This document shows, one piece after another, positions 1 to 64,000 of a stretch of DNA of 64,000 nt. Numbering within the stretch: the first letter of the stretch is position 1; every line of letters starts with the position of its first letter. The DNA comes from a virus (taxonomy: Duplodnaviria > Heunggongvirae > Uroviricota > Caudoviricetes): positions 44,954 through 108,953 of the IMG/VR virus record IMGVR_UViG_3300021255_003103; one strand, given 5' to 3'. The notes under the pieces were generated by a model, which was given only the letters and a program-made list of their open reading frames with translations, did no database searches and was not told the origin of the DNA. The position numbers and the translations under genes are program-made.

Positions 1-486
1 GGAGACTTTTCACTTGAACGTATGATACTGAATAATTCTGCGTTAGCTTCAGGAGCTGGTGGTTCATTATCTGATGTTTTTGGTTCAGGAACTGGTTATA
101 ACTTAACAGATGTAATGGGAGCATTATATGAAGTGCAGACATATAAAGCAATGTTTGATGTACCGTTGACATTCAATTATAATCCAAATTCACATAAACT
201 TGTAATACTTGGTGCATTAGGTCATTCAGATTTGATTTTACAATGTTTTACAAGATGTAAGATACAAGATTTATATAATAATTATTATTTCTTTAGATAT
301 TGTGTTGCACTGGGTATGAGAGGATTAGCAACAATTATAGGGTCATACGAATTTAAAATGCCAGGTAATGTAGCTATCAATTATCAAAGATTTCATGACA
401 TGGCAGTTGAAGAATTAGATAAGATAGACGAATATATAAGAACACAGCATTCAGCTGATTATTTCTTCAATAGTAATACTATATAA
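1..486 (+). CDS. Hypothetical protein, 5'-truncated at window edge (C-terminal ~161 aa)
   Basis: Open frame runs from nt 1 in frame 1 with no stop before 484-486, so the first Met in the ORF track is probably internal. Confidence 0.4.
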   Translation, partial: GDFSLERMILNNSALASGAGGSLSDVFGSGTGYNLTDVMGALYEVQTYKAMFDVPLTFNYNPNSHKLVILGALGHSDLILQCFTRCKIQDLYNNYYFFRYCVALGMRGLATIIGSYEFKMPGNVAINYQRFHDMAVEELDKIDEYIRTQHSADYFFNSNTI

Positions 487-500
487 TTAATAAGAAGAAT

Positions 501-740
501 ATGGATATAAAACAAAATTTAATATATAGAAGTGAAGAATTAAAACAATTTGAATTCTTAGGTGAAAACAAATATAATTATGCTAAAAATGGCATATTGA
601 ATAAAACATTACCTAAGATATTATTTAAAGGAAATTCTATTTTGGTGACATTCTTACAACTTATAGACTTAAGAATAATAATGTTATTAAAATATGTTGA
701 TCGATTAAAACGATTCAAATATATAACATGGTATGATTAA
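501..740 (+). CDS. Hypothetical small protein (79 aa)
   Basis: ATG-initiated ORF whose stop codon sits inside a downstream terminator hairpin. Confidence 0.4.
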   Translation: MDIKQNLIYRSEELKQFEFLGENKYNYAKNGILNKTLPKILFKGNSILVTFLQLIDLRIIMLLKYVDRLKRFKYITWYD

Positions 741-770
741 AGAGGTTCTCATGAACCTCTTTAATTTTCT
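739..770 (+). terminator. Intrinsic terminator hairpin (aaagaggtt..aacctcttt) with a weak T-rich tail
   Basis: 9-bp perfect inverted repeat directly after the ORF stop, followed by a T-rich run. Confidence 0.5.
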
Positions 771-872
771 TGTAATTAAATAAATTAAATTATTTTAATC
801 ATACTGAAGTTATGATATATAATAATATAAAATTATTTTTATATATAGTAAATAAACAATAAATCACACTTA

Positions 873-3800
873 ATGGAATTTGTAGATAACACTGGACATA
901 TTTTTAGTTTACCTTCATATAATGAAAAACCTATAGGATATGAATATGATGAATACTCATATATATTTTGGATAGATAGTAATAATACATCAAAACTATC
1001 TATAAATAATTTTTATTCTAAACCAATATATGCATTATATGAGTTAAATAAAAATTTTGATATTGAAGACTTACAAGATGATTATAATTCTGTATTAGAT
1101 ATTGAAATATATTTTTCAAATTCTAATATATATAAGTTGATTTCTTCGAATGAATTACAAAAATCAATATCAAAAGAAAATTTTAATTTAACTGATTATG
1201 TTGATCTTAATATATTTGAAAATAATAATGAAAAATATAGTTTCTTACGAGATAGATTAACAAATGAAGATCTTTATTGTATTAAGACAACAGAAATAAA
1301 ATCTGTTGAAAATGATACTGGAAGTGTTGAAATCAATTATCTTATGATTCCTATATATCCAATTGCTATGTCTAAAGAACCAGGCACTTGGATATCAAAC
1401 TTAATGATTCATATATATAATAAATCAAATAATACTGATGAATGGTGTTATATATCTGTAGGTGGAGAATTTATCGATGAATATGAAGAACTAATTATAA
1501 ATGGACGTAACATGGGTATATCTTTGCCTAAAGACATACTTAAGTCTATTTATTCTGAAAGTTTGTATAATGAAGAATATAATGAAGCATTATTTAATGA
1601 AAAAATGAAAGAGTATATGCTTAATTATATGAATATAAAAGGTAACATTGGTAATTTTAAATCTGCAATTAATTCATTAAAATGGTTTGGTTATGGAGAT
1701 AGAATAACAATATCGAAATTATTAAAAACTGATAATGAATTCAAACAACAATATGTATTAGATTATTTTGATATATCATATGACATAATTGAATCATTTA
1801 AGACATTTGTTGCTACTGCATTTATTTCATTAATGATAATGATTAATAAAGAAACAGATTACCAATATCCGTTTAATTTCAAAGATAGTGATGATAACTG
1901 GGATGATTTGTCATTAATATCTTTAGAAAGAAATATGAGTACAAAATCATTCTTTTATGGTGAAAACAAACCAAAATTATTATCTTTATTAGATTATTAT
2001 CAGAAAATCAAAATAGGTAATCATGATATGCCTATTGAAAATGATGATGAAAAATATTGGTATTGGAAACCTTATTTTGATTTTTCATTTAATGAACTGG
2101 GTGTAAAACTTGTATGTTTGTCATATTATTACAAGAAATATTTTCTACCAATACATTTAAATATACATTCAACATCATTAGGATATAGAGTATTTGCTAA
2201 TAATATAAAGTTAACAAATACATTACACATAATTGAAAATCAGCCTTCAATTATGCTAAATGATAAAAATGAAGTTATATTTAAAGGAAATGGCATACAT
2301 TATTTTACAAAGCAAATACATTATATTGATGAATATTTTAATGAATTTAACTTAAGTAATTTAGATATAGAGAATGATATAAGAGAATGGTATTATATTA
2401 ATGATACATGTGTAAATATTCCTATTAGCTTTAAGACAAATGAAGTTAACAAAGGATATTTTAACTGCGTGCTATTACTTCAAAAACAATCAAATAATGA
2501 AGTATTATATGAGTCACATTTTAATTTTAACCAAAACAATAATAAAATATATCATAATTTTATAATATATCCAAAGAAATTAAATGTTATAGTAAGTAAA
2601 AATAATGTAGAAACTAAATATTTTGAATATTGGGTTAATAATGACTTTAGAATTAATTTATTAGTCAATAATAAATGGTATACTTATGATTTTAAATTAA
2701 AGATACATAATCCAACTATTGATTTTGGAACTCTTAAATATCGTTATTATTTTAATGATCATAATTATCTATTTAGTAAAATTATAAATAATAATACAAA
2801 TAATATACATAATATTGTATTTTGTGGAACTGAAGATATTGATAAAATCCAAAATAAAAAAATTAACGAATATAAAGGATTATTCATAACACCAAATATA
2901 TTCAATAATTATATATTAGGTCTTCCTGAAAATTATACATGTTATTTATTAGATTCTACATTTATTAAAGAAAAAGATGAATATGACAATGATATTGATT
3001 TATCATGGTCTATTAACTGGGATTTTGAAACAGAAAATAAGACATGTTATTTATATGAGTACACAAATGATCCAGTATTAAATATAAATAATGCATCAAT
3101 ATATAATGAACAAATAAAATATATAAATATTGAAAATCAAACATTATTAATATGTCCAAATGACTGGGGAACACCATTATTTATAAAAAATGATTTATTA
3201 AAAATCAATGAATATATATATTATACATATAATTTAAATAATGTATCGTATAATGAATGGAATCAAAATACATGGATTCAATCATTCAATTTAAATGAAG
3301 CAGAACATATATATCAGTTTTTTAAAGAAAACTATAATTTATTATCACCATTCAAACAAATAAGACACATAGATAATGAACATAATCAGATTATGTTTAA
3401 TTCATATATGCATAATAAACAGTTAGTAAATATGAATGATGTTAATTTTGACATTAACTTTTCAATAATATTAAAATATCATTTAGATCATAATCTTCTT
3501 TATATTGATGGAACACTAACTGATGGAGAATTTTATCAATATATTATATATGAAGATACTATGGGTAATTCACATGAAGTATATATTCATAAAGACTTAA
3601 TAGGATATGATATTAGTTTCTTCCCAGATTATCTTAATGGTAATGATAAAGTCTTATTATGTGCATATCAAGGAAATATATTTATATTATCTGAAAATGC
3701 AGGAGATTCAAATAATGAAAATAACTATGAAATATTAAATATTAGTCAAGATGATCGAGATCTTTTATTTATTACAGAAGATACTAATGAATATTTGCAA

Positions 3801-6119
3801 TATGATACAATTGATATTAAATATGATTATTTAGATAATACATACAAAGAATATAATGAAAATGGACATATTATTCATACTTATGAAATATATGATAAAC
3901 TATATTCTAATACTGATAAAATATATTCAAAATATTCATCATTGGTAAACTTACCTAATAGTCCTAAATATAAAAATTCATTACATTTATTTGGTATTTA
4001 TAAAAAAGAGACAAAAGAATCTAATATATTAATATTTCATAATAATATTGATATGCATATTGATGGTCTTCGTTTTACTCATGGAATCACTAAAGATTTG
4101 AATGATGATGAACAATTGAAAATATATATACAAGGAACATTAGATTCTAACATTGATACTAGATATCCCGATACTTACGGATTATATTGGACTCACCCAT
4201 TATCTGATGGGTTTAAACCAATTTTGCCACAACAAGTAACTGAGATAAAAGATAGATTAGGATTTTATGTTAAACGTAATGCTAGACAACATTATGATCC
4301 ATTAATAGGACAATCACCAATAAATTTATGGGAAGTATCTAATTTGTATGAATATGATACTAATGAATTTACATATTATACAGAATATAAAGAAATATGC
4401 ATAGGATCTATTTATTATAAAACATTAGATGATTTTTATAATAATCGCCAGTTTAAGAATGATCTTTATAAAGAATATAGTGATATAAATATTTATTTAA
4501 AGAAAATTGGAGATGAAAACATATATTGTTTTGATGATACAGAAATAGTAGACTTAAATGATTTATCAAAACCTTATGCAAATAAATTAAGTTATTCAAT
4601 TTCATTTTTTGATGCTTTAGATAATAAAATAGAAAACGTAACATTAAATAAAATAGATAATATTGAATATAATAAGATAATGGTTACATTCTATTATAAT
4701 AAAACTCATATAGTTAGAAATAGATTCTATATACTTAGTGATTATATAAAATATTTGGATGAAAATAACATTAAGAATAATTCTGTTATTACTATAAAAG
4801 ATGATAAATATTATTTAATATTAGAAATTGATGATTCAGAGTATACAATAGAGCTTATTAAATATGACAATAAGTTTATGTATAAGAACTTAGAATATAA
4901 TCATTTAGTTTCTATACAAAATCCATCAATGTATTGGTATAATGCAGATAAGTTATCATTAGAATCATTACCATCATATTTGAATGAAATTGAAAGATAC
5001 GTATATAATGAAAATGATTCTTATGAAGACATTAAAGCAAGTTTAGATAAATATTTAATAGAATTTAATGGTAATAGATATGTTAATGATGAAGATATAT
5101 CAAGATATAGATTTAAGAATTATTTAGTAAAAGACTTAACTGGTATCATCGGTAAATATAGAATGGAATTTTTAACAAATATTCAAGCGTATGCTAGAAT
5201 GCATGTTGAAGTTATAGATGAAAATGGAAACATTAATAATTATATTGAACCAGGAACTAAGTTTGAATTTAATGGTAAAGAAAAGAAAATAACAATATTC
5301 ATATCTATTAATAGTAATCATAATATTAATTGGATTGATAGAAAAGATATATATGTTATTCCTAAATTTATTAAGATTGATGAATATGAGCAAAGATTAA
5401 AATATACACCATCAGATTATGGAAAATCTATTATTAACACAAAATATTTAAATAAAGAATTCCAATATGGTGATAATGAAAACAAAAAGACATATGACTT
5501 ATATAATGAATTCTTTAAGTTAAAATTTAATATATATGATTCATATTTTGATAATAAGACAATAAAAAATATATTATTGCATAGTGTATATGAATATGAT
5601 GAATCAATTAAGTTAAATACATATTTGAACTATGATTTTTATTTAATGCATGATGAACAATATTGGTATGGAATTTATATATCTCAAGAAACTTGCGATA
5701 AAATACGAAATAATGATGATCTTAAGTTAAATGATGATGATAAGAAAAAAATATTAAATAATAAATATATATTAAACTATGAAAAAAGTTCAGAGGAATA
5801 TTTATTAAATAGATTAGAGTTTAATACATCAAATGGGTTTAACCAATTTAAGAATGATGATATTATATGCTGTTATTTACATAATAATGATAGACTTCCA
5901 TTTAATTCACAAATAAGTTCAAAATGGAATATACATCCAATGTCATTAGGTATGTCAACAGATACACATTTTGATTCAAATGGTGAAATGACAATTATAT
6001 CATTACCTAAAAATGATTCAAAATATGAAAAAGGATATTATCAAGTAACTGTCAAATATTCATTAGATAGAGATATACAGCATCAATTTAAAAATACAAG
6101 TATACTTAAAATATCATAA
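873..6119 (+). CDS. Very large (1748 aa) Asn/Tyr/Ile-rich hypothetical protein, possibly a virion or tail component
   Basis: Uninterrupted 5.2 kb ORF with ATG start, followed by strong terminators; no recognisable catalytic motifs. Confidence 0.6.
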   Translation: MEFVDNTGHIFSLPSYNEKPIGYEYDEYSYIFWIDSNNTSKLSINNFYSKPIYALYELNKNFDIEDLQDDYNSVLDIEIYFSNSNIYKLISSNELQKSISKENFNLTDYVDLNIFENNNEKYSFLRDRLTNEDLYCIKTTEIKSVENDTGSVEINYLMIPIYPIAMSKEPGTWISNLMIHIYNKSNNTDEWCYISVGGEFIDEYEELIINGRNMGISLPKDILKSIYSESLYNEEYNEALFNEKMKEYMLNYMNIKGNIGNFKSAINSLKWFGYGDRITISKLLKTDNEFKQQYVLDYFDISYDIIESFKTFVATAFISLMIMINKETDYQYPFNFKDSDDNWDDLSLISLERNMSTKSFFYGENKPKLLSLLDYYQKIKIGNHDMPIENDDEKYWYWKPYFDFSFNELGVKLVCLSYYYKKYFLPIHLNIHSTSLGYRVFANNIKLTNTLHIIENQPSIMLNDKNEVIFKGNGIHYFTKQIHYIDEYFNEFNLSNLDIENDIREWYYINDTCVNIPISFKTNEVNKGYFNCVLLLQKQSNNEVLYESHFNFNQNNNKIYHNFIIYPKKLNVIVSKNNVETKYFEYWVNNDFRINLLVNNKWYTYDFKLKIHNPTIDFGTLKYRYYFNDHNYLFSKIINNNTNNIHNIVFCGTEDIDKIQNKKINEYKGLFITPNIFNNYILGLPENYTCYLLDSTFIKEKDEYDNDIDLSWSINWDFETENKTCYLYEYTNDPVLNINNASIYNEQIKYINIENQTLLICPNDWGTPLFIKNDLLKINEYIYYTYNLNNVSYNEWNQNTWIQSFNLNEAEHIYQFFKENYNLLSPFKQIRHIDNEHNQIMFNSYMHNKQLVNMNDVNFDINFSIILKYHLDHNLLYIDGTLTDGEFYQYIIYEDTMGNSHEVYIHKDLIGYDISFFPDYLNGNDKVLLCAYQGNIFILSENAGDSNNENNYEILNISQDDRDLLFITEDTNEYLQYDTIDIKYDYLDNTYKEYNENGHIIHTYEIYDKLYSNTDKIYSKYSSLVNLPNSPKYKNSLHLFGIYKKETKESNILIFHNNIDMHIDGLRFTHGITKDLNDDEQLKIYIQGTLDSNIDTRYPDTYGLYWTHPLSDGFKPILPQQVTEIKDRLGFYVKRNARQHYDPLIGQSPINLWEVSNLYEYDTNEFTYYTEYKEICIGSIYYKTLDDFYNNRQFKNDLYKEYSDINIYLKKIGDENIYCFDDTEIVDLNDLSKPYANKLSYSISFFDALDNKIENVTLNKIDNIEYNKIMVTFYYNKTHIVRNRFYILSDYIKYLDENNIKNNSVITIKDDKYYLILEIDDSEYTIELIKYDNKFMYKNLEYNHLVSIQNPSMYWYNADKLSLESLPSYLNEIERYVYNENDSYEDIKASLDKYLIEFNGNRYVNDEDISRYRFKNYLVKDLTGIIGKYRMEFLTNIQAYARMHVEVIDENGNINNYIEPGTKFEFNGKEKKITIFISINSNHNINWIDRKDIYVIPKFIKIDEYEQRLKYTPSDYGKSIINTKYLNKEFQYGDNENKKTYDLYNEFFKLKFNIYDSYFDNKTIKNILLHSVYEYDESIKLNTYLNYDFYLMHDEQYWYGIYISQETCDKIRNNDDLKLNDDDKKKILNNKYILNYEKSSEEYLLNRLEFNTSNGFNQFKNDDIICCYLHNNDRLPFNSQISSKWNIHPMSLGMSTDTHFDSNGEMTIISLPKNDSKYEKGYYQVTVKYSLDRDIQHQFKNTSILKIS

Positions 6120-6122
6120 ATC

Positions 6123-6151
6123 AGAGTAGCTTCGGCTACTCTTTTATTTTT
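6123..6151 (+). terminator. Intrinsic terminator (agagtagc-ttcg-gctactct + TTTTATTTTT)
   Basis: Perfect 8-bp stem with UUCG tetraloop and T-run, 3 nt after the stop of the 1748-aa ORF. Confidence 0.8.
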
Positions 6152-6225
6152 AATTATATGGAAATTATTACTTAGCCAAATATAATTGGACTAAGGTAGA
6201 ACAATAATTTATACAATACAAATAA

Positions 6226-6256
6226 GAGAGTAGCTTCGGCTACTCCTTTTTATTAT
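6226..6256 (+). terminator. Second near-identical intrinsic terminator (gagtagc-ttcg-gctactc + TTTTTATT)
   Basis: Same stem/loop as the 6123 hairpin, about 100 nt downstream. Confidence 0.75.
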
Positions 6257-6284
6257 TTTTAAATATAGATTTTAATAAAGATTT

Positions 6285-6698
6285 ATGATATCATTAAAAG
6301 ACTACATAATTAACGAATCGAAAGAAGACTATGTAAACTCTTTCGCAATATTAAAACCAGGATTTTTAGAACATGAAGAAGCTTGGCTTAAAATGTTAGA
6401 AGATGATGAATGGGATATATTAGACAAAAAGAAATTAACATTATCTAAAGAGCAAGCTGAACAATTATATATGATGCATAAAGGAAAAGACTTTTATGAT
6501 GATCTTGTTGAATATATGTCATCTGGAGAATGTTTATGCGTAAAATGCTATAAGGAATGCGAAGATCCAATTGAAGAAATGGATTCACTTAAAGATAAAG
6601 TTAGAGACACATGGGGAAAGAACGATATGAAAAATGCTATGCATAGTTCTGACTCAATTGAAAATGTAAAACGAGAGACACACATAGTTTTCAAATAG
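6285..6698 (+). CDS. ndk: Nucleoside diphosphate kinase with N-terminal MISLKDYIINES tag (CTS-like family member)
   Basis: NDK motifs are present: FAILKPG (cf. F-I-A-I-KPDG), LVEYMSSGECLCV (cf. L-V-x-YM-SGPVVA) and the active-site H in MHSSDS (cf. IHGSDS). The N-terminus matches the MK-x-L-x-x-YILES family tag. Confidence 0.75.
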   Translation: MISLKDYIINESKEDYVNSFAILKPGFLEHEEAWLKMLEDDEWDILDKKKLTLSKEQAEQLYMMHKGKDFYDDLVEYMSSGECLCVKCYKECEDPIEEMDSLKDKVRDTWGKNDMKNAMHSSDSIENVKRETHIVFK

Positions 6699-6730
6699 TA
6701 TAATGTATAAAAATATATAATATTTGATAA

Positions 6731-6880
6731 ATGATAACAGATTTATGTGGAAATTGCAAATTTTTTAATGAACGTCAACAAATGATAAATGGGAGTTACA
6801 TGTGTGATTATCATATGTTAACAACACTACCAACAAATTTAGGATGTTATAAGATACAATTTAATAAAAAATCAATATAA
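6731..6880 (+). CDS. Small Cys-rich protein (49 aa; CGNC...C), member of a 3-copy small CxxC family
   Basis: Hand translation gives MITDLCGNCKFFNERQQMINGSYMCDYH...; it shares the CxxC-(F/Y)-x(~14)-C pattern with ORFs 59150..59377(-) and 62777..63007(-). Below the 60-aa ORF-track cutoff. Confidence 0.35.
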   Translation: MITDLCGNCKFFNERQQMINGSYMCDYHMLTTLPTNLGCYKIQFNKKSI

Positions 6881-6894
6881 TATATAAAAAATAA

Positions 6895-6926
6895 TCCAGA
6901 AATTTGAATAATTTCTGGATTTTTCT
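6895..6926 (+). terminator. Intrinsic terminator (tccagaaat..atttctgga + TTTTTCT)
   Basis: 9-bp inverted repeat followed by a T-run. Confidence 0.6.
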
Positions 6927-6961
6927 ATATTATATTTATAATTTAACAAACAATATATAAT

Positions 6962-7339
6962 ATGAATAAGATCACAGAACAGCTTGCAACAATTTTCAAT
7001 GATAATCAAATTCAGGCTATGAAGGATGCCTGGAGATATGGACAGTGGGGAGACTGTGAAATTTCATTCAATGGAGATGATGAAGATTCTTGGGCACTCG
7101 GAGCATGTACTAATGACATCAAGAAAGGTAAGAATTTCAATGGTCGACAGATTTCTGGAATTATGAGTGGTATTTCCAAGAAGATTGCTGAAACCAAGAC
7201 AAACATGGTTGAGAATATTCCTGATTGGTGGGGAGATGGTTCTGGTGATATGATTTTCTTCAATTATGGAGTATTTGGGCTTGGTGATTCAACTGTTGCA
7301 TGGAATGCTTTTGATGAATGGTCTAAGTCTAACGATTAA
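6962..7339 (+). CDS. Hypothetical protein (125 aa; Trp/Gly/Asp-rich) with higher GC than surrounding genes
   Basis: ATG ORF; codon usage shifts to G/C-ending codons relative to its neighbours. Confidence 0.5.
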   Translation: MNKITEQLATIFNDNQIQAMKDAWRYGQWGDCEISFNGDDEDSWALGACTNDIKKGKNFNGRQISGIMSGISKKIAETKTNMVENIPDWWGDGSGDMIFFNYGVFGLGDSTVAWNAFDEWSKSND

Positions 7340-7348
7340 ATAATTTAT

Positions 7349-8011
7349 ATGACACCAAATAAGTTCCTTAGTATAGTTTTTTGCGGTGCAATATGTTATC
7401 AGTTGTTCTGTGTAAGTTTCATGGCAGCTGAAAACAATACAAATTTTATGAAAACAAATAAGTGTTCAAATAATTCTATAAGTTCAAAAATTCATGAACT
7501 TGGTGAAAATATTGAACATCTTAATCGTCCTAAAAAGTATAAGTTATCAAAAACAGGTAAAGATTATATTAAGTCACATGAGACTTGTGTACTTCATGCA
7601 TATAATGATCCAGATCCAAATAGACGTTCTGTTGGATGGGGACATCAAATACAACCTGGAGAAAAGTTAGAACATATAACCCAAAAGAAAGCAGATGAGT
7701 TATTTGAAAAAGATATTGAATGGGTTAATGATGCTATTAATAGATTGATATCACAGAATGATAAAAGATTCATATATACACAAGGATTTATTGATGGACT
7801 TGGTGATATGATATATAACTGTGGTGAACGTGGTGTTACATTAACAGTATTCTGGGAACGTTGGCAACGATGTAGATATGACAAGAATGAACCAGGATAT
7901 ATAAATAAAAATGATTTGAATTTTACTATTGCAGGAATTAAGACATCTAGAATATCTGCTCCTGGACATATTGAACGTAGATATAATACTCATAAGATGA
8001 TGCTAGATTGA
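7349..8011 (+). CDS. Endolysin, GH24 (T4-lysozyme-like) with an N-terminal signal-arrest-release-like hydrophobic segment
   Basis: Catalytic spacing E-x8-D-x5-S/T sits in HETCVLHAYNDPDPNRRSVGWGH, aligning with the T4 lysozyme E11..D20..T26 region and its GIGH block. The N-terminal segment FLSIVFCGAICYQLFCVSFMAA is weakly hydrophobic and Gly/Ala-rich, as in SAR domains. Confidence 0.7.
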   Translation: MTPNKFLSIVFCGAICYQLFCVSFMAAENNTNFMKTNKCSNNSISSKIHELGENIEHLNRPKKYKLSKTGKDYIKSHETCVLHAYNDPDPNRRSVGWGHQIQPGEKLEHITQKKADELFEKDIEWVNDAINRLISQNDKRFIYTQGFIDGLGDMIYNCGERGVTLTVFWERWQRCRYDKNEPGYINKNDLNFTIAGIKTSRISAPGHIERRYNTHKMMLD

Positions 8012-8051
8012 TAAATAATTTTTCTATATTTATAGTATTAAAATTTTAAAT

Positions 8052-8468
8052 ATGAAGGAAAAATTTGCTGAAATATTTGTAGTAAGTTTGTTTATCTTAA
8101 TATTTGGGTTTTGTTTATACTTAATTTTTGGAAAAGCTCTTCAACCTAAAGATTTATTAGTTAAAGAGACTAAAGATTATCTTTATTATAAAGAGTATAC
8201 TTTATATGGAAAAGATTCTGCAATATATAAATATCATAAGCCAATAGTTTATAATGGAATTATTTCTAAAAAAGAACGAAGTTCGCATTGGGTAGGCCCG
8301 TACGGTAAGGGTGGTCATATGAAGCGTTATTATAAAATAATAATTTCTTATCATAATAAGACAGTTAAAGAAACCAGTCGTCAGATGTATAATGATGTTG
8401 AGGAAGGACAGCATATAAAAGTTATTGAAACATTTTATCCAGTATATAAAATTACATATGAATATTAA
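8052..8468 (+). CDS. Small membrane protein (single N-terminal TM); holin/spanin candidate
   Basis: TM helix FAEIFVVSLFILIFGFCLYLIFG immediately downstream of the endolysin. Confidence 0.45.
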   Translation: MKEKFAEIFVVSLFILIFGFCLYLIFGKALQPKDLLVKETKDYLYYKEYTLYGKDSAIYKYHKPIVYNGIISKKERSSHWVGPYGKGGHMKRYYKIIISYHNKTVKETSRQMYNDVEEGQHIKVIETFYPVYKITYEY

Positions 8469-8481
8469 TAAAATATTAAAT

Positions 8482-8841
8482 ATGAGTTGGATTAAGAAAC
8501 ATTTGTTTTTAATTATAATGACAATTATAGTTTCAATTATGCCTTTATGGGTAATTGCTGAAATAATACATTATAATTGTGAACAAGATAGCAAGGTATA
8601 TGTAGAATGGACTGTATATGATGGTTTTTCTCCAAGACGATATTCAGGTACTTATGATATGAAAGGCTCTGAATTTGAAATACAAAACTATTGGCAATCA
8701 GCTGGTAAATATCAAGGTTCATATAGAGTAGTTCGTATTGTAGATAAAGATGTACGGGGTTCATATATTGGTAAACAAAGCGTATGTATTTATACAGGTA
8801 TGAATGATGTAGAAGTTAATGCAATTAAAATTATTAAATAA
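8482..8841 (+). CDS. Small membrane protein (single N-terminal TM); holin/spanin candidate
   Basis: The ORF-track start at 8425 is a TTG. The first in-frame ATG after the upstream stop is at 8482 and gives MSWIKKHLFLIIMTIIVSIMPLWVIAEII (TM helix). Confidence 0.45.
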   Translation: MSWIKKHLFLIIMTIIVSIMPLWVIAEIIHYNCEQDSKVYVEWTVYDGFSPRRYSGTYDMKGSEFEIQNYWQSAGKYQGSYRVVRIVDKDVRGSYIGKQSVCIYTGMNDVEVNAIKIIK

Positions 8842-8844
8842 GAT

Positions 8845-9135
8845 ATGGAATTGACACAGAATATTAAAGATAAGATTAACAGTTATGTTCAAAATCATTC
8901 TAAAGCAGAAGTCAAAGAAGCTTTTGAAAAGATAGGATTGAATTTTGATGATACTGAAAAGGAACCTGATTATGACGAATTGAATCTTCATGATGCATTG
9001 AAGAAACTTCATAAAGAAATCAAAAAATATGGAGAGTATCTTGAGCAATCAACATATCGTCCTTATGACAAAGTACAAGATTTTGAAAGAACATTGAACA
9101 GGATCATTAAGAAACATTGGCCTTATGAACTATAA
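8845..9135 (+). CDS. Hypothetical protein (96 aa)
   Basis: ATG ORF tightly packed after the lysis genes. Confidence 0.4.
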   Translation: MELTQNIKDKINSYVQNHSKAEVKEAFEKIGLNFDDTEKEPDYDELNLHDALKKLHKEIKKYGEYLEQSTYRPYDKVQDFERTLNRIIKKHWPYEL

Positions 9136-9397
9136 AATACGTTTTGAGATTTTTTATTTAGATGGTTCTTCTAGATTTAGTGATACTAAAATTGAAACTA
9201 AAGGAAAGAGCAAGAAAATATTAAGAGCCCATATTAAAGATTATATAAAGAATACCTTTGTTTATGAAAGAGAAAATCATCCTGTTGATATTCATATAGT
9301 AAGAATAGAACGTATTGATGAATTGAATATTAATAACGTATGGAGTAAAGACGGTAGAAAATCATTTATTGATAAGTGTAATTACTTAATAAATTAA
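9125..9397 (+). CDS. Hypothetical protein (90 aa)
   Basis: ATG ORF overlapping the previous stop by 11 nt. Confidence 0.4.
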   Translation: MNYKIRFEIFYLDGSSRFSDTKIETKGKSKKILRAHIKDYIKNTFVYERENHPVDIHIVRIERIDELNINNVWSKDGRKSFIDKCNYLIN

Positions 9398-9400
9398 AAT

Positions 9401-9679
9401 ATGGATAAAGAATTGAAAAATAGATTGTTTAATTTAATCAATCCATTGTATAATATGGTTGATGCATTTGATATGCTATTAACTGAAATTAAATCATTAG
9501 AAGCAGAAAACAGAAAGCTTAAAGAACGATTATCTTTGTATGAAAAATCTTTAGAAGACAACGCAAAAGCTAGTGGAGAAGCTATGCATCATTTTATTTC
9601 AGCATGTATTGAAGGTAGAATTAAAGTAGAAGATAATAAAACAATTATAGAGCATGAAGCACCTTGCAGTTCCAAGTAA
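9401..9679 (+). CDS. Hypothetical coiled-coil protein (92 aa)
   Basis: ATG ORF. Confidence 0.4.
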   Translation: MDKELKNRLFNLINPLYNMVDAFDMLLTEIKSLEAENRKLKERLSLYEKSLEDNAKASGEAMHHFISACIEGRIKVEDNKTIIEHEAPCSSK

Positions 9680-9881
9680 TAATTATTATGAATTAGAAAA
9701 TGGAAGTATAATATGTTTAGATTATATTGTTGCAATTAATCCTACAGATTTAGAAAATTATACAACGTATGAAATTATATTTCCAAATTATAAATTAACA
9801 ATTAGTGATGTTGTTTATGATGATATTGTAAGCATAATGAAAGATTACGCAAATTCATTTCGTGTACAGAAAACATATTAA
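9654..9881 (+). CDS. Hypothetical protein (75 aa)
   Basis: ATG ORF overlapping the upstream gene by 26 nt in another frame. Confidence 0.35.
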   Translation: MKHLAVPSNNYYELENGSIICLDYIVAINPTDLENYTTYEIIFPNYKLTISDVVYDDIVSIMKDYANSFRVQKTY

Positions 9882-9944
9882 AGTAAGCATTATTTTGCTT
9901 ACTTTTTTATTTTTATATATAATAAATATGTAGTTATTAATTTA

Positions 9945-12170
9945 ATGAAATCATTTCCAAGTACATTAAATGAATCACAAAATATGTACGGATCTAATAG
10001 ATCTCAATCATATGAATCAACATTTGATATTGAAAGAATTAAACATGGTGCATTAAATCTTAATAAGAGTGTACCAGTTGTACAAGAAATGCTCAAGCAG
10101 CAAAATATCAATATTTCTAATTATAAGAATTATCCTAGTATGCTTGGAGTTACAAACCCATCAACCATGATTACAGATACTAATCAAATTAATATGACAG
10201 TATCTCAAGGAACCATAACAGAAGAAATTACAGATAAAGATGGTAATGTAACACAAACAACTAAAACTGGTAATTTTGGTGATTTAACATCTACAAAAAG
10301 AGAAAAAGGAGAAGCAATATTCTATGAAAATCCTTTGATGTTGCCAGCAGAAATAATTGCATTAGCTAAAGATTATGACTGGGTATATAAGAAAAGAGTA
10401 AAATCGATTATTAATGCTGAAAAGGAAGGAGATTCAATGAAAGCAAGAATATCTGAAACTGCAGTTGCGCCTTCAATGTTCAATCCAATGTATGGAGTAA
10501 GTGTATGTGGTATAACAAGAAATACTCCGCTTCTTAACGATACTGAAGATATTGAATTAGATCCACAAATAACAGACTGTTCAATTCGTACGTTATGTAC
10601 ATTATCAAAAACAGCAAATTCATCATTAGGACAAGCAAGATATAAATATGCAGATTTTATGTATTGTAAAGATCTTGGAAAAGTATCAAACAATCATTTG
10701 ATTACATTAAGAAAATTTGCTCACCCTATTGGTGATCATATATTTGAATTGACATCTCCTAAATATGTTGCAACTTCTGGTGAGCATTCATTTCAAGTTG
10801 AAGGTGATGTTGGTCGTTTAGTATCATGGTTTGGAACAGATGATAATAGATTGGAAGATATCTGCAAATATAGTTATCATGCTACTTGGAAAGAACTTAA
10901 TGCACAGATTGAAGAACAAGTATCAAAATCGGATGATTCAACTTCAGGCATACTTGGAATGATATCTAATTCATTTAACCCAGTATATAATAATGCAGTT
11001 AATGCTGGTCAAGCAGGTAATCATAGTATATGGGGATGGCTAGGCTCACATTTGTCTTCACATACATATCAAGGTATTGGTCAGAATAATGGTCTATTAA
11101 GAAACTATGACAACAATAAAGTATATACACCAAAAAATACAGTTCAATCAACAAATATATATGAAGGAAAATTAGAGTTTTCACATGAATTCACGTTGAA
11201 TTTTTCATATCAGTTAAGAGCATATGATAATATCAATCCACGAAGTGCATTAACAGATTTGATTGGAAACATACTTGAAGTAACATATAGACGTGGTAAG
11301 TTCTGGGGTGGTGATAGAAAATTAATAGGTCCACCACAAGAATTAGGACCTTTTAATAAGACAAGTGATTTTATTGATAATGCATTTGATAAACTTGGCG
11401 GATTTTTCCAGTCATTAATTAATGGTGGTTTAAATTTCGAAAACATAATAGGAACTATTGGTGCATCGTACGCTAATATACAAGGTGCAGCAATGAACTT
11501 AATGAAAGGCAATGGAATATCTCAAGTAGCAAATGAATTATCTGGTAAAATAAAAGATTTTATTACAACATCAGGTTTTACAGAAGCAGCAAAAGGATAT
11601 TTAAAAAACGCATTAGGTCGTCCAACCTTATATGCATGGCAATCATTATTAAGTGGAGATGATGTTGGATTGTGGCATGTAACAATAGGCAATCCTCGTA
11701 ATCCTATTTTATCAATTGGAAATCTAATATTGACAAATGCAACTGTACAGCACTCAGGTCCTTTAGGAATAGATGATTTTCCATCAGAACTTAAAGTATC
11801 TGTTACATTGAAACATGCTAGACCTCGTGATTTAACAGAAATAAGTCGTATGTATACTAAAGGTGCATCTGCAATATATCATCATTTTGGTCATCATGAT
11901 GTTAATACATTTTTTGGTAATGGTGCATCAACAGTATCTACTGACGGAAAAGATGCTAAGAAAAAGATTAGTGAAGCCTTTAATAAGGATGTTGAATTAT
12001 ACAGTACTACTGATAAAAATAATGAATATAATTTCCAATTTAGACCAGAAATCGATACTGAAGGATTAGTTTCAAATCCATTCTTAAAGACATCTGAAAA
12101 TATTAAGATAATGAGAACTAATAACTGGTCAGATACAATGTTTAGTGTTTCTGTACAAGAAGCAGCTTAA
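9945..12170 (+). CDS. Hypothetical 741-aa protein (possible virion component)
   Basis: Long ATG ORF with no recognisable motifs. Confidence 0.55.
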   Translation: MKSFPSTLNESQNMYGSNRSQSYESTFDIERIKHGALNLNKSVPVVQEMLKQQNINISNYKNYPSMLGVTNPSTMITDTNQINMTVSQGTITEEITDKDGNVTQTTKTGNFGDLTSTKREKGEAIFYENPLMLPAEIIALAKDYDWVYKKRVKSIINAEKEGDSMKARISETAVAPSMFNPMYGVSVCGITRNTPLLNDTEDIELDPQITDCSIRTLCTLSKTANSSLGQARYKYADFMYCKDLGKVSNNHLITLRKFAHPIGDHIFELTSPKYVATSGEHSFQVEGDVGRLVSWFGTDDNRLEDICKYSYHATWKELNAQIEEQVSKSDDSTSGILGMISNSFNPVYNNAVNAGQAGNHSIWGWLGSHLSSHTYQGIGQNNGLLRNYDNNKVYTPKNTVQSTNIYEGKLEFSHEFTLNFSYQLRAYDNINPRSALTDLIGNILEVTYRRGKFWGGDRKLIGPPQELGPFNKTSDFIDNAFDKLGGFFQSLINGGLNFENIIGTIGASYANIQGAAMNLMKGNGISQVANELSGKIKDFITTSGFTEAAKGYLKNALGRPTLYAWQSLLSGDDVGLWHVTIGNPRNPILSIGNLILTNATVQHSGPLGIDDFPSELKVSVTLKHARPRDLTEISRMYTKGASAIYHHFGHHDVNTFFGNGASTVSTDGKDAKKKISEAFNKDVELYSTTDKNNEYNFQFRPEIDTEGLVSNPFLKTSENIKIMRTNNWSDTMFSVSVQEAA

Positions 12171-12251
12171 ATATTTTTTAATATATTTTAACTATATGCA
12201 TATATTATCTATTTTTATATATTAAAGATAAATATATGCATATATTTTTTG

Positions 12252-13310
12252 ATGAATAAACTTTTATACATTGGTCTTAATGGTCTAGCAGGATCTGGTA
12301 AAGATACTGTTGCAAAAATGCTTAAGACAATATTATCTAAAGACTGGGAAACTTTAGATGAATGTAAAGAATATTATTTCTCACGATATACAAATCCTAC
12401 GCAATCTGCAACATTTCCTCCTTCACAATTAGATAAAGATTCTTCAGTATTGTGTATTGCATATGCTGACCAGTTAAAAGAAATATGTTCAACTATATTT
12501 GGTATTCCTGTACAAAGATTTTATCAAAACAAATCAAATGCTTGGATCTGTCTTAATGATAAATTTCAATATACAGAAATAAAACCTGATGAAGAACATC
12601 TTGTAACAGCTGATGATTACTATTATAATCTTTCAGGATATTCTAATACAAATGATATTAAATATTGGATGTCATTAAGAGAAATATTAGTTTACATTGG
12701 CACTTATGTATTACAACAAAATGTAAATAAACAGATTTTTGTAAATATTGTTCGTAATAAAATAAGAGAAGAACAACATAGAAATCCTAATTTAAAATAT
12801 GTAATTATAACAGATAATAGGTTTAATCATGAGCTAAATTATATTTATGAGAATAATGGTATTACAATAACAATTAATCGTAATTCAGTTCAACAGTTAG
12901 ATAATATTGCAGAACATGAACTTGATGATATTGAAGATTATAATTATATAATTGATAATTCAGGTTCTTATGATGAATTATTTAAGACAACATGGGATAT
13001 TGTTCATAATGATGTAATATTTAAGAATAAGACAATTGAATTATATACTCGCGATAACATTGATAATTATCTTAGATTAGTGCAATATGGAAATTCTGAA
13101 AATACAATTTATCAATTATGTTTACCTTATAAGATACAAAAATTATATAAAAATGAAGGTAAGATAACAATGATAGATCCTGTTGGTGGTCCAATTATAT
13201 GTGTAGGACAAGAAATAGAAGGTACTAATATTATTCCAGATTATATATCAATTGATGAACATGAAAATAGAAATGAATTTTTAATATGGGTTAGCAAGGA
13301 GAGTATTTAG
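12252..13310 (+). CDS. P-loop kinase-like protein, T4 gp1 (dNMP kinase)-like N-terminus
   Basis: GLNGLAGSGKDT Walker A resembles T4 dNMP kinase (GVKRSGKDT). ORF-track start 12249 is TTG; ATG is at 12252. Confidence 0.45.
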   Translation: MNKLLYIGLNGLAGSGKDTVAKMLKTILSKDWETLDECKEYYFSRYTNPTQSATFPPSQLDKDSSVLCIAYADQLKEICSTIFGIPVQRFYQNKSNAWICLNDKFQYTEIKPDEEHLVTADDYYYNLSGYSNTNDIKYWMSLREILVYIGTYVLQQNVNKQIFVNIVRNKIREEQHRNPNLKYVIITDNRFNHELNYIYENNGITITINRNSVQQLDNIAEHELDDIEDYNYIIDNSGSYDELFKTTWDIVHNDVIFKNKTIELYTRDNIDNYLRLVQYGNSENTIYQLCLPYKIQKLYKNEGKITMIDPVGGPIICVGQEIEGTNIIPDYISIDEHENRNEFLIWVSKESI

Positions 13311-13326
13311 ATACTCTCCTTTATTA
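13297..13326 (+). terminator. Intrinsic terminator (aaggagagtat..atactctcctt + TTATT) overlapping the stop codon of the upstream gene
   Basis: 11-bp inverted repeat; the TAG stop of the kinase-like gene lies in the loop. Confidence 0.6.
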
Positions 13327-13401
13327 ATTAAAAATACTAATACATAAATATATTATTTTTATTAAATCAAATTAAAAAAATATAAAATTTAAATGATATA
13401 A

Positions 13402-14283
13402 ATGGAATTATCTACTCTATTTGAAATAATAGCAAAATATGGGTGGTGGAGTATTGCTATTGCTGCTGGTATAGGTGCAGTATATCTTTTTGTCAAATTT
13501 TTGGCAAATAAATTGACACATAGTATGAAACATGGATTAGAAGATATGGGTGGCAATATTACAAAATCAATAACAAAACAAATGGAAACTATGTCTGAAT
13601 CAACAGCAACTCAAGTTGAAATGCTATCCAATAATATTGCTAAACAAAATAATGAATTAGTAAAAGCAATAAGTAATCAAAATGAAAAGTTACTTTCTTA
13701 TATTATGCATAGTAAACAAGTTGCTGATGAAATACATGATAAGAGAGTTGAGTTAAGAATGGATATTGCTGAAACTATTATTAATAGGTTAAGAGAGATA
13801 ATGATGACAGCACATGCTCAAAGAGCATTTATTATTGAATTCCATAATTCATTTAAAAATTTAGGTGGAACACCTTTTGCCAAATATACATGTACATATG
13901 AATGGTTTGATAAAGGATTAGACCAAATAGGTTCAAAATGTGTAGCAATGCCATATAGTTCAATGGCAAGAATTGTTGGTGATGTAAAACGTACAGGTGT
14001 TCATCAAAAACTTTATACAGATATTGATTTAATGAAAAATGAAAATCCTCAATTATTTTCATTATTGGGAGATCCTAAAACATTAGCAATATTTTATAAT
14101 ATGCTTTATGATGATAATAATAAAATGACTGGTATGCTTGTTTTAGAATGGCAAACAGATTTTGATATACATGTATGGAATAGAGCAAAAATGCCAGGAT
14201 ATCTTTCACGTGAATCAATACAAATATCGACATGGCTTAATTTGAAATGCCAATCAATTGAATCTAATGAAACAGAAGAATAA
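13402..14283 (+). CDS. Membrane-anchored (N-terminal TM) coiled-coil protein, first gene of a cell-wall hydrolase operon
   Basis: TM WWSIAIAAGIGAVYLFVKFLA followed by coiled-coil-like sequence. Stop overlaps the next start (TAATG). Confidence 0.5.
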   Translation: MELSTLFEIIAKYGWWSIAIAAGIGAVYLFVKFLANKLTHSMKHGLEDMGGNITKSITKQMETMSESTATQVEMLSNNIAKQNNELVKAISNQNEKLLSYIMHSKQVADEIHDKRVELRMDIAETIINRLREIMMTAHAQRAFIIEFHNSFKNLGGTPFAKYTCTYEWFDKGLDQIGSKCVAMPYSSMARIVGDVKRTGVHQKLYTDIDLMKNENPQLFSLLGDPKTLAIFYNMLYDDNNKMTGMLVLEWQTDFDIHVWNRAKMPGYLSRESIQISTWLNLKCQSIESNETEE

Positions 14284-15113
14284 TGCTTGACGAATCTGAA
14301 ATATATATAAAAGAATTATCTCATGCAATTATAAATTTATATAAACTATGCATAGAAGATATGGGATATGATATGGGAGATACTAATAATAAAATTGAAT
14401 ATCGTAATTATCTATTTGATAATCCAATTAAGCTTAAAGATCCATTTTCAGCAGATGATAAATCTATAGACGATGGAACTGGTGGACCACCAACAGTATC
14501 TGCAAGAATTTCTAGTGGTCAAACAAAAGCAAATGCTCTTAAAGTTATTTCAATGCTTATGAGTGATTTAGGATTGACTAAAGCACAAGCTGCTGGAGTT
14601 GCTGGTGTTATGACTGCAGAATCTGGTGTTAATCCTGGCATTGTTAATATTGGAGAAAAAAGAGGCACATACAAGTCTTCAGGGGCAAATAATGAAGGTA
14701 CCCCTTATGGTACTAAGCATTCTCCTTGGAGCTATGGAGCTGGCATATGCCAATGGACATATTGTGATAGAAAAGAAAAAGCAATAATGGGAGGTCTTGG
14801 TGTTTCAAAACAAGAAGCAATAAATATTATAAAGACAAAAGGAATTGAAGGATTATCATTAGAACAGCAAATTAAAATGCTTGAATATGAATTTAAGACT
14901 TCATATAAATATACATTAACTGGCTTAAAGAAATGCACTACTGCTGAACAAGCAGCTGCGACATTTTATTGTCATGCTCTTGCTGGATATTCTACATCAA
15001 CAGAACCAGCAACAAATTCAGAAATAGCAAAAAAGAATGCAGCATATTCTAAAGTTGGAGCTAATTCACAGATTAATAAAGGCATGTCATATGCCAAAGG
15101 ATATATGACATAA
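14283..15113 (+). CDS. Phage tail lysozyme-domain protein (peptidoglycan hydrolase)
   Basis: The AAGVAGVMTAESGVNPG ... GAGICQWT pattern matches the phage tail lysozyme family signature (G-x-x-G-N-x-x-x-ES ... GI-x-QWT). Confidence 0.55.
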   Translation: MLDESEIYIKELSHAIINLYKLCIEDMGYDMGDTNNKIEYRNYLFDNPIKLKDPFSADDKSIDDGTGGPPTVSARISSGQTKANALKVISMLMSDLGLTKAQAAGVAGVMTAESGVNPGIVNIGEKRGTYKSSGANNEGTPYGTKHSPWSYGAGICQWTYCDRKEKAIMGGLGVSKQEAINIIKTKGIEGLSLEQQIKMLEYEFKTSYKYTLTGLKKCTTAEQAAATFYCHALAGYSTSTEPATNSEIAKKNAAYSKVGANSQINKGMSYAKGYMT

Positions 15114-15114
15114 T

Positions 15115-15705
15115 ATGGAAGATACTAATAAGCAAGAAAAACACGAAATATATTTTGATAATGCAAAAAAACAATATTATACAAATGAAAGTATATTAAG
15201 AGGCATTATGTATCATATATTTATGAATACTTCAAAAACGAAAGATCCGAATAATCCATATAGTTCAAATAAACCAGTAGAAAATTTAGATCCTGGTATA
15301 TTTAGAAAAAATCCTAATGGTTGGAATATTCAAAATGCATGCAATTGGATTCATACGCATGCAGCATCATGTTCTAGTCATCAATGTGCAAAATATGTTA
15401 GAATGGGAATTGAAGCAGGAGGCTTATCAACTGCTGGTAGACCTACCTGGGCATGGAAATATATAAATTATTTACCAACAATAGGATTTAAATTTATTGA
15501 TAAAGTTGATAATTCTTATCAAGGAGAAAAAGGTCCTTATAGACCAGAGCCAGGTGATATTGCAGTATATACAAAAGGAGGAGATCAAAGTGTGCCTGGA
15601 CATATATGCATGTGGACTGGAGCTGAATGGGCTTCTGATTTTAGACAAAAAAATATGATTGTATATAAATCAACACATCAAGCTTACATATTTAGATTTG
15701 ATTAA
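15115..15705 (+). CDS. CHAP-domain (Cys/His amidohydrolase/peptidase) protein
   Basis: CAKYVRMGIEAGG (Cys motif) and GDIAVYTKGG...GHICMW (His motif) are in CHAP order. Translationally coupled to the flanking genes. Confidence 0.55.
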   Translation: MEDTNKQEKHEIYFDNAKKQYYTNESILRGIMYHIFMNTSKTKDPNNPYSSNKPVENLDPGIFRKNPNGWNIQNACNWIHTHAASCSSHQCAKYVRMGIEAGGLSTAGRPTWAWKYINYLPTIGFKFIDKVDNSYQGEKGPYRPEPGDIAVYTKGGDQSVPGHICMWTGAEWASDFRQKNMIVYKSTHQAYIFRFD

Positions 15706-15707
15706 TT

Positions 15708-17339
15708 ATGGATTTTAATAATTATAATTGTTTAGGCGGTTGCAATCCACCACAAGAAGTAATATTAACATATGCTATAAACGATATAAGTAAGATTACA
15801 ATTAACAATAATTGTAATCCTTATGATGTGTCAGATTTACAATATAGTTACAGTATTGATGACTTATGCTGGTCATGTTATATGTCATATGATGATTGTT
15901 TATCTAATACAATTGAATTAGATTCTGATTTTTTTATTAAGGTTAAAGTTTCAGGTCCGATATGTAATGTAACTTATGATAATGAATCAGTAGATTATAA
16001 TGTTCAATTAGTACAAGGATTCAATTTCAATAGTGATACCAGTTCAAATACATATGATCCTTATGCAAATTTAGAAGGCGCATTACAATTACAGCAAGCA
16101 TTAGCAGAAAATGTTTCAAATATTGTAGGATTACCAATATATTATTTTAAGTTAAAACCAGAAGCAAATTCTAAAGATTTGACATTTAAAGAATATACAT
16201 TAATGAATGTTGATTCTGTTAAGCAAATAAAGATGGTTATACAAGATGGTGTTATGCCATCGTCAAAACCAGAATTTGCTGATTGGGGATTAGATTTTCA
16301 GAATGACTGGGAACCTGAAATTACTAAACAGTCATTTGCAACTGCATTTGGAATCAATGCACAGCCAATGGAAGGTGATTTTATATATGTTCCTGTAATG
16401 AAAAGAATGTGGATGGTTAATGGAGCATATGAAGAAAAGAATGGTAATTTAATGTGGCAAGCAACAACTTTTAAAGTAATGCTTTCAAAATACCAAGAAA
16501 AAGATTCAGTAAATTTACAAGATACCGAAGATTTAGTTAACACATTAGTTAAGAACAAATATGAAGATTTGTTTGGTGATGATAATAATCAGACATATGA
16601 TTCAGGAGAATCTAGCAATTCAGCTCCAATATATGCAGCAAACAACTTATATAATGTATATGAATCAGATGCAACAAGAAAATACATGACTTGTGATACA
16701 ATATCAATTGAACCAAACAATATATATTATAGAGGTACATTAATTTCAGACTCTAAATATATGTTTATGACAAATACAGTAGAATCAAAAGTTATATATC
16801 AAAAGCAATTTTGTGGAGAAGAATGCACATGTTCTTTTATTATAAATCCTTTAATTGGTGATTATGAAGGCACTATTGTTCATATTGGAAATATTAATAT
16901 AAATATAAAACAAGATATTAATATTGCAAAATTATATATAGATGTTGATACAAATAATACAATAGATTTATATTTGAATGAAATATATTTAGTTATTTTA
17001 CGATTTAGCAAATGCATGAATCTAATAGATTTTAATGCATATAAATATACATTTAATCATAATATTCCATTATATAAGTTGCAAAATAATCATTATTGGT
17101 TTGATATGGATAATCCAATTTCAAGTTATATAAGTAAATATAATATTGAATATTCAACTACAAATAAATCTGATGTTTGGATTAGCAATTTATATGGAAC
17201 ATTAACAAATTTCAAGTTATTTGATGTATATAATGATACTCTTTCAGATATGCTTGAAATGTATCCAACGCATCAGCATTTAATGATTAATGATACTGCT
17301 CGAAAAATTGTTGGTCTTCCAGGAGTAACTCCAAAATAA
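15708..17339 (+). CDS. Hypothetical 543-aa protein (last gene of the hydrolase operon; possibly virion-associated)
   Basis: ATG ORF coupled to the upstream gene and followed by a terminator. Confidence 0.5.
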   Translation: MDFNNYNCLGGCNPPQEVILTYAINDISKITINNNCNPYDVSDLQYSYSIDDLCWSCYMSYDDCLSNTIELDSDFFIKVKVSGPICNVTYDNESVDYNVQLVQGFNFNSDTSSNTYDPYANLEGALQLQQALAENVSNIVGLPIYYFKLKPEANSKDLTFKEYTLMNVDSVKQIKMVIQDGVMPSSKPEFADWGLDFQNDWEPEITKQSFATAFGINAQPMEGDFIYVPVMKRMWMVNGAYEEKNGNLMWQATTFKVMLSKYQEKDSVNLQDTEDLVNTLVKNKYEDLFGDDNNQTYDSGESSNSAPIYAANNLYNVYESDATRKYMTCDTISIEPNNIYYRGTLISDSKYMFMTNTVESKVIYQKQFCGEECTCSFIINPLIGDYEGTIVHIGNININIKQDINIAKLYIDVDTNNTIDLYLNEIYLVILRFSKCMNLIDFNAYKYTFNHNIPLYKLQNNHYWFDMDNPISSYISKYNIEYSTTNKSDVWISNLYGTLTNFKLFDVYNDTLSDMLEMYPTHQHLMINDTARKIVGLPGVTPK

Positions 17340-17364
17340 ATATTATAAAATATTATATAAAAAA

Positions 17365-17400
17365 TATCCCAGTATTTGAAAAAGTACTGGGATGTACTAT
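17365..17400 (+). terminator. Intrinsic terminator (atcccagtact..agtactgggat + T-rich)
   Basis: 11-bp inverted repeat after the 543-aa ORF. Confidence 0.6.
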
Positions 17401-17431
17401 TTTATAAATATAATAAAAATAATTTATATTG

Positions 17432-17986
17432 ATGGCTAAGAACAAAGGATATCAAAAAGAAGGTAAACATGATTATTTTAATCATGGAATATCTTATGCA
17501 GGAGGAAAAAATAAGTCTATACAAGATATTATAGATGATAATGATAAAAGTTTAAAATTATCTTTAAGTAGACTTAAGAAGGCATATGAAATAGCGGAAG
17601 AATACGGAATTACTAATACGACATTAAGAAAAAAATATTCATTGGATCATAATACATGTTCTATTGATTTATTAGAGTTTGATTGGGATTATAATAGTAA
17701 GACGTATTTGCAGTTATTGCCTTATGAAGTAGCTAAGAAAAATGTTATTAATCGTCATCATCGTTGTAATAATATTTATTCATATCAAAAAAGGATAGTT
17801 AATAAAGATAATCAAAAGTTTGTATATAATTCAGGTAGTGGAAGCTCATCATGGCCTATTGTAAGAATTCCATCATTAAAAAGATCTAAACAAGTTTGGA
17901 AAAGATTCTATGAATTATTTCCAAGATATGAAGAGATGAGTCATGATCCAGAATTAAGAAAACGATATTCTTTAAAGAAAATTTAA
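17432..17986 (+). CDS. Hypothetical protein (~184 aa)
   Basis: ORF-track start 17429 is TTG; ATG is at 17432. Confidence 0.45.
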   Translation: MAKNKGYQKEGKHDYFNHGISYAGGKNKSIQDIIDDNDKSLKLSLSRLKKAYEIAEEYGITNTTLRKKYSLDHNTCSIDLLEFDWDYNSKTYLQLLPYEVAKKNVINRHHRCNNIYSYQKRIVNKDNQKFVYNSGSGSSSWPIVRIPSLKRSKQVWKRFYELFPRYEEMSHDPELRKRYSLKKI

Positions 17987-18008
17987 TAATTAAAATTTAT
18001 AATTAAAT

Positions 18009-18371
18009 ATGAGAAATTTGGATTATAGACGTAAGCAAGAAGCAAAGCATTATAAAAAGCGTTTAGAAGTTGCTGTAGCTATACGGCGTTACAAGAAAGT
18101 CAATAATATGATTATGCCAGTGTCAGAAAATAAAAATGATATCCCAGGATATTATCAATGGAGTCATAATAATGTAGATGAAAATAAGATATCATATAAA
18201 CGTTGGAAATATGCATTAAAGAATAATTCAATTAATTCAGATTTGGATCCGTGGATGAAGCGTCATTGTAGGAGAACCAGAAGACATTTTCAGAAAATGG
18301 TTGATTATAAGTTGCCTGATAAGAAATTTCTAGTACGAGCACAAGTAATTTACCCTCGAGATATTGTTTAA
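18009..18371 (+). CDS. Hypothetical basic protein (120 aa)
   Basis: ATG ORF, Lys/Arg-rich. Confidence 0.45.
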   Translation: MRNLDYRRKQEAKHYKKRLEVAVAIRRYKKVNNMIMPVSENKNDIPGYYQWSHNNVDENKISYKRWKYALKNNSINSDLDPWMKRHCRRTRRHFQKMVDYKLPDKKFLVRAQVIYPRDIV

Positions 18372-18396
18372 GGTAGCATAATGCTACCTTTTTTGA
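18371..18396 (+). terminator. Intrinsic terminator (aggtagcat..atgctacct + TTTTTT)
   Basis: Perfect 9-bp stem plus T6. Confidence 0.8.
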
Positions 18397-18641
18397 TTAT
18401 TATTTTTTATTTTTAATTATATAAATTAAAGCAATAAATATTATATGTAAGGTGCTTATGGAATATAGAGGTATTAAAGCATCGGAGCTTATAAAAGAAC
18501 TTAAAAAATATATTCATCAATTTGGTGACTTATATGTGGTTAAAAATAAAAATGGAGATATATGGCCAATTTATTTTATTAATCATTTTCCAAATACTAA
18601 CTATTTTGAATTAACATGAAATAAAAAATATAAATCAAAAC

Positions 18642-19277
18642 ATGAAAAACTTAAGTAATTATATTTTAGAATCATATAACACTGAAAAATGGAGTGGATA
18701 TAATCCGGCATTTAATTTATTTAGCGAAGATCCTATTGATTCTTTTAATTATAATGATATTATTACATATTTAAAAAATTTTCTTAATAATAATATTTAT
18801 TATGAACAAACATTTATAATAAAAGATAGAAATTTATCTGGATTTTGTGATATAACTGATAAACAAAGTAAAGAATGGTTAGATACTAAAAATGATGATC
18901 ATAAACGTAAATTTTCATTAGAAGATATTTTGAGTGTTAAATTATCAGAAAAAATATTTTTTGGCAAATTTACTCAAACAGGAAAAATAACAAAAAATGT
19001 TTATGGTTATTTAAAAATTGGTAAATCTAATAATGAAGTATTAATATTAAGTTATACAGAAAATAAAGATGAAGCAATTTTATTTGATACTGTTAAAGAT
19101 TTATTAGATGAAATCAAAAAATATAAAGAAGTAAAAATAGAATTACCAAAAGGTTATGCTGCAAGTAAACAAAACTATGCAAATAGTGTTGAATTATATG
19201 CAGATTTTTCTATAATGAATAAAAAATTTAAACCTAAACACGATACATGTGAATTAGGTATATTTATATATAAATGA
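18642..19277 (+). CDS. CTS-like-tagged hypothetical protein (MKNLSNYILES...)
   Basis: N-terminus carries the family tag MK-x-L-x-x-YILES. Confidence 0.55.
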   Translation: MKNLSNYILESYNTEKWSGYNPAFNLFSEDPIDSFNYNDIITYLKNFLNNNIYYEQTFIIKDRNLSGFCDITDKQSKEWLDTKNDDHKRKFSLEDILSVKLSEKIFFGKFTQTGKITKNVYGYLKIGKSNNEVLILSYTENKDEAILFDTVKDLLDEIKKYKEVKIELPKGYAASKQNYANSVELYADFSIMNKKFKPKHDTCELGIFIYK

Positions 19278-19495
19278 TATCATTACAACAATTTTTATTG
19301 GAAAATTATGAAATTTCCAAAATTACATTAACTGAAGAACTTCATGACGTAATTGTTAAAGTTGGAGATTATTGGAGAATAAAAGGTCATGCTGGAAAAG
19401 GAACAAATACACCTAAAAGAGGATATTGGAAAGCAAAATATGAAACAAAAGAAAAGGCTGAAAATGCATTAAAAGCATACTTTGCAAATAAATAA
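19274..19495 (+). CDS. CTS-like-tagged small protein (MISLQQFLLENYE...)
   Basis: Degenerate family tag; overlaps the upstream stop (ATGA). Confidence 0.45.
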   Translation: MISLQQFLLENYEISKITLTEELHDVIVKVGDYWRIKGHAGKGTNTPKRGYWKAKYETKEKAENALKAYFANK

Positions 19496-19507
19496 TATGA
19501 TTTAAAT

Positions 19508-19954
19508 ATGAAGGCATTTAAAGATTATATTTTAGAAGATAAAGTTACAGAATTTAATTATGCTTCTGAAGGAGATCATAATTTTATTGATGAGGTAATT
19601 GAATTATTGGAATCTAATGGATTTAATAAGACTGAAAAAAGGATATTAAAACCAAAAGAATATAAGATAGTAAATAATGGTTATGAATTATTTGTACGTT
19701 CTGAACAGCATAAAACTATAAAGAATACTAAATTAGTATGTATTCGTAAAGGAGATAATGGTAAATATGACTATTATTATAAATTTTCAAATGATTCTTT
19801 TTGGAGATATACATTTTCTAATAAACAACAAATAGTTAGATTTAGAGATTATCAACACGCACAAACAGGTATATTTGATGTAAAAGATTCTAAATGGCAT
19901 GATAGAATATTACAATCAATAAGAGGAATATTTAATATTAAAAAGGATAAATAA
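19508..19954 (+). CDS. CTS-like-tagged hypothetical protein (MKAFKDYILED...)
   Basis: Family tag at the N-terminus. Confidence 0.5.
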   Translation: MKAFKDYILEDKVTEFNYASEGDHNFIDEVIELLESNGFNKTEKRILKPKEYKIVNNGYELFVRSEQHKTIKNTKLVCIRKGDNGKYDYYYKFSNDSFWRYTFSNKQQIVRFRDYQHAQTGIFDVKDSKWHDRILQSIRGIFNIKKDK

Positions 19955-20598
19955 TGAAACCAATAACTGCATATATTTTTGAAAAGATAAAAAATCTTCC
20001 TGAATCTATTAAAGGATTGATTGTATTCGATATTGATGATACAATATTGAGAGTTGATCCTTCATTAATGGGTGTCTATAAGAAAGAACCAGGTAAAGAT
20101 GAAATACGATTAACAACTGATGAATTTGCTAAAGATCCAGATGCAGAAGACGAATCTAAAAAATCATGGTTTGATTATAGGGATTTTAGAGACCCTGTAA
20201 AAGTATATAATTCAATTATTTCAGGAACTCCTCTTATAAAGAATTTGAAGATAATGGATGACTATATTAAAGCTGGATATGATTTTTGCTTTTTGACAGC
20301 TCGTGGTTGTGAAGATACAATCAAGAAGGCTATAGGAGATTTCCTGAAGTTCAGAGATAAAGATGGTGCACTAAAAGAACTGGGTGATTCATTCAAGAAA
20401 ACATTTTCTCATGCTGTAAATGATGAAATAAAGAAATATCCAGGTAAGACAGATGCTGAGAAAAAAGGAAATGTATTGAAAAAACTTTGCAAGAAATATG
20501 ACAGAGTGGTATTTGTTGATGATGACCAGAAAAATGTACGTGCTGCTCGAGGATTAAATATAGATAATCTTAAAGTTATCAAAGCATGGGATGAATAA
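19954..20598 (+). CDS. HAD-superfamily phosphatase, T4 Pnkp 3'-phosphatase-domain-like, with CTS-like tag (MKPITAYIFEK)
   Basis: DxDxT motif in LIVFDIDDTIL, plus FLTARG and VVFVDDDQKNV blocks, align with the T4 polynucleotide kinase/phosphatase C-terminal domain. Confidence 0.6.
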   Translation: MKPITAYIFEKIKNLPESIKGLIVFDIDDTILRVDPSLMGVYKKEPGKDEIRLTTDEFAKDPDAEDESKKSWFDYRDFRDPVKVYNSIISGTPLIKNLKIMDDYIKAGYDFCFLTARGCEDTIKKAIGDFLKFRDKDGALKELGDSFKKTFSHAVNDEIKKYPGKTDAEKKGNVLKKLCKKYDRVVFVDDDQKNVRAARGLNIDNLKVIKAWDE

Positions 20599-20631
20599 TA
20601 TTAAAATTAAAATTTGGGATAAATAAAAATC

Positions 20632-21279
20632 ATGAAAACATTGCAATTATACATAAATGAATCTTTATCTAAAGAAATAATCGAATTGAGAAATAAATTA
20701 AAGAAATTGGATAAATCAAAAATTTTTGATGGAAATTACAATTTAGATGATTCTTTAGATAAAGAATTTTATGAAATATTAACTTCATTAAATAAGCCAA
20801 ATTCATCAAATACTACTTTAATTAATACATGGAGAATGTTATTTTCAAAATTAGTTGTGGAACCATTAGTTGGTGAATTGATTGGTGATAGCAAATGTGA
20901 ATATTCCTCTATTGATATTGACAGAACTGAAAAATGGGACATTAAATATAATGGAAATATATTAATAGATGTAAAAGCAACGTATAATAATCATACACAT
21001 AATTTTGGATTTGCAGAAAAAGATGCTAATTACATTATAAATTACAATAAAAATGACATTAATAAAAGATACACATTATTTGTTTACCCAGAAATAAAGA
21101 CATGGGAAGATGCTACAAAATTATATAAAAACAAATCTGAAGTTAATATGTTATTAATTAGTTTTTCAGATTTTAAGGAAATATTAGATGACAATAATTT
21201 TGAAGTAAAAAAATCAAATATAATGATTCCATATTCTTTTATTAATGAAAATAATAAATTTAGAAAGTTTAAAAAATGA
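20632..21279 (+). CDS. CTS-like-tagged hypothetical protein (MKTLQLYINES...)
   Basis: Family tag at the N-terminus. Confidence 0.5.
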   Translation: MKTLQLYINESLSKEIIELRNKLKKLDKSKIFDGNYNLDDSLDKEFYEILTSLNKPNSSNTTLINTWRMLFSKLVVEPLVGELIGDSKCEYSSIDIDRTEKWDIKYNGNILIDVKATYNNHTHNFGFAEKDANYIINYNKNDINKRYTLFVYPEIKTWEDATKLYKNKSEVNMLLISFSDFKEILDDNNFEVKKSNIMIPYSFINENNKFRKFKK

Positions 21280-21418
21280 AAAACATTGAAGAAATTATAA
21301 GTAAAGAATTACTAGAAATGTTTTCTAAAAATTATTTACAAGAAAGATTTGTAAATAAATATAAAAAAATTAAAAGTCATTAAGGCTTGGTAATAATAAA
21401 TAAAATTTTAAATTAAAT

Positions 21419-21883
21419 ATGTTTAATAAACTTAGAGAAAAAATTGGTAAATTTATATTACCAAACACTGTAAGAGTAGTTGATGCAGCAGATATGACTG
21501 TTGATGAATTAATGAATAATCATGTTCAAAAACTTGAGCAATTGCCTGGTGTATTTACTAAAGATTTTCTTGAAGATTTAATTAAAGAATATCCTAAATT
21601 TGATCATCCAAATATTGTTGAATCTGATGGTAAAATAAAATTTACTGATGCTAATGGAAAGACAGTACAACTTAAAGTTCCTCTTTTAACAATTGTTCCA
21701 ATCCCATATATTTCAAAAGATAGTATTGATTTAGATAAATATTATAAAGAAAATTTTGGGGAATCAAATCCACCAAAGAATATGGAAGATATAAAGGGTG
21801 TACAAGTAAATGTTCCTGCATTGAATATTGTTCCTATACCTTCAATTCCAATTAAAGAAGATAAAAAGAAAGAAAATAAATAA
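21419..21883 (+). CDS. Hypothetical protein with internal duplicated VP(L/A)L(T/N)IVPIP(Y/S)I motif (untagged)
   Basis: ATG ORF; two copies of a Pro/Ile-rich 13-aa motif. Confidence 0.45.
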   Translation: MFNKLREKIGKFILPNTVRVVDAADMTVDELMNNHVQKLEQLPGVFTKDFLEDLIKEYPKFDHPNIVESDGKIKFTDANGKTVQLKVPLLTIVPIPYISKDSIDLDKYYKENFGESNPPKNMEDIKGVQVNVPALNIVPIPSIPIKEDKKKENK

Positions 21884-23061
21884 TGAAACACTTAAGTGAA
21901 TATTTTTTTGAATCATTATCAAAAGAAAGTATCAAAAAATTAGAAGAATATATTTCTGATGATAATATTGACGAATATATTAAATTAATAAAACGTCATG
22001 GTGCATCATTAGGAATAGATAATGATTCATATGATAATTTTTTTGAAATACATGGATTATCAAAATTAAATTGGGGTAGAAATAATTCTGCAAAAAAACA
22101 GTTTGTTAAATTATTTAGTGAAGAAGACCATTTAGATATATTGACATCAATTGTTAAAAACAATGGTGTTTTATCAATAAAAGATGTTGAAGAAAATGGT
22201 AATATATTTAATTTATGTAAAATAGAAGACAATGATTTTTCTGATGAGGCAAAAACAATCGCAACTTGGACAAATTCAACATCAGCAAATGCAGGACCAT
22301 GTGAAATGCTTTTAAAATTTATATTAAAAGAAGGTCGTACATTTAAAAGTGGAGATGTGGGTATTCACGATGGCGAAGATAAAGAAATGGAAGTTAAAGC
22401 TGCAACAACTGGTAAAAATGCAAGTGGTGGTCATGCTGCAGGTCAAAAGGAAAACAATGGTCAAAAAATTAGAGGAGCATGGTCAATATATTTATACTTA
22501 AATAATAATTTATTTAATTTAGGAGATGATAATGCAGCTGCAGATAAATCAGCATATTTTCAAAATGATAACGGTATTAAAAATTTTAATCAATTAATAA
22601 AAGATAATAAATTAGATAAAGATGATCAATCGTTAAAAACATTATCAAATGGTATTGTTGATGCATTATGTTTTCAATATAATTTTATAACAAACGAAAA
22701 GGATTCAAAAAATTCATTAAATACAATTGATAAATTATATGATGCTGCATATGTTTATTGTAAAAGTATTTATGATAATGGATTTAAAAGACAAGATTTA
22801 TTTAATTTAGTTGGTTGCATACAATTATATCTTTATTCACAAGTAGAGAAATTCGATTATTTCTTTTGTGTACAAGTAGATAAATCTGATGAATCAACAA
22901 ATGAAAACAATGGCAATTATTGGTGTGCAAAAAACTGTAAATCACAAGATACAAAGCTATTAAAATTTAATATAGTAACAAATAATTTATATTTTGGACA
23001 ATTAGATAGTCCTACATCTTCACAAGGTCGTACAGGAAAAATTTATATGAAACTTAAATAA
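21883..23061 (+). CDS. CTS-like-tagged hypothetical protein, 392 aa (MKHLSEYFFESLS...)
   Basis: Family tag at the N-terminus; start overlaps the upstream stop. Confidence 0.5.
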   Translation: MKHLSEYFFESLSKESIKKLEEYISDDNIDEYIKLIKRHGASLGIDNDSYDNFFEIHGLSKLNWGRNNSAKKQFVKLFSEEDHLDILTSIVKNNGVLSIKDVEENGNIFNLCKIEDNDFSDEAKTIATWTNSTSANAGPCEMLLKFILKEGRTFKSGDVGIHDGEDKEMEVKAATTGKNASGGHAAGQKENNGQKIRGAWSIYLYLNNNLFNLGDDNAAADKSAYFQNDNGIKNFNQLIKDNKLDKDDQSLKTLSNGIVDALCFQYNFITNEKDSKNSLNTIDKLYDAAYVYCKSIYDNGFKRQDLFNLVGCIQLYLYSQVEKFDYFFCVQVDKSDESTNENNGNYWCAKNCKSQDTKLLKFNIVTNNLYFGQLDSPTSSQGRTGKIYMKLK

Positions 23062-23076
23062 TAAAATTAAAGCTTT

Positions 23077-23814
23077 ATGAAACAAGTAAAAGTTTGTTTA
23101 GGAAGATTTATGCCCTTCACATTAGGACATCTTAAGATGGCAACATATAAAGATCTAAAAGGTCCAGATAAGGAGCAGAAAGATGCTTTAAGAGAACAAC
23201 CAGACTTAAAAGAAATAGCTAAGCAAAAAACTATTATATTGTCTATATTGACTACAAAGGATAAAGTTGACACAAGACACCCATTTGATGCAGATTTGAT
23301 GAAAGATGAATTAGAATTACTTAAGAAAAACTATTCATCTGAAATTGAAGATATTCTATATGTTAAGTCTGCTGATATATGTGCATGGGGTGAAATGCTT
23401 AAAGAAAAAGGATATCAAGCATCAGTTTGGTTAACTGGCTCAGATGAGTTTGCTATGTACAAAGGCATGGCTATTAAGGTGCCAGAATATGAAGAACATA
23501 ATAGAAACAACTATGACTGCAAAGGTGCTTATACGAATTCATTCTATGTGGAAGAGATAGAACGTACAGATGATGGTGATTTTATATCGTCAATTTCTGG
23601 TACAAAAGTTCGTCAAGCTTTATTAAATAATGATAAAGAATTATTTACAAAAATGATGCCAAAGGGAGCTGACAAGTATTTTGATAAATTTAAAGAAGCT
23701 GTTGAAAATGCTCCAGAACCTAAGAAAAAGACATCATCTAATAAAAACAAAAATAATAAAGTTAAAGAAGGATTAACATCACTTAAGAAATATATATTAG
23801 AATCAATAAAATGA
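23077..23814 (+). CDS. Nicotinamide/nicotinate mononucleotide adenylyltransferase-like (cytidylyltransferase fold); C-terminus ends with tag-like ...SLKKYILESIK
   Basis: GRFMPFTLGH matches the (H/T)xGH nucleotidyltransferase motif of NadM/NMNAT (GRFQPFHxGH); a later ISGTKVR block is present. Confidence 0.6.
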   Translation: MKQVKVCLGRFMPFTLGHLKMATYKDLKGPDKEQKDALREQPDLKEIAKQKTIILSILTTKDKVDTRHPFDADLMKDELELLKKNYSSEIEDILYVKSADICAWGEMLKEKGYQASVWLTGSDEFAMYKGMAIKVPEYEEHNRNNYDCKGAYTNSFYVEEIERTDDGDFISSISGTKVRQALLNNDKELFTKMMPKGADKYFDKFKEAVENAPEPKKKTSSNKNKNNKVKEGLTSLKKYILESIK

Positions 23815-24212
23815 AATCATTAAATAATTATATTAATAATGAATATGTTAATGAAGGATTAAAAGATTCTTTCATTAATATTATAAAAAATTTTTTTAGT
23901 CATGGAGAAGTTTCAAATAAAAAATTAGTTACTATTGAAATGGATCCTAAGATATTTGGAAAATTAGTTCGTGATAAAGAATATTTTAAATATACTAATA
24001 AAGAATATCCTAAATTAGTGCCAAATCAAGATTATACTGTTGATGATTTATGGGAATTATATAAATGTGAATTAGGTGAAGATAAATATGGAAATGAAAC
24101 AACTATCTTTACTTATATAGGGCATGCAGATTTTAGAAAGGGCAAAAATGTAATTGAAGTTCAAGAAGAATATAAAGATTTCGTAGAAAAAATTTTTGCA
24201 AAATATAAATAA
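23811..24212 (+). CDS. CTS-like-tagged hypothetical protein (MKSLNNYINNEY...)
   Basis: Family tag; start overlaps the upstream stop (ATGA). Confidence 0.5.
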   Translation: MKSLNNYINNEYVNEGLKDSFINIIKNFFSHGEVSNKKLVTIEMDPKIFGKLVRDKEYFKYTNKEYPKLVPNQDYTVDDLWELYKCELGEDKYGNETTIFTYIGHADFRKGKNVIEVQEEYKDFVEKIFAKYK

Positions 24213-24216
24213 AAAT

Positions 24217-24543
24217 ATGAAAGCAATAAGTCAATATATTAATGAGTCTCAAGATACATATTCATTCACATTAGACGAAACGAAAATGCTATATTTTTCT
24301 GAAGATGAAATTGGAAAAATTATGAAAGATACTTGGGATAAGAATGGAAAATTTTATAAATTATTAAAAGAATTGGATTATAAGCCTGTTAATAATGATA
24401 TAAAAGATTTTTTAGAACAATGTTTAGATGATGATAGAGTAGCTGCACAGTTTGCTTCTTATATTGCAGACATAATTGGTAGAGACAATTTTAGTATTGA
24501 GCAAGTTCAAAAATTTATAAAAACAAATGATATTGTTGTGTAA
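24217..24543 (+). CDS. CTS-like-tagged hypothetical protein (MKAISQYINES...)
   Basis: ORF-track start 24196 is TTG; the first ATG, at 24217, gives the family tag directly. Confidence 0.5.
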   Translation: MKAISQYINESQDTYSFTLDETKMLYFSEDEIGKIMKDTWDKNGKFYKLLKELDYKPVNNDIKDFLEQCLDDDRVAAQFASYIADIIGRDNFSIEQVQKFIKTNDIVV

Positions 24544-25427
24544 TGAAACATCTATTAACATTTATAAAAGAATCACTTGGCATATTTGAAGGTGGTAATG
24601 CAGTTAAAGCGAATCCTATACCTGCGGTTATTGCACCTAAAGTATATGATGAAATATACAAGAAGGTGCAATCTAAATTTAAAATAGACATGATTCCGTT
24701 AGGCAGTATTGGTAAGAAAGCTGATGATAAGACTAATGGAGATATTGATGTCGCAGTTAAAATTGATAGTAAGGACAAACTCAATGAAATAGTTGATACT
24801 TGTTTTAGTGATTGTGAAATCAATTACACAACAATGGGTACTATTACATCATTTGGATATCCTTATGACATAGATGGTTATAAAGGAATTGCTCAAGTTG
24901 ACTTTATGATTGTTAAAGACATTAATTGGGCAAAGTTCAGATATCATTCACCAAATTTTAAAAAGAATGAATCAAAATATAAAGGTGGCGCAAGAAATTG
25001 TATGTTATGCGATGTTGTTGCATGTATACCAGTAGAAGATGCAAAAGACGAGTATTTTGAAGATGGGAAAACGGTTAAGCGTCATTGGAAACATACATTC
25101 AATACAGAAGGAATATTTATACAATTAGTAGATTTTTGTGGTAAGAATGGCAAGCCATTAAAGACTGGTAAAAAGTTAAAAGAATTTGAGAAATTAGTTA
25201 CTAATGATCCAGAAAACTGCATTAAGTTTATATTTGGAGACAACGGTACAATAGATGATGCTAATTCAGCTGAATCAATTTGGAAAGCTATTCATGATCC
25301 AAAGAAATTCAAATGGGGTGATGACATTCTTGCAAAAATTGAAGAAAAAGTGTACAATGATAAATCACTTGAAGAGTTTGGTTTAGATTTAGAAAACGAT
25401 TTCCCAACAAAATTCTATAATAAATAA
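24543..25427 (+). CDS. Pol-beta-superfamily nucleotidyltransferase with CTS-like tag (MKHLLTFIKES...)
   Basis: GSIGKKADDKTNGDIDVAV matches the GS-x(9-13)-D-h-D-h minimal NTase motif. Confidence 0.5.
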   Translation: MKHLLTFIKESLGIFEGGNAVKANPIPAVIAPKVYDEIYKKVQSKFKIDMIPLGSIGKKADDKTNGDIDVAVKIDSKDKLNEIVDTCFSDCEINYTTMGTITSFGYPYDIDGYKGIAQVDFMIVKDINWAKFRYHSPNFKKNESKYKGGARNCMLCDVVACIPVEDAKDEYFEDGKTVKRHWKHTFNTEGIFIQLVDFCGKNGKPLKTGKKLKEFEKLVTNDPENCIKFIFGDNGTIDDANSAESIWKAIHDPKKFKWGDDILAKIEEKVYNDKSLEEFGLDLENDFPTKFYNK

Positions 25428-25428
25428 T

Positions 25429-26550
25429 ATGAATCATTTAATAGATAAGTACTTAAAAAAACCCGAATATGTAAAAGAACTTTTTAATAAAGAAGTATCA
25501 ATATCATTAAAGGTTGATGGTGCTGCATTTCAAATATCTTATGATAAAGATCAAGACAAGATAACATATCATAAACGTGGTGGTAGTTCAAAAAGTCTTG
25601 GTCCAATTATTGATGAATACACTCAATTAATGAGAAAGAATGTAAATGATGCAATTGAATATTTTGATAATAAAAAAGATATATTAAAGCAATATAAATT
25701 CTATGCTATTGAAATGTTTAATGATTCATATATTTTATTAACTGTAATTGATAATGATAATAATATTATAGATAATGTTTCAAAACTTAAAGAAATTTCA
25801 AAATCATTGAATATTGATTGTGTTCCTATTTTATTTGATGGTAAATTAAATAAAGAACAAATAGATTCTTTATTAGAAATGATGTCATTAGATCCTGAAA
25901 CAAATAATGATACATATAAAGAATATTTAACAAATATTTTTGGTAAAGGTGAATATCAGAAATTTTTAAATGGAGATGAGGTAGAAGGAATTGTACTTAC
26001 ATGGAATACTGATAAGATTGAACAATATAAGATAATAAATCCAGCATTTAAGACTAGACATGATAAAGAAATTAAACAAGGTAATGAAGAGTTCCAGAAA
26101 GAAATGGAAGAACTTCGTGAACTATTTGAGTTCTTTTATGAAAGTCTTAATAAGTATGGAAAATATTATGGTGATAATTGGATTAAGACATTAAATGATA
26201 ATTTTATAATGATGAATGAACAATCTGATTTTCAACGCAAATTAAAAGAATTTAATAATTCTATTAAGCCAAAATTCAAAGATTTCTTTACATTACAATC
26301 AAATAAAATCGATAAAAGAATACAAAAGTTAATTGATGAATATGGAGATAACATGAAATTTTATTATGAAAAATATTTATCATTATTTAATAAACAAAAG
26401 AAACGTAATTTTACAATTTCAAAAGAATTTCAAATGAAAGTCAATGATTTGATTGAAAAATTACAATCAAAAAATGAATCATTAAAATTATATACAAAAT
26501 ATCATATAAAAGCATTAAATAATTATATATTAGAATCAAAATATAAATAA
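25429..26550 (+). CDS. ATP-dependent polynucleotide ligase (Rnl2/DNA-ligase-type nucleotidyltransferase; KxDG motif I); C-terminus ends with tag-like ...KALNNYILESKYK
   Basis: EVSISLKVDGAAFQI aligns with the T4 Rnl2 motif I region (EWVAREKIHGTNFSL). Size is 373 aa. Confidence 0.55.
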   Translation: MNHLIDKYLKKPEYVKELFNKEVSISLKVDGAAFQISYDKDQDKITYHKRGGSSKSLGPIIDEYTQLMRKNVNDAIEYFDNKKDILKQYKFYAIEMFNDSYILLTVIDNDNNIIDNVSKLKEISKSLNIDCVPILFDGKLNKEQIDSLLEMMSLDPETNNDTYKEYLTNIFGKGEYQKFLNGDEVEGIVLTWNTDKIEQYKIINPAFKTRHDKEIKQGNEEFQKEMEELRELFEFFYESLNKYGKYYGDNWIKTLNDNFIMMNEQSDFQRKLKEFNNSIKPKFKDFFTLQSNKIDKRIQKLIDEYGDNMKFYYEKYLSLFNKQKKRNFTISKEFQMKVNDLIEKLQSKNESLKLYTKYHIKALNNYILESKYK

Positions 26551-26555
26551 TTATA

Positions 26556-27062
26556 ATGAAAAATATTATTAAATTTATCTTAGAAAAATTATTACCATTT
26601 AATGTTTGGATAATGGTTGGATTACCAGGTTCAGGTAAGTCAACATATATTAAAGAAGAACTTCCAAAGAATATTGAAATTATAAACCAAGATTCAATTA
26701 GAGTTGAACTTGGTATAATGAAAGATGATGAGCATAAAGCAATTGGAAATTCCGAACAAGAAAAAGAAGTTGCAAGAATTTGTTTAGAACGAATTGATAA
26801 AGCAATTAAAGATAAAAGAGATTTTGTTATTGATAATACAAATATTAAAGCAGGAAGAGTACAAAATTATTATGATAAGTTAAAGAAAGCTAATGCTAAT
26901 GTTCAAATAATCATTATTGATACTCCTAAAGAAATTTGCAAAGATCGTCGTAAAGAACATATACCAGAAAAGGTTATTGATGATATGCAATTAGGTCTTG
27001 ATAAAGTAAAGGATAAATTTAAGAATAATAAAGATACAATAATAGTTACAAATAGATATTAA
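26556..27062 (+). CDS. Polynucleotide 5'-kinase (T4 Pnkp kinase-domain-like) with CTS-like tag (MKNIIKFILEK)
   Basis: Walker A GLPGSGKST; IINQDSIR (cf. T4 INRDDYRQ); FVIDNTNIKAGRV (cf. VIISDTNLNPERR). Confidence 0.7.
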   Translation: MKNIIKFILEKLLPFNVWIMVGLPGSGKSTYIKEELPKNIEIINQDSIRVELGIMKDDEHKAIGNSEQEKEVARICLERIDKAIKDKRDFVIDNTNIKAGRVQNYYDKLKKANANVQIIIIDTPKEICKDRRKEHIPEKVIDDMQLGLDKVKDKFKNNKDTIIVTNRY

Positions 27063-27095
27063 ATAATTATTTTTAATAAATAAATAAATTATAAT

Positions 27096-27473
27096 ATGAA
27101 ATCAATAAGTAAATATATTTTAGAGTCAAAAAATAATAAAGAGTTAGTTAATTTTATTCATAAATTTGGATCAAAAGATGAGCAAAAATTTGATAAATTT
27201 ATTAATAATTTAGATATTAATAATGATGCTATAAATTTATTAAAAAAGAATTTTAATAATGATTCAGAATTTTATTATATAAATAGTGAATATTCAGATT
27301 CAGATTCATTTCAAGATAAATTACAAGATTTAATCGATGAAATTGAAGATAATGGAGAATTAATTGATGAATGGGATAATGAAGAAACATATATAAAAAT
27401 ATATAATCATTCTGATTTTGGAAAATTAATTTATATTGATATGTATGTACAAATAATTTTAATAGAAAAATAA
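27096..27473 (+). CDS. CTS-like-tagged acidic hypothetical protein (MKSISKYILES...)
   Basis: Family tag at the N-terminus. Confidence 0.5.
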   Translation: MKSISKYILESKNNKELVNFIHKFGSKDEQKFDKFINNLDINNDAINLLKKNFNNDSEFYYINSEYSDSDSFQDKLQDLIDEIEDNGELIDEWDNEETYIKIYNHSDFGKLIYIDMYVQIILIEK

Positions 27474-27496
27474 TTTTAATAATATATGAAATTTTT

Positions 27497-27529
27497 AAGC
27501 TGGAATTTGAATATTTCCAGCTTTTTTCT
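27497..27529 (+). terminator. Intrinsic terminator (aagctggaaat..atttccagctt + TTTTTCT)
   Basis: 11-bp inverted repeat plus T-run. Confidence 0.8.
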
Positions 27530-27580
27530 ATATTATATATATAAAATAAATAATTAATAAACAATAAAAATTTAAAAACA

Positions 27581-27892
27581 ATGAACAAGACAACTGCACG
27601 TTATTTCAATTTAAATGAGTTTAAGGCTGGTAAGAACGCTACTACTAAGCTTGGTAACCCCGTAAAGTTTATTACTATTACAGCCGACGGTAAGTTGCTC
27701 GTAAAGGTTAATCACCGCAGTAAGATTTCAGGTTTTTCAAATAAGGTTATTGTTCCGATGTTTGAAGGTACTGTTGAAAAATATAATATGGATGGTAGCA
27801 AGTACCGCGGAACTGAGACGGAGTTCGACTTGGTAATGGAAGCTCCAAAGCGTCCACGAAATGAAAAGGGACAGTTTGTAAAGATGGGTTAA
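27581..27892 (+). CDS. Hypothetical 103-aa protein with markedly elevated GC and atypical codon usage (possible recent acquisition)
   Basis: Codons such as ccgcag, ccgcgg, gacggag and ctcgta are rare elsewhere in the window; the gene is bracketed by two terminators. Confidence 0.5.
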   Translation: MNKTTARYFNLNEFKAGKNATTKLGNPVKFITITADGKLLVKVNHRSKISGFSNKVIVPMFEGTVEKYNMDGSKYRGTETEFDLVMEAPKRPRNEKGQFVKMG

Positions 27893-27908
27893 AACCCATC
27901 TTCTTTTA
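27882..27908 (+). terminator. Intrinsic terminator (agatgggtt-aaa-acccatct + TCTTTTATT) overlapping the stop codon
   Basis: 9-bp stem; the TAA stop is in the loop. Confidence 0.7.
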
Positions 27909-27946
27909 TTCTCTAATTTAATATGCAATGAAAATTTATCAAATAA

Positions 27947-28159
27947 TTGGGTATCCTATTGATTGTGAAAGGCCGTTCTTTGTTACCTAAAATGATGAAA
28001 GCTTATACATCATATAAGGAAGCTGAAAAATATAAAAAAGCTTGGCTAGATCTTTGGGATAAACATACTGATAATCATGATTTAATATCTCCATGTTGGT
28101 ATGATTATCGAAGATACCTTGATATTAATGAAGTTGAAGTAGAAGAAAAATTTACATAA
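27947..28159 (+). CDS. Hypothetical small protein (70 aa)
   Basis: ATG ORF. Confidence 0.35.
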   Translation: MGILLIVKGRSLLPKMMKAYTSYKEAEKYKKAWLDLWDKHTDNHDLISPCWYDYRRYLDINEVEVEEKFT

Positions 28160-28234
28160 ATCTAAGAAAATATATATAATATATTGAATTTTTTAAATCT
28201 CATACTATATTTATAATATCAAACAATAATTAAT

Positions 28235-28504
28235 ATGAAAAAGATTTTAGACGAAGAAGCAATCCGCAGGCAAGAATGTGCTAAGGCATATAACAATGCT
28301 CGTCGTAAGGTGTGGGATTTAGTTCAAGAAGATTTTAAGATTGATAAAAATTTTAATTTTACTCATGCTACTTGGAAAGGTGTATATGCAATGGGTGGAA
28401 ATACTATAATAGCAACTGTTAAGATTATTAATAGATATATAGATGAATGCAAGAAGCCTTATGGGCAGCGCGATTTATCATTTATTCACCTTGTAAAAGA
28501 CTAA
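28235..28504 (+). CDS. Hypothetical protein (89 aa)
   Basis: ATG ORF. Confidence 0.4.
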   Translation: MKKILDEEAIRRQECAKAYNNARRKVWDLVQEDFKIDKNFNFTHATWKGVYAMGGNTIIATVKIINRYIDECKKPYGQRDLSFIHLVKD

Positions 28505-28797
28505 GAATATGGAATTTTGGGAAAAGTTTGAAATTTTGAGAATTAAACTCGGGGATGAAACTATATTGCAAGAAGTAATCAATTATTTTACTGCTGACCA
28601 AATTAATGAATTTTGTGATTCTGTTGCAACTGATTATGATATTGAAAATCAATTCAATGAAGAATAATGGTACTAGGATTTGATATTGAAACTGATGGAA
28701 TGTTTCCTGAAGGATTTCCAACACCACAAGTAAAAACTCTTAATTAGAGTTCAGAGATGAATAATTATAATAAGTTTTTTGCAAAATTTTATAACAA

Positions 28798-29031
28798 ATG
28801 AATATAGTTGAAATTAAGACAGGACAATATTACGATCCTGAATATTCAGAGTATCATTTTAAGACTAATCATCCTAAAAGAGATATTTATGACGAGAATT
28901 TTAATTTAACTAATGAATTTTTAACATGGCTGCATGTAAATTATCACAATATTTATCGAGCATATTTTGATGATCGTGATAATTTTGAAATTAATTATCT
29001 TCATATTGATGATATGACTTTAATCCCATAA
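28798..29031 (+). CDS. Hypothetical protein (77 aa); its 3' end overlaps a tandem repeat
   Basis: ATG ORF. Confidence 0.4.
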   Translation: MNIVEIKTGQYYDPEYSEYHFKTNHPKRDIYDENFNLTNEFLTWLHVNYHNIYRAYFDDRDNFEINYLHIDDMTLIP

Positions 29032-29106
29032 AATATGATGATATTTTTAATCCCATAAAATATGATGATATTTTTAATCCCATAAAATATGATGATATTT
29101 TTTAAT
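29005..29106 (+). repeat. Direct tandem repeat, ~27-bp unit (taatcccataaaatatgatgatattttt) x3 plus a degenerate leading copy
   Basis: Three perfect head-to-tail copies beginning at about 29021, 29048 and 29075, directly upstream of the gene at 29120. Confidence 0.85.
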
Positions 29107-29119
29107 TCAATAAATATAA

Positions 29120-29620
29120 ATGTTTACTAAAATGGCTGAAAATTTTAGAAATAAACAATGGTTTAAGAATTTGTCGCAAGATCGTAAAGATGAGATCTGT
29201 AAGAAGTTCGATATTGATGAAAAGACTCTAAAGAAAGCTGGACGTCAAACTGATGATGGGAGAATTGTAATTGATATTCTTCGCATAGATAATATATTAT
29301 ATACTCCAGAAATTTGGGATATATGTTTTAAAAACCTAAATATTATTTTACCTAATGATTATATGAATGCATCAGATGTTTTTAAAATGATATCTAATAT
29401 GGAATATATATATTCATTCATGAATAGAGACGCACATTATGCAATATATAAATCAAATCTTCATAATGATTTACTTACTAAACAAGCACATATAAATTTC
29501 ATGTATTGGTATAATGAAAAAAATAATACTTTTGATGAAGAATATAAAAAATTTTGTTGTTTTCAAATGTATACACATTGCAAATGTTTATTAGAATCAG
29601 ATTTAAATTTAATTAAATAA
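29120..29620 (+). CDS. Hypothetical protein (166 aa)
   Basis: ATG ORF immediately downstream of the tandem repeat. Confidence 0.45.
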   Translation: MFTKMAENFRNKQWFKNLSQDRKDEICKKFDIDEKTLKKAGRQTDDGRIVIDILRIDNILYTPEIWDICFKNLNIILPNDYMNASDVFKMISNMEYIYSFMNRDAHYAIYKSNLHNDLLTKQAHINFMYWYNEKNNTFDEEYKKFCCFQMYTHCKCLLESDLNLIK

Positions 29621-29801
29621 TTACAAAAGATATTAAGTCTTTTATGATTTATATATAATTAATTGATGTTACAAGAGTATAAACATGAAACTATAGATTA
29701 TTATACTTATAGATTAACATTTGGAAAATATTTAAAAAAAGAAATTAGTAAATTGAAAATTTAATTAATAATTAATAGTTTCTATAATTTAATTTAATAT
29801 T

Positions 29802-30020
29802 ATGGAAAATTTTGGAAAGATACAAGAACTAGTTCATGAATATGAAGATTTAGAGTCAACACTTAAACTGCTTGCAAATCAGTCAACTGATTTAGCAATT
29901 GCATTTAATAATTGTGATAGTGCAGGTTTAAATTATTGTAAGTGTTCAAAATATGTAAAAGCTTTATTAATAAAATCCATAAATATACGTTTAGAAGATA
30001 TTTGTAAACAATTTAATTAA
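29802..30020 (+). CDS. Hypothetical small protein (72 aa)
   Basis: ATG ORF. Confidence 0.35.
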   Translation: MENFGKIQELVHEYEDLESTLKLLANQSTDLAIAFNNCDSAGLNYCKCSKYVKALLIKSINIRLEDICKQFN

Positions 30021-30030
30021 TAAAATTATT

Positions 30031-30591
30031 ATGACTTGGTATACTATTTTATTTATAACGGTAATTGCTTTATTTATTGTTAAGTTAGGAATATCATTAT
30101 TTGTCGGTGATTTTGATATGGATGTTGATTTTGACGGTGATAGTGATTTTGATTCATCTAGTGCATTTTCATTTAAAGGTGTATTACATTTTTTGGTAGG
30201 ATTTAGTTCTTATTTATTTGCTCGTTCTCATTCTGAGACTATAAATATTGTTGATGGAAAAGCACAATTTAGTTTTGGAGATTTTACTTGGGCAATTGTT
30301 GTAGGATTAATAGTAATGTTTGGTTTGTTTTATGCATATAAATTAGCGCTAAAAGCAAATAATACAACAAAGAATCCTGAAGATTTTATTTTCAATAAGA
30401 ATTTAATTAATAATTTGAATGGTACAATCTATATTAATTTAGGAAATGGTTCATATTCAGTTCAAGTTAATACACCTGCTGGTACTACAAATGTAACTGC
30501 ATATTATTCAAGTGATGAGTTGGAACCAGGAACTAACGTTGAATTAGAGAAAGATGGAAATAATTTATATATAAAAGATATAGATAGATGA
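30031..30591 (+). CDS. NfeD-like membrane protein (N-terminal TM helices + C-terminal beta-barrel/OB-like domain), partner of the downstream flotillin
   Basis: Two N-terminal TM helices are followed by a central hydrophobic segment. A Gly/Val/Thr/Asn-rich C-terminal strand region (GTIYINLGNGSYSVQVN...GTNVELEKDGNNLYIKDI) is typical of short NfeD proteins encoded next to SPFH genes. Confidence 0.5.
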   Translation: MTWYTILFITVIALFIVKLGISLFVGDFDMDVDFDGDSDFDSSSAFSFKGVLHFLVGFSSYLFARSHSETINIVDGKAQFSFGDFTWAIVVGLIVMFGLFYAYKLALKANNTTKNPEDFIFNKNLINNLNGTIYINLGNGSYSVQVNTPAGTTNVTAYYSSDELEPGTNVELEKDGNNLYIKDIDR

Positions 30592-30761
30592 CTATAAAAG
30601 ATTTATTTTGGAGTAACCCAATAAGATATTCTGTTTTAGGAACGGGTGCTATTTTGACATTATTAATTGGTTCAAAAATTTTATATGATTATTCTTTATA
30701 TACAAATTTGAAAGATGTAAAAAAACAATTAGATAATATAAAATATGACACTGAGTGAATT
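30588..30761 (+). CDS. Small membrane protein (~57 aa, one TM), start overlapping the NfeD stop
   Basis: Hand translation gives MTIKDLFWSNPIRYSVLGTGAILTLLIGSKILYDY...; below the ORF-track cutoff. Confidence 0.3.
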
Positions 30762-30939
30762 AATTAAATTTTTATGGAATGGTGTTGATATTCCATTAAC
30801 TAAGGATGAAATACAGCATTCAGTAAATGTTGCAATATGGGCAGCTAAGAGAGATATAGTTGAAGATAAAGAGGTAAAACAATGTAATGATTTGTATAAT
30901 AAATCAAAATTAACATTAAATAACAACATTATTAATTAA
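30745..30939 (+). CDS. Hypothetical small protein (64 aa)
   Basis: ATG ORF between the NfeD-like and flotillin genes. Confidence 0.35.
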   Translation: MTLSELIKFLWNGVDIPLTKDEIQHSVNVAIWAAKRDIVEDKEVKQCNDLYNKSKLTLNNNIIN

Positions 30940-30956
30940 TTAAATTTTTAAACTAA

Positions 30957-33047
30957 ATGAACGAAACAATTTTAACTTTGTGTTTGATTGGTGGTGGTGT
31001 ACTTTTATTTGTACTAACACTTTGGGGAATTCTTTCTCGTTATCGTCGTTCTGCGCCTGATGAACTTTTGGTTGTATTTGGTAAGTCAGGTAAGATTCAG
31101 GTAACTGGAGAAGATGGTAAGCAACAGACTTTAGTTGTGCCTTCTAAGATTATTCAAGGTGGTGGTTCATTTGTATGGCCTATCATTCAAGACTTCAAAA
31201 AGATGTCAATGAAGCCTATTCAGATTAAGGCTACAGTTGATGGTATTGATTCACAAGCAATTCAATTGCACTTGCCAGTTGTATTGACAACCGCAATTTC
31301 TCGTGACAAGGAAATTCAACAGAATGCTGCAACTCGTTTCTTGAGTGCAACACCAGGTGAAATTCAATCACAAATTCAAGAGATTTTGATTGGTGAAACT
31401 CGTGCTATTATGGCAACAATGCTTATTGAGGAAATTAACGCTGACCGTGATAAGTTCTTGACAAAGGTTCGTAATAATCTTGAACAGGAGTTGACAAAGA
31501 TTGGTTATGATGTTACTAATATTAACATTTCAGAAATTACTGATGATGCCAACTATATTAAGAACATGGGTCAAAAGGCTACAACTCGTAAGCAAGCTGA
31601 AGCTGAGGCAGATATTGCTGAACAGAAGAAGCAAGGAAATGTAAAGATTGCTAATACAAAGAAGGAAGAAGAAATTGCTGTTGCTGCTGCTGAAAAGGAA
31701 AAACAAGTTACGGTTAGTCAAACTCGTCAAGAGCAAGAGGTTAATGTTGCTGCTATTGAAAGAGATAAGCAAATTCAATTGGCAGAAGCTGAAAAGGAGA
31801 GAGAATCTGGTATTGCTGAACAGGAAGCTGCTAAGGTAGCAAATATTGCTGAAGCTCAAGCAACAGCTGAATCTGCAAAGGCTACTGCTAAAGCAAAACA
31901 GATTGCAAATGTATCTGCAGCAGAGGCAGATGCTGAATCTAAGAAAGCTGAAGCTGATGCACGTAAGGTAGCTGCAGTTGCTGCTCGTAAAGCAGAGGCT
32001 GAATCTAATAAAGCTAAGTCTGAAGCTGAGCAAACAAAGGCAATTGCTACTGCACAAGCAGATGCTGAAGCAACTGAAAATGAACAGGAAGCTAAAAAGC
32101 AGACACGTATTGCTCAAGCAAATCAGTTAAAGGAAGCAGAAGTTATCAAGGCTACTCAAGAAAAGGAAGCTAAGGCTGCTGAGTATGAATCTAATAAGAG
32201 ACAACGTAAAGCTGAGCAAGATAAGAAGGCAGGTGTTGCTGAGCAAATGGCAAAGATTGAAGTTGCCCAAGCTCGCGCAAAAGCCGGACAAGCTGAAGCT
32301 GATTCTATTAAGGTTGCTGAAAGTGCTAAGGTTGAAGCAGAAATGGCAGTTGAAAAGACTCGTCAGGATCGTCAAATGGAAGTTAATAAGGCTGCTGCAA
32401 AAGCTGCAGAGGAAAAGTTAAATGCTACTGAAATTATTCCTGCGCAAAAGGCTAAGGAGAAGGCAGTTATTGAAGCCGAAGCAATCAAGCGTAAGGCTGA
32501 GCTTGAAGCTGAAGCAATTAAGGCTAAGATGCTTCGTGAGGCAGAAGCAGAAGCAGAAGCAACTCGTATTAAGTTGAATGCAGAAGCTGAAGGTACAAAG
32601 AATAAGTTGATGGCTGAAGCTGAAGGTAAGCGTGCATCTCTTATGGCTGAAGCTGAAGCTAAACAACAAATGGAACTTGCTCCTGCTATGGCTCTTGAAC
32701 GAATGGTTGCAGCTGTAGGTGGTAATCCTGATCTTGTTGTTCAGTACAAGATGGTTGATCAATATAAGGGTATTGCTGAGGCTCAGGCGAAAGTGCTCGA
32801 GCATATTAACATGGGAGAAGTAACGATCTATGGTGATACAAATACTGGAGCAGATTTTGCTAAGAGTTTCATTAAAAACTTTGCCCCTGCTGTGGATATG
32901 ATTAATGGTGGAGTTAAGGATCAATTCAAGAATCTTTTTGGATTGAGTAATAAAAAGGATGAACTTCCTGCACCTGAAGATCCTAAGCCAGACAATGGTT
33001 CAAAAAGGAATAAGAAAGATACAACATCTTTTGAAGAGGTAAAGTAA
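30957..33047 (+). CDS. Flotillin-like SPFH/band-7 protein (696 aa) with N-terminal TM, SPFH domain and long Ala/Glu-rich coiled-coil (EA-repeat) region
   Basis: N-terminal membrane anchor LTLCLIGGGVLLFVLTLWGIL; SPFH-like block; an extended AEAEAEA/KAEAE repetitive coiled coil as in bacterial flotillins (YqiK/FloT). GC and codon usage are higher than in neighbouring genes. Confidence 0.7.
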   Translation: MNETILTLCLIGGGVLLFVLTLWGILSRYRRSAPDELLVVFGKSGKIQVTGEDGKQQTLVVPSKIIQGGGSFVWPIIQDFKKMSMKPIQIKATVDGIDSQAIQLHLPVVLTTAISRDKEIQQNAATRFLSATPGEIQSQIQEILIGETRAIMATMLIEEINADRDKFLTKVRNNLEQELTKIGYDVTNINISEITDDANYIKNMGQKATTRKQAEAEADIAEQKKQGNVKIANTKKEEEIAVAAAEKEKQVTVSQTRQEQEVNVAAIERDKQIQLAEAEKERESGIAEQEAAKVANIAEAQATAESAKATAKAKQIANVSAAEADAESKKAEADARKVAAVAARKAEAESNKAKSEAEQTKAIATAQADAEATENEQEAKKQTRIAQANQLKEAEVIKATQEKEAKAAEYESNKRQRKAEQDKKAGVAEQMAKIEVAQARAKAGQAEADSIKVAESAKVEAEMAVEKTRQDRQMEVNKAAAKAAEEKLNATEIIPAQKAKEKAVIEAEAIKRKAELEAEAIKAKMLREAEAEAEATRIKLNAEAEGTKNKLMAEAEGKRASLMAEAEAKQQMELAPAMALERMVAAVGGNPDLVVQYKMVDQYKGIAEAQAKVLEHINMGEVTIYGDTNTGADFAKSFIKNFAPAVDMINGGVKDQFKNLFGLSNKKDELPAPEDPKPDNGSKRNKKDTTSFEEVK

Positions 33048-33068
33048 AATTTACTAACAATAATTAAG

Positions 33069-33106
33069 AGGTTACTGATTAGTTTCAGTAACCTTTTTTT
33101 ACGCTT
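33069..33106 (+). terminator. Intrinsic terminator (agaggttactga..tcagtaacct + TTTTTTT)
   Basis: 10-12-bp inverted repeat plus T7. Confidence 0.8.
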
Positions 33107-33162
33107 TATGCTTAGAAAACATTATTATTAATAAATAACTAAAAATACTGTAAAAGGCACTT

Positions 33163-34146
33163 ATGGAATTAAATGACGAATATATAATTAAATTATGTTT
33201 TCAAAAAAATTGTGGTCGATTAATTAGAAATTTTAGTTTTGATAAATTAGATAATAATGTTAAAGATTACATAATAAATAGATATAACGATTCATTATCA
33301 ATTGAAGAAACACTAAAAAGAATATATTATAAAATTGAATTTCATCCAAAATGTCCTATATGTGGAAAATTAGTATCTTGGGGTAAATGCGGAAATAATA
33401 AATTTTTTCATAATACATGCAGTTTAAAATGCGCTGGAAAATTAAGTTTGCAAACAATTAAAAAAAAATATGGTTATAGTAATCCAATGGATTTTCCAAA
33501 CGCAAAACAAAATTTAGAAAATACATGTTTAAAAAAATATGGAGTTAAACATGTATTACAAAATAAAGATATAAAGAAAAAACAAGAGCAAACATGTATT
33601 AAAAGATTTGGTACAAATAATATTTTTTCATCCGAAATTGGAAAACAAAAAATAAAAGAATCATTAATAAAACATTTTGGTGTAGATCATCAAATGAAAT
33701 CTCAAGAAATAAAAAATAAATTTAATTGGAAACAATCAGTAGAAAAACAAATTGAAACAAAAAGAAAAAATAATTCTTTTCATATTTCAAAACCAGAGGA
33801 AGAATCTTATATATTATTAAATAATAAATTTAATGATGTAAAAAGACAATACAAATCAAAAAGTTATCCTTATTGTTGTGATTTTTATATTCCAAGTTTA
33901 GACCTATATATTGAATGTAATTATCATTGGACACATGGCGGTCATCCATATAATGAAAACGACATTAATGATATAAATAAAGTAAAAGAATTAAAATCTA
34001 AAAATAAAAAATTTTATAATAATGTTATAATAACATGGACAGTAAGAGATGTTAATAAAAGAAACATAGCCAAAGAAAATAATTTAAATTATTTAGAATT
34101 TTGGAGCATTAATGAATTAAAAAAATGGATAAATATATATAAATAA
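33163..34146 (+). CDS. Zn-ribbon + repeat + Vsr/DUF559-like (PD-(D/E)XK) endonuclease-domain protein; paralog of the N-terminal part of 48997..50763(-)
   Basis: CPICGK...C..C zinc ribbon; tandem (K)KYG(V/Y)-containing ~27-aa repeats; C-terminal CDFYIPSLDLYIECNYHWTHGGHPYNEN ... NVIITWTVRDV fits the DUF559 pattern (DF...l.iE.dG..H ... w.v.R). About 330 aa are strongly similar to the other copy. Confidence 0.5.
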   Translation: MELNDEYIIKLCFQKNCGRLIRNFSFDKLDNNVKDYIINRYNDSLSIEETLKRIYYKIEFHPKCPICGKLVSWGKCGNNKFFHNTCSLKCAGKLSLQTIKKKYGYSNPMDFPNAKQNLENTCLKKYGVKHVLQNKDIKKKQEQTCIKRFGTNNIFSSEIGKQKIKESLIKHFGVDHQMKSQEIKNKFNWKQSVEKQIETKRKNNSFHISKPEEESYILLNNKFNDVKRQYKSKSYPYCCDFYIPSLDLYIECNYHWTHGGHPYNENDINDINKVKELKSKNKKFYNNVIITWTVRDVNKRNIAKENNLNYLEFWSINELKKWINIYK

Positions 34147-34149
34147 AAT

Positions 34150-34779
34150 ATGAAAAATTATGAAGGAAAATATGGAACTGAAGATCCTCAAGATAAAGAT
34201 TCATTAAATGATCTTTTTTTAAAAAGTGAAGCACCTGATTTAGATGATACAGATTCAACTTTAGAAACACCAATATTAGTTATTGATATGAATGAAGTTG
34301 ATGAAAGAACATTAGCAAGAGCAACTGATATAACTAATAAACTTGCAGCATATTATTTTGATCAAAAATATATTGATAATCATCCATATGTTACATCTAA
34401 AATAACACAAGAAATTGATAATATTAGACGATTATTAAAAATGTTATCAGTTAATGAAAAGGCTCAAGATACATTAATATCATCTATAACAATGAATTCT
34501 GGTCGCGGGACTCTCTATTCTTCTTTAACATCATTACAAAATTCAATGCTTCAAATGCAAGCACAATTAAATTCATTAACGACGAATCTTGAAAATATTT
34601 TTAAAGAAATGCAAGAAAATTGTGATAAGACATTTGCTGAAAAAGATAAAGAAGAATCAGAAGATGGATCCATGGTTGTTCGTGGTTCTCGTGACTTCAT
34701 TAAACAAATTGAAAATTCATTAAAAAATAATCAAAATAATAATATTGAAAACAATTCAAATGTTAACATAACTTATTAA
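34150..34779 (+). CDS. Hypothetical acidic/coiled-coil protein (209 aa)
   Basis: ATG ORF. Confidence 0.45.
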   Translation: MKNYEGKYGTEDPQDKDSLNDLFLKSEAPDLDDTDSTLETPILVIDMNEVDERTLARATDITNKLAAYYFDQKYIDNHPYVTSKITQEIDNIRRLLKMLSVNEKAQDTLISSITMNSGRGTLYSSLTSLQNSMLQMQAQLNSLTTNLENIFKEMQENCDKTFAEKDKEESEDGSMVVRGSRDFIKQIENSLKNNQNNNIENNSNVNITY

Positions 34780-34820
34780 AAAATTATTTTTATATATAAA
34801 GAAAGATATTTTTGTATATT

Positions 34821-37169
34821 ATGAATTTTATAGATAATGAAGTAACATTTAAAGATATACTTAATCCTGGACTTATATCTGGTGGTCCTAAAATTGCTAA
34901 AGGTAAATATATTAAAGATAGTAATGATAATATTACTATTAATATGCCTATTGTTAATGCAATTGATATAGATTGGTTGAAAGCAGAAGTTCCAGGAATA
35001 GATGCTCCAATAACTTCAACTGGGCAATTATTATTAATAATTGGTAAAATTAAAGGAATAGTAGGTAATATTGATAGTGCTGATGGTAAGTCATCAATTT
35101 TAGATAGAATTACAACTATTGAAAATTCTATTAAGAATTTACCTACAGGAGAAATACCAGATGATTTAGCTGAAACAATAACTAATTTAACTAGTGAAGT
35201 TTCTGCATTAAAAACTTCAAATACTGATATTTTAACACGTTTAACAACTGTTGAAAATAAAGTTAATAATCAGGGTGATGGTTCAATGCAGCAACAAATT
35301 ATTGATCAAGTTACTTATTTGACCAATAAAGTTGAAAATATTGATAATATTAAACATGTAATTATTGAAAAGGATAGATATGATTCAATGACATCATATG
35401 ATCCAAATACATTATATTTTATTATTGGCGAACCTGATTATATTATAGTTGAAGGTGGTGGTGGCGGAAATACTCCAATATCTACAAAAATTGATTTAGA
35501 CTCTATAACATCACAATTAACTGTTAATGGTCAATTACATAGAGAATCAAATGTTGTATTAGAACCTGGAAATACTTATATTATATCAGGTACATTAGCA
35601 GGAACATTAACTATTGATGCTACACAATATACAAGTACTCAAATGGATCTTATAGGTAACACAGAAATTATATTATCTGATGTTATAATAGTATCTGATG
35701 AAACAAATTATGGAATATTATATAAAACACCAGTTGAAAATAAAGGCTTTAAAGATTTAGTTGTAACAGTTAATAAGAATACTGTTAATATAATATGTTG
35801 TAGAAATGTACAACCAAAAGCTGATGATCAATGGGGAGCAATTCATTCAATGAATAATTTAACCGTTCGCGGAACTGGATATCTTTCAATTAGAAATGAT
35901 GGAGGCCATGGTATAAGATCTACTGAAATTGAATATGCTGGACCACATATGTATGCATCTGTAATACATGATGTTGTACATGCTAAAAAATTATTCTGGA
36001 ATTATGGATCATTATATACAGTAAAAGCAAATGATGTTTTAGGTACTAGTGAAACTGGACGTTTAATTGTATTAGGAGGTACATTTAATTCTTCCGGAAT
36101 TGAAGGACAATTGTTTGATTGTAAAACACAAGGATTTTATAATTCTAATACTTCAATAACTGGTTCAACCTCAATGAATGGTATGGTAGCTTTAAATGCA
36201 CAAAATTTTGCTTCTACAATGAATGTTAATTATCCTGGATATGTTTATAAATTTGCAAATAAAACTGATTATAGTGCTGCTGCAAATGGTGTACAAGTGC
36301 AATTAACTAATGGAGTATATAAAGTATCTGGAAATACTCATCCAATAATATCAATTAATGGTACTATTTCAAATCCTATAGAAATTAATACATCTGGTGG
36401 CGTTGATGCAACAGTTTATTTAAATAATGCATATTTAACAAATAATACAGATTATCCAACTATATATTATAATCCAACAGATAAAAGTGGAAAATTAAAG
36501 ATATTCTGTATGCAAGATAGTATAAATGTAATAGAAAATACATATAGTGAAACATCATTTAACACATCTAAAGATTATGAATGCGACGCAGTAAAATCAG
36601 AAAACAATATAAATATAGAAGTAAAAAATGGATCACACTTATATGTATCATCTAAATTTGCAGATGGTATTGATGGTGGTACAATGAAAATTACTGATTC
36701 AAAAGGTACATTAGTAGTAACACATTGTGGACAGCGTGGATTAAAAGGCAATGTTATTGTTATTGGACCAAACTGTGAAGTTACGGAAAGCCATATTACA
36801 GAATTTCATCAAGATGATACAGATACAGATAATTATACAACATTTGATGGAATATGTGTAGTAAAAGATAATGGAACATTAGGTGAACATGGTCCAGCAA
36901 TAAGTTCAAATCCAAAACATACAGGATTTGCTGATATGTATGCTAGAAATGGTAAAGCATCTAAAGGTGAATTTGCATTAAAAAATGCTGAACTTAATGG
37001 AATTGTTATAACAGGTACAGTTGGTGCAGTTGTTTCTATTGATATGGATAATGCATCAAATATGAATTTTAATAAAATTATAACACCAACAGTACAGCAA
37101 TCAAAAATTGTTACTGTGTCAAATGAAACAACAGTAGCATATAATATATATAAAGAAGCAATAGTATAA
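34821..37169 (+). CDS. Large virion structural protein (tail fibre/spike-like candidate, ~783 aa)
   Basis: ORF-track start 34812 is TTG; ATG is at 34821. Gly/Thr/Asn-rich and beta-rich; lies in a structural cluster. Confidence 0.45.
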   Translation: MNFIDNEVTFKDILNPGLISGGPKIAKGKYIKDSNDNITINMPIVNAIDIDWLKAEVPGIDAPITSTGQLLLIIGKIKGIVGNIDSADGKSSILDRITTIENSIKNLPTGEIPDDLAETITNLTSEVSALKTSNTDILTRLTTVENKVNNQGDGSMQQQIIDQVTYLTNKVENIDNIKHVIIEKDRYDSMTSYDPNTLYFIIGEPDYIIVEGGGGGNTPISTKIDLDSITSQLTVNGQLHRESNVVLEPGNTYIISGTLAGTLTIDATQYTSTQMDLIGNTEIILSDVIIVSDETNYGILYKTPVENKGFKDLVVTVNKNTVNIICCRNVQPKADDQWGAIHSMNNLTVRGTGYLSIRNDGGHGIRSTEIEYAGPHMYASVIHDVVHAKKLFWNYGSLYTVKANDVLGTSETGRLIVLGGTFNSSGIEGQLFDCKTQGFYNSNTSITGSTSMNGMVALNAQNFASTMNVNYPGYVYKFANKTDYSAAANGVQVQLTNGVYKVSGNTHPIISINGTISNPIEINTSGGVDATVYLNNAYLTNNTDYPTIYYNPTDKSGKLKIFCMQDSINVIENTYSETSFNTSKDYECDAVKSENNINIEVKNGSHLYVSSKFADGIDGGTMKITDSKGTLVVTHCGQRGLKGNVIVIGPNCEVTESHITEFHQDDTDTDNYTTFDGICVVKDNGTLGEHGPAISSNPKHTGFADMYARNGKASKGEFALKNAELNGIVITGTVGAVVSIDMDNASNMNFNKIITPTVQQSKIVTVSNETTVAYNIYKEAIV

Positions 37170-37170
37170 T

Positions 37171-37374
37171 ATGATATCATATAATAATATAAAGAATACA
37201 AAGTATAATTTGAATCGCGTCATGATTGGTAAAAATAGTATTGGCGCGATTTATAAAAATGGTATTCAAATATGGCCAATAGCACATAAAGCTGCTATGA
37301 TACTATCATGTTATTACAATGGATATTGGATTGATGAATATCCTTGGACAGATGAAACTGCTTGGAAAGATTAA
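37171..37374 (+). CDS. Hypothetical small protein (67 aa)
   Basis: ATG ORF between two large structural genes. Confidence 0.35.
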   Translation: MISYNNIKNTKYNLNRVMIGKNSIGAIYKNGIQIWPIAHKAAMILSCYYNGYWIDEYPWTDETAWKD

Positions 37375-37397
37375 CAAAATAATAAAATATTTAATAT

Positions 37398-40300
37398 ATG
37401 GCTCTTTTTGATGAAAGAATTAATGAATATGTTAGCTGGAAAGATGGTAAGCATTATTTTTCAGGAAAAAATGTAACTGATAATATGCAGCCTTCGGGAA
37501 GGGTTATTCGTGAATTATTACAAGAAAGATTAAGAAATCCAATTTTTATACCAACAAAAGAATCTGTTGGTACATCTACATTTATTGATGATGGATATTG
37601 GAGAATATTCTCAAGTAAAGATGCATATGATTTATGGCTTACTGATAGAGTTGCATATGCAGAATTAGAATTAGCAAAATTCCCAAAGCAATCAGAATAT
37701 GAATTCCAATTAACTGGATTTGAAAATAATGCAAGATATGTTATTGAGGGTAGTGGGAATCAAGCAAATGCTGAATTAAACTATACTTGGGATATATTTA
37801 AAGGGCAAAATCCAGTAAATGATAGTATTATAGTTACATATACAATTACAAATACAAATACTAGAAAGACACAATCTTTTACAAACATGTTTACAAATGC
37901 ACAAAAGAATGTGTCAATTAATCTTTATGAATATTTAGGAGAAGGTCAAAATGTTGTAAATATTAATTTGCAAGGTATTAATACATCTGTTTCTGCTGGG
38001 CAAACAATATTTATTACAATGTTACAATTTAAAATTGAAGCAGAATGGAATTATTCTGCATATCATAAACAAGGTGATCCTTTAATGATTCTAAATTATC
38101 GTGTTTTAAGAAACGATACAAATGCTGAAGTAACAGTTTTTGGAACTATTGATAATAATGATACTGTTATTACTGATACATTTGGAAAGGGTTTTTCTGA
38201 TATTCAAAAAACAAATATAGCAATACCAAATAATAACAGATGGGTATCATCAAGTGATGGAAACCCAGTTAAGCACAATTTACAAATGTGGGCTCAGACA
38301 TCATATAATGGTACATTATTTACATCAAATATACTTTATTATGAATTTGAGTTTGCATCAGAAGAATCATTAATTAATCACTTTATTAATTTATCGACAT
38401 CAATTTCATCTGAAGATAAATCATCAATACCTGTTATTAATCCAACATTAATAGCAACTCAATATATTTCAACTAAAATATCTTATGGATATTACACTGA
38501 TAGTGCTTCCCTTGATGCTTCAATTTCAGTGAATTGGAAATTAATTAAAGAAAATTCTACAGATGAACAAATAATTGGAACTTACGATATTTCAAAAAAT
38601 ACAACAAGTGTTTTAGAATTTATACCAATTATAGCAACAGAAGCTAAAAAATCAGTATATTTAGTTGCCACTTATGGAAGTGGAGTAGATGAAGAAGAAC
38701 TTTTGAAAATATTAATATCAATTACACCTAATACTGGTTTTATGGAGCAAAGCGGTTATGTATTAAAGTTAAATGCATACGGTAAGCAAAATAATGATAA
38801 TGTAGAACAGACATGGGAATATGGGTCAAGTTCAAATAAAATAATTACAAGATTTGAAGGTATAGATTGGACTGATAATAAAGGATGGTATAATAATTCA
38901 TTTAGAACATTTGGAACAGATTCCTATGCAGAAATTCAATATGCACCATTAGTAGATATATCACAAGGTAAAACTATTGAAATTGATTTTGAATCAGAAA
39001 AGGTTAGTAATCTTAATGATGTATTAATATTAATTGGTAATAAAAATGGTGCTAGAATTGAAATTACACCAAATAGTGCTACACTATATAATGCAGCTAA
39101 TGTAAATGTCATTGAAACAAACTTTAAAGCAAATGAACGTCTTCATTTATGTTTTATCTTTAATAAAACAGAAACTAATTCAGATAAGAGTGATTTGATT
39201 TTTATAACAAACAATGGTATTCTTGAACGTGCTGTTTCTGGATTAGGTTCAACATTTACATCAAATGGTAATATTAAAATTGGTGGAAGTAGATCTGGTG
39301 TAAGGGTGTATAGTATAAGAGTATATGATTTTGCATTATCTTATACAAATGCATATAATAACTATTTATTTGATTCAGAAGATAAAATTGCAATTAAAAC
39401 AAAAAATGCAGTAATTAATGAATCAACAAATATTATAGACTATGATTTATGTCGTAACAAGATTGATACAATTTTAATTAAAGGTGATTTAAGTAATTTA
39501 TTAAAAGCAACAACAGATAAAGACCAATCTACAACAGATGTTGAAATATTACGTGTATGTCCTTATGATTCAAACTATAACTTTACATGCACTGGTGGTA
39601 TGATTAGAAAACACGGTCAGTCAACATTGAACTATCCTGTTCCTTCAATGAAAATTTGGTTTAATAAGTCAAAATCTGGAGCAACTCCAGTATTTCAATG
39701 TTCTGGCCAAGAAAGCGAAGGATATGCAAAGAATAGATATAGAATGAAAGCAAATTCTATACCTTCAAATAAATTTGTATTACAAGCAAACTACTCAGAT
39801 TCATCTGGTGTTCATAATGGATCATTACAAAGATTAATTAATGAGACATGGTATAATGCAAAGATTAATGGTGAATACAAATTAAGAACAATACCTCAGT
39901 TATTTACATCTAATCAAAAAATTACTAGAAATAATTCTAATCTTTATGATCAATTAGATACAAATAGCAATCTTACTTTAGGAACAAATACTGACGGAAA
40001 ACAATGGAAAGATTATACAAATAATCAATTCCCATATATTTATAGTGATTCTAATAACAAAATGCATAATGGATTACAAATTGGCCCAGATTCGTTCCCT
40101 TGCGTAGTTTTCTATGAAGATACATCATCAAGTGGTAACACAACATTCTTAGGATTATATGTATTCATGGAAGATAAAAAGGCAGATTTCATATATGGAG
40201 AAAGATCTATTTATTATTACGATAATGGTTCTGGACATACATTAGCTGATGATCCATTTGTCTTAAAAACAGAAAACACCAAAAAAGGTAAATATGCAAT

Positions 40301-43300
40301 ACAATTGCCAACTGGCGATACTCAAGCTTTAGATAATGATGATAATAAAGTTTGGGATAACGAACATGTTTTAAGAATTGAAGGTTTGACAATTAATACA
40401 CCATTTTCTTCATTTATGTCAAATACTGATAGTGCAGGTGTTTCATTTGATGCTGTATATAATATTGTAGATAAATCAGGCAATGTTACAGATACTATTT
40501 ATAGATGGGAACAAGACTTTGAATTAATTTATCCAGATCCTGACGATATAGTAGGTAAGATTGATAATGTTACAATGAAAGATACGACTAAGTTTGGTTA
40601 TGATTCTAAATTTAAACGTACATGTCAGCCTTGGGTGGATTTCTTTAATTGGGTTACATCAACATATCAAAATCAAGAAAAATTCGAACAAGAAGCTTCA
40701 CAGCATTTTGATATTTATAAGATGGCTGCATATTATATTATGTTCTTAAGATTTGGTCTTGTTGACTCTGTTGAACGTAATGCGCAATGGAAAACATATG
40801 ATGGTAAACACTGGCATTGTGAATCTTGGGATATGGATATTGCTCTTGGTAATATGAACACTGGTGGTATTGCATTTGATCCACCTATTGATCGTAATTC
40901 TACATTTAAAACAGATACCACTACATATGCATATTCTGGTAAGACAACATCAACGTCTAATTGGATATGGGATGCATTTGAAAACTGGACTTATTGGAGT
41001 AAAGAAGTAGTACCAGCAGTAGCACAAGCTTTATATGAAGCTGGATTAACATATAATAACATTTCTAAAATGTTTGATGAAGAATACCAAGATAAATGGT
41101 GTGAAATTCTTTATAATGAATCAATGTCTTTTAAATATATTAAATCAAGAGGTAATAGTGATCAATGGTTAGCATGGTTACAAGGAGCTCGTACATCACA
41201 CAGACACTGGTGGTTAAGTACATCAATGAATTTCTGGGATTCAAAATGGACATGTGGTGATTATAAAAACCACAAAGTAACAATATTTGCAAACCATAAT
41301 AAGAGTACTTCAGGTAAAGAATATATTATTTGTAAGACAAATGGTTCAACGTATTTGTCAATGGTAAGAGAATCTACTACAATTGATTCTCAATACGCAA
41401 CGTTATCATCTCCAGCAAATTTTGATATTACTGATGTTGAAATGTCTAACAAGGTACAATTCCATATATATGGTGCAACATATATTGAAGAATTCGATGG
41501 TAGTGCATTTGCCAATGGTATAAGTACAATTACATTTGCTGGTGCATATGATGATGTATTAGGCGCTCCTTTAAAGAAAGTTAATTTAGGATGCCCTTAT
41601 GAAACATTAGCAACTGGTGAAATGATAGGTACATTTAATGGTATTTTAACAGGTATTACATTCTCAGATAGTTTTGGTAATGATGCTGCAAAGGGCTTAC
41701 AAGAATTAAATGTAACTGGTCAAATTAATTATGGAAGTAATTTATTAGTTCCTGAAATTGAAAAATTAAATAAAACAGAATTAAAGAATTTCTATGGAAA
41801 GGGTTCTGGTATAACATCATTCCATTCATCTCTTTCAGGTAATGCATTTGTCAATATTGAATTACCTGGTCATTTACGTATGTCTGATGGATCAAAAGAC
41901 ATAGGATTTACTGAATTAGTAATGACAAACTCTACATGGGAAAATCTTACATGGTATGATTCAGTTGTTGATTCTCATTATGAAACAATGACATATCTAG
42001 ATGAAAATGGAGTTGAAAAAGAAAAACAAGTACCAGTTGGAACAATTTCTTATGAACGTACATGTGTAGAAAAAGGTGATAGACATAATATACCATTTAC
42101 ATTAACAATTGTTAGATTTATTGGTTCTACAGGTAAGACTGAAAAATCAATGCGATTTGTATTAGATTGGATTAAATCAATTGAAGCATATTTGAGAAAT
42201 GCTATGAACAATGGAGCAATTGCACCAGGTGTAGGTGATTATGCTGAATGTGAAACTTTTGACGATATGTTAAAACATGAACTTAACCGTAGAACATTAG
42301 AAATTGATAATATTAAATGGGATCATACAACTATTAAAGATAATGAATTAATTACATATAAGCAATTACAATATATATCAATGTTTAATGATGGAAGAAA
42401 TAATGCAGATAATAATACACCATTATTAAAAGGATATATTGAAGTAAGTATGGATGATGGTGAACTATCTGTAGAACAATTGACTCAATTAAAAGAATGG
42501 TTTGGTAATCAGATATTTAGTATTAAATCAATTGGTGTTGGTTTAGTTATTGACCAGTCATTAAATTATATTAAAATTAATGTTGGTAATGCAAATGTTG
42601 AAACAAACCCAGATACTGGTGAACTTGAAATTTCAATTGAAGAAGGAAGCAGAGCAACATTATCTGCTACTAGATTCCAATTACAAGAAAACGATACTAC
42701 AACATATTGGGGAATTAAAGCACCTGGTTCAGCTGCTAATGCAGGTACTAGTTGGCAAGGATGTACGATAACAACTGGTAAAGATAAGTTAACATATTTG
42801 GATGTAGCAGAAACAGTATATGGAGATCGTACAATTGAAGTTACATGTTCTATGGTTGGTGAAGAATTATCGTCATCAGTATTAATACATATTAAAGCAG
42901 TTTCATATCCTGCAAGTATAAAATTAGCAGTGGATCAATCACGTAATGGAAGTAATGAAATGAATAGATTACGTGATTTTGCTGGTGCATATGTATATTG
43001 GAAAGGTGGATTAGTGGCAGAATTCTATCCTGAAATCAAATGGATAGAAGAATCATTTTCTGGTGATACTGTTGATGAATCTACTATAAGAAAAGCTAAA
43101 ATTGATGATATTATATATACATTGACAAATTCAAATGGTCAGAACATAATTAATCAAGTTTCATACAATACATTCCAAAAGGGTCAAAATTCAACAGGAA
43201 ACGTTAATGATAATTATATTACATATTATAATAATGCTACTCCAGAGCTTAAAGGTATTGTTTTAGGAGTACAAAATTTACCAGATCAAGGATCTGCAGA

Positions 43301-44045
43301 TTATAAATTAACAATAACTATAAGATATGCATCAAATAAAACTGTTATATTAACGACAAATATTATTATAATTGATGATGCTGTTGAAATAGTACAATAT
43401 AATAGTGGTTTATTGTTTGATGCATTAAAAGATCAATATTTAGCATGTAATAATGCAACAATAACACGTTCATTCTATAAATCAGATTTATTATCATTAA
43501 ATGGAACATTATCATTTACAGATTCAAAATATCAACTTTTGACTGATTTAACAACTATAGATCGTAAAAGTATTTTTGAATATTTACCAAATATTGAAGG
43601 TATTGATTTATCTGGATGCACTTCTCTAGACACATCTCCTGATGCGCCACCAACAGATTCTAGTGACGCACGTAGAAATTTTGTTATGAATAAATGCACT
43701 AAGCTTACAACATTTAATGTTACTGGATGTACATCACTCGGTAATGTATATAATACATTATCAAGATTTTATCAGATTGATTTAAGTAAATGCACAGCAA
43801 TTAAAACTGTAAAAGCGTATGGTACAAAAGTAGATATATTACTACCATCTAGTTCAAGCATACAGACATTAGAATTAGGTACGCCAAGACATATTGCATT
43901 AATAAATCAAAATGAATTATTTACTAATAAAGTTTCAGTACAAAATCCAGATAGTTTGGAAAGTGTTGTATTAAATACTGATTCTCAATCAAAAAATGAT
44001 TTATTTAGTACATTTGCACAAATTATATTAAATACAGAACTATGA
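37398..44045 (+). CDS. Giant (2215 aa) structural protein (tail fibre/baseplate candidate)
   Basis: 6.6 kb uninterrupted ATG ORF; Thr/Ser/Asn/Gly-rich; stop overlaps the next start (ATGA). Confidence 0.55.
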   Translation: MALFDERINEYVSWKDGKHYFSGKNVTDNMQPSGRVIRELLQERLRNPIFIPTKESVGTSTFIDDGYWRIFSSKDAYDLWLTDRVAYAELELAKFPKQSEYEFQLTGFENNARYVIEGSGNQANAELNYTWDIFKGQNPVNDSIIVTYTITNTNTRKTQSFTNMFTNAQKNVSINLYEYLGEGQNVVNINLQGINTSVSAGQTIFITMLQFKIEAEWNYSAYHKQGDPLMILNYRVLRNDTNAEVTVFGTIDNNDTVITDTFGKGFSDIQKTNIAIPNNNRWVSSSDGNPVKHNLQMWAQTSYNGTLFTSNILYYEFEFASEESLINHFINLSTSISSEDKSSIPVINPTLIATQYISTKISYGYYTDSASLDASISVNWKLIKENSTDEQIIGTYDISKNTTSVLEFIPIIATEAKKSVYLVATYGSGVDEEELLKILISITPNTGFMEQSGYVLKLNAYGKQNNDNVEQTWEYGSSSNKIITRFEGIDWTDNKGWYNNSFRTFGTDSYAEIQYAPLVDISQGKTIEIDFESEKVSNLNDVLILIGNKNGARIEITPNSATLYNAANVNVIETNFKANERLHLCFIFNKTETNSDKSDLIFITNNGILERAVSGLGSTFTSNGNIKIGGSRSGVRVYSIRVYDFALSYTNAYNNYLFDSEDKIAIKTKNAVINESTNIIDYDLCRNKIDTILIKGDLSNLLKATTDKDQSTTDVEILRVCPYDSNYNFTCTGGMIRKHGQSTLNYPVPSMKIWFNKSKSGATPVFQCSGQESEGYAKNRYRMKANSIPSNKFVLQANYSDSSGVHNGSLQRLINETWYNAKINGEYKLRTIPQLFTSNQKITRNNSNLYDQLDTNSNLTLGTNTDGKQWKDYTNNQFPYIYSDSNNKMHNGLQIGPDSFPCVVFYEDTSSSGNTTFLGLYVFMEDKKADFIYGERSIYYYDNGSGHTLADDPFVLKTENTKKGKYAIQLPTGDTQALDNDDNKVWDNEHVLRIEGLTINTPFSSFMSNTDSAGVSFDAVYNIVDKSGNVTDTIYRWEQDFELIYPDPDDIVGKIDNVTMKDTTKFGYDSKFKRTCQPWVDFFNWVTSTYQNQEKFEQEASQHFDIYKMAAYYIMFLRFGLVDSVERNAQWKTYDGKHWHCESWDMDIALGNMNTGGIAFDPPIDRNSTFKTDTTTYAYSGKTTSTSNWIWDAFENWTYWSKEVVPAVAQALYEAGLTYNNISKMFDEEYQDKWCEILYNESMSFKYIKSRGNSDQWLAWLQGARTSHRHWWLSTSMNFWDSKWTCGDYKNHKVTIFANHNKSTSGKEYIICKTNGSTYLSMVRESTTIDSQYATLSSPANFDITDVEMSNKVQFHIYGATYIEEFDGSAFANGISTITFAGAYDDVLGAPLKKVNLGCPYETLATGEMIGTFNGILTGITFSDSFGNDAAKGLQELNVTGQINYGSNLLVPEIEKLNKTELKNFYGKGSGITSFHSSLSGNAFVNIELPGHLRMSDGSKDIGFTELVMTNSTWENLTWYDSVVDSHYETMTYLDENGVEKEKQVPVGTISYERTCVEKGDRHNIPFTLTIVRFIGSTGKTEKSMRFVLDWIKSIEAYLRNAMNNGAIAPGVGDYAECETFDDMLKHELNRRTLEIDNIKWDHTTIKDNELITYKQLQYISMFNDGRNNADNNTPLLKGYIEVSMDDGELSVEQLTQLKEWFGNQIFSIKSIGVGLVIDQSLNYIKINVGNANVETNPDTGELEISIEEGSRATLSATRFQLQENDTTTYWGIKAPGSAANAGTSWQGCTITTGKDKLTYLDVAETVYGDRTIEVTCSMVGEELSSSVLIHIKAVSYPASIKLAVDQSRNGSNEMNRLRDFAGAYVYWKGGLVAEFYPEIKWIEESFSGDTVDESTIRKAKIDDIIYTLTNSNGQNIINQVSYNTFQKGQNSTGNVNDNYITYYNNATPELKGIVLGVQNLPDQGSADYKLTITIRYASNKTVILTTNIIIIDDAVEIVQYNSGLLFDALKDQYLACNNATITRSFYKSDLLSLNGTLSFTDSKYQLLTDLTTIDRKSIFEYLPNIEGIDLSGCTSLDTSPDAPPTDSSDARRNFVMNKCTKLTTFNVTGCTSLGNVYNTLSRFYQIDLSKCTAIKTVKAYGTKVDILLPSSSSIQTLELGTPRHIALINQNELFTNKVSVQNPDSLESVVLNTDSQSKNDLFSTFAQIILNTEL

Positions 44046-45106
44046 ACATAAATACTATTAATATTCAACAATCATTAAATGTTACTGAAGAAATACCTCA
44101 TTCTGTATTAGGTGAAATATATAATATATTTAAAAATCCTAATTTTAATATTAGACAATCAATTTTAAGAGGCAAAGTATCAGTTGATTTTTCATATAGA
44201 AGTTGGATATCTGAATTACAAAATAGATGGAACAGTTTTCAAATTACAGCACGTGATTATTATCAGGACTGGGATGATTTAGCTTTTAGAACTGGTATTT
44301 CTAAACTTTGGGGTGACGGATATGGAGTTACACCAACACAATTAAATAAAAGCTTACAGTTTGGATGCTCTGAAAATGAATGTAAAAATGGTCCATTTTG
44401 GCATAATACTGAAGTTGAAGTTGTAGATCTTAGACCTTTTAAAAATATAGATAAAATAGATAGCGAATGGAATAGATTTAGATTTCATGGGCATAATGAA
44501 AACTGGGATTTTTCACAAATGAAATTAAAAGAAATTTATGTTCAAGCTAATTCAGGTACATTAAAGCCAGATTTTTGGGGTGGAAACGATAATGGAGAAC
44601 ATTTAGAAAAACTATGGGTTGAAGGAAATAAAAATCCAGCAATGCCAATCATGAAATGGAGTATTGCTAATGGATATAACACCGGTAAGACAATAATAGA
44701 TCATTTATATTATAGAAATAATTGTACTGTTGATACTGGAAATCAAATTGAAAGGCCAAATGGAACAAAATTTAAATATTTAAGTGTACTTAGTTATGCT
44801 GGCTGGCAATTTAGAGGATGGTATCCTCAAAATATAATATTAGATAGTCCAATACCAATAATGGTTGGAGAAAAATTGAGTTTTGGTAATGGTTTAAGTA
44901 ATACAACAATATATGTTCCAGATCATCAACTAAATGATTATACTATTTTATATAATCAAGTTGGAGATGATCATTCTGTTAGAATATTTTCATGGACTAC
45001 ATATAATGCAAATTTCGTTAAAATGAGAGAATGGTATAAATATGATGGAATAACTTTATATGATGATCCAACAGCATACATGTTTGCTGATGGTAATAAC
45101 TATTAA
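44042..45106 (+). CDS. Hypothetical structural-module protein (354 aa), translationally coupled to the giant ORF
   Basis: ATGA overlap with the upstream gene; a terminator follows. Confidence 0.5.
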   Translation: MNINTINIQQSLNVTEEIPHSVLGEIYNIFKNPNFNIRQSILRGKVSVDFSYRSWISELQNRWNSFQITARDYYQDWDDLAFRTGISKLWGDGYGVTPTQLNKSLQFGCSENECKNGPFWHNTEVEVVDLRPFKNIDKIDSEWNRFRFHGHNENWDFSQMKLKEIYVQANSGTLKPDFWGGNDNGEHLEKLWVEGNKNPAMPIMKWSIANGYNTGKTIIDHLYYRNNCTVDTGNQIERPNGTKFKYLSVLSYAGWQFRGWYPQNIILDSPIPIMVGEKLSFGNGLSNTTIYVPDHQLNDYTILYNQVGDDHSVRIFSWTTYNANFVKMREWYKYDGITLYDDPTAYMFADGNNY

Positions 45107-45109
45107 TTA

Positions 45110-45145
45110 AGAGCGATATACTTTAAAGTATATCGCTTTTTAATA
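45110..45145 (+). terminator. Intrinsic terminator (agagcgatatactt..aagtatatcgct + TTTTAAT)
   Basis: 12-13-bp inverted repeat plus T-run. Confidence 0.75.
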
Positions 45146-45277
45146 CATTATCTCCTAAAATATTTATTTTTATTAAAATATGAAATATAAAATCATTAAA
45201 TATGAATTTAATAATTTATATTTTATTATTTTTATTTGGTTTGTAAATATAACAAATATATACATATTATGTAGCAT

Positions 45278-47014
45278 ATGACAAATAAACGTTGCTTGGT
45301 TTATGAGACTTTAGGAAGCGTTTCAAATCTTCAAGTGTCAGAAGCTAAAGGCGATGGTTTAATGCGTTTGCAAGGTGTATTTGGTGTTTGCGGTGTAAAG
45401 AATCAAAATAATCGTGTATATGACAAAGATAATTATGCACAGATGGTTGAATCTTTACAAAAAAAGATTAAAGAATCTGGTTGTCCAGGAGAATTGGAAC
45501 ATCCTAATTCAATGAACATAAATCTTGAAAATGTATCTCACAAAATTGAAGATATTCAGATGAATGAAGATGGTACAATTACAGGTTCAATTGTTCTTTT
45601 AAATACTCCTAAAGGTCAAATTGCAAAAGCTATCGTTGAAGGCGGTCTTCCACTTTTTATTTCGTCACGTGGTGCTGGTACAATTACTAATGAAGGTCGT
45701 GTAACATTATCTACAATACAGACATATGATTTAGTAGGTACTCCAGGATTTAGTCAAGCTAAGCTCACATTATCAAATAATCAAAAACTTGAATGTTTGA
45801 ATGAAGGTCTAGAAGATAATAATGAAACTTGGGTTATTGTTGAAGGTGATGATCTTTTAGGAGATGAAGATAATAAAGATGATAATAAAGATCCTAAAGA
45901 TAATAAAGATTCAAAAACCAATAAAGATAATGATCCAAAAAATGGTGACAAACCTAAAGATGACGATAACAAAAATAATGACGATAAAGACATCAATATG
46001 AAAGAACTTAAAGAAGCTATTGATAAGCTTACTGAGAAAGTAACATCTCTCGAAGCTGAACTTCATGTAGCTCAAGAATCTTTAAACGAAACACAAAATG
46101 AAGTAAAGTCATTTAAGCCAACAAATTATGACGGTATTCAAAAGTGGGTTGTTGAACAATTTGCTCCAGAGTTCCAAAAAAAAATCAATGAAAGCTTAAA
46201 TACTTTAATAAGTGAAAAGTTTAATGATGATTCTTCAGAAGATATGCAAGAATCTATTAAATCTTGGGTTGTTGAAGAATTTGCTCCATTAGTACAAGGT
46301 TGGATTACTGAAGAATTTTCACCAGAAATTCAAAATTGGATTACTGAAGAATACTCACCAGAAATTCAAAAATGGATTGTTGAAGAATACTCACCAGAAA
46401 TTCAAAAATGGATTGTTGAAGAATACTCACCAGAAATTCAAGGTTGGATTACTGAAGAATACTCACCAGAAATTCAAAATTGGATTACTGAAGAATACTC
46501 ACCAGAAATTCAAGGTTGGATTACTGAAGAATTTGCTCCTACCGTTGAAAATTGGTTAATGGAAGAATATACTCCTGAACAATCATTAATTATTGAAAAG
46601 AAAGTAAATGAAAATGTATCTGCATTTATGGAATCACAAAAAGCAGGTCGTCTTGATGAAATTGACGGTTTACTTGAATCTATTGCTGCTGAAGGAAACA
46701 ATGATGTTCAAAAAATTGTTAAAGAGCAACAAGAGGAAAATAAGTATAAAGGAATATATGTAGTAGAAAATATGCCAGCTGAATATCTTCCATCTTGGAA
46801 TATGCTTAATGAAGCTGCACAACAATTAATTATTAGAAGTTCAAAAATGTATGACTTTACTAAAGAAGGCGTACTTGAATCATTCTGGGCTAATGTAGAT
46901 TTTGGTAAGAATGCTGAAGAAACAAAGCCAGTTGTAGAATCAAAGAATCCTATTCAAAATTATCAAAATAATATTATAGCTAACATGAAGAGACTTCGTG
47001 GTTTGAACTACTAA
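45278..47014 (+). CDS. Prohead protease (T4 gp21-like) fused to an acidic repeat-containing scaffold-like C-terminal region
   Basis: The N-terminal ~180 aa (LQGVFGVCGVKNQNNRVYDKDNY...GELEHP...SSRGAGT) aligns with T4 gp21 (GIFMQAEVVNRNKRLYPKRIL...). Downstream is a poly-acidic KD/ND-rich linker, a coiled-coil segment, and 7-8 tandem 14-aa repeats WI(T/V)EE(Y/F)SPEIQ(N/K/G). Confidence 0.6.
   Translation: MTNKRCLVYETLGSVSNLQVSEAKGDGLMRLQGVFGVCGVKNQNNRVYDKDNYAQMVESLQKKIKESGCPGELEHPNSMNINLENVSHKIEDIQMNEDGTITGSIVLLNTPKGQIAKAIVEGGLPLFISSRGAGTITNEGRVTLSTIQTYDLVGTPGFSQAKLTLSNNQKLECLNEGLEDNNETWVIVEGDDLLGDEDNKDDNKDPKDNKDSKTNKDNDPKNGDKPKDDDNKNNDDKDINMKELKEAIDKLTEKVTSLEAELHVAQESLNETQNEVKSFKPTNYDGIQKWVVEQFAPEFQKKINESLNTLISEKFNDDSSEDMQESIKSWVVEEFAPLVQGWITEEFSPEIQNWITEEYSPEIQKWIVEEYSPEIQKWIVEEYSPEIQGWITEEYSPEIQNWITEEYSPEIQGWITEEFAPTVENWLMEEYTPEQSLIIEKKVNENVSAFMESQKAGRLDEIDGLLESIAAEGNNDVQKIVKEQQEENKYKGIYVVENMPAEYLPSWNMLNEAAQQLIIRSSKMYDFTKEGVLESFWANVDFGKNAEETKPVVESKNPIQNYQNNIIANMKRLRGLNY
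46262..46586 (+). repeat. 42-nt (14-codon) in-frame tandem repeats (x7-8) inside the protease/scaffold gene
   Basis: The repeated peptide WITEEYSPEIQNW is visible in the translation; the same stretch yields a repetitive alternative-frame artefact ORF (46377..46559). Confidence 0.8.
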
Positions 47015-47112
47015 ATTTACTTAAATTTTCAATAGGATAAGAAAATTTTTATTTTTATATAAATTAAAATTCTCAATAGAGAAATAACAAATAAATTTTG
47101 ATTATAAATAAT

Positions 47113-48882
47113 ATGTTTAATGAACAAAATGGCGCAGTTACATGGGAAAAAATGTTGAAGGAAAACTTTAACGTTAATGACCAGGAAAAACTTAACTGGG
47201 TTTCTCAATATGCTGCAATTCATGAAATTCATGAATCACAATTAGGTATTAATACTGGTAATGTAGTTCCATCTACAGCTCATCCAGGTGTTAGCCCTAT
47301 TTATGCAACTCCAATGAATACTCTTGGCATTGGTAATCCAACAGCTCCTAGCCAATTAGATCCAATGAGTACAGCACCTTATAATGCTGCTAATCCAACA
47401 GGTTCATTCTGGGGTCAAACTCCAGGTTCAGGTGATATTCCAGTATCAACACTTCCAATGGCTCTTAACATTGCATTGTTAACTATTGGTCTTGAACTTG
47501 TTCCAGTTATTCCTTCTAAAGGTCCTTGGGCTATGTTAACATATATGGACTTCCCATATGCTGGTGGTAAGCTCGGTCGTGTAAACGAAACATCATTTGA
47601 TGGTAAGGGTGAAGGTAATGAAAACAAGCCTATCTACATTAAGATTAAAGGTCTTACACTTACTCAAATTGCTGGTATTCGTGGAGCAATGGAAGCTGGT
47701 GATGTAAAAGCTGATTCTGTTGTTGAAGTTGGTGGTTTCAAAGGTAAGTTTATCATGCTTGGTCGTATGGATGCTTGCCCACTTGTTAAAGTTGTAGAAT
47801 GCTCTGCTGCTAATAAATCAATTCGTGAAGAATTTGGTGCTGCTACAACAGTTAAGATTGGTACTCACACAATTACATTAGAAGCTGCTTCTGAAGGTAA
47901 GGCTGCACAAGCTGTTGAAGCTGATTTCGTTCAAACTTCAGTTGATTTAGTTGATGGTTTTGCTAACTTCTTTGATGGTAGTAAGAATCCTATGACACGT
48001 GCTCAAAACGAAACTGGTACAGGTAATGTAATTGGTCTTCGTTTATTCAGCAAGTGGATCCAAATGGGTTCATACGAAGTAACTGGTACTGTTACACGTC
48101 AACAACTTCAAGATCTTCCTCTTTATGGTGTTGACGCAGTATCTAAAGTTATGGAAGCTCTCCAAAACGAAATTACACAACACATCAACCAACGTATTCT
48201 TGAAAGAGTATTTGCACTTGGTGTTACTAACGCTGTACAGCAAAAGGCTCGTCAAGGTGTAGATCTTAACCTTTATATGGGTAACGGTGGCGCTGATATT
48301 CCATTTGCTACTGCATTCCCAGGTGTTCCACACTTCACAGATATCTATGGACATGATCATAAAGCTGATTGGGGTAACGTAAAGAATGCTGAAGTTAATA
48401 CTTCTGCTGAAAATCTTGCAACACGTCAACGTCGTATTATGTCTAAGTTACTTGCTGCTGCTAACTTAATCCAATTAGTAGGTCGTCGTGGTCGTCCAAC
48501 ATGGGTTGTAACAAACGGACAAGTTGCTACTGCACTTCAAGATGTTTCAGGTTATGTTGTAGCTCCAATGCTTAACACAATGTCTCAAGCTAATACACAA
48601 AACTTATACCATGCAGGTACAGTTGCTGGTCTTCAAATCTATGTTGATCCATATATGGACTGGAATGATACACGTATCTGTATTGGCCGTAAGGGTGATG
48701 GTAATTCACCAGGTGTTATCTTTATGCCTTATATCCTTGCTGATACAGTTTCTATTACTGCAGAAGGTACAATGGCTCCAAAGATGCTTGTTAACTCAAG
48801 ATATACTATTGCAGAAGCTGGCTTCTATCCAGAACTCCAATATCTCACAATCGCAGTTGGTTCAGCATTTGGAATTATCTAA
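47113..48882 (+). CDS. Major capsid protein, T4 gp23-like
   Basis: Blockwise similarity to T4 gp23: ALNIALLTIGLELVPVIPSKGPWAML vs AIPNLIAFDICGVQPMNSPTGQVFAL; PTWVVTNGQVATALQDVSG vs GNFIIASRNVVNVLASVDTG; LQIYVDPYMDWNDTRICIGRKG vs YRVYIDQYAKQDYFTVGYKG. ORF-track start 47098 is TTG; ATG is at 47113. Gene order protease-scaffold then MCP is as in T4. Confidence 0.7.
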   Translation: MFNEQNGAVTWEKMLKENFNVNDQEKLNWVSQYAAIHEIHESQLGINTGNVVPSTAHPGVSPIYATPMNTLGIGNPTAPSQLDPMSTAPYNAANPTGSFWGQTPGSGDIPVSTLPMALNIALLTIGLELVPVIPSKGPWAMLTYMDFPYAGGKLGRVNETSFDGKGEGNENKPIYIKIKGLTLTQIAGIRGAMEAGDVKADSVVEVGGFKGKFIMLGRMDACPLVKVVECSAANKSIREEFGAATTVKIGTHTITLEAASEGKAAQAVEADFVQTSVDLVDGFANFFDGSKNPMTRAQNETGTGNVIGLRLFSKWIQMGSYEVTGTVTRQQLQDLPLYGVDAVSKVMEALQNEITQHINQRILERVFALGVTNAVQQKARQGVDLNLYMGNGGADIPFATAFPGVPHFTDIYGHDHKADWGNVKNAEVNTSAENLATRQRRIMSKLLAAANLIQLVGRRGRPTWVVTNGQVATALQDVSGYVVAPMLNTMSQANTQNLYHAGTVAGLQIYVDPYMDWNDTRICIGRKGDGNSPGVIFMPYILADTVSITAEGTMAPKMLVNSRYTIAEAGFYPELQYLTIAVGSAFGII

Positions 48883-48941
48883 GATATATATTAAGGCACA
48901 ATTCTCGCCTCTATATATTAATCCGATTCGTAAGAATCACA

Positions 48942-48972
48942 TTAGGAGTAGCATATGCTACTCCTTTTTTAT
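48942..48972 (+). terminator. Intrinsic terminator (aggagtagcat-atgctactcct + TTTTTTATT)
   Basis: Perfect 11-bp palindrome plus T6; the stem resembles the 6123/6226 terminators. Confidence 0.85.
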
Positions 48973-48996
48973 TAATTAATATATTTTTATCATAAT

Positions 48997-50763
48997 TCAT
49001 TTTTTAAATATATATAAATATTCTTTATTATTATGTATAGTTCCACATGCTAGATGTTTTGATTTTTTATTATTAATTTCAAATGATTCAAAGCATTTTT
49101 CTTTATATTTATAATCTAATAAATCTTCTCTTATAACTAAACCAAATATCTTACAAGAATCTTTATAATAAAATACATTAAATAAATTATCTATAAAATT
49201 ATTATATTCTTCTTTATTTTCAAAACTTTTACATTCATATTCTTCAATATTATAATATGGGGGGCATGTAAATATTGCATCAAAGTCAATATTAGGAATA
49301 AAATTATTTGCATCATTATTATAAAATTGAACATTATTAAGATTTAAATCTTTAGAAATTCGTTTTACATTTTTATAAATATTTGGTGATAAATCATTAT
49401 ATATATACAATTCTAAATTTGTACTTCCTAATAATCTGTGTCCCCATCCACCGCATGGATCATAGCATTTTTTTATATTATATTTATTAATAAAATATTT
49501 AAATATAAGCGGATTAAAATGAGAATAACCATAATACATACCAGAATGTTTAAACCCTAAAAGTAAATCATTATTTGTTAATTTTTCTATTTGCTTATTT
49601 AAATATTTACATCTATTTGATATTAGACGTTCTTTTATATTATTATCTTGTATTAATTCATTTTCTTTTTTAAAAAATACATCTTGTTGATAATATTTTA
49701 CAATAAAATTATATGATGTTGAACCATTTAAGTTACCTTTCTTATTCTTATAATAATTATATTCATTTAATATTTTATCCCAATCAAAATAAATATATAG
49801 TGGTAAATTAATCCAATTATATAATTCATCATATGAATAAAATACAAGATAATTTAATTGATTTTCTTTTGCTGTATTTCTTTTATTTACATCTCTTATT
49901 GTCCAAGTATTAATTGCGTTGTTATAAAATTTAGTATTTTTTTCTTTCCATTTATTTAATTTATTTATATCATCTTTATTGTTTTCATTATAAGGATGAC
50001 CACCATGAGTCCAATGATAATTACATTCAATATATAAATCTAAACTTAGTATATAAAAATCACAAACAAAAGGATATTCTTTAGATTTATATTGAGCTGT
50101 AACATCTGGGTATTTTTCTTTCAATAATTTATATGATTCATTTTCAGGTTTAGACTTATTAAATGAATTATTTTTTTTCTTCGTATTGTAAGATTTTTCC
50201 TTAAATTCAATTGAATTAAAAAATAATATTGATTTATTAATAAATGCATTATATTGATCAATATTATTTTTTATTGTGTTCCATCTTTTAGAAATATTAT
50301 TTGATGATTTGTATTTATTGCATTTTGTTTTATTTTGACGTTCTAAAATTTCTTTACGTTGTGCTTGTTCCTCTACACCATATTTAAGTAAATTAGTTTG
50401 CTTTCTTTTATTAATATTATTATTAGATCCGTATTTGTCTATTTTTGTATTACATTGTTTATTATATACTTCTTTATCTTTTTGCTCACAAGATATTGAA
50501 CAATATGTATTATAACATGTATTTTCTTTATATCCAAGATTAAAATTAGTTAATTTTCCACATATTGGACATACTGGTCTAACTTGTATATCAAATAATA
50601 TGCGATATATTGATTCTTTAATATTGTTAGAATCATTAAATCTTAATAATAAATAGTTTCGTAAATTTTCAAATTTCTTGTTTCTAATTAATCTATTATA
50701 GTTTGATAAATTTAATCTATTATCATTAATAAATAAATTAATTATACAATTATCATAATCCAT
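48997..50763 (-). CDS. Vsr/DUF559-like endonuclease domain fused to an amino-(N6A/N4C) DNA methyltransferase; antisense insertion between the capsid and sheath genes
   Basis: The N-terminal ~330 aa are paralogous to 33163..34146 (Zn ribbon; CDFYILSLDLYIECNYHWTHGGHPYNEN; NAINTWTIRDV). The C-terminal half has MTase motif I DPCGGWGHRL and motif IV FTCPPY. It is the only long minus-strand gene in an otherwise plus-strand structural module. Confidence 0.6.
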   Translation of the reverse strand: MDYDNCIINLFINDNRLNLSNYNRLIRNKKFENLRNYLLLRFNDSNNIKESIYRILFDIQVRPVCPICGKLTNFNLGYKENTCYNTYCSISCEQKDKEVYNKQCNTKIDKYGSNNNINKRKQTNLLKYGVEEQAQRKEILERQNKTKCNKYKSSNNISKRWNTIKNNIDQYNAFINKSILFFNSIEFKEKSYNTKKKNNSFNKSKPENESYKLLKEKYPDVTAQYKSKEYPFVCDFYILSLDLYIECNYHWTHGGHPYNENNKDDINKLNKWKEKNTKFYNNAINTWTIRDVNKRNTAKENQLNYLVFYSYDELYNWINLPLYIYFDWDKILNEYNYYKNKKGNLNGSTSYNFIVKYYQQDVFFKKENELIQDNNIKERLISNRCKYLNKQIEKLTNNDLLLGFKHSGMYYGYSHFNPLIFKYFINKYNIKKCYDPCGGWGHRLLGSTNLELYIYNDLSPNIYKNVKRISKDLNLNNVQFYNNDANNFIPNIDFDAIFTCPPYYNIEEYECKSFENKEEYNNFIDNLFNVFYYKDSCKIFGLVIREDLLDYKYKEKCFESFEINNKKSKHLACGTIHNNKEYLYIFKK

Positions 50764-50934
50764 AATAAAACATTTATAGTTAAATATTAAATAGTAAGTT
50801 ATTAAAAATAATTTAATATTTGATTTTCAATTCAGTCTTAATTTTTTTATTTTTATTAAATTGTATCTATTAAGCATCATTTGCTTAAATGTAAATACAA
50901 TAGAATATAATAAATATAAAAAAGATAATATAAT

Positions 50935-53900
50935 ATGGCAATTCCAGTACATTTGCAGCAGTTTAAAGCTGCGGGTATTTACCGTGTAGTTTTTGATCAC
51001 TCAGCAATCTTAAACCAAGATACTCAGATGTTACGTTTAGTTGTTGGATATTCTGAAAAAGGTCCTTTTAATGTGCCTGTACTTGTTAAAGATCCATACG
51101 AGTTCAGATCTATCTTCGGTGATATATCTAAAAGACTTGAAAAACGTGGTATTTATTTCCATCGTTTAGCTTTACAAATGTTACAAGTAAGTCCAATCTT
51201 ATGTCTTAATCTCAAAAAGTTTGATGGTGAAACAGTTCAAGGTGCTACTATTAGCACAGACTTTAATCCAAAGTTTACTCCAATTGACACTGTAACACTT
51301 AATGTTGAAGACATTTACGATACAACTCGTTTCTGGACTCTTGATGCAGAAAAATTAAATGATTTACGTTCAGTTGAAGGTTCATTGTTAGATCAATATA
51401 TCAATATTTCAGCAACTAATGTAAAAGCAACATCTTGTACATATTTTATTCGTAAAGCTTCAGGTACAAAGGTTTCAGGCTATAATATTACAGTTAATGA
51501 CTGGTATTCAGATGAAGAAATGCCAGAATATATGGAACCTTATAAGAATAACTTGATTTCTGACTTCTTTGCAGAAATTTATGTGTTCAAAGGAAAATTT
51601 GAGGCTAAACAAGTTCTTGCTTCAAATACATTAAAAAACTATTTCATTGTTACAAATGAATTAGATGAAGATGGTAACCAAATACTTAAGCTTCGTGATA
51701 AAGTGATTAATGCTTTTGGTGAATCAGTAGATACACTTGATGCATTGTATAAAGATGAAACTTCTGGTGCTTTAGGACACTACATTGGTGCAATCATCCC
51801 ATACTTTAAGAATAAACAAGGTGCATATGCATGTCTTGATGTTGCATTCAATAGCGATATTGATACACATAACATGATGTTATCTTTCAATAAGGATTTA
51901 CTTGAAGAAGAAAATGCTGCTAATCTTGATCTTTCTGGTCGTATCAGAATTCCTTCACCAAAGAATCCTCTTAAAGCAAATAAATCTTTAAGTGTAGATA
52001 AAATATATAATGGTACTGCGTCAACATCTGTATTAGGTAATATAGCTGCTCCAGTTATTGCTGATGTAACTTCATTCTATACTAATGTATGGGATCCAGA
52101 AACAGAAACTCCATTACAAGATGTTTATGTAGGTAAGACACGTATTGCAGGTACTCTTTATGTTAAAGCAATTAAAGAAAATATCGAAGTTGAAGCAGGT
52201 ACAGCAGGTCAAATTGAATTAGCACAAGTTGGTTCAGACCAAACAATTACTATGACATTTAATACTACACAAAATGAATGGAAAGTTCGTGAAGTTGCTC
52301 GTAAGCTTGGTGTTGTATTTGATGAAGAAGGTAATGCTAAAAAAGGTATAGGTACATATTGGCCATCAGGAGATGCATTTATTGATGCAACAGATCCTCT
52401 TCGTGGTCCTCAAAAGGTTATTACTGCTCTTTCTCGTCTTGAGCATAAATCAGCAGATGGAACAGAATATACTGATATTGATGAAAACATTAAGCCTGCA
52501 TTAAAAGAAGTTGAAGTACTTACAAGAATTAAGTATGTTAATACAACTGCAGTTGGTGCTGATGCTGTTTATGGTTCTTCAGTTTCATTTATTGATTTCT
52601 GTGACGATAACTGGGAATATGTTGAAGATGCTGAAATTATTAAGGGTGTAAAACAAGCTGCTCTTATAGGTACAGCTCAATATGATACTTCATTACTTAA
52701 TATTCTCCAAAAGGGTGATTGTCTTCTTGCTGAAGATGGTATGATAGATGAAAACGAAAATGGAGAAGCAGATGATGAAAACGGTTATATTGATAATGTT
52801 AACGTTCAAGAATTTGGCACATTATACTATGAAGAAGGTGAAGAAGATATTCATGAAGAAAAAGATGAAAATGGAGATATAATATTACACCATGCAGGTG
52901 ATTTCAAATTCCATTATATTCTTATTTCTGCTGAACCTTGGTTATATGAAATTCTTGATGAAGAAACTGGTGCAACAATCAATCGTGCTTTAGTTCGTGT
53001 AGATGCTGCTCTTAATCAAGAAATCGGTACAATGGTTCCACAATATCTTCAAGGATATACATATAAGAATGATCGCCCACTTGGAACAGGAATGTATGCA
53101 AAAGTAAAATGGCAAGAATTTATTCTTTCTACAATTACTGATTATAAAGGACTTCGTACTGCATTACTTAATAAATCAGAAATTGATTATCGTTATGTAA
53201 TTGATACATTTGAATCATTCCCAGTATCAAATCTTAAGAATGTTCTTTCATACTTATGTAAAGAAAAGCAATCTGCGTTCTGTATTGCAAACTTCCCATC
53301 AGTTAAGAACTTTATTAAGTGTCCTTATACATCATTTACAGACTCTAAGGGTGTATTTAATGTAGAATATGTTGTTAAAGGTTTCAACAAGAAGAAGTCA
53401 GCTTCAATGATGTTTAGCTTACCATCAGAAAATGACGGTGCTTCATTTATTGCATTCTACACGCCTCTTAAGTTTACTGATGGATATCTTGATACATTAG
53501 TTCCTGCTGCAGGTCTTGTATCTAACTTATTCGTTAACAAGTATATTTCACGTCAACCATATTACATTGTAGCTGGTCCTAACTATGGAGCTATTACTGC
53601 ATCTGGTCTTGTTGGTCCTGATTATAAATACTCAATGGATGAATTACAAATTATTGAACCATTTGGTGTAAATGTTATGGTATATCGTCCAAACTTTGGT
53701 ACATTTATTAATGCTAACCAAACAGCTAAGCAAACTCCAGTTTCAGCTCTTTCTAAAGTTAATGTACGTGAACTTGTTATTTACTTACAAGATGAAATTG
53801 AAAAGGTTCTTCAAGCATATCAATGGGAATTCAATAATCAACGTACACGTAATGCTATACTTGATAGAGCTAATCAAATATGTTCAATAATTGCAGCTAA

Positions 53901-54078
53901 TGGTGGTATTCAAGCTTATAAGAATATTATGGATGAATCTAATAATACACCAGACATTATTGATAATGAAATGGCTGTTATTACAACTCATATTGAACCT
54001 GGCATGGGATGTGGTAAGATGGTACAAGAACTTCATATTTGGAGAACTGGTCAAATGAATGCAAATATTTCAGATTAA
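50935..54078 (+). CDS. Contractile tail sheath protein (1047 aa)
   Basis: The N-terminal region aligns with the T4 gp18 sheath: GYSEKGPFNVPVLVKDPYEFRSIFG vs GKFQWGPAFQIKQVTNEVDLVNTFG; YFHRLALQMLQVSPILCLNL vs YFMSAMNFLQYGNDLRVVRA. A small tube-like gene follows. Confidence 0.7.
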   Translation: MAIPVHLQQFKAAGIYRVVFDHSAILNQDTQMLRLVVGYSEKGPFNVPVLVKDPYEFRSIFGDISKRLEKRGIYFHRLALQMLQVSPILCLNLKKFDGETVQGATISTDFNPKFTPIDTVTLNVEDIYDTTRFWTLDAEKLNDLRSVEGSLLDQYINISATNVKATSCTYFIRKASGTKVSGYNITVNDWYSDEEMPEYMEPYKNNLISDFFAEIYVFKGKFEAKQVLASNTLKNYFIVTNELDEDGNQILKLRDKVINAFGESVDTLDALYKDETSGALGHYIGAIIPYFKNKQGAYACLDVAFNSDIDTHNMMLSFNKDLLEEENAANLDLSGRIRIPSPKNPLKANKSLSVDKIYNGTASTSVLGNIAAPVIADVTSFYTNVWDPETETPLQDVYVGKTRIAGTLYVKAIKENIEVEAGTAGQIELAQVGSDQTITMTFNTTQNEWKVREVARKLGVVFDEEGNAKKGIGTYWPSGDAFIDATDPLRGPQKVITALSRLEHKSADGTEYTDIDENIKPALKEVEVLTRIKYVNTTAVGADAVYGSSVSFIDFCDDNWEYVEDAEIIKGVKQAALIGTAQYDTSLLNILQKGDCLLAEDGMIDENENGEADDENGYIDNVNVQEFGTLYYEEGEEDIHEEKDENGDIILHHAGDFKFHYILISAEPWLYEILDEETGATINRALVRVDAALNQEIGTMVPQYLQGYTYKNDRPLGTGMYAKVKWQEFILSTITDYKGLRTALLNKSEIDYRYVIDTFESFPVSNLKNVLSYLCKEKQSAFCIANFPSVKNFIKCPYTSFTDSKGVFNVEYVVKGFNKKKSASMMFSLPSENDGASFIAFYTPLKFTDGYLDTLVPAAGLVSNLFVNKYISRQPYYIVAGPNYGAITASGLVGPDYKYSMDELQIIEPFGVNVMVYRPNFGTFINANQTAKQTPVSALSKVNVRELVIYLQDEIEKVLQAYQWEFNNQRTRNAILDRANQICSIIAANGGIQAYKNIMDESNNTPDIIDNEMAVITTHIEPGMGCGKMVQELHIWRTGQMNANISD

Positions 54079-54094
54079 GTATATTATTAAATAA

Positions 54095-54120
54095 AGGATG
54101 GTCTTCGGACCATCCTTACA
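54095..54120 (+). terminator. Hairpin (ggatggtc-ttcg-gaccatcc) without a strong T-run; possible attenuator between sheath and tube
   Basis: Perfect 8-bp stem with UUCG loop followed by TTACAT. Confidence 0.45.
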
Positions 54121-54165
54121 TAAAGAAGAAACGTTTTAAAAAATATATATTCATGAATATAGTTT

Positions 54166-54750
54166 ATGCCTAATAATTTAACACACTTACCTCATATATT
54201 GAATGTTGAATCAGGTCGTATGAAATATGATCCAGTGCACAAATCAATATTTGAAGTATATTTTACATTGCCAGCAGCTATTCAGAGTCAGTTCAAAACA
54301 GAAGAATTATTACTTACAGAACAAGTAACAAATGTAGCAGGTCTTGATGTACTTCAAAAGACTACTGATGTTGGAGAACAAAAGTTTTATGGAGTTACTG
54401 TTTCTTATTTGAATCCTGTTCTTGATACAACTGCTGCAGATATTACAATTACATTTAACCTTAACTTACGTAATGTAACAGATAACTTTGTATTGAAAGT
54501 ATTCCGTGCTTGGGAAAATATTTCATATAATCTTGCAGATGGTACACGTTCAATTAAAACAGGTTATATTACAGATAACTTACGTATAGCTGAAGCAACT
54601 CGTAATGGTGATATCTGGAGATCATATATCTTCCATCACGTAATGCTTAGAAGTGTTACTAATATTGACGATTTGGACATTAATGCTAATGACGCACGTC
54701 AATTACAATGTCAATTCCGTTGCGATTATTGGGAAGATGAATTATCATAA
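54166..54750 (+). CDS. Tail tube protein (194 aa), inferred
   Basis: Position immediately downstream of the sheath gene and its size, as for T4 gp19; no strong motif. Confidence 0.5.
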   Translation: MPNNLTHLPHILNVESGRMKYDPVHKSIFEVYFTLPAAIQSQFKTEELLLTEQVTNVAGLDVLQKTTDVGEQKFYGVTVSYLNPVLDTTAADITITFNLNLRNVTDNFVLKVFRAWENISYNLADGTRSIKTGYITDNLRIAEATRNGDIWRSYIFHHVMLRSVTNIDDLDINANDARQLQCQFRCDYWEDELS

Positions 54751-54773
54751 GACAATTTATCATATACAAAATA

Positions 54774-54803
54774 AAAAGGAACTCTTAAGAGTTCCTTTTT
54801 TAG
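54774..54803. terminator. Bidirectional intrinsic terminator (aaaaaggaactctt-aagagttcctttttt)
   Basis: Perfect palindrome flanked by A-run and T-run, between convergent genes. Confidence 0.8.
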
Positions 54804-55159
54804 TTTTCAAATATATCGTCTGTTATTTTTGTTTTTGTACCTTGATATTCCACAAATACTTTAAATATTCCTAAATATTCATTTACATCCATATTATATA
54901 AAACATCATTATTTGTTAATTCAATATTTTCTAATTTATCTAACACTGTACATGGTTTATTAGCATTTTTAGGAACAACTAATACATATGATTTATTGCA
55001 TTTATATGTTATAGGAAATTTATCATTAATAATTGATTCTATTTGATATATAAAATACATTTTATTTTCTGTGTCTTCTCTTTTCATATATATATATTTA
55101 TGTATCATATCTGTCCCTCCATATACATTAACTTTTACATTATTAAAAATTTTATTCAT
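54800..55159 (-). CDS. Hypothetical protein (119 aa)
   Basis: ATG ORF convergent with the tail tube gene; ends at the bidirectional terminator. Confidence 0.45.
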   Translation of the reverse strand: MNKIFNNVKVNVYGGTDMIHKYIYMKREDTENKMYFIYQIESIINDKFPITYKCNKSYVLVVPKNANKPCTVLDKLENIELTNNDVLYNMDVNEYLGIFKVFVEYQGTKTKITDDIFEN

Positions 55160-55208
55160 GTTTAACTATTTTAAATTTATAAATTTAATAAATAATAAAC
55201 AAAATATT

Positions 55209-56030
55209 ATGGCAAAGAAACAATTGACAGTTAAAGAAAAAAAAGAAAGAAAATTACAAAAATTAATGAAAGTGTATGATAATGTAAATGATGAATTACA
55301 TATATCGGGTAAATCAGTAAATGAGCAAATTCATATACTTGTAAATAGATGCTTAGCATTACAATTAGAAATTTGTCAGACATCAGATTCTATTAAGATT
55401 GATGACTTATTAAAAGTTCAAGATATTACAGATATTGATAAGAAGACATATTTGGATTTTGTAAATATATGCGCACTAAAATCAAATGATAAATTAAAAG
55501 AAAAAGCAATTGCAAAATTTGAATCTGATTTTGAAAGTCGTTTATTCATATCAAATTTAAGACATTCATTTTTGGAGTCATATATGTCTGGGTATGATTT
55601 GAAAATTACTGATGAAAGTAATCAAGAATATAAACCATTTGCTGATTATAAATCTGAAGAATTTGAACATATAATGGAAGATTCTGCAAAGAAACGTGAA
55701 TATATTAATAAAGTACTTTATGGGCAATATAAAAAATATGCTAAGGCTGCAGAATATATTACTAAACTTGAATTAAATTATGGAAATTTCAAACAATTAG
55801 TTGACTGGGAATATTATAAAAATGGAGGATATCCAACTCCATCTACACCTGCTAAACTTTGGTCTATATTTAATAGATATAATGAAGCAATAAGATTAAT
55901 GACTAAATATGAATTTACTCAGCAAAATGATCTCAACAAAGAATTCGGATTAGATATTAAATTAAATACACCTGTTCCTGTTAAACATCCTTGGATGATT
56001 AATGAAGAACCAGAAATTGATGAAGAATAA
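55209..56030 (+). CDS. Hypothetical protein (~273 aa; MAKKQLTVKEKK...)
   Basis: The ORF track begins at 55071 (non-ATG), overlapping the divergent gene. The first ATG, at 55209, follows an AT-rich promoter-like spacer. Confidence 0.45.
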   Translation: MAKKQLTVKEKKERKLQKLMKVYDNVNDELHISGKSVNEQIHILVNRCLALQLEICQTSDSIKIDDLLKVQDITDIDKKTYLDFVNICALKSNDKLKEKAIAKFESDFESRLFISNLRHSFLESYMSGYDLKITDESNQEYKPFADYKSEEFEHIMEDSAKKREYINKVLYGQYKKYAKAAEYITKLELNYGNFKQLVDWEYYKNGGYPTPSTPAKLWSIFNRYNEAIRLMTKYEFTQQNDLNKEFGLDIKLNTPVPVKHPWMINEEPEIDEE

Positions 56031-56032
56031 TT

Positions 56033-56208
56033 ATGACTATATTTTTAGTTGGTAGTTGTAGTTTTACAGCGGCAAATTTAGATCCTAAAAGATTAAATAG
56101 TCAAATACAAGAATGTGGATGGTTAATCAATATGGTTGAAGGTATAGGCAAATGGAAAAATCATCCATGTAATTTTATGTACAAAGATCATATTGATTGG
56201 GTGAACTA
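56033..56208 (+). pseudogene. Putative 5' fragment of a gene interrupted by the IS200/IS605 element (MTIFLVGSCSFTAANLDPKRLNSQIQECGW...KDHIDW...)
   Basis: 58-codon ATG ORF ending a few nt inside the IS end. The same frame reopens, with no start codon, exactly at the other IS boundary (58022). Confidence 0.35.
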
Positions 56209-57474
56209 ACACAACGCTAAAGACGTTGTATCTTCCTGCTCAGCAAATTTACTTATAAATTTATTATAAGAAATTTTTACAGGCCCTTTTATACTTGTAT
56301 GATTAGTTCCTAACCTATCAAGTTTATCATATATAAGATAGAAATATATCATGTTATTTGCTGCATGTATGTCTCTATCTTCTTTTGTTTTACATTTAGG
56401 ACATTCAAATATTCTATCTTTTAATTCTAATTCAACTTTAGATCCACATTTATTACAATATTTTGTCGTTGGAAACCATTTGTCTAGTATAACTGTTCTA
56501 TCGCACATACTTAATTTGTACTTTATTCTACCTAATATAGAATGCTGTATTTTAGATCCACTCATTCCATCTTGTCTCCATTCACTTATTTGCTCATCTT
56601 GTATTACTATTGTTTTATTATCATTTAAAATTGAATGAACTATTTTATTTGATATGTCATTTTTCTTGTTATTTATATGGATATACTCTTTTCTGATTTT
56701 CTTAATAGTCTTATATCTGTTGTTTGAGCCTTTTATTTGTTTACTAAGCTTAGCTTGTAATCTTTTAAGTTTCTCACTTTCTTCAATAGATATGTCATAT
56801 TTGATGCCATCAGATAAAGTCAAACTTGTAGACACACCCATATCTATGCCTACTATGTTATTTTTATATTGTTTATTTTTATCTTTATTTATATAACAAG
56901 TTAAACTAATATAATAATCATTTCCATCATATAATAGTTTTGCATTTGCATAATCTATGTTATCGTATTTGTTTAATTGCTTAATCCCGTTAACACGAAT
57001 AAGTTTTTTTATTCCTTGTATTTTAAACTTATTTCCTCTTATGCTATGCGTATTATTATATTGTTTTAATTCAATACAATTAAATTCTGATTTATATTTT
57101 AATTTGCCAACATCATATCCTTTTTTCTTTAATGCAGATAAACCTTTTATTTGGTTTACAATTTGTTTTATTATTCCTTGTTTTAATGCTGAACTAATAT
57201 AAGATATATTTACTTGTATATCATTTCCATACTTATCTTTATGCGTTATTGTGTTTAAATCTTTATAGTCAAAATTAAATACATCTTTATCTAAAAGATA
57301 ATTATATATCCACTTAGCCTCAACAAACTGCATTTTTATCTGTTCGTTTTGCTGTTTAGATAAACTAGATTTATCAACTTTAAACTTAAAGCACTTGCAT
57401 ATCTGAGACTTACGTTTATCATAAGTCTCTCTCATAGTCTGTGCTATATGTTTATTTTTTTCTAATCTATCCAT
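56206..57474 (-). CDS. tnpB: TnpB (IS605 OrfB-family RNA-guided nuclease-like; RuvC-like + Zn ribbon)
   Basis: C-terminal CNKCGSKVE...CPKCKTKEDRDIHAANNM (Zn ribbon plus RuvC-III DxxAAxN) and the central GIDMGVS (RuvC-I). Divergent from tnpA. Confidence 0.75.
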   Translation of the reverse strand: MDRLEKNKHIAQTMRETYDKRKSQICKCFKFKVDKSSLSKQQNEQIKMQFVEAKWIYNYLLDKDVFNFDYKDLNTITHKDKYGNDIQVNISYISSALKQGIIKQIVNQIKGLSALKKKGYDVGKLKYKSEFNCIELKQYNNTHSIRGNKFKIQGIKKLIRVNGIKQLNKYDNIDYANAKLLYDGNDYYISLTCYINKDKNKQYKNNIVGIDMGVSTSLTLSDGIKYDISIEESEKLKRLQAKLSKQIKGSNNRYKTIKKIRKEYIHINNKKNDISNKIVHSILNDNKTIVIQDEQISEWRQDGMSGSKIQHSILGRIKYKLSMCDRTVILDKWFPTTKYCNKCGSKVELELKDRIFECPKCKTKEDRDIHAANNMIYFYLIYDKLDRLGTNHTSIKGPVKISYNKFISKFAEQEDTTSLALC

Positions 57475-57531
57475 TTAATTAATAATAAAATATTATTTTT
57501 AATAAAGTACAAATAATTTTATTTTTTTACT

Positions 57532-57951
57532 ATGGAATTTGAAGATAATAGTAGAACTAGAAATCATTATAAAGGTGATTTAAATTATCATATAATATTT
57601 TCTACTAAATTTAGAAGAAAATGCTTGTCTAATATAGAAAATGAATTATATGATGCATTTAGATATTGTGAATCTAAATCACATTTTAATATTAAAACAA
57701 TGAAACAGGATAAGGATCACATACATTTATTAGTTAATATAAAACCAACATATAGTTTAGGGCAAACTATAAATAGAATGAAACAGATGACAACAAACTA
57801 TTTATATAGAAATGACAAGACTAGAACGTGGCTTAGAAATTTTTACTGGGCTAAACGACTAACATTATGGACACATGGATATTTTGCATCAACTATAGGA
57901 CATGTAAGTGAAGATATAGTATGGAATTATATTGAAAACCAAGGAAAATAA
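57532..57951 (+). CDS. tnpA: IS200-like Y1 (HuH) transposase TnpA
   Basis: HuH motif DHIHLLVNI and catalytic-Tyr region HGYFASTIG; 139 aa. Confidence 0.75.
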   Translation: MEFEDNSRTRNHYKGDLNYHIIFSTKFRRKCLSNIENELYDAFRYCESKSHFNIKTMKQDKDHIHLLVNIKPTYSLGQTINRMKQMTTNYLYRNDKTRTWLRNFYWAKRLTLWTHGYFASTIGHVSEDIVWNYIENQGK

Positions 57952-58021
57952 TATTATTTTAAATTAAAAAATAAGTCAATTCATATACAACACTAAAGAT
58001 GCTGTATCTTTCTGGACTTGA

Positions 58022-58306
58022 TTTGTAAAGAAATATAGAGATTGCCTTGTTGCATATAAAAACAAAGATTATGATAAATGTTTAGAATTATCTGATGAAG
58101 CTGAAAAGATAAAGCCAAGTTTTATATGCGATGAATTATTTATTAATTTCAAAAAACGATTATATGAAAAAGATCCAATTATATATGATAGGTGGTCTCA
58201 TTTAGGTGGTACAACTGCTAATTATTATTTTGTCGATGGTAATTGGTGGAAGTATGAAAATGGTAAAAAAGAAATAGTTGATAAAATACATATAACTTAT
58301 AAATAA
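58022..58306 (+). pseudogene. Putative 3' fragment of the IS-interrupted gene (FVKKYRDCLVAYKNKDYDKC...GNWWKYENGKKEIVDKIHITYK)
   Basis: 94 sense codons with no Met. The frame opens immediately after a TGA that coincides with the IS right boundary, in the same frame (mod 3) as the 56033 fragment. Confidence 0.35.
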
Positions 58307-58307
58307 A

Positions 58308-58381
58308 GTTCCTCTAGCATCATTGGTTAAATCCTATAATATAATTTTATTATTTTATATTATAATGATGCTAGAGGAACA
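58308..58381. repeat. Long inverted repeat (17-bp arms agttcctctagcatcatt / aatgatgctagaggaac) with ~39-nt AT-rich spacer
   Basis: Perfect 17-bp complementary arms between convergent genes. Confidence 0.6.
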
Positions 58382-58431
58382 TTCTACTATATTCTAGACG
58401 ATAATAATATAGTTAATTAATTGTTAAAAAA

Positions 58432-58758
58432 TTAACTATCATTCTGTTGGGTTTCTTTATATTTCTTTTCAATTTCTATATTATGTTTTGTAATATTCAT
58501 ACCTATAATATCATTCATATCAAATCCTAAATCATATGCTATATTACAAATATTATTTAATATATCCCCAATAGATATTGCTGCTTTAGTTTTTGTTATT
58601 TTCGTAAAACTTCCATGATCTTTTATTAGTGCATCATTTAATTTATTTGCTAATGATCCAACATTATTCTGTAAGTCCAATATAACTGAAAATGGACCAA
58701 GTTCTATTGGATAATCTATATATTCACGAATTGTTTTTTGATAATCATTAATTTCCAT
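58432..58758 (-). CDS. MazG-like nucleotide pyrophosphohydrolase-fold protein (second copy)
   Basis: EYIDYPIELGPFSVILDLQNNVGSLANK ... ISIGDILNNICNIAYDLGFD resembles the MazG/NTP-PPase helical core (E-x-x-E ... E-x-x-D). Confidence 0.5.
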   Translation of the reverse strand: MEINDYQKTIREYIDYPIELGPFSVILDLQNNVGSLANKLNDALIKDHGSFTKITKTKAAISIGDILNNICNIAYDLGFDMNDIIGMNITKHNIEIEKKYKETQQNDS

Positions 58759-58775
58759 ATTACTTAAACTTTTAT

Positions 58776-59153
58776 TTAATCATTATACCAACTATCTTTC
58801 ATATATCTTTGTGGATACTGATTTATGTTTTCTCTATTATCTCCATTACCATGAACAGTATTTGTTTCTTGACGTTCTTTAACTTTTATTATTCCAATTT
58901 TCATTATATCTTCTAAAGAACATCCCATATCGTCAGCAGCAGCCCATATATACCATAAAACATCTGCTAATTCTTTTTTTATTGCATATTTTGTTTTATC
59001 ATCAAAAATTTGATTATTATCCCTTAAACATTTTTTAACTTTTTCTGCAGCTTCACCAGCTTCACCATTTAATCCAAGTATCGGATATATAATAGGCAAG
59101 CAATCATATACTTTTGATGATTTCATGAATGTTTCATATTCTTTAAGTATCAT
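58776..59153 (-). CDS. mazG: MazG-family nucleotide pyrophosphohydrolase
   Basis: LGLNGEAGEAAEKVKK ... KELADVLWYIWAAADDMGCSLEDIM matches the MazG EExxE / ELxDxLW motifs. Confidence 0.65.
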   Translation of the reverse strand: MILKEYETFMKSSKVYDCLPIIYPILGLNGEAGEAAEKVKKCLRDNNQIFDDKTKYAIKKELADVLWYIWAAADDMGCSLEDIMKIGIIKVKERQETNTVHGNGDNRENINQYPQRYMKDSWYND

Positions 59154-59377
59154 ATATGTTCATAATTATTTATTTTACATTTTACTAATGCGTTTGTTTC
59201 ATGCTTATCTATTTCACATCTACCATTATAATTACCAAATCTTCCAGCAACTGGCCCATAATCATTATAATGTTTACATGAATAGCACATATTTGTATAA
59301 TCATTTGGATTTAATGAACATAGCTCTCTAAGATCACTCATAATTGCATTTATATATTTATATTTGATAATATCCAA
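59150..59377 (-). CDS. Small Cys-rich protein (CYSCKHY...C), CxxC family copy 2
   Basis: CYSCKHYNDYGPVAGRFGNYNGRCE shares its pattern with 62777..63007 and 6731..6880. Confidence 0.45.
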   Translation of the reverse strand: MDIIKYKYINAIMSDLRELCSLNPNDYTNMCYSCKHYNDYGPVAGRFGNYNGRCEIDKHETNALVKCKINNYEHI

Positions 59378-61229
59378 TTTTAAAAGGATATTGTTCTTCT
59401 GTATATTTTTTACATTTTGCTAATCCTTGTAAATAAATTTTATTAGATATATATTGTTGGTTAAATACATCAATTACATCATATAAAACAAATTCATCTT
59501 TCAAATTAGATAATCCTAGTCCTCTTCCTATTGATTGCATATTGATTACATTAGACTTAAATGATTCAAACAATACACCAAAACAAAGATTCGCCAGTGT
59601 GATTCCAGTTGACAAGGTACCGTAGCTTGCAATTAATATACAATCATTATTTTCTTTAAGCATTTGTTTTATTTGTTCACGTTTCTTTGGAGTTACTGCT
59701 CCAGTAATTGTATCTATATGTCTATTTGGAAATTTTTGTTTTATAATATCAGTTAAATAATATATATATTCTGTATGATGTGCCAAAATTAATGTGTTCT
59801 TATCACATTTAGGTAATATTTCATTACATAAATAATCAACACGTTCTGTCATAAAATGTGTCATCATTCTTTCAATAACTAATAAATTAGTTGATGTTGA
59901 CATTTTAATAATATTTTTAAGTACTTTAATATAATCTAATTGATATTTAATAAACATTGTATCAGCACGTGATTTTAATTTGAATTTACGTTTAATCTTA
60001 TCTAATTCTTTTTGTGTTTCATTATCGGCTAAGTCTGTATAAATACCAGTTTGTAAAAACAATTTTGCTTTAATATCTTCAATACCAGGAGGTAATGATT
60101 TAACATATTGTATTTGAAATTCTGGATCAAATAATTTTATTTTTTTCTTTTGCTCAACTCCTTTTTTATTTACAATAGTTTCATATTGAAATTCTGATAA
60201 TCCATATTCCGCACACCTAATAAATGTTTCTAATTGTTTTTTTAAGTCTTTATATTCTAATCTTACCTGTAAAATATTGACTTTTGAAATATAACCTTCA
60301 TCCATTAGATATCTTGGCTTAATTTCTTGAATTGTGGCGCCAAGTAATGATTTAAGACAATAATATTCAATTGTTTTCTTTTTAGGAATTGTTCCAGTCA
60401 TACCGAAAGCTATCTTTACTTCTTTCATAAATGGCTGACTTATAATATTCTTTATTTGATTTGCTGTTGCACGATGTGTTTCATCTACAAAAACAATATC
60501 ATAGTCATTAAAGAAATTAGGATTATATTTATTATTTGGTTTACTTCTTGTTGGCTTTTCAATGAACTTAATCAATGACTGAAAAGTACCTATTGTAAGA
60601 TTAGCTGACTCAACTAGTTTACCACCACCCCATACACATTCCGTATTGAAAAATTCTGCATATTCTTTGAAGTCATTATATCCTTGTGTTACTAACTGAA
60701 TTGAAGGAACAATCATTAATATTTTCTTTGCCCCTAAATATTCAATACAATATCTAAAAATCATATAAGCAATAAGAGTCTTACCAGCACGTGTTGCTAA
60801 TTCTGAAACTGATTGTTTCCACTGTAATATTTTATATGCAGCTTCATATTGATAAGGGCGTGGTGTATATTTTAATCCCCAGCTATCAACTATAGTCTTA
60901 AATTGCTCAAATGTATGTGGTATGTCTCTTTTGAAAAAATTAGAATGATCTAATAAACCATCAAATGCAATATCGTTATCTTTAAAGAATCTATATATTT
61001 CTTGCCAAAGCCCTATTGCACAATAATAAACAGTTTGACCAGATTGCTGTACATAATCAAATAAAAAGTCTTGTGTATATGGAGGTCCACTATATGTTGG
61101 TAAATAACATATAGGGTCGACTAAATTCAAATGTTCTTTAAGTTTCTTTAAGTTTATTTCATCATATTCAGAATCATATTTAAGAAATAAATATCGTGTA
61201 TCTTTTTCAGTGAATATAAAATGTATCAT
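59358..61229 (-). CDS. SF2 DNA/RNA helicase (UvsW/DEAD-DEAH-like)
   Basis: Q-like motif RPYQYEAAYKI; Walker A ATRAGKTLIA; DExH VFVDETH; later helicase motifs (SYGTLSTGITL, QSIGRGLG). Confidence 0.75.
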   Translation of the reverse strand: MIHFIFTEKDTRYLFLKYDSEYDEINLKKLKEHLNLVDPICYLPTYSGPPYTQDFLFDYVQQSGQTVYYCAIGLWQEIYRFFKDNDIAFDGLLDHSNFFKRDIPHTFEQFKTIVDSWGLKYTPRPYQYEAAYKILQWKQSVSELATRAGKTLIAYMIFRYCIEYLGAKKILMIVPSIQLVTQGYNDFKEYAEFFNTECVWGGGKLVESANLTIGTFQSLIKFIEKPTRSKPNNKYNPNFFNDYDIVFVDETHRATANQIKNIISQPFMKEVKIAFGMTGTIPKKKTIEYYCLKSLLGATIQEIKPRYLMDEGYISKVNILQVRLEYKDLKKQLETFIRCAEYGLSEFQYETIVNKKGVEQKKKIKLFDPEFQIQYVKSLPPGIEDIKAKLFLQTGIYTDLADNETQKELDKIKRKFKLKSRADTMFIKYQLDYIKVLKNIIKMSTSTNLLVIERMMTHFMTERVDYLCNEILPKCDKNTLILAHHTEYIYYLTDIIKQKFPNRHIDTITGAVTPKKREQIKQMLKENNDCILIASYGTLSTGITLANLCFGVLFESFKSNVINMQSIGRGLGLSNLKDEFVLYDVIDVFNQQYISNKIYLQGLAKCKKYTEEQYPFKIGYYQI

Positions 61230-61377
61230 TATAAATTTATGTAAATATAAATATTAATTTAGATTAATTTTAACAATTATTTAATGTATAAAAAACTATT
61301 TTAATTATTTTTATTTATTTACAATTAAATACAGTTTAATTTTGTAAGAATAATTAAATTATTATAACTTCATTCTA

Positions 61378-62601
61378 TTAGCGAAATGAAATTGAATTAA
61401 TTTTTATTCTAACTGGGTTATACACATACCTCTTATCTGCTGGTACTATATTTAGCACATCACAGTTACATTTTTGTATACCTAATCTCATTATATTGAA
61501 TGATCCGTTTACATCAGCATTTATCTTATGTCCATATTTTGATTTAAATAATCCACGTTTGATTCGTTTTCCAAAATAAGTTTTATGCTGACATATTTTT
61601 TCGTTATCAATAAAACTACATTTAGATGTATATGCTTCATTTAGTAAAATCATTTTAATACCTGCTAATTTACATTTATAGTCTAACATACTTATAAGTA
61701 AATTATATGGTATAGCAACAAAATTTTGATTATTAGTTTTTCCTATGTTAATACCTTCTTTCCAACCAAAATTCTTACCTACAAATAATGTATTAAGATT
61801 GTTTGTTTCCATGTATATAACAATAAGATGACTAACTTTATGCATATAATCTTTTATCTTATTATTTCGTCTATAATTTATTCTTTTTATTCTATTGCTT
61901 GTTTTCCTATTTTTATTTAGCTTAGATTGTAATAATGCTTTTCTTTTATTGTAAAAATGATTTATATTTTTTAATTTTTTACCATCATATATAACAGATT
62001 GACATACGTTTGAAGTTAATGTTACTAAATTATTCAATCCTAAATCTAAAGCTGCATATTGTTTATTATCACATTTTAACTTATATTCTTTATTATATAT
62101 CAATTCAATTACTATATGATTTCCTTTATGTATAATTCTAACTATTTGCACATTTAGATTAGTCTCAATGTCAATTTTATTGTTATTATTTATCTTTAAT
62201 GACAATACATTGTTTTTTAATTTAAAACATTGATTTGTATATGTAACTATATTTCTTCCATTTTCTTTATCTTTATATTTAGGTAATCTAATTTTCTTAC
62301 CTTTCATTTTTGGCGATTTCAATACATTATAAAAAGAAACATATTGTTTATCTATTTGTCTTAATACTTGCTGGCTACATTGAGCATAAGGTAAAGATCT
62401 ATAATCAATTTGATTCTCTTTAGATAATAATGTATTAAGTTCATAATAAGACAGATATTTATTTGTATTTTTATAATATTGTCTTATTTGATATAAAGCA
62501 TAGTTATACAAATTCTTAGATTTAAAACACAACTCATCAAGCATAGAATACCATCTATGCTTATTATTTATAATAATTTGTTGTGTTAATTGCATTTTCA
62601 T
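61378..62601 (-). CDS. tnpB: Solo TnpB-like protein (IS605 OrfB family) without an adjacent tnpA
   Basis: RuvC-I AALDLGLNNLVT; RuvC-II NEAYTSKCS; RuvC-III NADVNGSFNI; Cys cluster; 407 aa. Confidence 0.65.
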   Translation of the reverse strand: MKMQLTQQIIINNKHRWYSMLDELCFKSKNLYNYALYQIRQYYKNTNKYLSYYELNTLLSKENQIDYRSLPYAQCSQQVLRQIDKQYVSFYNVLKSPKMKGKKIRLPKYKDKENGRNIVTYTNQCFKLKNNVLSLKINNNNKIDIETNLNVQIVRIIHKGNHIVIELIYNKEYKLKCDNKQYAALDLGLNNLVTLTSNVCQSVIYDGKKLKNINHFYNKRKALLQSKLNKNRKTSNRIKRINYRRNNKIKDYMHKVSHLIVIYMETNNLNTLFVGKNFGWKEGINIGKTNNQNFVAIPYNLLISMLDYKCKLAGIKMILLNEAYTSKCSFIDNEKICQHKTYFGKRIKRGLFKSKYGHKINADVNGSFNIMRLGIQKCNCDVLNIVPADKRYVYNPVRIKINSISFR

Positions 62602-62776
62602 TGTTGTTATGCTTCTAAAATTTCTTCTAATAGTTTAAACTTTTTACGTTTAGATTCTAATATAATGTATATATTTATATAGAAATAATATATTAAGTTT
62701 ATTTATAAATAATGTTTTTATACAAAAATAATTTAAATTATTGTTAATTTATTATTTTATTATATCATCTCTCTAT

Positions 62777-63007
62777 TCATTTCTTTGTTGGATCTATTAA
62801 TTTATATGGTAGATCTAATCTATACCTAAATAACGTATGTGGCCAATGTCTTAATTGTATTGTGCATTTATCATTATAATTCATAAACTTATTTTCCCAA
62901 GGACACCAACCAGTAGGTCCATAAAACATACAATTATAACATATATGTAATTTATCGTTTAATCCTAATTTAGATTTTGGCTCTCTTTGAATTTTTTTTC
63001 TAGCCAT
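62777..63007 (-). CDS. Small Cys-rich protein (CYNCMFY...C), CxxC family copy 3
   Basis: CYNCMFYGPTGWCPWENKFMNYNDKC pattern. Confidence 0.45.
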   Translation of the reverse strand: MARKKIQREPKSKLGLNDKLHICYNCMFYGPTGWCPWENKFMNYNDKCTIQLRHWPHTLFRYRLDLPYKLIDPTKK

Positions 63008-63012
63008 TAATT

Positions 63013-63042
63013 AAAAAATGCGGTACATGTGTACCGCATATA
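63013..63042 (-). terminator. Intrinsic terminator for the minus-strand gene (perfect palindrome atgcggtacatgtgtaccgcat flanked by A/T runs)
   Basis: On the minus strand the hairpin is followed by TTTTTTAAT, directly after the stop of 63044..63565. Confidence 0.75.
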
Positions 63043-63043
63043 T

Positions 63044-63565
63044 TTATTCTGATTTTGGATTTTCATCTGCTTCAGCGGCAGCTTTCTTAATATCTTCCAT
63101 CTTTTGCATTACTGCTTGATGTTTAGATGCAATATCATATGTTTTCTCAGTAGCATCAACATATGCATTATGCAAAGGTTCAAAATATTTATTAATTGCA
63201 ACCACTGCTGCCCATTCTTCGTAACCAGTAAATTGCATGCCTCCTAATGTACGAAGTATAGCATCAAGTTGTGCATAAGGTATTTTCTTTGATTTCTTTT
63301 CAGGATTCCAAAAATCATAAAGACCAACTAAACCTAATGTATATTGCCATTGAACTGTCTGCTTATTCAAAAGCTTACGAATTGACATTGCAACTTCTTT
63401 ATAGTTTTCTTTAGGCAAATCAAATTCAGTTTTTGATACTTTTTGATCATTTTCATCAGCCTCTGCAATTAATTGTGATTCAATTTTTTCAAGTTCTTCA
63501 AAAGTTTTACTGTTTAAAGAATTTTCATAATCTTTAAGCATTTTCTGCTTTTCTTCTAAATTCAT
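63044..63565 (-). CDS. Hypothetical protein (173 aa)
   Basis: ATG ORF followed by a terminator. Confidence 0.45.
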   Translation of the reverse strand: MNLEEKQKMLKDYENSLNSKTFEELEKIESQLIAEADENDQKVSKTEFDLPKENYKEVAMSIRKLLNKQTVQWQYTLGLVGLYDFWNPEKKSKKIPYAQLDAILRTLGGMQFTGYEEWAAVVAINKYFEPLHNAYVDATEKTYDIASKHQAVMQKMEDIKKAAAEADENPKSE

Positions 63566-63619
63566 TTAATCTTATAAGATATATTTATAATTTTTCATAT
63601 GCTTATTTATAAAGCTATG

Positions 63620-63946
63620 TTATAAAAATAATATTAATATTATTGCAATTACTATATATATAAATGCATGTAATAATGTTGCTTTTAAGTTTTTAGCAAA
63701 TTCTTTTCTTGAAACAATATCGAAAATCAATAAATAATTATCTGCATTCTTTGGTCCAACGTGCTTAAATTCTAAATTAATAAAATGATAAAGATTTTCA
63801 ATTGAAAATACTTGTCCAATTATATTAAGTTGCTTATAAGTCCAATGTTTAATATATTCATTATTGTTTGTATTTTCATCATCAAACTCAATTATTGTTT
63901 TTGTAATATCAAATCTTCCTTCTTCATTAATATTTGGATTAATCAC
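63620..63946 (-). CDS. Hypothetical protein with C-terminal TM helix (108 aa)
   Basis: ATG ORF; C-terminal LLHAFIYIVIAIILILFL. Confidence 0.4.
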   Translation of the reverse strand: MINPNINEEGRFDITKTIIEFDDENTNNNEYIKHWTYKQLNIIGQVFSIENLYHFINLEFKHVGPKNADNYLLIFDIVSRKEFAKNLKATLLHAFIYIVIAIILILFL

Positions 63947-64000
63947 ACCATATAGACGTCCTATCCAATCTTTTTTAATATCTACATTTAAATATTCTTT

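Follow-up and report, generated by a model that had tools for sequence, protein, structure and literature searches.

A short tag resembling the T4 capsid-targeting signal on unrelated proteins of a huge myovirus

The tag and its carriers

Why should a run of otherwise unrelated phage proteins, RNA-repair enzymes among them, share an 11-residue peptide? In the window, by which we mean the entire 64 kb stretch of DNA analysed here, the consensus M-K-x-[L/I]-x-x-[Y/F]-I-x-E-[S/K] opens 11 genes on the + strand (18642-27473), together with a nucleoside diphosphate kinase (NDK) gene at 6285. Every tagged start listed in an earlier note was found in place with the translation given, but the N-terminal tag at 19274 and two C-terminal tags, in the proteins encoded at 23077 and 25429, had been missed; 14 tagged proteins are encoded within the window. 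Those with an N-terminal tag are:

6285..6698, + strand: NDK, tag MISLKDYIINES, with one extra residue before the Glu
18642..19277, + strand: 211 aa, no known family, MKNLSNYILES (matrix score 22.7)
19274..19495, + strand: 73 aa, MISLQQFLLEN (matrix score 7.5)
19508..19954, + strand: 148 aa, MKAFKDYILED
19954..20598, + strand: HAD-family phosphatase, 214 aa, MKPITAYIFEK
20632..21279, + strand: 215 aa, MKTLQLYINES
21883..23061, + strand: 392 aa, no known family, MKHLSEYFFES
23811..24212, + strand: 133 aa, MKSLNNYINNE, Glu one position off (matrix score 11.2)
24217..24543, + strand: acidic protein, 108 aa, MKAISQYINES
24543..25427, + strand: 294 aa, MKHLLTFIKES
26556..27062, + strand: polynucleotide-kinase-type P-loop kinase, 168 aa, MKNIIKFILEK
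27096..27473, + strand: acidic protein, 125 aa, pI 4.3, MKSISKYILES

The scores derive from a position matrix whose training set was 31 tags found on five other contigs, all non-syntenic; it was applied to all 507 ATG starts of the window that open 40 or more codons. Of these, eleven scored 7.5 to 22.7 bits, and all eleven are first ATGs of + strand ORFs (18642 to 27096). The runners-up reached 0.8 bits (6285) and then -0.2, the low value at 6285 being due to the one-residue insertion, which shifts the register. For random peptides of matched composition the probability of scoring 7.5 bits is p = 1e-4, and 0.05 starts would be expected by chance at this score against the 11 observed. No minus-strand gene of the window carries the tag. 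Its presence is confirmed and lies far above chance.

In the NDK, the kinase and the HAD phosphatase the known domains are complete and come after the tag. In the 6285 protein the Pfam NDK domain (E=3e-20) begins at residue 19, and the tag plus linker therefore form an N-terminal extension. The Hydrolase domain of the 19954 protein (Pfam, E=3e-8; also PHROG 415 'polynucleotide kinase', E=6e-10) starts at residue 22, and the AAA_33 domain of the 26556 kinase (Pfam, E=2e-20) at residue 17. AlphaFold2 models this kinase with confidence (pLDDT 89) and folds the tag into a helix of its own (residues 4-12) ahead of strand 1. By fold, the model comes closest to the C. thermocellum Pnkp kinase, the Pnkp1/Rnl/Hen1 complex and T4 Pnk, and BLASTP detects T4 PseT (E=1.5e-5). 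The tag is present on 82 of 89 full-length homologs of the kinase; a kinase with 37% identity lacks it. The 24543 protein is possibly a nucleotidyltransferase, a judgement made only by eye from a GS...DIDV motif; its homolog in a Lak megaphage, 33% identical, has an untagged start, and the alignment of the two begins only at residue 14. The tag is thus shown to be a module separable from the cargo domain.

Unrelated proteins do stand behind the tag, as the earlier note held, but much of this presumed T4-like cargo consists of recognizable enzymes and not of small basic internal proteins. Isoelectric points range from 4.3 to 9.5, many carriers are ordinary enzymes, and approximately half are small proteins without an enzyme signature. 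To our knowledge there is no precedent for the packaging of NDK or a cytidyltransferase, and this type of cargo speaks against the targeting reading.

C-terminal tags, sequence conservation and gene exchange

Two carriers have no N-terminal tag and bear it close to the C-terminus:

23077..23814, + strand: cytidyltransferase-like protein, 245 aa, tag LTSLKKYILES (nt 23773..23805), then IK and stop; the protein ends ...LTSLKKYILESIK
25429..26550, + strand: RNA ligase, 373 aa, tag IKALNNYILES (nt 26506..26538), then KYK and stop; the protein ends ...IKALNNYILESKYK

The former matches PHROG 3041 and 395 ('cytidyltransferase'), and the latter Pfam RNA_ligase above threshold (E=7.5e-7). Polynucleotide kinase, HAD phosphatase and RNA ligase make up an RNA end-healing and sealing set among the tagged proteins. 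Among 65 clusters of cytidyltransferase homologs, the tag stands at the C-terminus with just 2-4 residues behind it in about 30, is internal and precedes a further domain in about 19, and is missing from about 12; 14 unrelated tail families were found behind the internal tag. In relative L014 the ligase ortholog continues past '...KIN-MKSISQYINES-...' into an added domain, a homolog of the 24217 protein, so that the two are fused in frame there and are separate genes in the window. Conserved and variable positions of the C-terminal and internal tags are those of the N-terminal ones (65 cytidyltransferase clusters), and the C-terminal pattern is retained in L053, although the proteins as a whole are only 30% identical. 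If cut after the Glu, a C-terminal tag would remain on its enzyme, a misfit with a simple picture in which a propeptide is removed.

Codon usage was analysed in the window and 10 relatives, which together supply 62 distinct tags. Synonymous codons at the conserved Y7, I8, E10 and S11 match bulk usage (TAT, 0.89 in tags vs 0.91 in bulk; GAA, 0.92 vs 0.93; ATT/ATA, 0.42/0.55 vs 0.56/0.39), while positions 3, 5, 6 and 9 vary freely. The sole over-used codon is AAA at codon 2 (0.97 vs 0.75), and the tag pattern is kept across contigs of 25% to 41% GC. These comparisons show the target of selection to be the tag peptide and not the DNA. Similarity at the DNA level, which had been taken for conservation, is indeed present, but it results from the codon bias of a 25% GC genome and not from nucleotide constraint.

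The tag cluster lies inside a structural block, on the same strand as the structural genes, and has a hairpin at each edge:

18370..18390, + strand: terminator-like hairpin just upstream of the cluster, a nine-pair stem followed by a T run
27881..27902, + strand: terminator-like hairpin just downstream of the cluster

These are only suggestive, since the number of such sites does not exceed the shuffled expectation.

A search of related genomes, proposed previously, recovered tag arrays in L053, L014, L004, L015 and L088, among others. Close relatives differ in the gene content of the cluster. The 18642 protein has a 96% identical ortholog in L053, the 19274 protein has orthologs in L053 and L088, and the 20632 protein has them in L014 and L088 and is absent from L053; for the 19508 protein there is no counterpart in L053, L014 or L088. 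The L014 ortholog of the 21883 protein begins MKSLKESLSDKG and therefore lacks the Y-F-F-E core of the tag. Genome comparison shows the locus to be hyperplastic, as had been claimed, with recombination breakpoints inside the tags.

T4 internal proteins, the prohead protease and the capsid protein

The proposed likeness to the T4 internal-protein signal was borne out. With a second position matrix, built from the window tags alone, T4 ipIII and ipII (MKTYQEFIAEA) ranked second and third of 1580 candidate T4 starts. In first place was gp61.1 (MKTFKEFIKED), annotated as hypothetical, whose initial seven residues are those of IPI. The next best start had 2.7 bits against 8.2 and 16.0. We know of no report that gp61.1 is packaged, and the motif alone is therefore no proof of packaging. 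Amber-suppressor genetics of T4 IPIII assigned positions 4 and 7 to targeting and 8 and 10 to processing (PMC9026906); the conserved positions in a logo of the 62 tags coincide with these four.

The T4 signal and the window tag have in common a length of 10-11 residues and the spacing M-K-x-h-x-x-aromatic-I-x-E (PMC9026906, PMC12373910). Both end in an (L/I)-x-E site of a gp21-family protease and stand on otherwise unrelated proteins, and in both cases the genes are clustered, vary among relatives and are swapped at the tag. However, this phage is a distant, huge myovirus, with 14 tagged proteins in 64 kb compared with three or four in all of T4. Position 4 is Leu/Ile here and Tyr/Phe in T4, and only here is the tag also found at C-termini and as an internal joint. 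While the T4 internal proteins are small, are described as basic (PMC9026906) and all three have an anti-restriction role (PMC12373910), the putative cargo here includes enzymes of 137-392 aa and mixed charge.

Downstream of the cluster are the genes for a prohead protease and a capsid protein:

45278..47014, + strand: prohead protease with scaffold-like tail, 578 aa, Pfam Peptidase_S77, gp21 family
47113..48882, + strand: major capsid protein, Gp23 family (Pfam Gp23, E=2e-27)

Both identifications had been made in the earlier note and stand. The protease matches Peptidase_S77 with 45.6 bits (cut-off 27) and T4 gp21 with 92% probability (hhalign); GELEHP and ISSRGAG are conserved, and the catalytic His and Ser are kept. 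What had been overlooked is its tail, which contains about 10 tandem 12-residue repeats, (Y/F)SPEIQxWIxEE (residues 287-430, nt 46136..46567). Their pattern h-x-x-W-[I/V]-x-E-E (I-Q-x-W-I-x-E-E) has the spacing and residue classes of the tag and, tags aside, is repeated nowhere else in the window. The repeats are missing from T4 gp21 and gp22. All 120 of the 120 closest protease homologs have 6-11 copies, and proteases at 34-40% identity have 5-8. Tag arrays and repeat-bearing proteases share contigs (tags/protease: L053/L133, L014/L145, L004+L015+L093+L108/L142 and L088+L060/L134), and huge phage LR756500 has neither tags nor repeats in the 41 kb around its capsid gene. In the cultured relative PTm1 the corresponding protease region contains 'IEKWILES' and 'VESYINES'; its repeats are degenerate and almost no tags occur in the 77 kb examined, which counts against a targeting function.

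The repeats have Trp and E-E where the tags have Tyr/Phe and E-S/K, a likeness in pattern and not an identity. A structure model of the protease (pLDDT 41) was too poor to inform on the repeats.

The capsid protein shares approximately 30-37% identity with its counterparts in Sphingomonas phage PAU, Tenacibaculum phage pT24 and the Lak phages. Its N-terminal motif I-H-E/S (the slash marking the cut) is conserved in relatives, and the maturation site is likely ...AIHEIHE/SQ (residues 36-42, nt 47218..47238), the cleavage itself being inferred. After residue 41 the next Glu is residue 128, from which we infer that a Glu-specific cut occurs at or before E41.

Proposed function and competing explanations

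All parts of the earlier reading that can be tested on sequence held, and to that extent it is supported. We consider it probable that the tag serves for capsid targeting and cleavage as the T4 peptide does, with wider use and with placement at either terminus of a protein. It would be a short helix copying one I-Q-x-W-I-x-E-E unit of the scaffold-like protease tail, and through this mimicry a tagged protein is proposed to join the scaffolding core during prohead building. The protease would cut after the Glu (I-x-E/S), as in scaffold dismantling, and would probably trim the capsid protein too. Released cargo, namely the RNA repair set, nucleotidyltransferase-like proteins, NDK and several small proteins of unknown function, may be retained in the head and delivered to the next host with the DNA. 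Acting by binding, such a signal would not be tied to the N-terminus; it would also work at the C-terminal end or, between two fused cargo proteins, as a joint that can be cleaved. The tag-coding stretch common to these genes is also the site at which cargo genes are exchanged. Packaging, cleavage after Glu10, scaffold binding and injection are all inferred, there being neither virion proteomics nor a cultured member of this clade.

Could the tag instead dock its carriers to a hub outside the capsid, such as the sliding clamp (PIP-box-like, h-x-x-aromatic-hydrophobic) or a replication/nucleotide-synthesis or RNA-repair complex, the enzymes cooperating inside the infected cell? Placement at the N-terminus, C-terminus and internally is typical of docking motifs, PIP boxes too are found at extreme termini with an h-x-x-aromatic pattern, and many carriers are nucleic acid or nucleotide enzymes (kinase, phosphatase, RNA ligase, NDK). 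Yet the Gln of the PIP position is missing, the second aromatic is replaced by Ile, and the invariant Glu three residues on is the gp21 cleavage residue, with no clamp-binding role. The T4 clamp-binding tails (SLDFLFG, TLDFLL, SLDFLYEAND), compared by eye and not scored, the matrix scan covering N-terminal starts only, are C-terminal and have neither an invariant Glu nor an M-K start. With the only other repeated occurrence of the pattern in a head protein, and with half or so of the carriers small and lacking an enzyme signature, we regard docking as unlikely.

It also seems quite improbable that the gene starts are merely recombination handles or translation-start context and the peptide a tolerated by-product without its own function. 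The ligase-tag fusion in L014, the 14 tails behind one internal tag and the excess of AAA at codon 2, which fits efficient initiation, would agree with this, and the shuffling of genes at short conserved sequences is known from T4-type genomes (PMC2839356, PMC4122927). It does not account for a periodicity at the amino acid level (4, 7, 8, 10) with bulk-rate drift at positions 3, 5, 6 and 9 and at synonymous sites, nor for a peptide pattern surviving both differing DNA across the range of GC contents and, at C-termini, extensive divergence of the protein. A role in recombination is, moreover, compatible with capsid targeting and expected under it.

Degrons are known at either terminus, and the final residues of the tag are the cleavage motif for the protease that the phage itself encodes; the tag might thus be a degradation or timing signal for a cytoplasmic host or phage protease, perhaps the prohead protease outside the head, by which unpackaged enzymes are switched off or on late in infection. 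This we find very hard to credit, since the enzymes would not be inactivated by the loss of ten residues ahead of a complete domain, gp21-type proteases act in assembled proheads (PMC9026906), and neither the repeats of the scaffold tail nor the agreement of positions 4 and 7 with T4 targeting residues would be explained.

The proposed capsid targeting by the tag can be compared with other known systems. The phiKZ-like giants (SPN3US, 201phi2-1, phiKZ) also have a gp21-related prohead protease, and many proteins inside their heads are believed to be brought there by a cleavable propeptide and ejected into the host (PMC5694885). Those propeptides mostly exceed 100 residues, have no short consensus in common and are cut at (S/A/G)-x-E or A-x-E (PMC5694885), as opposed to the inferred I-x-E of the window tag. 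The signal here is a short consensus tag of T4 length.

Encapsulin cargo-loading peptides are likewise short, are joined by linkers to either terminus of unrelated enzymes and direct these into an HK97-fold shell. They bind the shell protein directly and are not removed, and neither a protease, DNA nor delivery to another cell is involved; their sequences are unrelated to the tag. T4 tRNA repair by Pnkp/Rnl1 (pseT, rnlA) employs the same activities as the window set, polynucleotide 5'-kinase, HAD phosphatase and RNA ligase, but these proteins are made after infection without a CTS and are not virion components. In the window, kinase and phosphatase reside on separate proteins and, unlike in T4, all three enzymes are tagged.

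The tag and its genomic setting

The window derives from a huge uncultured myovirus and has a GC content of 25%. The head and tail genes that concern us are as follows.

45278..47014, + strand: protease-scaffold, a gp21-family prohead protease with a scaffold-like tail (Peptidase_S77 match above threshold)
47113..48882, + strand: major capsid protein (Pfam Gp23 match)
50935..54078: tail sheath

The capsid protein shares 30–37% identity with its counterparts in an uncultured 462-kb phage, Tenacibaculum phages pT24/PTm1, Sphingomonas phage PAU and the Lak megaphages. The same genes are also present on a 128-kb ENA contig and a JGI contig, and contigs of 245–474 kb encode identical or near-identical proteins. 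Megablast of window positions 18000..28000 against a cultured-phage collection gave no match at the DNA level, tblastn with the 392-aa protein gave none among cultured phages, and in PDB sequence searches neither the protease nor the RNA ligase, the 294-aa protein or the 392-aa protein had a match. Two very large open reading frames lie on the + strand of the structural block, at 873..6119 (1748 aa) and 37398..44045 (2215 aa).

An earlier note had listed gene starts sharing an N-terminal tag, in a cluster at 18642–27473 and at 6285. The tag has 11 residues, M-K-x-[L/I]-x-x-[Y/F]-I-x-E-[S/K], and the gene at 6285 encodes a nucleoside diphosphate kinase (NDK). Every listed start was found in place and with the translation reported, and a twelfth N-terminal tag (MISLQQFLLEN, at 19274) can be added. 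The motif also ends two proteins of the cluster:

23077..23814, + strand: cytidyltransferase-like protein, ending ...LTSLKKYILESIK before the stop codon
25429..26550, + strand: RNA ligase, ending ...IKALNNYILESKYK before the stop codon

A scoring matrix was built from 31 tags carried by five unrelated contigs. Of the starts of the window that it scored, eleven reached 7.5–22.7 bits and the remaining 496 did not exceed 0.8; only 0.05 tag-scoring starts are expected by chance. Comparison of 62 distinct tags, drawn from ten AT-rich relatives as well as from the window, gave the consensus M1 K2 [S/N/D]3 [L/I]4 x x [Y/F]7 I8 x E10 [S/K]11, with L/I at position 4 in 60, Y/F at position 7 in 61, I at position 8 in 53 and E at position 10 in all 62, and with positions 3, 5, 6 and 9 free. 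This logo is partly circular, since the selection pattern demanded residue classes at positions 4, 7, 8 and 10; the 12 window tags, as chosen in the earlier note, share its pattern of constrained positions. Two small reading frames carry imperfect versions. The 35-aa ORF at 21276..21383, within the cluster, begins MKNIEEIISKE, with Ile replacing the aromatic residue and Lys at position 10, and the ORF at 18459..18619, which follows the upstream hairpin and precedes the first tagged gene, contains an internal tag-like ELIKELKKYIHQF in which Gln replaces the Glu of the tags.

Selection acts on the tag peptide, because the codons chosen at Y7, I8, E10 and S11 of the 62 tags match bulk usage, there is no constraint at positions 3, 5, 6 and 9, and the pattern persists in contigs of 34–41% GC (e.g. 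MKTFKQYISEA and MKKFRQYITES). The codon evidence rules out a DNA- or RNA-level element; AAA at codon 2 is the sole hint of an added translational preference. The T4 late-promoter sequence TATAAATA occurs at 55 sites in the window, an enrichment over the 34 expected (none of 100 shuffles reached 55), and it stands a few bases before the start of the capsid gene and of some tagged genes. The sites include:

47103..47110: TATAAATA
24204..24211: TATAAATA
26542..26549: TATAAATA
17403..17410: TATAAATA

As a marker of the tagged genes as a class this late promoter was rejected. Sigma-70-like promoter matches in the window were at shuffled levels. Two hairpins flank the tag cluster and, as terminators, are only suggestive because the count of terminator-like hairpins in the window was not above that of shuffles. 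The stretches of 30 bases that precede the tagged genes are nearly all A/T, without a Shine-Dalgarno-like purine run, and in many of them ATAAATA stands a few bases ahead of the ATG; such regions would suit a Bacteroidota-like host, a suggestion for which no host test was made.

Tag position, gene exchange and cargo

The tag precedes complete domains, which begin at residue 19 in NDK, 17 in the kinase and 22 in the HAD phosphatase. AlphaFold2 models the kinase confidently (pLDDT 89), with the tag as a separate, lower-confidence helix at residues 4–12, before strand 1. The tag is carried by 82 of 89 full-length homologs of the kinase, among which its free positions vary widely, and is absent from a homolog of 37% identity. 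In Lak the homolog of the 24543 protein is untagged, its alignment beginning at residue 14, and in an ortholog of the 392-aa protein (locus L014 on a relative's contig) the Y-F-F-E core is lost.

Homologs of the cytidyltransferase fell into 65 clusters. About 30 end in ...G[M/L]xSLKxYILES followed by 2–4 residues and the stop; about 19, of 300–392 aa, have an internal tag (...GMKSLxxYIxE...) and then 90–140 further residues; about 12 are short and without a tag. The tails that follow the internal tag belong to 14 unrelated families. The RNA ligase of L014 reads through '...KIN-MKSISQYINES-...' into a homolog of a 108-aa protein which is separate in the window. C-terminal and N-terminal tags share one pattern of conserved and free positions, in another relative (L053) even at 30% overall identity. 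From the C-terminal and internal tags, the L014 fusion and the 14 tail families we conclude that the tag is a position-independent module and an exchange point for cargo genes.

The earlier note had described the cluster as a hyperplastic locus. This description is borne out, since gene content differs between relatives and fusions and 14 unrelated tails occur at the tag. L053 encodes an 18642 protein 96% identical to that of the window, lacks 19508, 20632, 21419, 23811, 24543, 25429 and 27096, and has versions of 21883 and 23077 that are only 30% identical; L014 and a third relative, L088, differ again in content and order. Two higher-GC contigs (L055 4820..7293 and L030 6849..8072) encode a tagged protein, some 400 aa long (MKTFKQYISEA, MKKFRQYITES), that matches the first half of PHROG 455, and the next gene in L055 is a cytidyltransferase matching the second half. 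By these matches the pair of a tagged unknown protein and a cytidyltransferase, as at window 21883/23077, is a recurrent one, in some cases fused. The 392-aa protein of the window gave no match to PHROG 455. T4 NrdC.10/NrdC.11, considered as counterparts of the 392-aa protein and cytidyltransferase pair, proved unrelated.

Among the cargo, the kinase has its best fold matches in the Clostridium thermocellum Pnkp kinase, the Pnkp1/Rnl/Hen1 RNA-repair complex and T4 Pnk; its BLASTP match to T4 PseT has E=1.5e-5, and the NCBIfam Pnkp match is weak. The HAD phosphatase matches a PHROG annotated 'polynucleotide kinase'. Judged by these similarities, kinase, phosphatase and RNA ligase make a putative set for healing and sealing RNA ends. 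Two small tagged proteins, 27096..27473 and 24217..24543, are strongly acidic (pI 4.3 and 4.5), the former with long D/E runs; they are reminiscent of DNA-mimic anti-restriction proteins, a likeness supported by no structure or homology test.

Comparison with the T4 targeting sequence and the protease-scaffold

The targeting sequences of T4 and the variable internal-protein loci of T-even phages have long been known (PMC9026906; PMC12373910). Packaging of IPIII needs no more than its first ten residues; residues 4 and 7 are the main determinants of targeting, and processing is governed by residues 8 and 10 (PMC9026906). These four functional residues are exactly the constrained positions of the tag, and the twelve N-terminal window tags fit the T4 capsid-targeting sequence (CTS) pattern of about ten residues, M-K-x-h-x-x-aromatic-I-x-E. 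They end in I-x-E, which is the (L/I)-x-E site of gp21-family proteases, and the same phage encodes an S77-family protease. With a matrix made from the window tags alone, all 1580 ATG starts of T4 with at least 40 open codons were scanned. Rank 1 was gp61.1 (MKTFKEFIKED, 16.0 bits), followed by ipIII and ipII (MKTYQEFIAEA, 8.2 bits); the next best score was 2.7. IPI starts MKTFKEF and is cut later.

We know of tests of the T4 signal at the extreme N-terminus only. Whereas the T4 CTS occupies that position, the tag is also C-terminal or internal here (two window proteins and about 49 of the 65 cytidyltransferase clusters), which widens known usage without contradicting the mechanism. The T4 internal proteins are described as basic (PMC9026906), while the mature pI of the window cargo runs from 4.3 to 9.5.

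The catalytic His (GELEHP) and Ser (ISSRGAG) of the window protease align with those of T4 gp21 (hhalign probability 92%). Beyond the S77 domain the protease-scaffold has an acidic linker, a predicted coiled coil and then tandem repeats:

residues 29-152: S77 domain
residues 287-430: about ten tandem 12-residue repeats, (Y/F)SPEIQxWIxEE

In the DNA the repeat has a period of 36, 6.5 copies and 92% identity. Its core, I-Q-x-W-I-x-E-E, and the tag's L-x-x-Y-I-x-E-S have equal spacing and equal residue classes. All 120 closest protease homologs have 6–11 copies, proteases of 34–40% identity from contigs of 38–40% GC have 5–8 copies of IEKWIVEE, and that of the cultured phage PTm1 has degenerate copies including IEKWILES and VESYINES. 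An AlphaFold2 model from a 14-sequence alignment had a pLDDT of 41, so its helical prediction for the repeats is unusable. T4 offers an echo of the EFIAEA of its CTS, in that gp22 starts MLKEQLIAEA and gp67 contains KLFAEA. The capsid protein has a conserved N-terminal ...YAAIHEIHE|SQ and its next Glu only at residue 128, so that a Glu-specific maturation cut must fall at IHE|SQ; the cut is inferred, none having been observed.

Contigs with tag arrays also encode the repeat-bearing protease, in four cases paired as follows.

Tag loci and protease loci on relatives' contigs
Tag locus L053: protease locus L133
Tag locus L014: protease locus L145
Tag loci L004, L015, L093 and L108: protease locus L142 (one 435-kb contig, tags over 100 kb)
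Tag loci L088 and L060: protease locus L134

The protease of uncultured phage LR756500 has the same architecture without W-I-x-E-E repeats, and no tags occur in 41 kb around its capsid gene. No tags were found in the regions of Lak-B6 that were read, and the 77 kb read of PTm1 (first 50 kb and last 27 kb) contained no tag arrays and only one or two weak tags.

Readings of the tag and possible counterparts in cultured phages

We regard it as probable that the tag is a targeting and cleavage signal of the T4 type, borne by many more proteins, by enzymes among them, and at either end; packaging, cleavage and injection are here inferred from sequence alone, the clade having neither a cultured member nor a proteome. 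To this reading the tandem repeat of the protease-scaffold adds a concrete and testable idea, namely that the tag mimics the scaffold unit. To our knowledge, no structural explanation has ever been given for recognition of the prohead core by the T4 CTS.

That the tag instead docks proteins to some other hub seems unlikely. A clamp-binding identity was rejected on motif mismatch, as the tags lack the Gln of the PIP box (Q-x-x-[LIM]-x-x-[FY]-[FY]) and have Ile in place of its second aromatic residue; the clamp-binding tails of T4 ([ST]-L-D-F-L-[FLY]), compared by eye, are also unlike the tag. We give still less weight to recombination handles in which the peptide is a passenger, and hardly any to a degradation signal. 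The invariant Glu, the match to the functional positions of T4 and the protease-scaffold repeats sit poorly with all three, and each fits the data less well than a T4-type tag. The tags do not fit the phiKZ-like class either: in those giant phages propeptides are mostly longer than 100 residues, are cut at (S/A/G)-x-E and share no short consensus (PMC5694885), whereas here domains start at residues 17–22 and the site is I-x-E.

More speculative, and in our view rather doubtful, is the extension of the T4-type reading in which the tag is literally a scaffold-repeat unit and the capsid is preloaded with dozens of proteins, an RNA-repair kit included, that are injected with the DNA. A protein gaining one repeat unit, at either end or where two proteins are joined, would be built into the protease-scaffold core and be freed by the same cuts that take the scaffold apart. 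An abundant clade of huge phages would preload its capsids in this way, and the dozens of proteins would include nucleotidyltransferase-like proteins and a full set for RNA ends, made up of polynucleotide kinase, phosphatase and RNA ligase. Injected with the DNA, such a kit could provide an immediate answer to tRNA- or RNA-cleaving host defences, ahead of phage gene expression.

In the literature that could be searched we found no report of these tag strings or of huge phages or megaphages with short T4-type tags, nor of C-terminal or internal tags or tag-like scaffold repeats. If the tagged enzymes are packaged, the known repertoire injected by phages would grow from small inhibitors and RNA polymerases to an RNA-repair toolkit, a point of relevance to the survival of huge phages in the face of anticodon nucleases and other defences that target RNA. 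The tag also gives a straightforward sequence criterion by which to predict virion-internal proteins across thousands of genomes of uncultured huge phages. The T4 tag has already been used to load foreign proteins into capsids, a purpose for which a short tag functional at either end would be useful too.

Two cultured phages may hold further examples. T4 gp61.1 (NC_000866, 18966..19130, minus strand), a 54-aa protein annotated as hypothetical, outscores ipII and ipIII and has its first seven residues in common with IPI; on this basis it may be an unrecognised T4 internal protein. Two PTm1 proteins have a common variant N-terminal pattern in which His or Val replaces the aromatic residue of the tags:

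PTm1 26365..26586: ORF-307, MKKLYDHISEN
PTm1 10982..11671: ORF-293, (L)RKLYSVISEN

This variant may be the tag in diverged form.

Follow-up and report, generated by a model that had tools for sequence, protein, structure and literature searches.

A capsid-targeting-like leader on candidate RNA end-repair enzymes encoded in a hotspot of accessory genes in a Bacteroidota-type jumbo myovirus

We analyzed a 64,000-nucleotide stretch of phage DNA (hereafter, the window), in which a leader of about ten residues with the consensus M-K-x-[LI]-x-x-[YF]-I-x-E is far more abundant than expected by chance: it was found on 12 ORFs (10 strict and 2 relaxed matches) against 0.057 expected, among the 107 ORFs of 50 aa or more in the window. 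An accessory-gene hotspot of this jumbo myovirus, which is of Bacteroidota type (gut-type), comprises the region at 18.6–27.5 kb and, at 6.3 kb, the nucleoside diphosphate kinase (NDK) gene (Table 1). With moderate confidence, we propose that the leader is the counterpart of the capsid targeting sequence of T4, and that an RNA end-repair kit travels inside the virion and is injected in finished form. A literature search retrieved no publication describing leader-tagged RNA-repair enzymes.

Table 1. Genes and tag copies of the window discussed in the text.
Feature	Position	Strand	Motifs and remarks
Nucleoside diphosphate kinase (NDK)	6285..6698	+	leader MISLKDYIINE/S, variant longer by one residue
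Leader-tagged protein, 211 aa	18642..19277	+	MKNLSNYILES; 88% identical orthologue in L001
Leader-tagged small basic protein, 73 aa	19274..19495	+	MISLQQFLLEN; conserved in L001, L004, L006
Leader-tagged protein, 148 aa	19508..19954	+	MKAFKDYILED; missing in L001
Leader-tagged HAD-superfamily phosphatase	19954..20598	+	DxDxT = FDIDDT; motif IV = VDDD (VDDDQKNV)
Leader-tagged protein, 215 aa	20632..21279	+	MKTLQLYINES; 47% identical orthologue in L001
DUF2589-like protein, untagged, within tagged cluster	21419..21883	+	Pfam DUF2589 24.8 bits, cut-off 23
Leader-tagged protein, 392 aa	21883..23061	+	MKHLSEYFFES
NadM-like HIGH-superfamily nucleotidyltransferase, candidate NMNAT	23077..23814	+	GRFMPFTLGH; without N-terminal leader
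C-terminal tag copy on NadM-like enzyme	23773..23805	+	LTSLKKYILES, then IK-stop
Leader-tagged protein, 133 aa	23811..24212	+	MKSLNNYINNE; missing in L001
Leader-tagged protein, 108 aa	24217..24543	+	MKAISQYINES
Leader-tagged Pol-beta-superfamily nucleotidyltransferase	24543..25427	+	Pol-X-like palm and thumb; GS...DIDVAV
Rnl2-like ATP-dependent RNA ligase, helical C-terminal domain	25429..26550	+	motif I K28-V-D-G; EGIV; K201
C-terminal tag copy on ligase	26506..26538	+	IKALNNYILES, then KYK-stop
Leader-tagged Pnkp-type polynucleotide 5'-kinase	26556..27062	+	P-loop GLPGSGKST; D-S-I-R; DNTN
Leader-tagged protein, 125 aa	27096..27473	+	MKSISKYILES; final gene of tagged run
T4 gp21-type prohead protease fused to scaffold-like region	45278..47014	+	ten tandem 12-residue repeats W-[IVL]-x-E-E-[YF]-[SA]-P-E-[IF]-Q
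gp23-type major capsid protein	47098..48882	+	Pfam Gp23 1.9e-27

Information in the leader is concentrated at positions 1, 2, 4, 7, 8, and 10. Positions 4, 7, 8, and 10 are held through synonymous and conservative codon changes, which indicates that selection acts on the peptide; positions 3, 5, 6, and 9 are free to change. The capsid targeting sequence of T4 is MKTYQEFIAE (PMC8442874). Its residues 4 and 7 are important for targeting, its residues 8 and 10 for processing; gp21 cleaves behind L/I-x-E, and the T4 cargo enzyme Alt is processed at its C-terminus as well (PMC9026906). The leaders of T-even phages and of the window are alike in M1, K2, a hydrophobic residue 4, an aromatic residue 7, I8, and E10, and both close with the L/I-x-E cleavage motif. 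As with T-even IPI, IPII, IPIII, and Alt, an N-terminal leader of about ten residues is common to otherwise unrelated proteins. The preliminary description had recognized a shared capsid-targeting-like tag, and this was confirmed: most of the enzymes bear it, and T4-type head genes are encoded in the same window.

These head genes, an S77 protease and a gp23-type capsid protein, are a further likeness to T4. The protease matched Pfam Peptidase_S77 (7.2e-12) and the head maturation protease family phrog_207 (5.3e-44), and its homologue in PTm1 is annotated as ‘prohead core scaffolding protein and protease’. Aromatic-[ILV]-x-E sites are most abundant in this protease-scaffold protein, where they include the ten tandem W-[ILV]-x-E repeats. 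The N-terminal 47 residues of the capsid protein also contain [LI]-x-E sites (MLKE at 20–23; AIHE and EIHE at 40–46).

Profile and structure searches upheld the kinase, Rnl2-like ligase, Pol-beta nucleotidyltransferase, and NDK assignments of the preliminary description, but not that of a Pnkp phosphatase, and the NMNAT was retained only as a NadM-like candidate. All ORF coordinates were correct, except that a listed TTG start at 24196 was replaced by the ATG at 24217, where the leader is located. The kinase, which also contains INQDSIR and VIDNTN blocks, matched Pfam AAA_33 (1.6e-20), phrog_505 ‘polynucleotide kinase’ (1.5e-21), TIGR04075 bacter_Pnkp (1.7e-9, domain only), and T4 Pnkp (BLASTP, 3e-6); its top solved relative was the kinase domain of C. 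thermocellum Pnkp (PDB 4gp7, 1.1e-5). The ligase scored 29.9 bits with Pfam RNA_ligase (cut-off 27), and K28, D30, and G31 of motif I are kept in at least 90% of 21 homologues. Its structure model (pLDDT 89.1) gave T4 Rnl2 entries 2hvr, 2hvq, and 1s68 as best Foldseek matches (1.5e-6 to 1e-5); Naegleria, fungal, Rnl1, and archaeal RNA ligases ranked next. Residues G54, S55, D67, D69, and D120 of the Pol-beta nucleotidyltransferase are invariant in 22 orthologues, and its nearest fold is the Pol beta/lambda palm-thumb. The NDK was assigned by Pfam NDK (72.7 bits, 3.4e-20) over residues 19–137.

The HAD protein scored 34.8 bits with Pfam Hydrolase (cut-off 26.4) and 29.5 bits with DUF2608, and matched phrog_415 ‘polynucleotide kinase’ (5.9e-10). 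Its motifs and superfamily were as first described, but the hhalign comparison found no specific relation to the phosphatase domain of T4 Pnkp, the likeness being confined to motif IV (probability 25%). Judged by sequence, it is a generic HAD outside the Pnkp subfamily; its link to RNA 3'-phosphatases is putative, a point against the RNA-repair interpretation. The idea of a split Pnkp is thus not supported; moreover, in the distant relative L006, the HAD/NadM-like/nucleotidyltransferase/ligase block is conserved, with no kinase within 10 kb. In the NadM-like enzyme, G9, P13, and H18 are invariant among 23 distant homologues, 21 of which matched Pfam CTP_transf_like; their profile gave the NadM-type NMNATs 2qjo, 1f9a, and 2qjt as top solved relatives (7e-7 to 2e-6), and the enzyme also matched the ‘cytidyltransferase’ families phrog_3041 (1.9e-11) and phrog_395 (2.6e-7). 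The NAD-salvage interpretation, for which one candidate NMNAT and one generic NDK speak, is weak.

Regarding the remaining genes of the run, profile searches gave no family match for the 211-aa protein and no significant family for the 215-aa protein, and no match to the small basic protein was found in the cultured phages searched. The DUF2589-like protein is 92% identical to its L001 orthologue, and L001 has a different tagged gene (524 aa) at the position of the 392-aa one. The window and L001 differ by turnover of gene cassettes, a feature also of the Ip hotspots of T-even phages (PMC12373910), where internal protein genes likewise occupy a variable hotspot. Tagged orthologues reach down to 34% identity (L006). 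All tagged relatives are uncultured phages.

The tags on the ligase and the NadM-like enzyme, previously regarded as remnants, are conserved C-terminal or internal tags and often polyprotein junctions, linking the enzymes in relatives to varied downstream domains. A tag is located about 28 residues past the ligase core in 37 of 58 homologues (5 more have a shifted variant), and 25 homologues (plus 5 shifted) continue past it into downstream domains of at least six kinds. Ligase-tag-SQDKYF... fusions occur in P0013, P0014, P0021, P0027, and others, and in many relatives the 108-aa protein follows the ligase as an in-frame fusion. Matching C-terminal or internal tags of the NadM-like enzyme were found in L001, L006, P0099, and many distant homologues; tags also form the junctions of its fusions to other domains and to the nucleotidyltransferase. 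The internal tags retain Met-Lys, so the downstream domains might be translated separately too. Conversely, the nucleotidyltransferase, ligase, and NadM-like enzyme are untagged in L004 and L005, as is the nucleotidyltransferase of Lak phage; therefore, these enzymes function without the tag, and packaging is not obligatory for the three found in L004 and L005. The leader of the nucleotidyltransferase (MKHLLTFIKE/SLGIFE/) is an add-on to the core enzyme: its end, a second [LIV]-x-E, falls precisely at the point where the untagged orthologues begin (GGNAV), and the structure model shows it as a helix of its own on a disordered linker.

Unlike in T-even phages, whose cargo is small nuclease inhibitors, the cargo here is mostly end-repair and nucleotide-metabolism enzymes, runs contain 12 to about 19 tagged genes, the tag is also C-terminal or a junction of two cargo domains, and the carriers are Bacteroidota-type jumbo phages, with packaging predicted from sequence. 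Sphingomonas phage PAU is a cultured relative (capsid protein 35% identical). Seventeen of its ORFs carry an analogous leader, MK[TS][LI]xx[LM][YF]E, with L-x-E, and 13 of the 17 cluster around the portal, protease, and capsid genes; the depositors annotated one as ‘scaffolding’ and three as ‘internal capsid protein’. The PAU capsid protein sheds about 65 N-terminal residues by a cut adjoining L-M-E (PMC5646251). However, the PAU leader has another sequence with glutamate at position 9, and, within the 100 kb of PAU that was analyzed, the tagged proteins are small, without recognized enzymatic domains.

The same activities as in tRNA repair by T4 Pnkp and Rnl1/Rnl2 and in the jumbo-phage sets (ligase, PNK, HAD, RlaP) of Iyer et al. 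2021 are predicted for the window: a T4 Pnkp-related 5'-kinase, a HAD phosphatase, an Rnl2-like ligase, and a ligase-adjacent Pol-beta nucleotidyltransferase. In contrast to those systems, kinase and phosphatase are separate genes with 6 kb between them, the HAD falls outside the Pnkp subfamily, the nucleotidyltransferase is Pol-X-like and not a member of Pfam RlaP, the NadM-like enzyme is a constant partner, and the repair enzymes carry the leader, whereas those of T4 are ordinary early proteins. Enzymes packed in myovirus heads and injected to act ahead of phage gene expression have been proposed for the NAD/ADP-ribose enzymes and polyvalent proteins predicted by Iyer et al. 2022 and for phiKZ/SPN3US ejection proteins, also with a gp21-like protease cutting behind glutamate and several domains per delivered polypeptide. 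There, packaging was deduced from MuF/portal fusions or propeptides of at least 100 residues rather than a short T4-like leader, and the cargo is ART, Macro, NADAR, Nudix, and vRNAP rather than kinase, ligase, nucleotidyltransferases, and NDK.

Even if the tag packages the kit, its substrate could be DNA or nucleotide pools instead of tRNA: a Pol-X-like polymerase, 5'-kinase, phosphatase, and nick-sealing ligase would mend nicks and gaps of the incoming phage genome, with NDK and the NadM-like enzyme supplying nucleotides or cofactor. The nucleotidyltransferase looks most like family X DNA polymerases, which counts against RNA repair. Nevertheless, we consider this alternative unlikely: the top matches of the ligase model are RNA ligases (Rnl2, Rnl5-type, Trl1, Rnl1, and Rnl3), with DNA ligases far lower, the predicted structure has an Rnl2-like helical C-domain and no OB domain, the kinase clusters with polynucleotide kinases from the RNA-repair systems of phages and bacteria, and ligase, PNK, HAD, and ligase-adjacent Pol-beta nucleotidyltransferase together constitute a described jumbo-phage RNA-repair set (PMC7824862).

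The tag might also be a cytoplasmic peptide on enzymes made after infection, as in T4, gathering them on a common hub or marking polyprotein junctions for a non-capsid protease. Its N-terminal, internal, and C-terminal occurrence, against the strictly N-terminal T4 sequence, would fit such a role, as would the L005 module adjoining metabolic and replication-type genes; with just 2–4 residues after a C-terminal tag, cleavage would be pointless, which suggests binding and not processing. A cytoplasmic role is doubtful, since the tagged proteins are highly diverse (DUF285 repeat proteins, small basic proteins, and others), fitting a generic address over a single complex, the window yielded a single glutamate-directed [LI]-x-E protease, that of the prohead, the scaffold bears the identical four-residue core ten times, and the PAU leader is present on an annotated scaffold protein and clusters near head genes. 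The shared N-terminus might instead play no role at the level of the protein, being a relic of cassette shuffling by recombination or a favourable translation-start context in a host without Shine-Dalgarno sequences, but this is very improbable. Cassettes of the window and L001 do differ exactly between tagged genes, the genes lack upstream Shine-Dalgarno motifs, and ATG AAA is both common and strong as a start; however, such a relic would not explain the peptide-level constraint on the leader or the second [LIV]-x-E at the core boundary. Moreover, 119 of the 120 HAD homologues listed are tagged, bearing 57 distinct leaders on proteins otherwise 78–92% identical, and the motif is retained at C-termini and within long ORFs without a start codon.

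By analogy with T4, we infer that the leader, as a functional counterpart of the targeting sequence, would dock the protein onto the scaffold core of the prohead, and the gp21-type protease would cut behind the leader glutamate; the mature protein would remain in the head and enter the next host with the DNA. A C-terminal or internal tag is a putative targeting signal, given that the T4 sequence is N-terminal; at the ligase and NadM-like junctions of relatives, a single tag could bring in two proteins, to be separated by the protease. The 5'-kinase, HAD phosphatase, Pol-X-like nucleotidyltransferase, and Rnl2-like ligase would then heal, fill, and seal broken ends of RNA, their presumed substrate. 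The kit extends two known kinds of system, the T-even internal-protein loci and the jumbo-phage RNA-repair modules. If our interpretation is true, such a ready-made kit would mend tRNA, or other RNA, that host nucleases have cleaved, at a stage when phage translation is not yet possible.

Twelve ORFs of the window were found to begin with a common leader of about ten residues, M-K-x-[LI]-x-x-[YF]-I-x-E, against 0.057 expected by chance from composition-matched N-termini. The leader was common to otherwise unrelated proteins, and about 19 tagged genes were present in locus L001 of an uncultured relative. In 38 leaders from five genomes, information was located at positions 1, 2, 4, 7, 8 and 10, and all 38 ten-residue leaders compared had I-x-E at positions 8–10. 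The codons at the conserved positions varied (TTA/TTG/CTA/ATA/ATT; TAT/TAC/TTT; ATT/ATA/ATC; GAA/GAG); these synonymous or conservative differences therefore point to selection on the peptide and not on a DNA signal, and they rule out a DNA-level element, either a promoter or a recombination site. The capsid targeting sequence of phage T4 is MKTYQEFIAE (PMC8442874), in which residues 4 and 7 serve targeting and residues 8 and 10 processing, gp21 cutting after L/I-x-E (PMC9026906). Its conserved positions match those of the window leader closely, which upholds the capsid-targeting-like tag of the preliminary description; as in the T4 internal-protein system, the leader ends in L/I-x-E and a gp21-type protease is encoded in the same genome. 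In the structural model of the NTase, the leader formed a short helix (residues 4–11), followed by a disordered linker (13–18).

Features of the window (coordinates of the window; matches with E-values where available)
Feature	Position	Strand	Remarks
Leader-bearing ORFs (starts)	6285, 18642, 19274, 19508, 19954, 20632, 21883, 23811, 24217, 24543, 26556, 27096		N-terminal leader
NDK	6285–6698		
741-aa protein	9945–12170		No family match; begins MKSFPSTLNES
Neck-type protein	15708–17339		Directly upstream of region of interest; phrog_679 head closure
HAD phosphatase	19954–20598		
NadM-like enzyme	23077–23814		C-terminal tag LTSLKKYILES-IK-stop; no N-terminal leader
Pol-beta-type NTase	24543–25427		
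Rnl2-like ligase	25429–26550		C-terminal tag IKALNNYILES-KYK-stop; no N-terminal leader
Pnkp-type kinase	26556–27062		
Small membrane protein	30031–30591		
SPFH/Band 7 protein	30957–33047		696 aa
Paralogue matching DUF7487	33163–34146	+	
T4 gp21-type prohead protease fused to scaffold-like region	45278–47014	+	Peptidase_S77 7.2e-12; phrog_207 5.3e-44
Tandem repeats of scaffold part	46145–46590		Residues ~290–437
gp23-type major capsid protein	47098–48882	+	Pfam Gp23 1.9e-27
Second paralogue	48997–50763	-	Directly after capsid gene
IS200/IS605-type elements	56206–57474	-	
	57532–57951	+	
	61378–62601	-	
MazG-type pyrophosphohydrolase, adjoining second small MazG-like ORF and ResIII/DEAD helicase	58432–59153, 59358–61229	-	Beyond structural block

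All ORFs and motifs named in the preliminary description were found in the window. The kinase gene encodes, as proposed there, a Pnkp-type P-loop 5'-kinase with Walker A, catalytic Asp-x-x-Arg and the DTN block. It matched AAA_33 (1.6e-20), phrog_505 'polynucleotide kinase' (1.5e-21) and, over the kinase part, the NCBIfam bacterial Pnkp model (1.7e-9); its best solved relative was the kinase domain of Clostridium thermocellum Pnkp (4gp7, 1.1e-5). Pairwise BLASTP against T4 Pnkp (query sequence 100% identical to T4 records) gave 3e-6 over residues 19–124, covering the P-loop, D-x-x-R and DTN blocks. The further claim of a split Pnkp found no support on its phosphatase side. The HAD protein, which is encoded by a gene separate from that of the kinase and not in one polypeptide as in T4 Pnkp, is a genuine member of the HAD phosphatase family (Pfam 34.8 bits; phrog_415; DxDxT present). 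It has an insert of about 65 residues after motif I, and no solved relative was found by sequence, either with the single query or with a profile. Aligned with T4 Pnkp by hhalign, its profile reached a probability of 25% over 33 columns and only at motif IV, which does not support it as a detached Pnkp phosphatase. No kinase was present in the 21-kb relative locus L006, where the HAD, NTases and ligase are encoded.

The Rnl2-like ligase assignment was confirmed by Pfam RNA_ligase PF09414 (29.9 bits, cut-off 27) and by the fold. Residues K28, D30 and G31 were at least 90% conserved, and E186, G187 and K201 were invariant. The model (pLDDT 89.1) had T4 Rnl2 structures 2hvr, 2hvq and 1s68 as its top Foldseek matches (1.5e-6 at best), ahead of other RNA ligases and well ahead of DNA ligases; the TM-scores were only 0.33–0.49, low partly because of domain orientation. 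Like that of Rnl2, the modelled C-terminal domain is made of helices (spanning residues 205–346), and the protein has no OB domain. No significant match to solved-structure sequences was obtained with the ligase alone or as a profile, no relatives were found in the viral-contig scan, and a tblastn search of 50,697 phage records with the ligase, the HAD and a 73-aa tagged protein gave no matches.

The NTase, whose gene immediately precedes that of the ligase here and in L001, L004, L005 and L006 of uncultured relatives, is of the Pol-beta type, as previously suggested: G54, S55, D67, D69 and D120, corresponding to the G-[GS] motif and three carboxylates, were invariant across orthologues. Its family matches were weak and limited to Polbeta and NTP_transf_2. 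An RlaP assignment was rejected despite the ligase adjacency and catalytic residues; neither the window NTase nor 21 orthologues matched PF10127 even at E up to 5.

The protein described earlier as NMNAT belongs to the HIGH-superfamily nucleotidyltransferases and carries NadM-like motifs (GRFMPFTLGH and ISGTKVR; G9, P13, H18 and R179 invariant across 23 homologues), and is a candidate NMNAT. Among solved structures, a profile of these 23 distant homologues matched NadM NMNATs best (about 7e-7), with alignment largely limited to the first 60 residues; PPAT and TmcAL-like families also came up. CTP_transf_like was matched by 21 of the 23, the window protein itself falling under Pfam cut-offs; alone, it had no significant match among solved-structure sequences. 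The NDK was recovered as such (3.4e-20; 72.7 bits, cut-off 27), with the catalytic histidine in its NAMHSSDS block. No Nampt-like gene was found among the window ORFs scanned against families. The NAD-salvage reading, comprising the NadM-like enzyme and a generic NDK, is a weak one. We judge the family assignments very probably correct, leaving aside to which subfamily the HAD belongs and what the NadM-like enzyme acts on.

The strict leader was present in 102 of 120 NTase orthologues; a further 13 or so had the same leader with L or V at position 7. In tagged orthologues, a second [LIV]-x-E immediately precedes GGNAV, the point at which rare untagged orthologues begin (MSGNAIK, MGGYAVK). To judge from these boundaries, the NTase leader is thus a detachable add-on, and its removal would restore the native N-terminus.

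What had been taken for tag remnants flanking the ligase and the NadM-like enzyme proved to be C-terminal or internal tags conserved across homologues. The tag was located about 28 residues past the core in 37 of 58 ligase homologues, plus 5 with a one-residue variant; in 25 of the 58, plus 5 with the variant, the reading frame stays open into a downstream domain, of which at least six unrelated kinds occur, including a homologue of window ORF 24217 and a DUF285 repeat domain. Behind the NadM-like enzyme, L001 has a pair of tandem tags and then a 95-residue domain, L006 one tag and a domain of 400 residues, and the homologous protein P0099 a tag and then the NTase; many homologues of this enzyme, at only 30–47% identity, have a tail resembling SLxxY[IL]xE. 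We rejected stop-codon recoding as the origin of these fusions, since the standard code gives uninterrupted translations of the fused ORFs, and ORFs as long as 1748 and 2215 aa are likewise intact in the window. Placed at domain junctions and ending in the protease motif, the tag looks like a polyprotein cleavage site. DUF285 (BspA-like repeat) proteins were frequent tagged cargo, often fused after the ligase (L001 9276–9968 and 12718–13212; P0004, P0005, P0034, P0037); in them a second motif, EKL-x-INK[DN]-x-K, follows the tag, and this motif was also present on other tagged proteins.

The HAD, NadM-like enzyme, Pol-beta NTase and ligase formed a conserved block, the kinase being more mobile. 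L001, from a 441-kb contig, was syntenic with the window (ligase 72% identical): the tagged cassettes differed between conserved genes, and the enzymes kept their places. This turnover resembles the internal-protein hotspots of T-even phages (PMC12373910), a variable accessory hotspot. In L006, whose ligase is 34% identical, tags were present on the HAD and on two NTase paralogues, and the NadM-like enzyme was a tag-joined fusion. In L004 and L005, the NTase, NadM-like enzyme and ligase were untagged, yet their neighbours were tagged. At L005 11007–11366, the ligase ends without a tag; the domain that P0012 has joined to its ligase is located further downstream, out of frame and lacking an ATG start, which looks like tag loss through deletion or frameshift. 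The NTase homologue of Lak-B6, a Prevotella megaphage, was untagged and located among replication genes. The HAD was tagged in 119 of the best 120 homologues (of 956), with 57 different leaders on bodies 78–92% identical. In these best 120, nearly all exactly 214 aa long, the HAD was better conserved than the ligase and NTase of the same genomes (about 50–75%), and its leader varied freely at non-motif positions.

The G+C content of the window was about 25%, and genes from position 1 to about 48.9 kb were nearly all on the plus strand; tail sheath and cell-wall hydrolases were also encoded. The nearest capsid proteins (31–37% identity) were those of an uncultured 462-kb phage, the Tenacibaculum phages pT24 and PTm1, the cultured Sphingomonas phage PAU and the Prevotella Lak megaphages. 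Shine–Dalgarno motifs were absent at start codons. Gene content, capsid relatives and such starts together indicate that this is a jumbo myovirus of a Bacteroidota-associated group with a T4-like head-assembly system. DNA comparison with cultured phages gave only Lak matches of 93–98 bp at about 74% identity, all inside the NTase gene, and no tRNA genes were found in the window.

Several other genes of the window were noted as well. The 741-aa protein may be a processed structural protein; its start is a degenerate leader with a hydrophobic residue at position 4, L8, E10 and S11, the aromatic at 7 being missing. In the SPFH/Band 7 protein, an Ala/Glu/Lys-rich coiled coil extends over a very long region; the gene of a small membrane protein precedes it, an arrangement unusual within a block of structural genes. 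The two paralogues have long stretches in common (for example, YCCDFYIPSLDLYIECNYHWTHGGHPYNEN), and the one following the capsid gene on the opposite strand resembles an inserted selfish element. The IS200/IS605-type elements within the phage comprise one Y1 TnpA (E 3.3e-27) and two TnpB-like genes, matched by OrfB_IS605 together with the Cas12f1-like TNB domain, and the minus-strand MazG and helicase genes mark a switch to replication-type genes.

In the scaffold part of the protease fusion, a 12-residue unit, W-[IVL]-x-E-E-[YF]-[SA]-P-E-[IF]-Q, was repeated ten times in tandem, and the density of aromatic-[ILV]-x-E was highest in this protein (1.9 per 100 residues vs 0.29 in the window overall). 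Each repeat holds the aromatic-[ILV]-x-E core of the tag; the tag could dock on these repeats, and they could also be sites of cleavage. In PTm1, the homologous protein, labelled 'prohead core scaffolding protein and protease', contains EKWILES and SYINES, and the capsid proteins of the window phage, PAU and PTm1 have a common [LI]-x-E site around residues 20–24. In PAU, 17 ORFs starting with MK[TS][LI]xx[LM][YF]E were found at 90.6–146.7 kb (JQ362498.1 90664–146715), 13 of them at 100.2–113.7 kb, in the neighbourhood of genes for head completion, portal, protease and capsid; one is annotated 'scaffolding' and three 'internal capsid protein', which are depositors' labels not traced to data. 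The PAU capsid protein is encoded with 585 residues and has 520 when mature, by N-terminal sequencing (PMC5646251); by this count, it is cut at, or one residue off, L62-M63-E64. Together with the PAU annotations, this sequencing lends indirect support to the view that tagged proteins would lose the leader, reside in the mature head and be injected.

We propose that the tag would be a T4-type signal for capsid targeting and cleavage; that it serves as a prohead address and cleavage site seems reasonably probable. The tagged enzymes would then be head cargo released into the next host; we infer both the step from tag to capsid and that from capsid to host. The kinase, phosphatase, polymerase-like NTase and ligase would make up a kit to heal, fill and seal RNA, steps described for T4 and jumbo phages (PMC7824862), and such a kit, if pre-made, would counter nucleases whose tRNA cutting blocks the making of any counter-measure. 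The chain as a whole, from the tag through to RNA-repair delivery, we place slightly on the favourable side of even. Other explanations bear on its separate links. The kit may serve DNA and not RNA, and the NTase does resemble a family X polymerase. The tag, for its part, may act in the cytoplasm, as a signal for docking or processing. That it is a neutral relic is poorly supported, because it is conserved at the peptide level and has C-terminal and internal copies.

In its fullest form, the proposal of prohead addressing is tentative and somewhat doubtful: a portable ten-residue address and cut site, at N-termini, at C-termini and between domains, would load the capsids of uncultured jumbo phages with a changing set of enzymes, including a full RNA heal-fill-seal kit injected ready-made. 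This kit could undo tRNA- or RNA-cutting abortive-infection defences even with phage translation blocked, and the same tag would split two-domain polyproteins into two cargo proteins in the head.

Leader-tagged internal-protein loci of T-even phages, gp21-type processing in giant phages, RNA-repair sets of jumbo phages and predicted packaged NAD/ADP-ribose enzymes are known (PMC9026906, PMC5694885, PMC7824862, PMC9503650, PMC12373910). In the literature searched, we found no account of an entire nucleic-acid repair kit bearing a T4-like leader, none of such a leader at C-termini and at polyprotein junctions, and none of its spread across a large clade of uncultured jumbo phages; the Jug-phage paper was likewise silent on the matter. 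PAU, cultured and with leaders around its head genes, offers a tractable model for the address hypothesis. A short tag active in several positions could aid the loading of foreign proteins into large capsids. As a sequence rule, the tag could allow the injected proteomes of uncultured gut and rumen jumbo phages to be read from metagenomes and could bring to light further anti-defence proteins, not known so far, among the numerous tagged proteins of unassigned function. If the leader is a capsid address, the proteins injected by phages would extend past small inhibitors, ADP-ribosyltransferases and RNA polymerases to whole repair pathways, and ready-made delivery, if true, would explain how tRNA-cutting, translation-stopping defences are countered before any counter-measure is made.

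Follow-up and report, generated by a model that had tools for sequence, protein, structure and literature searches.

C-terminal copies of a capsid-targeting-like tag in an NMNAT-like and an RNA ligase gene of a tailed phage

Related targeting peptides and cassette loci

In phage T4, IPI–III and Alt carry a 10-residue capsid targeting sequence (CTS), MKTYQEFIAE, which the prohead protease gp21 removes by a single cleavage adjoining it; residues 4 and 7 are the main determinants of targeting and residues 8 and 10 of processing, with gp21 cutting after L/I-x-E (PMC9026906). In the T4 literature consulted, the CTS is described only at N termini; C-terminal processing is described for Alt and gp21, but C-terminal targeting is not. 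The phage DNA analyzed here, a stretch of 64,000 nucleotides (the window) from a genome of 27% GC, encodes proteins with a comparable tag, M-K-x-[LI]-x-x-[YF]-[IL]-x-E. Like the CTS, it is a 10-residue leader from Met1 with a hydrophobic residue at position 4, an aromatic residue at 7, Ile or Leu at 8, and Glu at 10 (I-x-E), and in both phages the cargo set is diverse and fast-changing and a gp21-family protease and gp23-family capsid protein are encoded. On this analogy, the motif is most likely the phage group's version of the T4 CTS. The sequences differ (MKSLNNYILE here versus MKTYQEFIAE in T4), and function here is assigned by analogy. The cargo differs as well: where T4 has small basic proteins, it includes complete enzymes here (RNA ligase, nucleotidyltransferases, PNK kinase, and phosphatase). 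Moreover, unlike the T4 CTS, the tag also occurs at C termini and in mid-protein, in frame and behind a disordered linker.

A second parallel lies in the hyperplastic regions of T4-like phages, where polymorphism of the IP locus (Repoila et al. 1994) and PeSL promoter-terminator motifs (Arbiol/Comeau/Krisch, PMC4122927) have been described. As in those regions, short conserved sequences here flank cassettes and act as crossover points, and close relatives differ there by cassette insertion, deletion, and exchange. The PeSL handle, however, is an intergenic regulatory element, whereas the tag handle is coding sequence, so exchanges at it preserve the reading frame and can make or undo protein fusions.

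In the giant phages phiKZ, 201phi2-1, and SPN3US, propeptides of ejection and inner-body proteins are cut by gp21-like proteases after S/A/G-x-E; many proteins are packaged, and conserved N termini of paralogues have been suggested to be CTS-like. The phage here is likewise large and encodes a gp21-related protease that would cut after Glu. The giant-phage propeptides, in contrast, are mostly longer than 100 residues and N-terminal, and they are not known to include a short universal tag or to undergo cassette exchange in frame.

Encapsulin cargo-loading peptides are short and follow a flexible linker, usually at the C terminus of an enzyme, which they bring into an HK97-fold shell; fused cargo is possible as well. 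The C-terminal tail of the NMNAT-like enzyme described below has the same anatomy (fold, disordered linker, short helix). Encapsulin peptides differ in belonging to another sequence family and shell, neither proteolytic removal nor DNA packaging is involved, and we do not claim membership for the tail.

Gene cluster and C-terminal copies

Table 1. Features of the tagged locus and of the head genes in the window
Feature	Position	Strand	Description or support
Cluster of tagged genes	18642..27473	+	
NMNAT-like catalytic body	23077..23709	+	HIGH-motif nucleotidyltransferase; residues 1-211
NMNAT-like linker ENAPEPKKKTSSNKNKNNKVKEG	23710..23772	+	Lys-rich, low-complexity; AF2 and homologue comparison
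NMNAT-like C-terminal tag copy	23773..23814	+	LTSLKKYILE (tag positions 1-10) + SIK + TGA
Downstream cassette	23811..24212	+	133 aa; N-tag MKSLNNYINNE
Free QDKYF/QDTY cassette	24217..24543	+	108 aa; N-tag MKAISQYINE
Nucleotidyltransferase-like enzyme, EGGNAVK family	24543..25427	+	N-tag MKHLLTFIKE; no match in Pfam search
RNA ligase body	25429..26466	+	Residues 1-346; Pfam PF09414 RNA_ligase, E = 7.5e-7
Ligase extension QSKNESLKLYTKYH	26467..26505	+	Low-confidence helix 350-359 (AF2)
Ligase C-terminal tag copy	26506..26550	+	IKALNNYILE + SKYK + TAA
PNK-type kinase (AAA_33)	26556..27062	+	N-tag MKNIIKFILE; starts 5 nt past ligase stop
T4 gp21-type prohead protease	45278..47014	+	PHROG 207 head maturation protease, E = 5e-44; Pfam PF03420 Peptidase_S77, E = 7e-12, over curated cut-off
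gp23-type major capsid protein	47113..48882	+	Pfam PF07068 Gp23, E = 1.7e-27; PHROG 28442 and 138

The tagged cluster runs in a single orientation within a block of virion genes (head-closure, lysin-like, sheath, capsid) and is flanked by terminator-like hairpins at 18370 and 27881. N-terminal tags begin at 18642, 19274, 19508, 19954, 20632, 21883, 23811, 24217, 24543, 26556, and 27096, with one more tagged gene outside the cluster, at 6285; the cluster gene at 21419-21883 is tagless at both ends. Many of the tagged proteins are RNA-repair-type enzymes (HAD/PNK phosphatase, PNK kinase, RNA ligase, and nucleotidyltransferases). Only two recognizable cluster enzymes, the NMNAT-like enzyme and the RNA ligase, lack an N-terminal tag, and these same two carry a C-terminal one. 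As the original prediction held, the ORF ends confirm that both genes terminate in the tag peptide beside a gene that opens with it. The NMNAT-like ORF (23077-23814) ends LTSLKKYILE-SIK (KVKEGLTSLKKYILESIK), its TGA sharing an ATGA at 23811-23814 with the start of the MKSLNNYINNE gene, and the ligase ORF (25429-26550) ends IKALNNYILE-SKYK (YHIKALNNYILESKYK), followed after a 5-nt gap (TTATA) by the gene that begins MKNIIKFILEK.

Scored with a matrix derived from 98 N-terminal tags found across this phage group, the NMNAT-like and ligase copies reach 19.6 and 18.6 bits, against a median of 19.5 bits for genuine N-terminal tags and a top score of 13.9 bits among 84,872 positions in shuffled proteins. 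At the DNA level, the proposed motif occurring twice within ~40 nt at each junction is not borne out. Exact matches to the 15-mer TATATATTAGAATCA are confined to 23791 and 26524; allowing as many as two mismatches gives nine matches (2.6 expected; 0 of 100 shuffles reach nine), of which each of the two junctions has one. The C-terminal copy and adjoining N-terminal tag agree, in register, at 18 of 36 nt at the NMNAT-like junction and 22 of 36 nt at the ligase junction, and their longest exact runs (5 and 6 nt, respectively) are not above those of unrelated tag pairs. Duplication at the junctions is at the level of the peptide motif only.

Both tails are, in the AF2 models, appendages outside the predicted enzyme folds. 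The NMNAT-like body is modeled with pLDDT mostly above 90 and a final fold helix at 198-211, and alignment to distant homologues is confined to residues 2-214. Its best PDB matches by fold are NaMN/NMN adenylyltransferases, PPAT, and TmcAL, Pfam returns HIGH_NTase1_ass alone and below threshold, and PHROGs gives cytidyltransferase; the label NMNAT is a guess at the level of the fold. Residues 212-235 have no predicted secondary structure (pLDDT below 50 at 219-231), and a short helix is predicted for the tag at 236-244. The linker differs in length between homologues and is missing from tagless ones, which end in IINI. The ligase fold closes with a helix at 332-346, and tagless ligase homologues terminate in ISKEFQxxINxIIxKI. 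Between fold and tag, the extension QSKNESLKLYTKYH is restricted to the tag-bearing ligase clade and is possibly an older, degenerate tag (SLKLYT). The objection foreseen in the original prediction, that the extensions are conserved parts of the folds, applies in one respect, as they are conserved with the enzymes, but not in the other, as they lie outside the AF2 folds.

A probable targeting tag and recombination handle

We favor, with a probability of roughly 55%, the reading that the C-terminal and internal copies are functional targeting tags that also act as recombination handles. Through the tag, a protein would dock onto the prohead core; the gp21-type protease of the window, the candidate enzyme for the cleavage, would cut after Glu10. 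The enzyme frames read stop-free through the disordered linker into a copy of the tag, which takes one of two forms: the 5' end of a downstream tagged cassette, giving an enzyme-tag-cassette fusion, or, the form present in the window, the tag with 2-13 residues before the stop. The in-frame copy would supply the enzyme with the same targeting peptide, at its C terminus; in the fused forms, a cut after Glu10 would release a downstream module that is no different, once mature, from one translated from its own start codon. Since the same ~30 nt open all the cassettes, recombination between tags swaps, deletes, or fuses them in frame. In the window, the NMNAT-like tail would be the stable, selected version and the ligase tail a recent truncation of a fusion, with its tag retained. 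We infer packaging, cleavage after Glu10, function of a C-terminal tag, and enzyme delivery to the host; capsid targeting rests on the analogy to T4.

That the tag-coding sequence is a recombination handle, as originally suggested, is supported by related genomes, which carry alternative genes at both junctions, including another gene in place of the 23811..24212 cassette. At locus L011, the tag joins the NMNAT-like gene to a cassette A, after which come a tag and a cassette B, the two tags being identical over 30 nt. In P0014, an enzyme 95.5% identical to that of L011 runs straight into cassette B (96% identical), an arrangement as expected, from the sequences, for the product of recombination between L011-type tags. 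The ligase is fused through its tag to at least seven different cassettes, and the partner differs between sister lineages. In relatives, the QDKYF/QDTY module is joined in frame via its tag to one of three partners: the ligase (L001, P0078/79/86/92/96/100), the NMNAT-like enzyme (L009), or another enzyme (L006).

An in-frame tag is present in 41 of 51 NMNAT-like homologues examined (terminal in 25; in the other 16 part of a fusion, with at least 10 different modules represented), and of the 42 ligases sharing 52% or more identity with the window's ligase, only two (P0087 and P0106) are clearly tagless. Some lineages have the tag on neither enzyme, so it is dispensable. NMNAT-like tails share an ending of two codons plus ATGA in most loci. 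A codon comparison covering only six related NMNAT-like genes and nine tag codons gave amino acid differences of 0.037 in the tag core versus 0.168 in the body and synonymous changes of 0.231 versus 0.312, which shows what appears to be purifying selection at the peptide level. Positions 4, 7, 8, and 10 are kept in 27 of 30 tail-bearing NMNAT-like homologues (A2, built without reference to the motif). In per-position tag tables, the pattern used to pick the tags fixes these four positions, and only the remaining ones are informative: C-terminal copies retain L4, Y7, I8, and E10, but M1 and K2 are relaxed, with M1 in 1 of 11 terminal ligase tags versus 76% of fused ligase tags and K2 in 31% of terminal NMNAT-like tags versus 84% of N-terminal tags.

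The C-terminal tags also vary together with neighboring N-terminal ones. In six loci with a tagless NMNAT-like enzyme the adjacent nucleotidyltransferases also lack N-terminal tags, in nine loci with a tagged one the adjacent nucleotidyltransferase is N-tagged, and EGGNAVK homologues lack the N-terminal tag in exactly the loci whose NMNAT-like enzyme is C-terminally tagless, the homologues being phylogenetically non-independent such that co-loss may represent only one or two events. NMNAT-like homologues of 33-36% identity end CSLxxY[IV]... beside genes that start M[IQ]xLxxY[VI], and marine homologues of 25-29% identity end [LM]T[FY][DE]xF[IL]... beside genes that start MKxIKTFExF or MKHIKLFEQFINE. 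These deeper clades show an excess of the C-terminal motif (53 observed versus 11 expected), which is present in another family too. To judge from these termini, the tail varies along with each clade's own N-terminal tag, a co-variation that could alternatively reflect ongoing gene conversion or recombination instead of a shared receptor.

Alternative readings

The copies could instead be neutral, undecayed leftovers of cassette turnover, in frame by accident, which we consider unlikely. In favor of this account, a ligase 95% identical to that of the window (L074/P0067) terminates in ITESKYKSSN, and in L074 a different gene lies downstream, where the window has the PNK-type kinase; a complete NYKSSNLEDL cassette is fused in L010, P0080, and P0088 and free at L001:2222. 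By this comparison, the ligase tail of the window (ILES-KYK) is a truncated fused NYKSSNLEDL cassette with its tag retained, a recent truncation that may be too young for selection to show. Terminal ligase tags in general have heterogeneous short tails resembling truncated forms of different cassettes, and the L011–P0014 exchange and the wholly tagless lineages are also in keeping with turnover. The NMNAT-like tag, however, is retained across homologues of 54-94% identity and upstream of at least five different genes, with amino acid change below that of the body at a near-normal synonymous rate. Base composition at 27% GC gives ~8.5% stops among random codons, so an unselected 34-codon tail would seldom stay open. 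Moreover, truncations almost never take the tag, positions 4, 7, 8, and 10 persist despite the decay of M1 and K2, adjacent genes lose their tags together, and clade-specific C-terminal versions exist at 25-36% identity. The junction scar of the original prediction is supported for the ligase tail but not for the NMNAT-like tail.

Next in order, and also improbable, the copies could be functional peptide handles unrelated to packaging, serving a common partner, an RNA-repair complex, or some other localization. Selection, co-variation, and position independence do not single out a receptor, and the many tagged RNA-repair-type enzymes could act together. Against this, the motif copies the length of the T4 CTS, its Met1 position, and its four mapped residues, including the I-x-E site; the protease and capsid protein lie in the same window; the cluster's single orientation within the virion-gene block is what one would expect of genes co-expressed late, together with head assembly; and the cargo is very diverse, like the T4 internal proteins.

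A cis-acting junction signal (translational coupling or re-initiation, a promoter, or an RNA structure) with the peptide incidental, the other possibility raised originally, is very improbable and largely refuted: in the window, each copy is indeed no more than 45 nt upstream of the following start codon and the two share a core 15-mer, and the ATGA overlap is almost always kept at the NMNAT-like junction, but sigma-70-like sites are not enriched (75 found versus 90 expected), an Rfam search gave no match, most cluster junctions have no upstream copy, N-terminal tags sit downstream of starts, conservation is at the amino acid level with synonymous variation, and fused relatives have 50-220 codons between the tag and the following start.

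Two enzymes that end in the tag

Reading both ORF ends (gene calls start at the first ATG of each ORF) confirmed that two enzymes of the tagged cluster, the HIGH-motif nucleotidyltransferase and the RNA ligase, carry at their 3' ends a copy of the tag, the shared motif of 10–11 residues, M-K-x-[LI]-x-x-[YF]-[IL]-x-E-[SK], with which the tagged genes begin. The copies are LTSLKKYILE (residues 233–242 of 245) in the former and IKALNNYILE (residues 360–369 of 373) in the latter, and the junctions have the geometry that had been described, an ATGA overlap at 23811–23814 and a 5-nt gap between 26550 and 26556. Against a scoring matrix made from 98 N-terminal tags of the phage group, the copies reach 19.6 and 18.6 bits, where real tags have a median of 19.5 and the best of 84,872 shuffled-protein positions is 13.9. 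Recoding of the nucleotidyltransferase stop was considered because this stop is the TGA within the ATGA overlap; it is ruled out by the long structural ORFs of the window (G+C, 27%), of 2215, 1748, and 1047 residues, which are intact under the standard code.

Principal features of the window
Feature	Position	Strand	Remarks
Further tagged gene	6285		outside the cluster; same N-terminal motif
G+C-rich hairpins with T-runs, terminator-like	18370-18390 and 27881-27902		just outside the cluster at either end; none within
Tagged cluster	18642-27473	+	tight gene group; eleven genes begin with the same motif
HAD/PNK-type phosphatase	19954		cargo domain in the cluster
HIGH-motif nucleotidyltransferase ("NMNAT" of the original prediction)	23077-23814	+	
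RNA ligase	25429-26550	+	PF09414
PNK-type kinase	26556	+	AAA_33
Peptidase_S77 (gp21-family) prohead protease	45278-47014		PF03420, E = 7e-12
Gp23-family major capsid protein	47113-48882		PF07068, E = 1.7e-27

The cluster lies downstream of head-closure-like and lysin-like genes and upstream of sheath, protease, and capsid genes, and the hairpins that flank it would fit a single transcription unit. Its tagged cargo between 19954 and 27062 contains what seems to be a full RNA-repair-type toolkit (HAD/PNK phosphatase, RNA ligase, PNK-type kinase, and nucleotidyltransferases of two kinds), set inside a block of virion genes of one orientation. The name NMNAT holds only at the level of the fold: in the PDB, the predicted model comes closest to NaMN/NMN adenylyltransferases, PPAT, TmcAL, and FAD synthetase (TM-scores, ~0.4–0.66). 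One conserved gene inside the cluster, encoding 154 residues at 21419–21883 (MFNKLREKIGKFILPNTVRVVD...), has the tag at neither end and is also present in related loci (L011:3287, L016:2653, L076:4935).

The original prediction had itself raised the possibility that the C-terminal extensions are conserved parts of the enzyme folds. This is ruled out by low model confidence, tailless homologues, and the limits of the alignments. In an AlphaFold2 model built from a 37-sequence alignment, residues 1–211 of the NMNAT-like enzyme form a confident fold, residues 212–235 are predicted to be without structure, with the Lys-rich linker falling to pLDDT < 50 at 219–231, and the tag is a short predicted helix (236–244). 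The predicted ligase fold ends at a helix (332–346), beyond which there are only low-confidence helices (350–359 and 363–372); the tail helices of both enzymes score 53–76. Tailless homologues stop just ahead of the linker (...IINI for the NMNAT-like enzyme, ...ISKEFQxxINxIIxKI for the ligase), and alignments of the NMNAT-like enzyme with distant homologues cover residues 2–214 only. Right before the ligase tag, the extension ...NESLKLYTKYH (26467–26505) resembles a decayed tag (SLKLYT versus SLKKYI) and may record an earlier cassette capture; one relative, P0004, carries a pair of intact tags one after the other in the same frame.

Likeness to the T4 capsid targeting sequence

The capsid targeting sequence (CTS) of phage T4, MKTYQEFIAE, has 10 residues and is removed by one cleavage. 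In T4 mutants, targeting depends mainly on residues 4 and 7 and processing on residues 8 and 10, and the gp21 protease cuts after L/I-x-E (PMC9026906). Both window copies have this length and these key positions, including [LI]-x-E at 8–10. Among NMNAT-like homologues compared without reference to the motif, 27 of 30 that bear a tail keep all four T4-mapped positions, a count that, unlike our other per-position tables, does not come from tags picked by a pattern fixing positions 4, 7, 8, and 10. As with the CTS, the tag is common to unrelated cargo in variable loci: it occurs in ~98 of 450 unique ORFs of related loci, and the genes adjoining tagged ORFs vary between close relatives. The window also encodes both a gp21-family protease and a gp23-type head protein. 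The likeness fails in one respect: the T4 CTS sits at the extreme N-terminus from Met1, as do the tags of the 11 neighboring genes, whereas the two copies considered here are C-terminal, and internal in relatives.

Because of this likeness, the four conserved positions, the S77 protease, and the Gp23-family capsid protein, capsid targeting by the tag is a well-motivated proposal by analogy with T4. If the tag means packaging, the RNA-repair-type enzymes of the cluster would be injected with the DNA. Less probably, the tag peptide serves to bind a different partner.

Two further patterns speak for the NMNAT-like tail being more than a recombination scar. First, every recognizable enzyme of the cluster apart from the NMNAT-like enzyme and the ligase is N-tagged, and these two carry the C-terminal copies. 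Second, tags on the NMNAT-like enzyme and on the adjacent nucleotidyltransferase are lost together. In nine loci where the former is tagged (the window, L001, L005, L009–L012, L016, and L079), the latter is N-tagged; in six where the former is tagless (L075–L078, L081, and L082), the latter begins without the tag (MGGFVFK..., MSGNAIK..., MNTTVLTGGHS..., or MSGSIGANRIL...). Other tagged genes are still present in the larger tagless loci (L075–L077).

Exchange of cassettes and conservation of the tail

The clade is not among INPHARED records, since blastn and tblastn against them gave no useful relative: matches were confined to ~95 bp at ~74% identity to Lak megaphages and one match at 26% identity (LR756500.1). 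The ~95-bp stretch shared with the Prevotella Lak megaphages is the sole DNA similarity to a deposited phage and lies at 24890–24987 in the "EGGNAVK" nucleotidyltransferase gene. A scan of IMG/VR with the ligase alone found nothing. Alignment-based scans of metagenomes recovered many relatives, on contigs of up to 460 kb.

In these relatives, which are phylogenetically non-independent, the tag of the NMNAT-like enzyme is terminal in 25 of 51 homologues examined (the tag plus 3–12 residues, mostly ...ILES[IL][KQ] with an ATGA overlap), fused in 16, where the frame runs on into at least 10 different modules, and not recognizable in 10. Basal ligase clades have no tag, and among ligases at least 52% identical to that of the window only 2 of 42 are clearly tagless (P0087 and P0106). 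Ligase tags are terminal or fused to at least seven different modules, and the partner differs between sister lineages. Fused modules also occur as free genes that are N-tagged themselves (window gene 24217, L001:1532, L001:2222, and L005:13893). The fused forms are unlikely to be assembly chimeras, as several of them represent many sequences or contigs (for instance, 47 members for P0080 and 76 for P0100). One 108-residue module ("QDKYF...NFSxEQVxKF"), free at 24217–24543, is fused through the tag to the ligase, the NMNAT-like enzyme, or a third enzyme in relatives (L001:8948–10306, L009:5894–6814, and L006:3766–4992); this promiscuous fusion suggests that it works with these enzymes.

The original prediction that the tag serves as a handle for homologous recombination proved right. 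In locus L011, the NMNAT-like ORF is fused via a first tag to a "QNENQKEL" cassette, followed by a second tag and an "APNKIS" cassette, and the two tags are identical over 30 nt. In P0014, a 95.5% identical enzyme is fused straight to the "APNKIS" cassette (96% identical), so that the expected product of recombination between the two tags is directly visible. The ligase tail of the window is a truncated fused cassette, because its end, ...ILES-KYK (TCA AAA TAT AAA TAA), aligns with ...ITES-KYKSSN of L074, which has a 95%-identical ligase and a different downstream gene, and with the full ...ES-NYKSSNLEDLKKQ cassette of L010, P0080, P0088, and L001:2222. In the tagless lineage of L076 (8001–9366), the ligase ends ...IENIKYAKSK, and the ORF after it, overlapping in a different frame and beginning MLRVNKDIKF..., corresponds to the "EKLIINKDTK" cassette minus its tag; a deletion looks to have taken out the tag and broken a former fusion.

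The suggestion that the C-terminal tags are scars of shuffling fits the ligase tail of the window, a remnant homologous to the 5' end of the mobile NYKSSNLEDLKKQ cassette. A neutral scar of a single junction does not fit the NMNAT-like tail, which holds the tag alone, without a cassette remnant, and is kept whichever of at least five different genes comes next. In a small codon test of six genes, which could hardly be enlarged because a JGI metagenome scan gave only 4 further close relatives, amino-acid differences are 0.037 in the tag core SLKxYILES versus 0.168 in the enzyme body, and synonymous changes are 0.231 versus 0.312. This low amino-acid change despite synonymous change points to selection on the tag peptide, not on DNA identity. 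Terminal copies have been losing Met1 and Lys2, with positions 4, 7, 8, and 10 retained: of 11 terminal ligase tags one has Met1, versus 76% of fused ones, and Lys2 stands in 31% of terminal NMNAT-like tags versus 84% of N-terminal tags.

Also against neutrality, the NMNAT-like tail exists in clade-specific versions at 25–36% identity. Homologues in L030–L034 (33–36% identical) end ...CSLxxY[IV]xN..FDI[DEN], and their neighboring genes start M[IQ]xLxxY[VI]. Marine homologues (25–29% identical) end [LM]-T-[FY]-[DE]-x-F-[IL]-[KN]-K-I, and their neighbors start MKxIKTFExF, MKHIKLFEQFINE, and similar, very close to KTYQEFIAE of T4. The core motif is found 102 times at N-termini in marine loci versus 9.9 expected, and 53 times at C-termini versus 11 expected, the C-terminal matches including a second family, MPAQSKAQQRLMG.... 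The C-terminal copy thus tracks the N-terminal tag of its own clade, through either a common clade-specific partner for both tags or continued sequence exchange. The arrangement in marine loci L035–L064 and L085–L126 is homologous to that of the window; there, a ~615-residue protein has a C-terminal HIGH-nucleotidyltransferase domain, an acidic linker, and the ending LTFEQFIKNI, the "EGG" nucleotidyltransferase is N-tagged, and MKHIKLFEQFINE opens many genes.

A cis-acting signal for translational coupling, or another nucleic-acid signal, had been offered as the alternative for the junctions, and it is contradicted: other junctions have no copy, fused forms place the tag far from any start, it is the peptide that is conserved, with synonymous variation present, and scans of 18–28 kb for promoters (sigma), terminators, and Rfam families gave nothing at the junctions, neither an enrichment of promoters nor a match to an Rfam family. 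Nor does the DNA motif occur twice within 40 nt, as had been claimed. The C-terminal copies and the neighboring N-terminal tags agree in register at only 18 of 36 and 22 of 36 nt, with longest exact runs of 5–6 nt, not above unrelated tag pairs. The 15-mer TATATATTAGAATCA is exact in the window only at the two C-terminal copies; with up to two mismatches, 9 sites are found versus 2.6 expected.

A proposed position-independent address label

A T4-like targeting peptide may act independently of position. On this reading, large uncultured phages of gut/rumen and marine origin would use copies at either terminus or inside a protein to load whole enzymes into the head, among them an RNA-repair-type set (ligase, PNK kinase and phosphatase, and nucleotidyltransferases), with the protease resolving polyproteins and the repertoire of injected proteins exchangeable in frame; we give this reading a probability of about two in five. 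In the mechanism proposed, enzymes without a leader would gain the address label by stop-free reading into the tag of the next cassette. Through this tag, the fusion would be docked at the prohead core; a gp21-type protease would cut after Glu10, so that the downstream module is freed in the mature form it normally has and ...YILE stays at the C-terminus of the enzyme. Loss of the module would leave the tag, a few residues, and a stop, as in the window. The ~30 nt of common tag-coding sequence would keep cassette exchange, fusion, and fission all in frame. That the enzymes once captured a tag from downstream is a simpler account than that their N-termini do not tolerate one, a weak explanation, as a cleaved CTS leaves no extension.

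The CTS and the shuffling of cassettes at T4 internal-protein (IP) loci are already known; polymorphism of the T4 IP locus was reportedly described by Repoila et al. in 1994, according to secondary citations. A limited literature search turned up no earlier account of CTS copies in frame at C-termini or inside proteins, of fusions joining enzyme, tag, and cassette, or, for large uncultured phages, of this cluster of tagged enzymes. If the proposal is correct, the T4 targeting sequence reaches well beyond the T-even phages, as a general position-independent label in large uncultured phages. It would provide a simple sequence rule for predicting packaged and injected proteins from metagenomes, and the phages would bring RNA-repair-type enzymes, ready-made, into the host along with their DNA; that these counter RNA-cleaving defenses of the host is speculation. 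A handle in coding sequence offers a concrete route to in-frame exchange, fusion, and fission of cassettes, and such exchange would explain the fast turnover of injected proteins. The order of fold, flexible linker, and C-terminal tag would be a natural template for loading cargo that needs a free N-terminus.

Elsewhere in the window, two transposase-like genes on the minus strand (56206–57474 and 61378–62601; PHROG 506, E ~1e-46 each) lie within 6 kb and adjoin a helicase gene. A DUF7487/homing-endonuclease-like ORF stands amid structural genes at 33163–34146. Its homologue lies directly upstream of the NMNAT-like gene in L005 (8941–10008) and L006, which suggests a mobile element with a part in remodeling the cluster as well.
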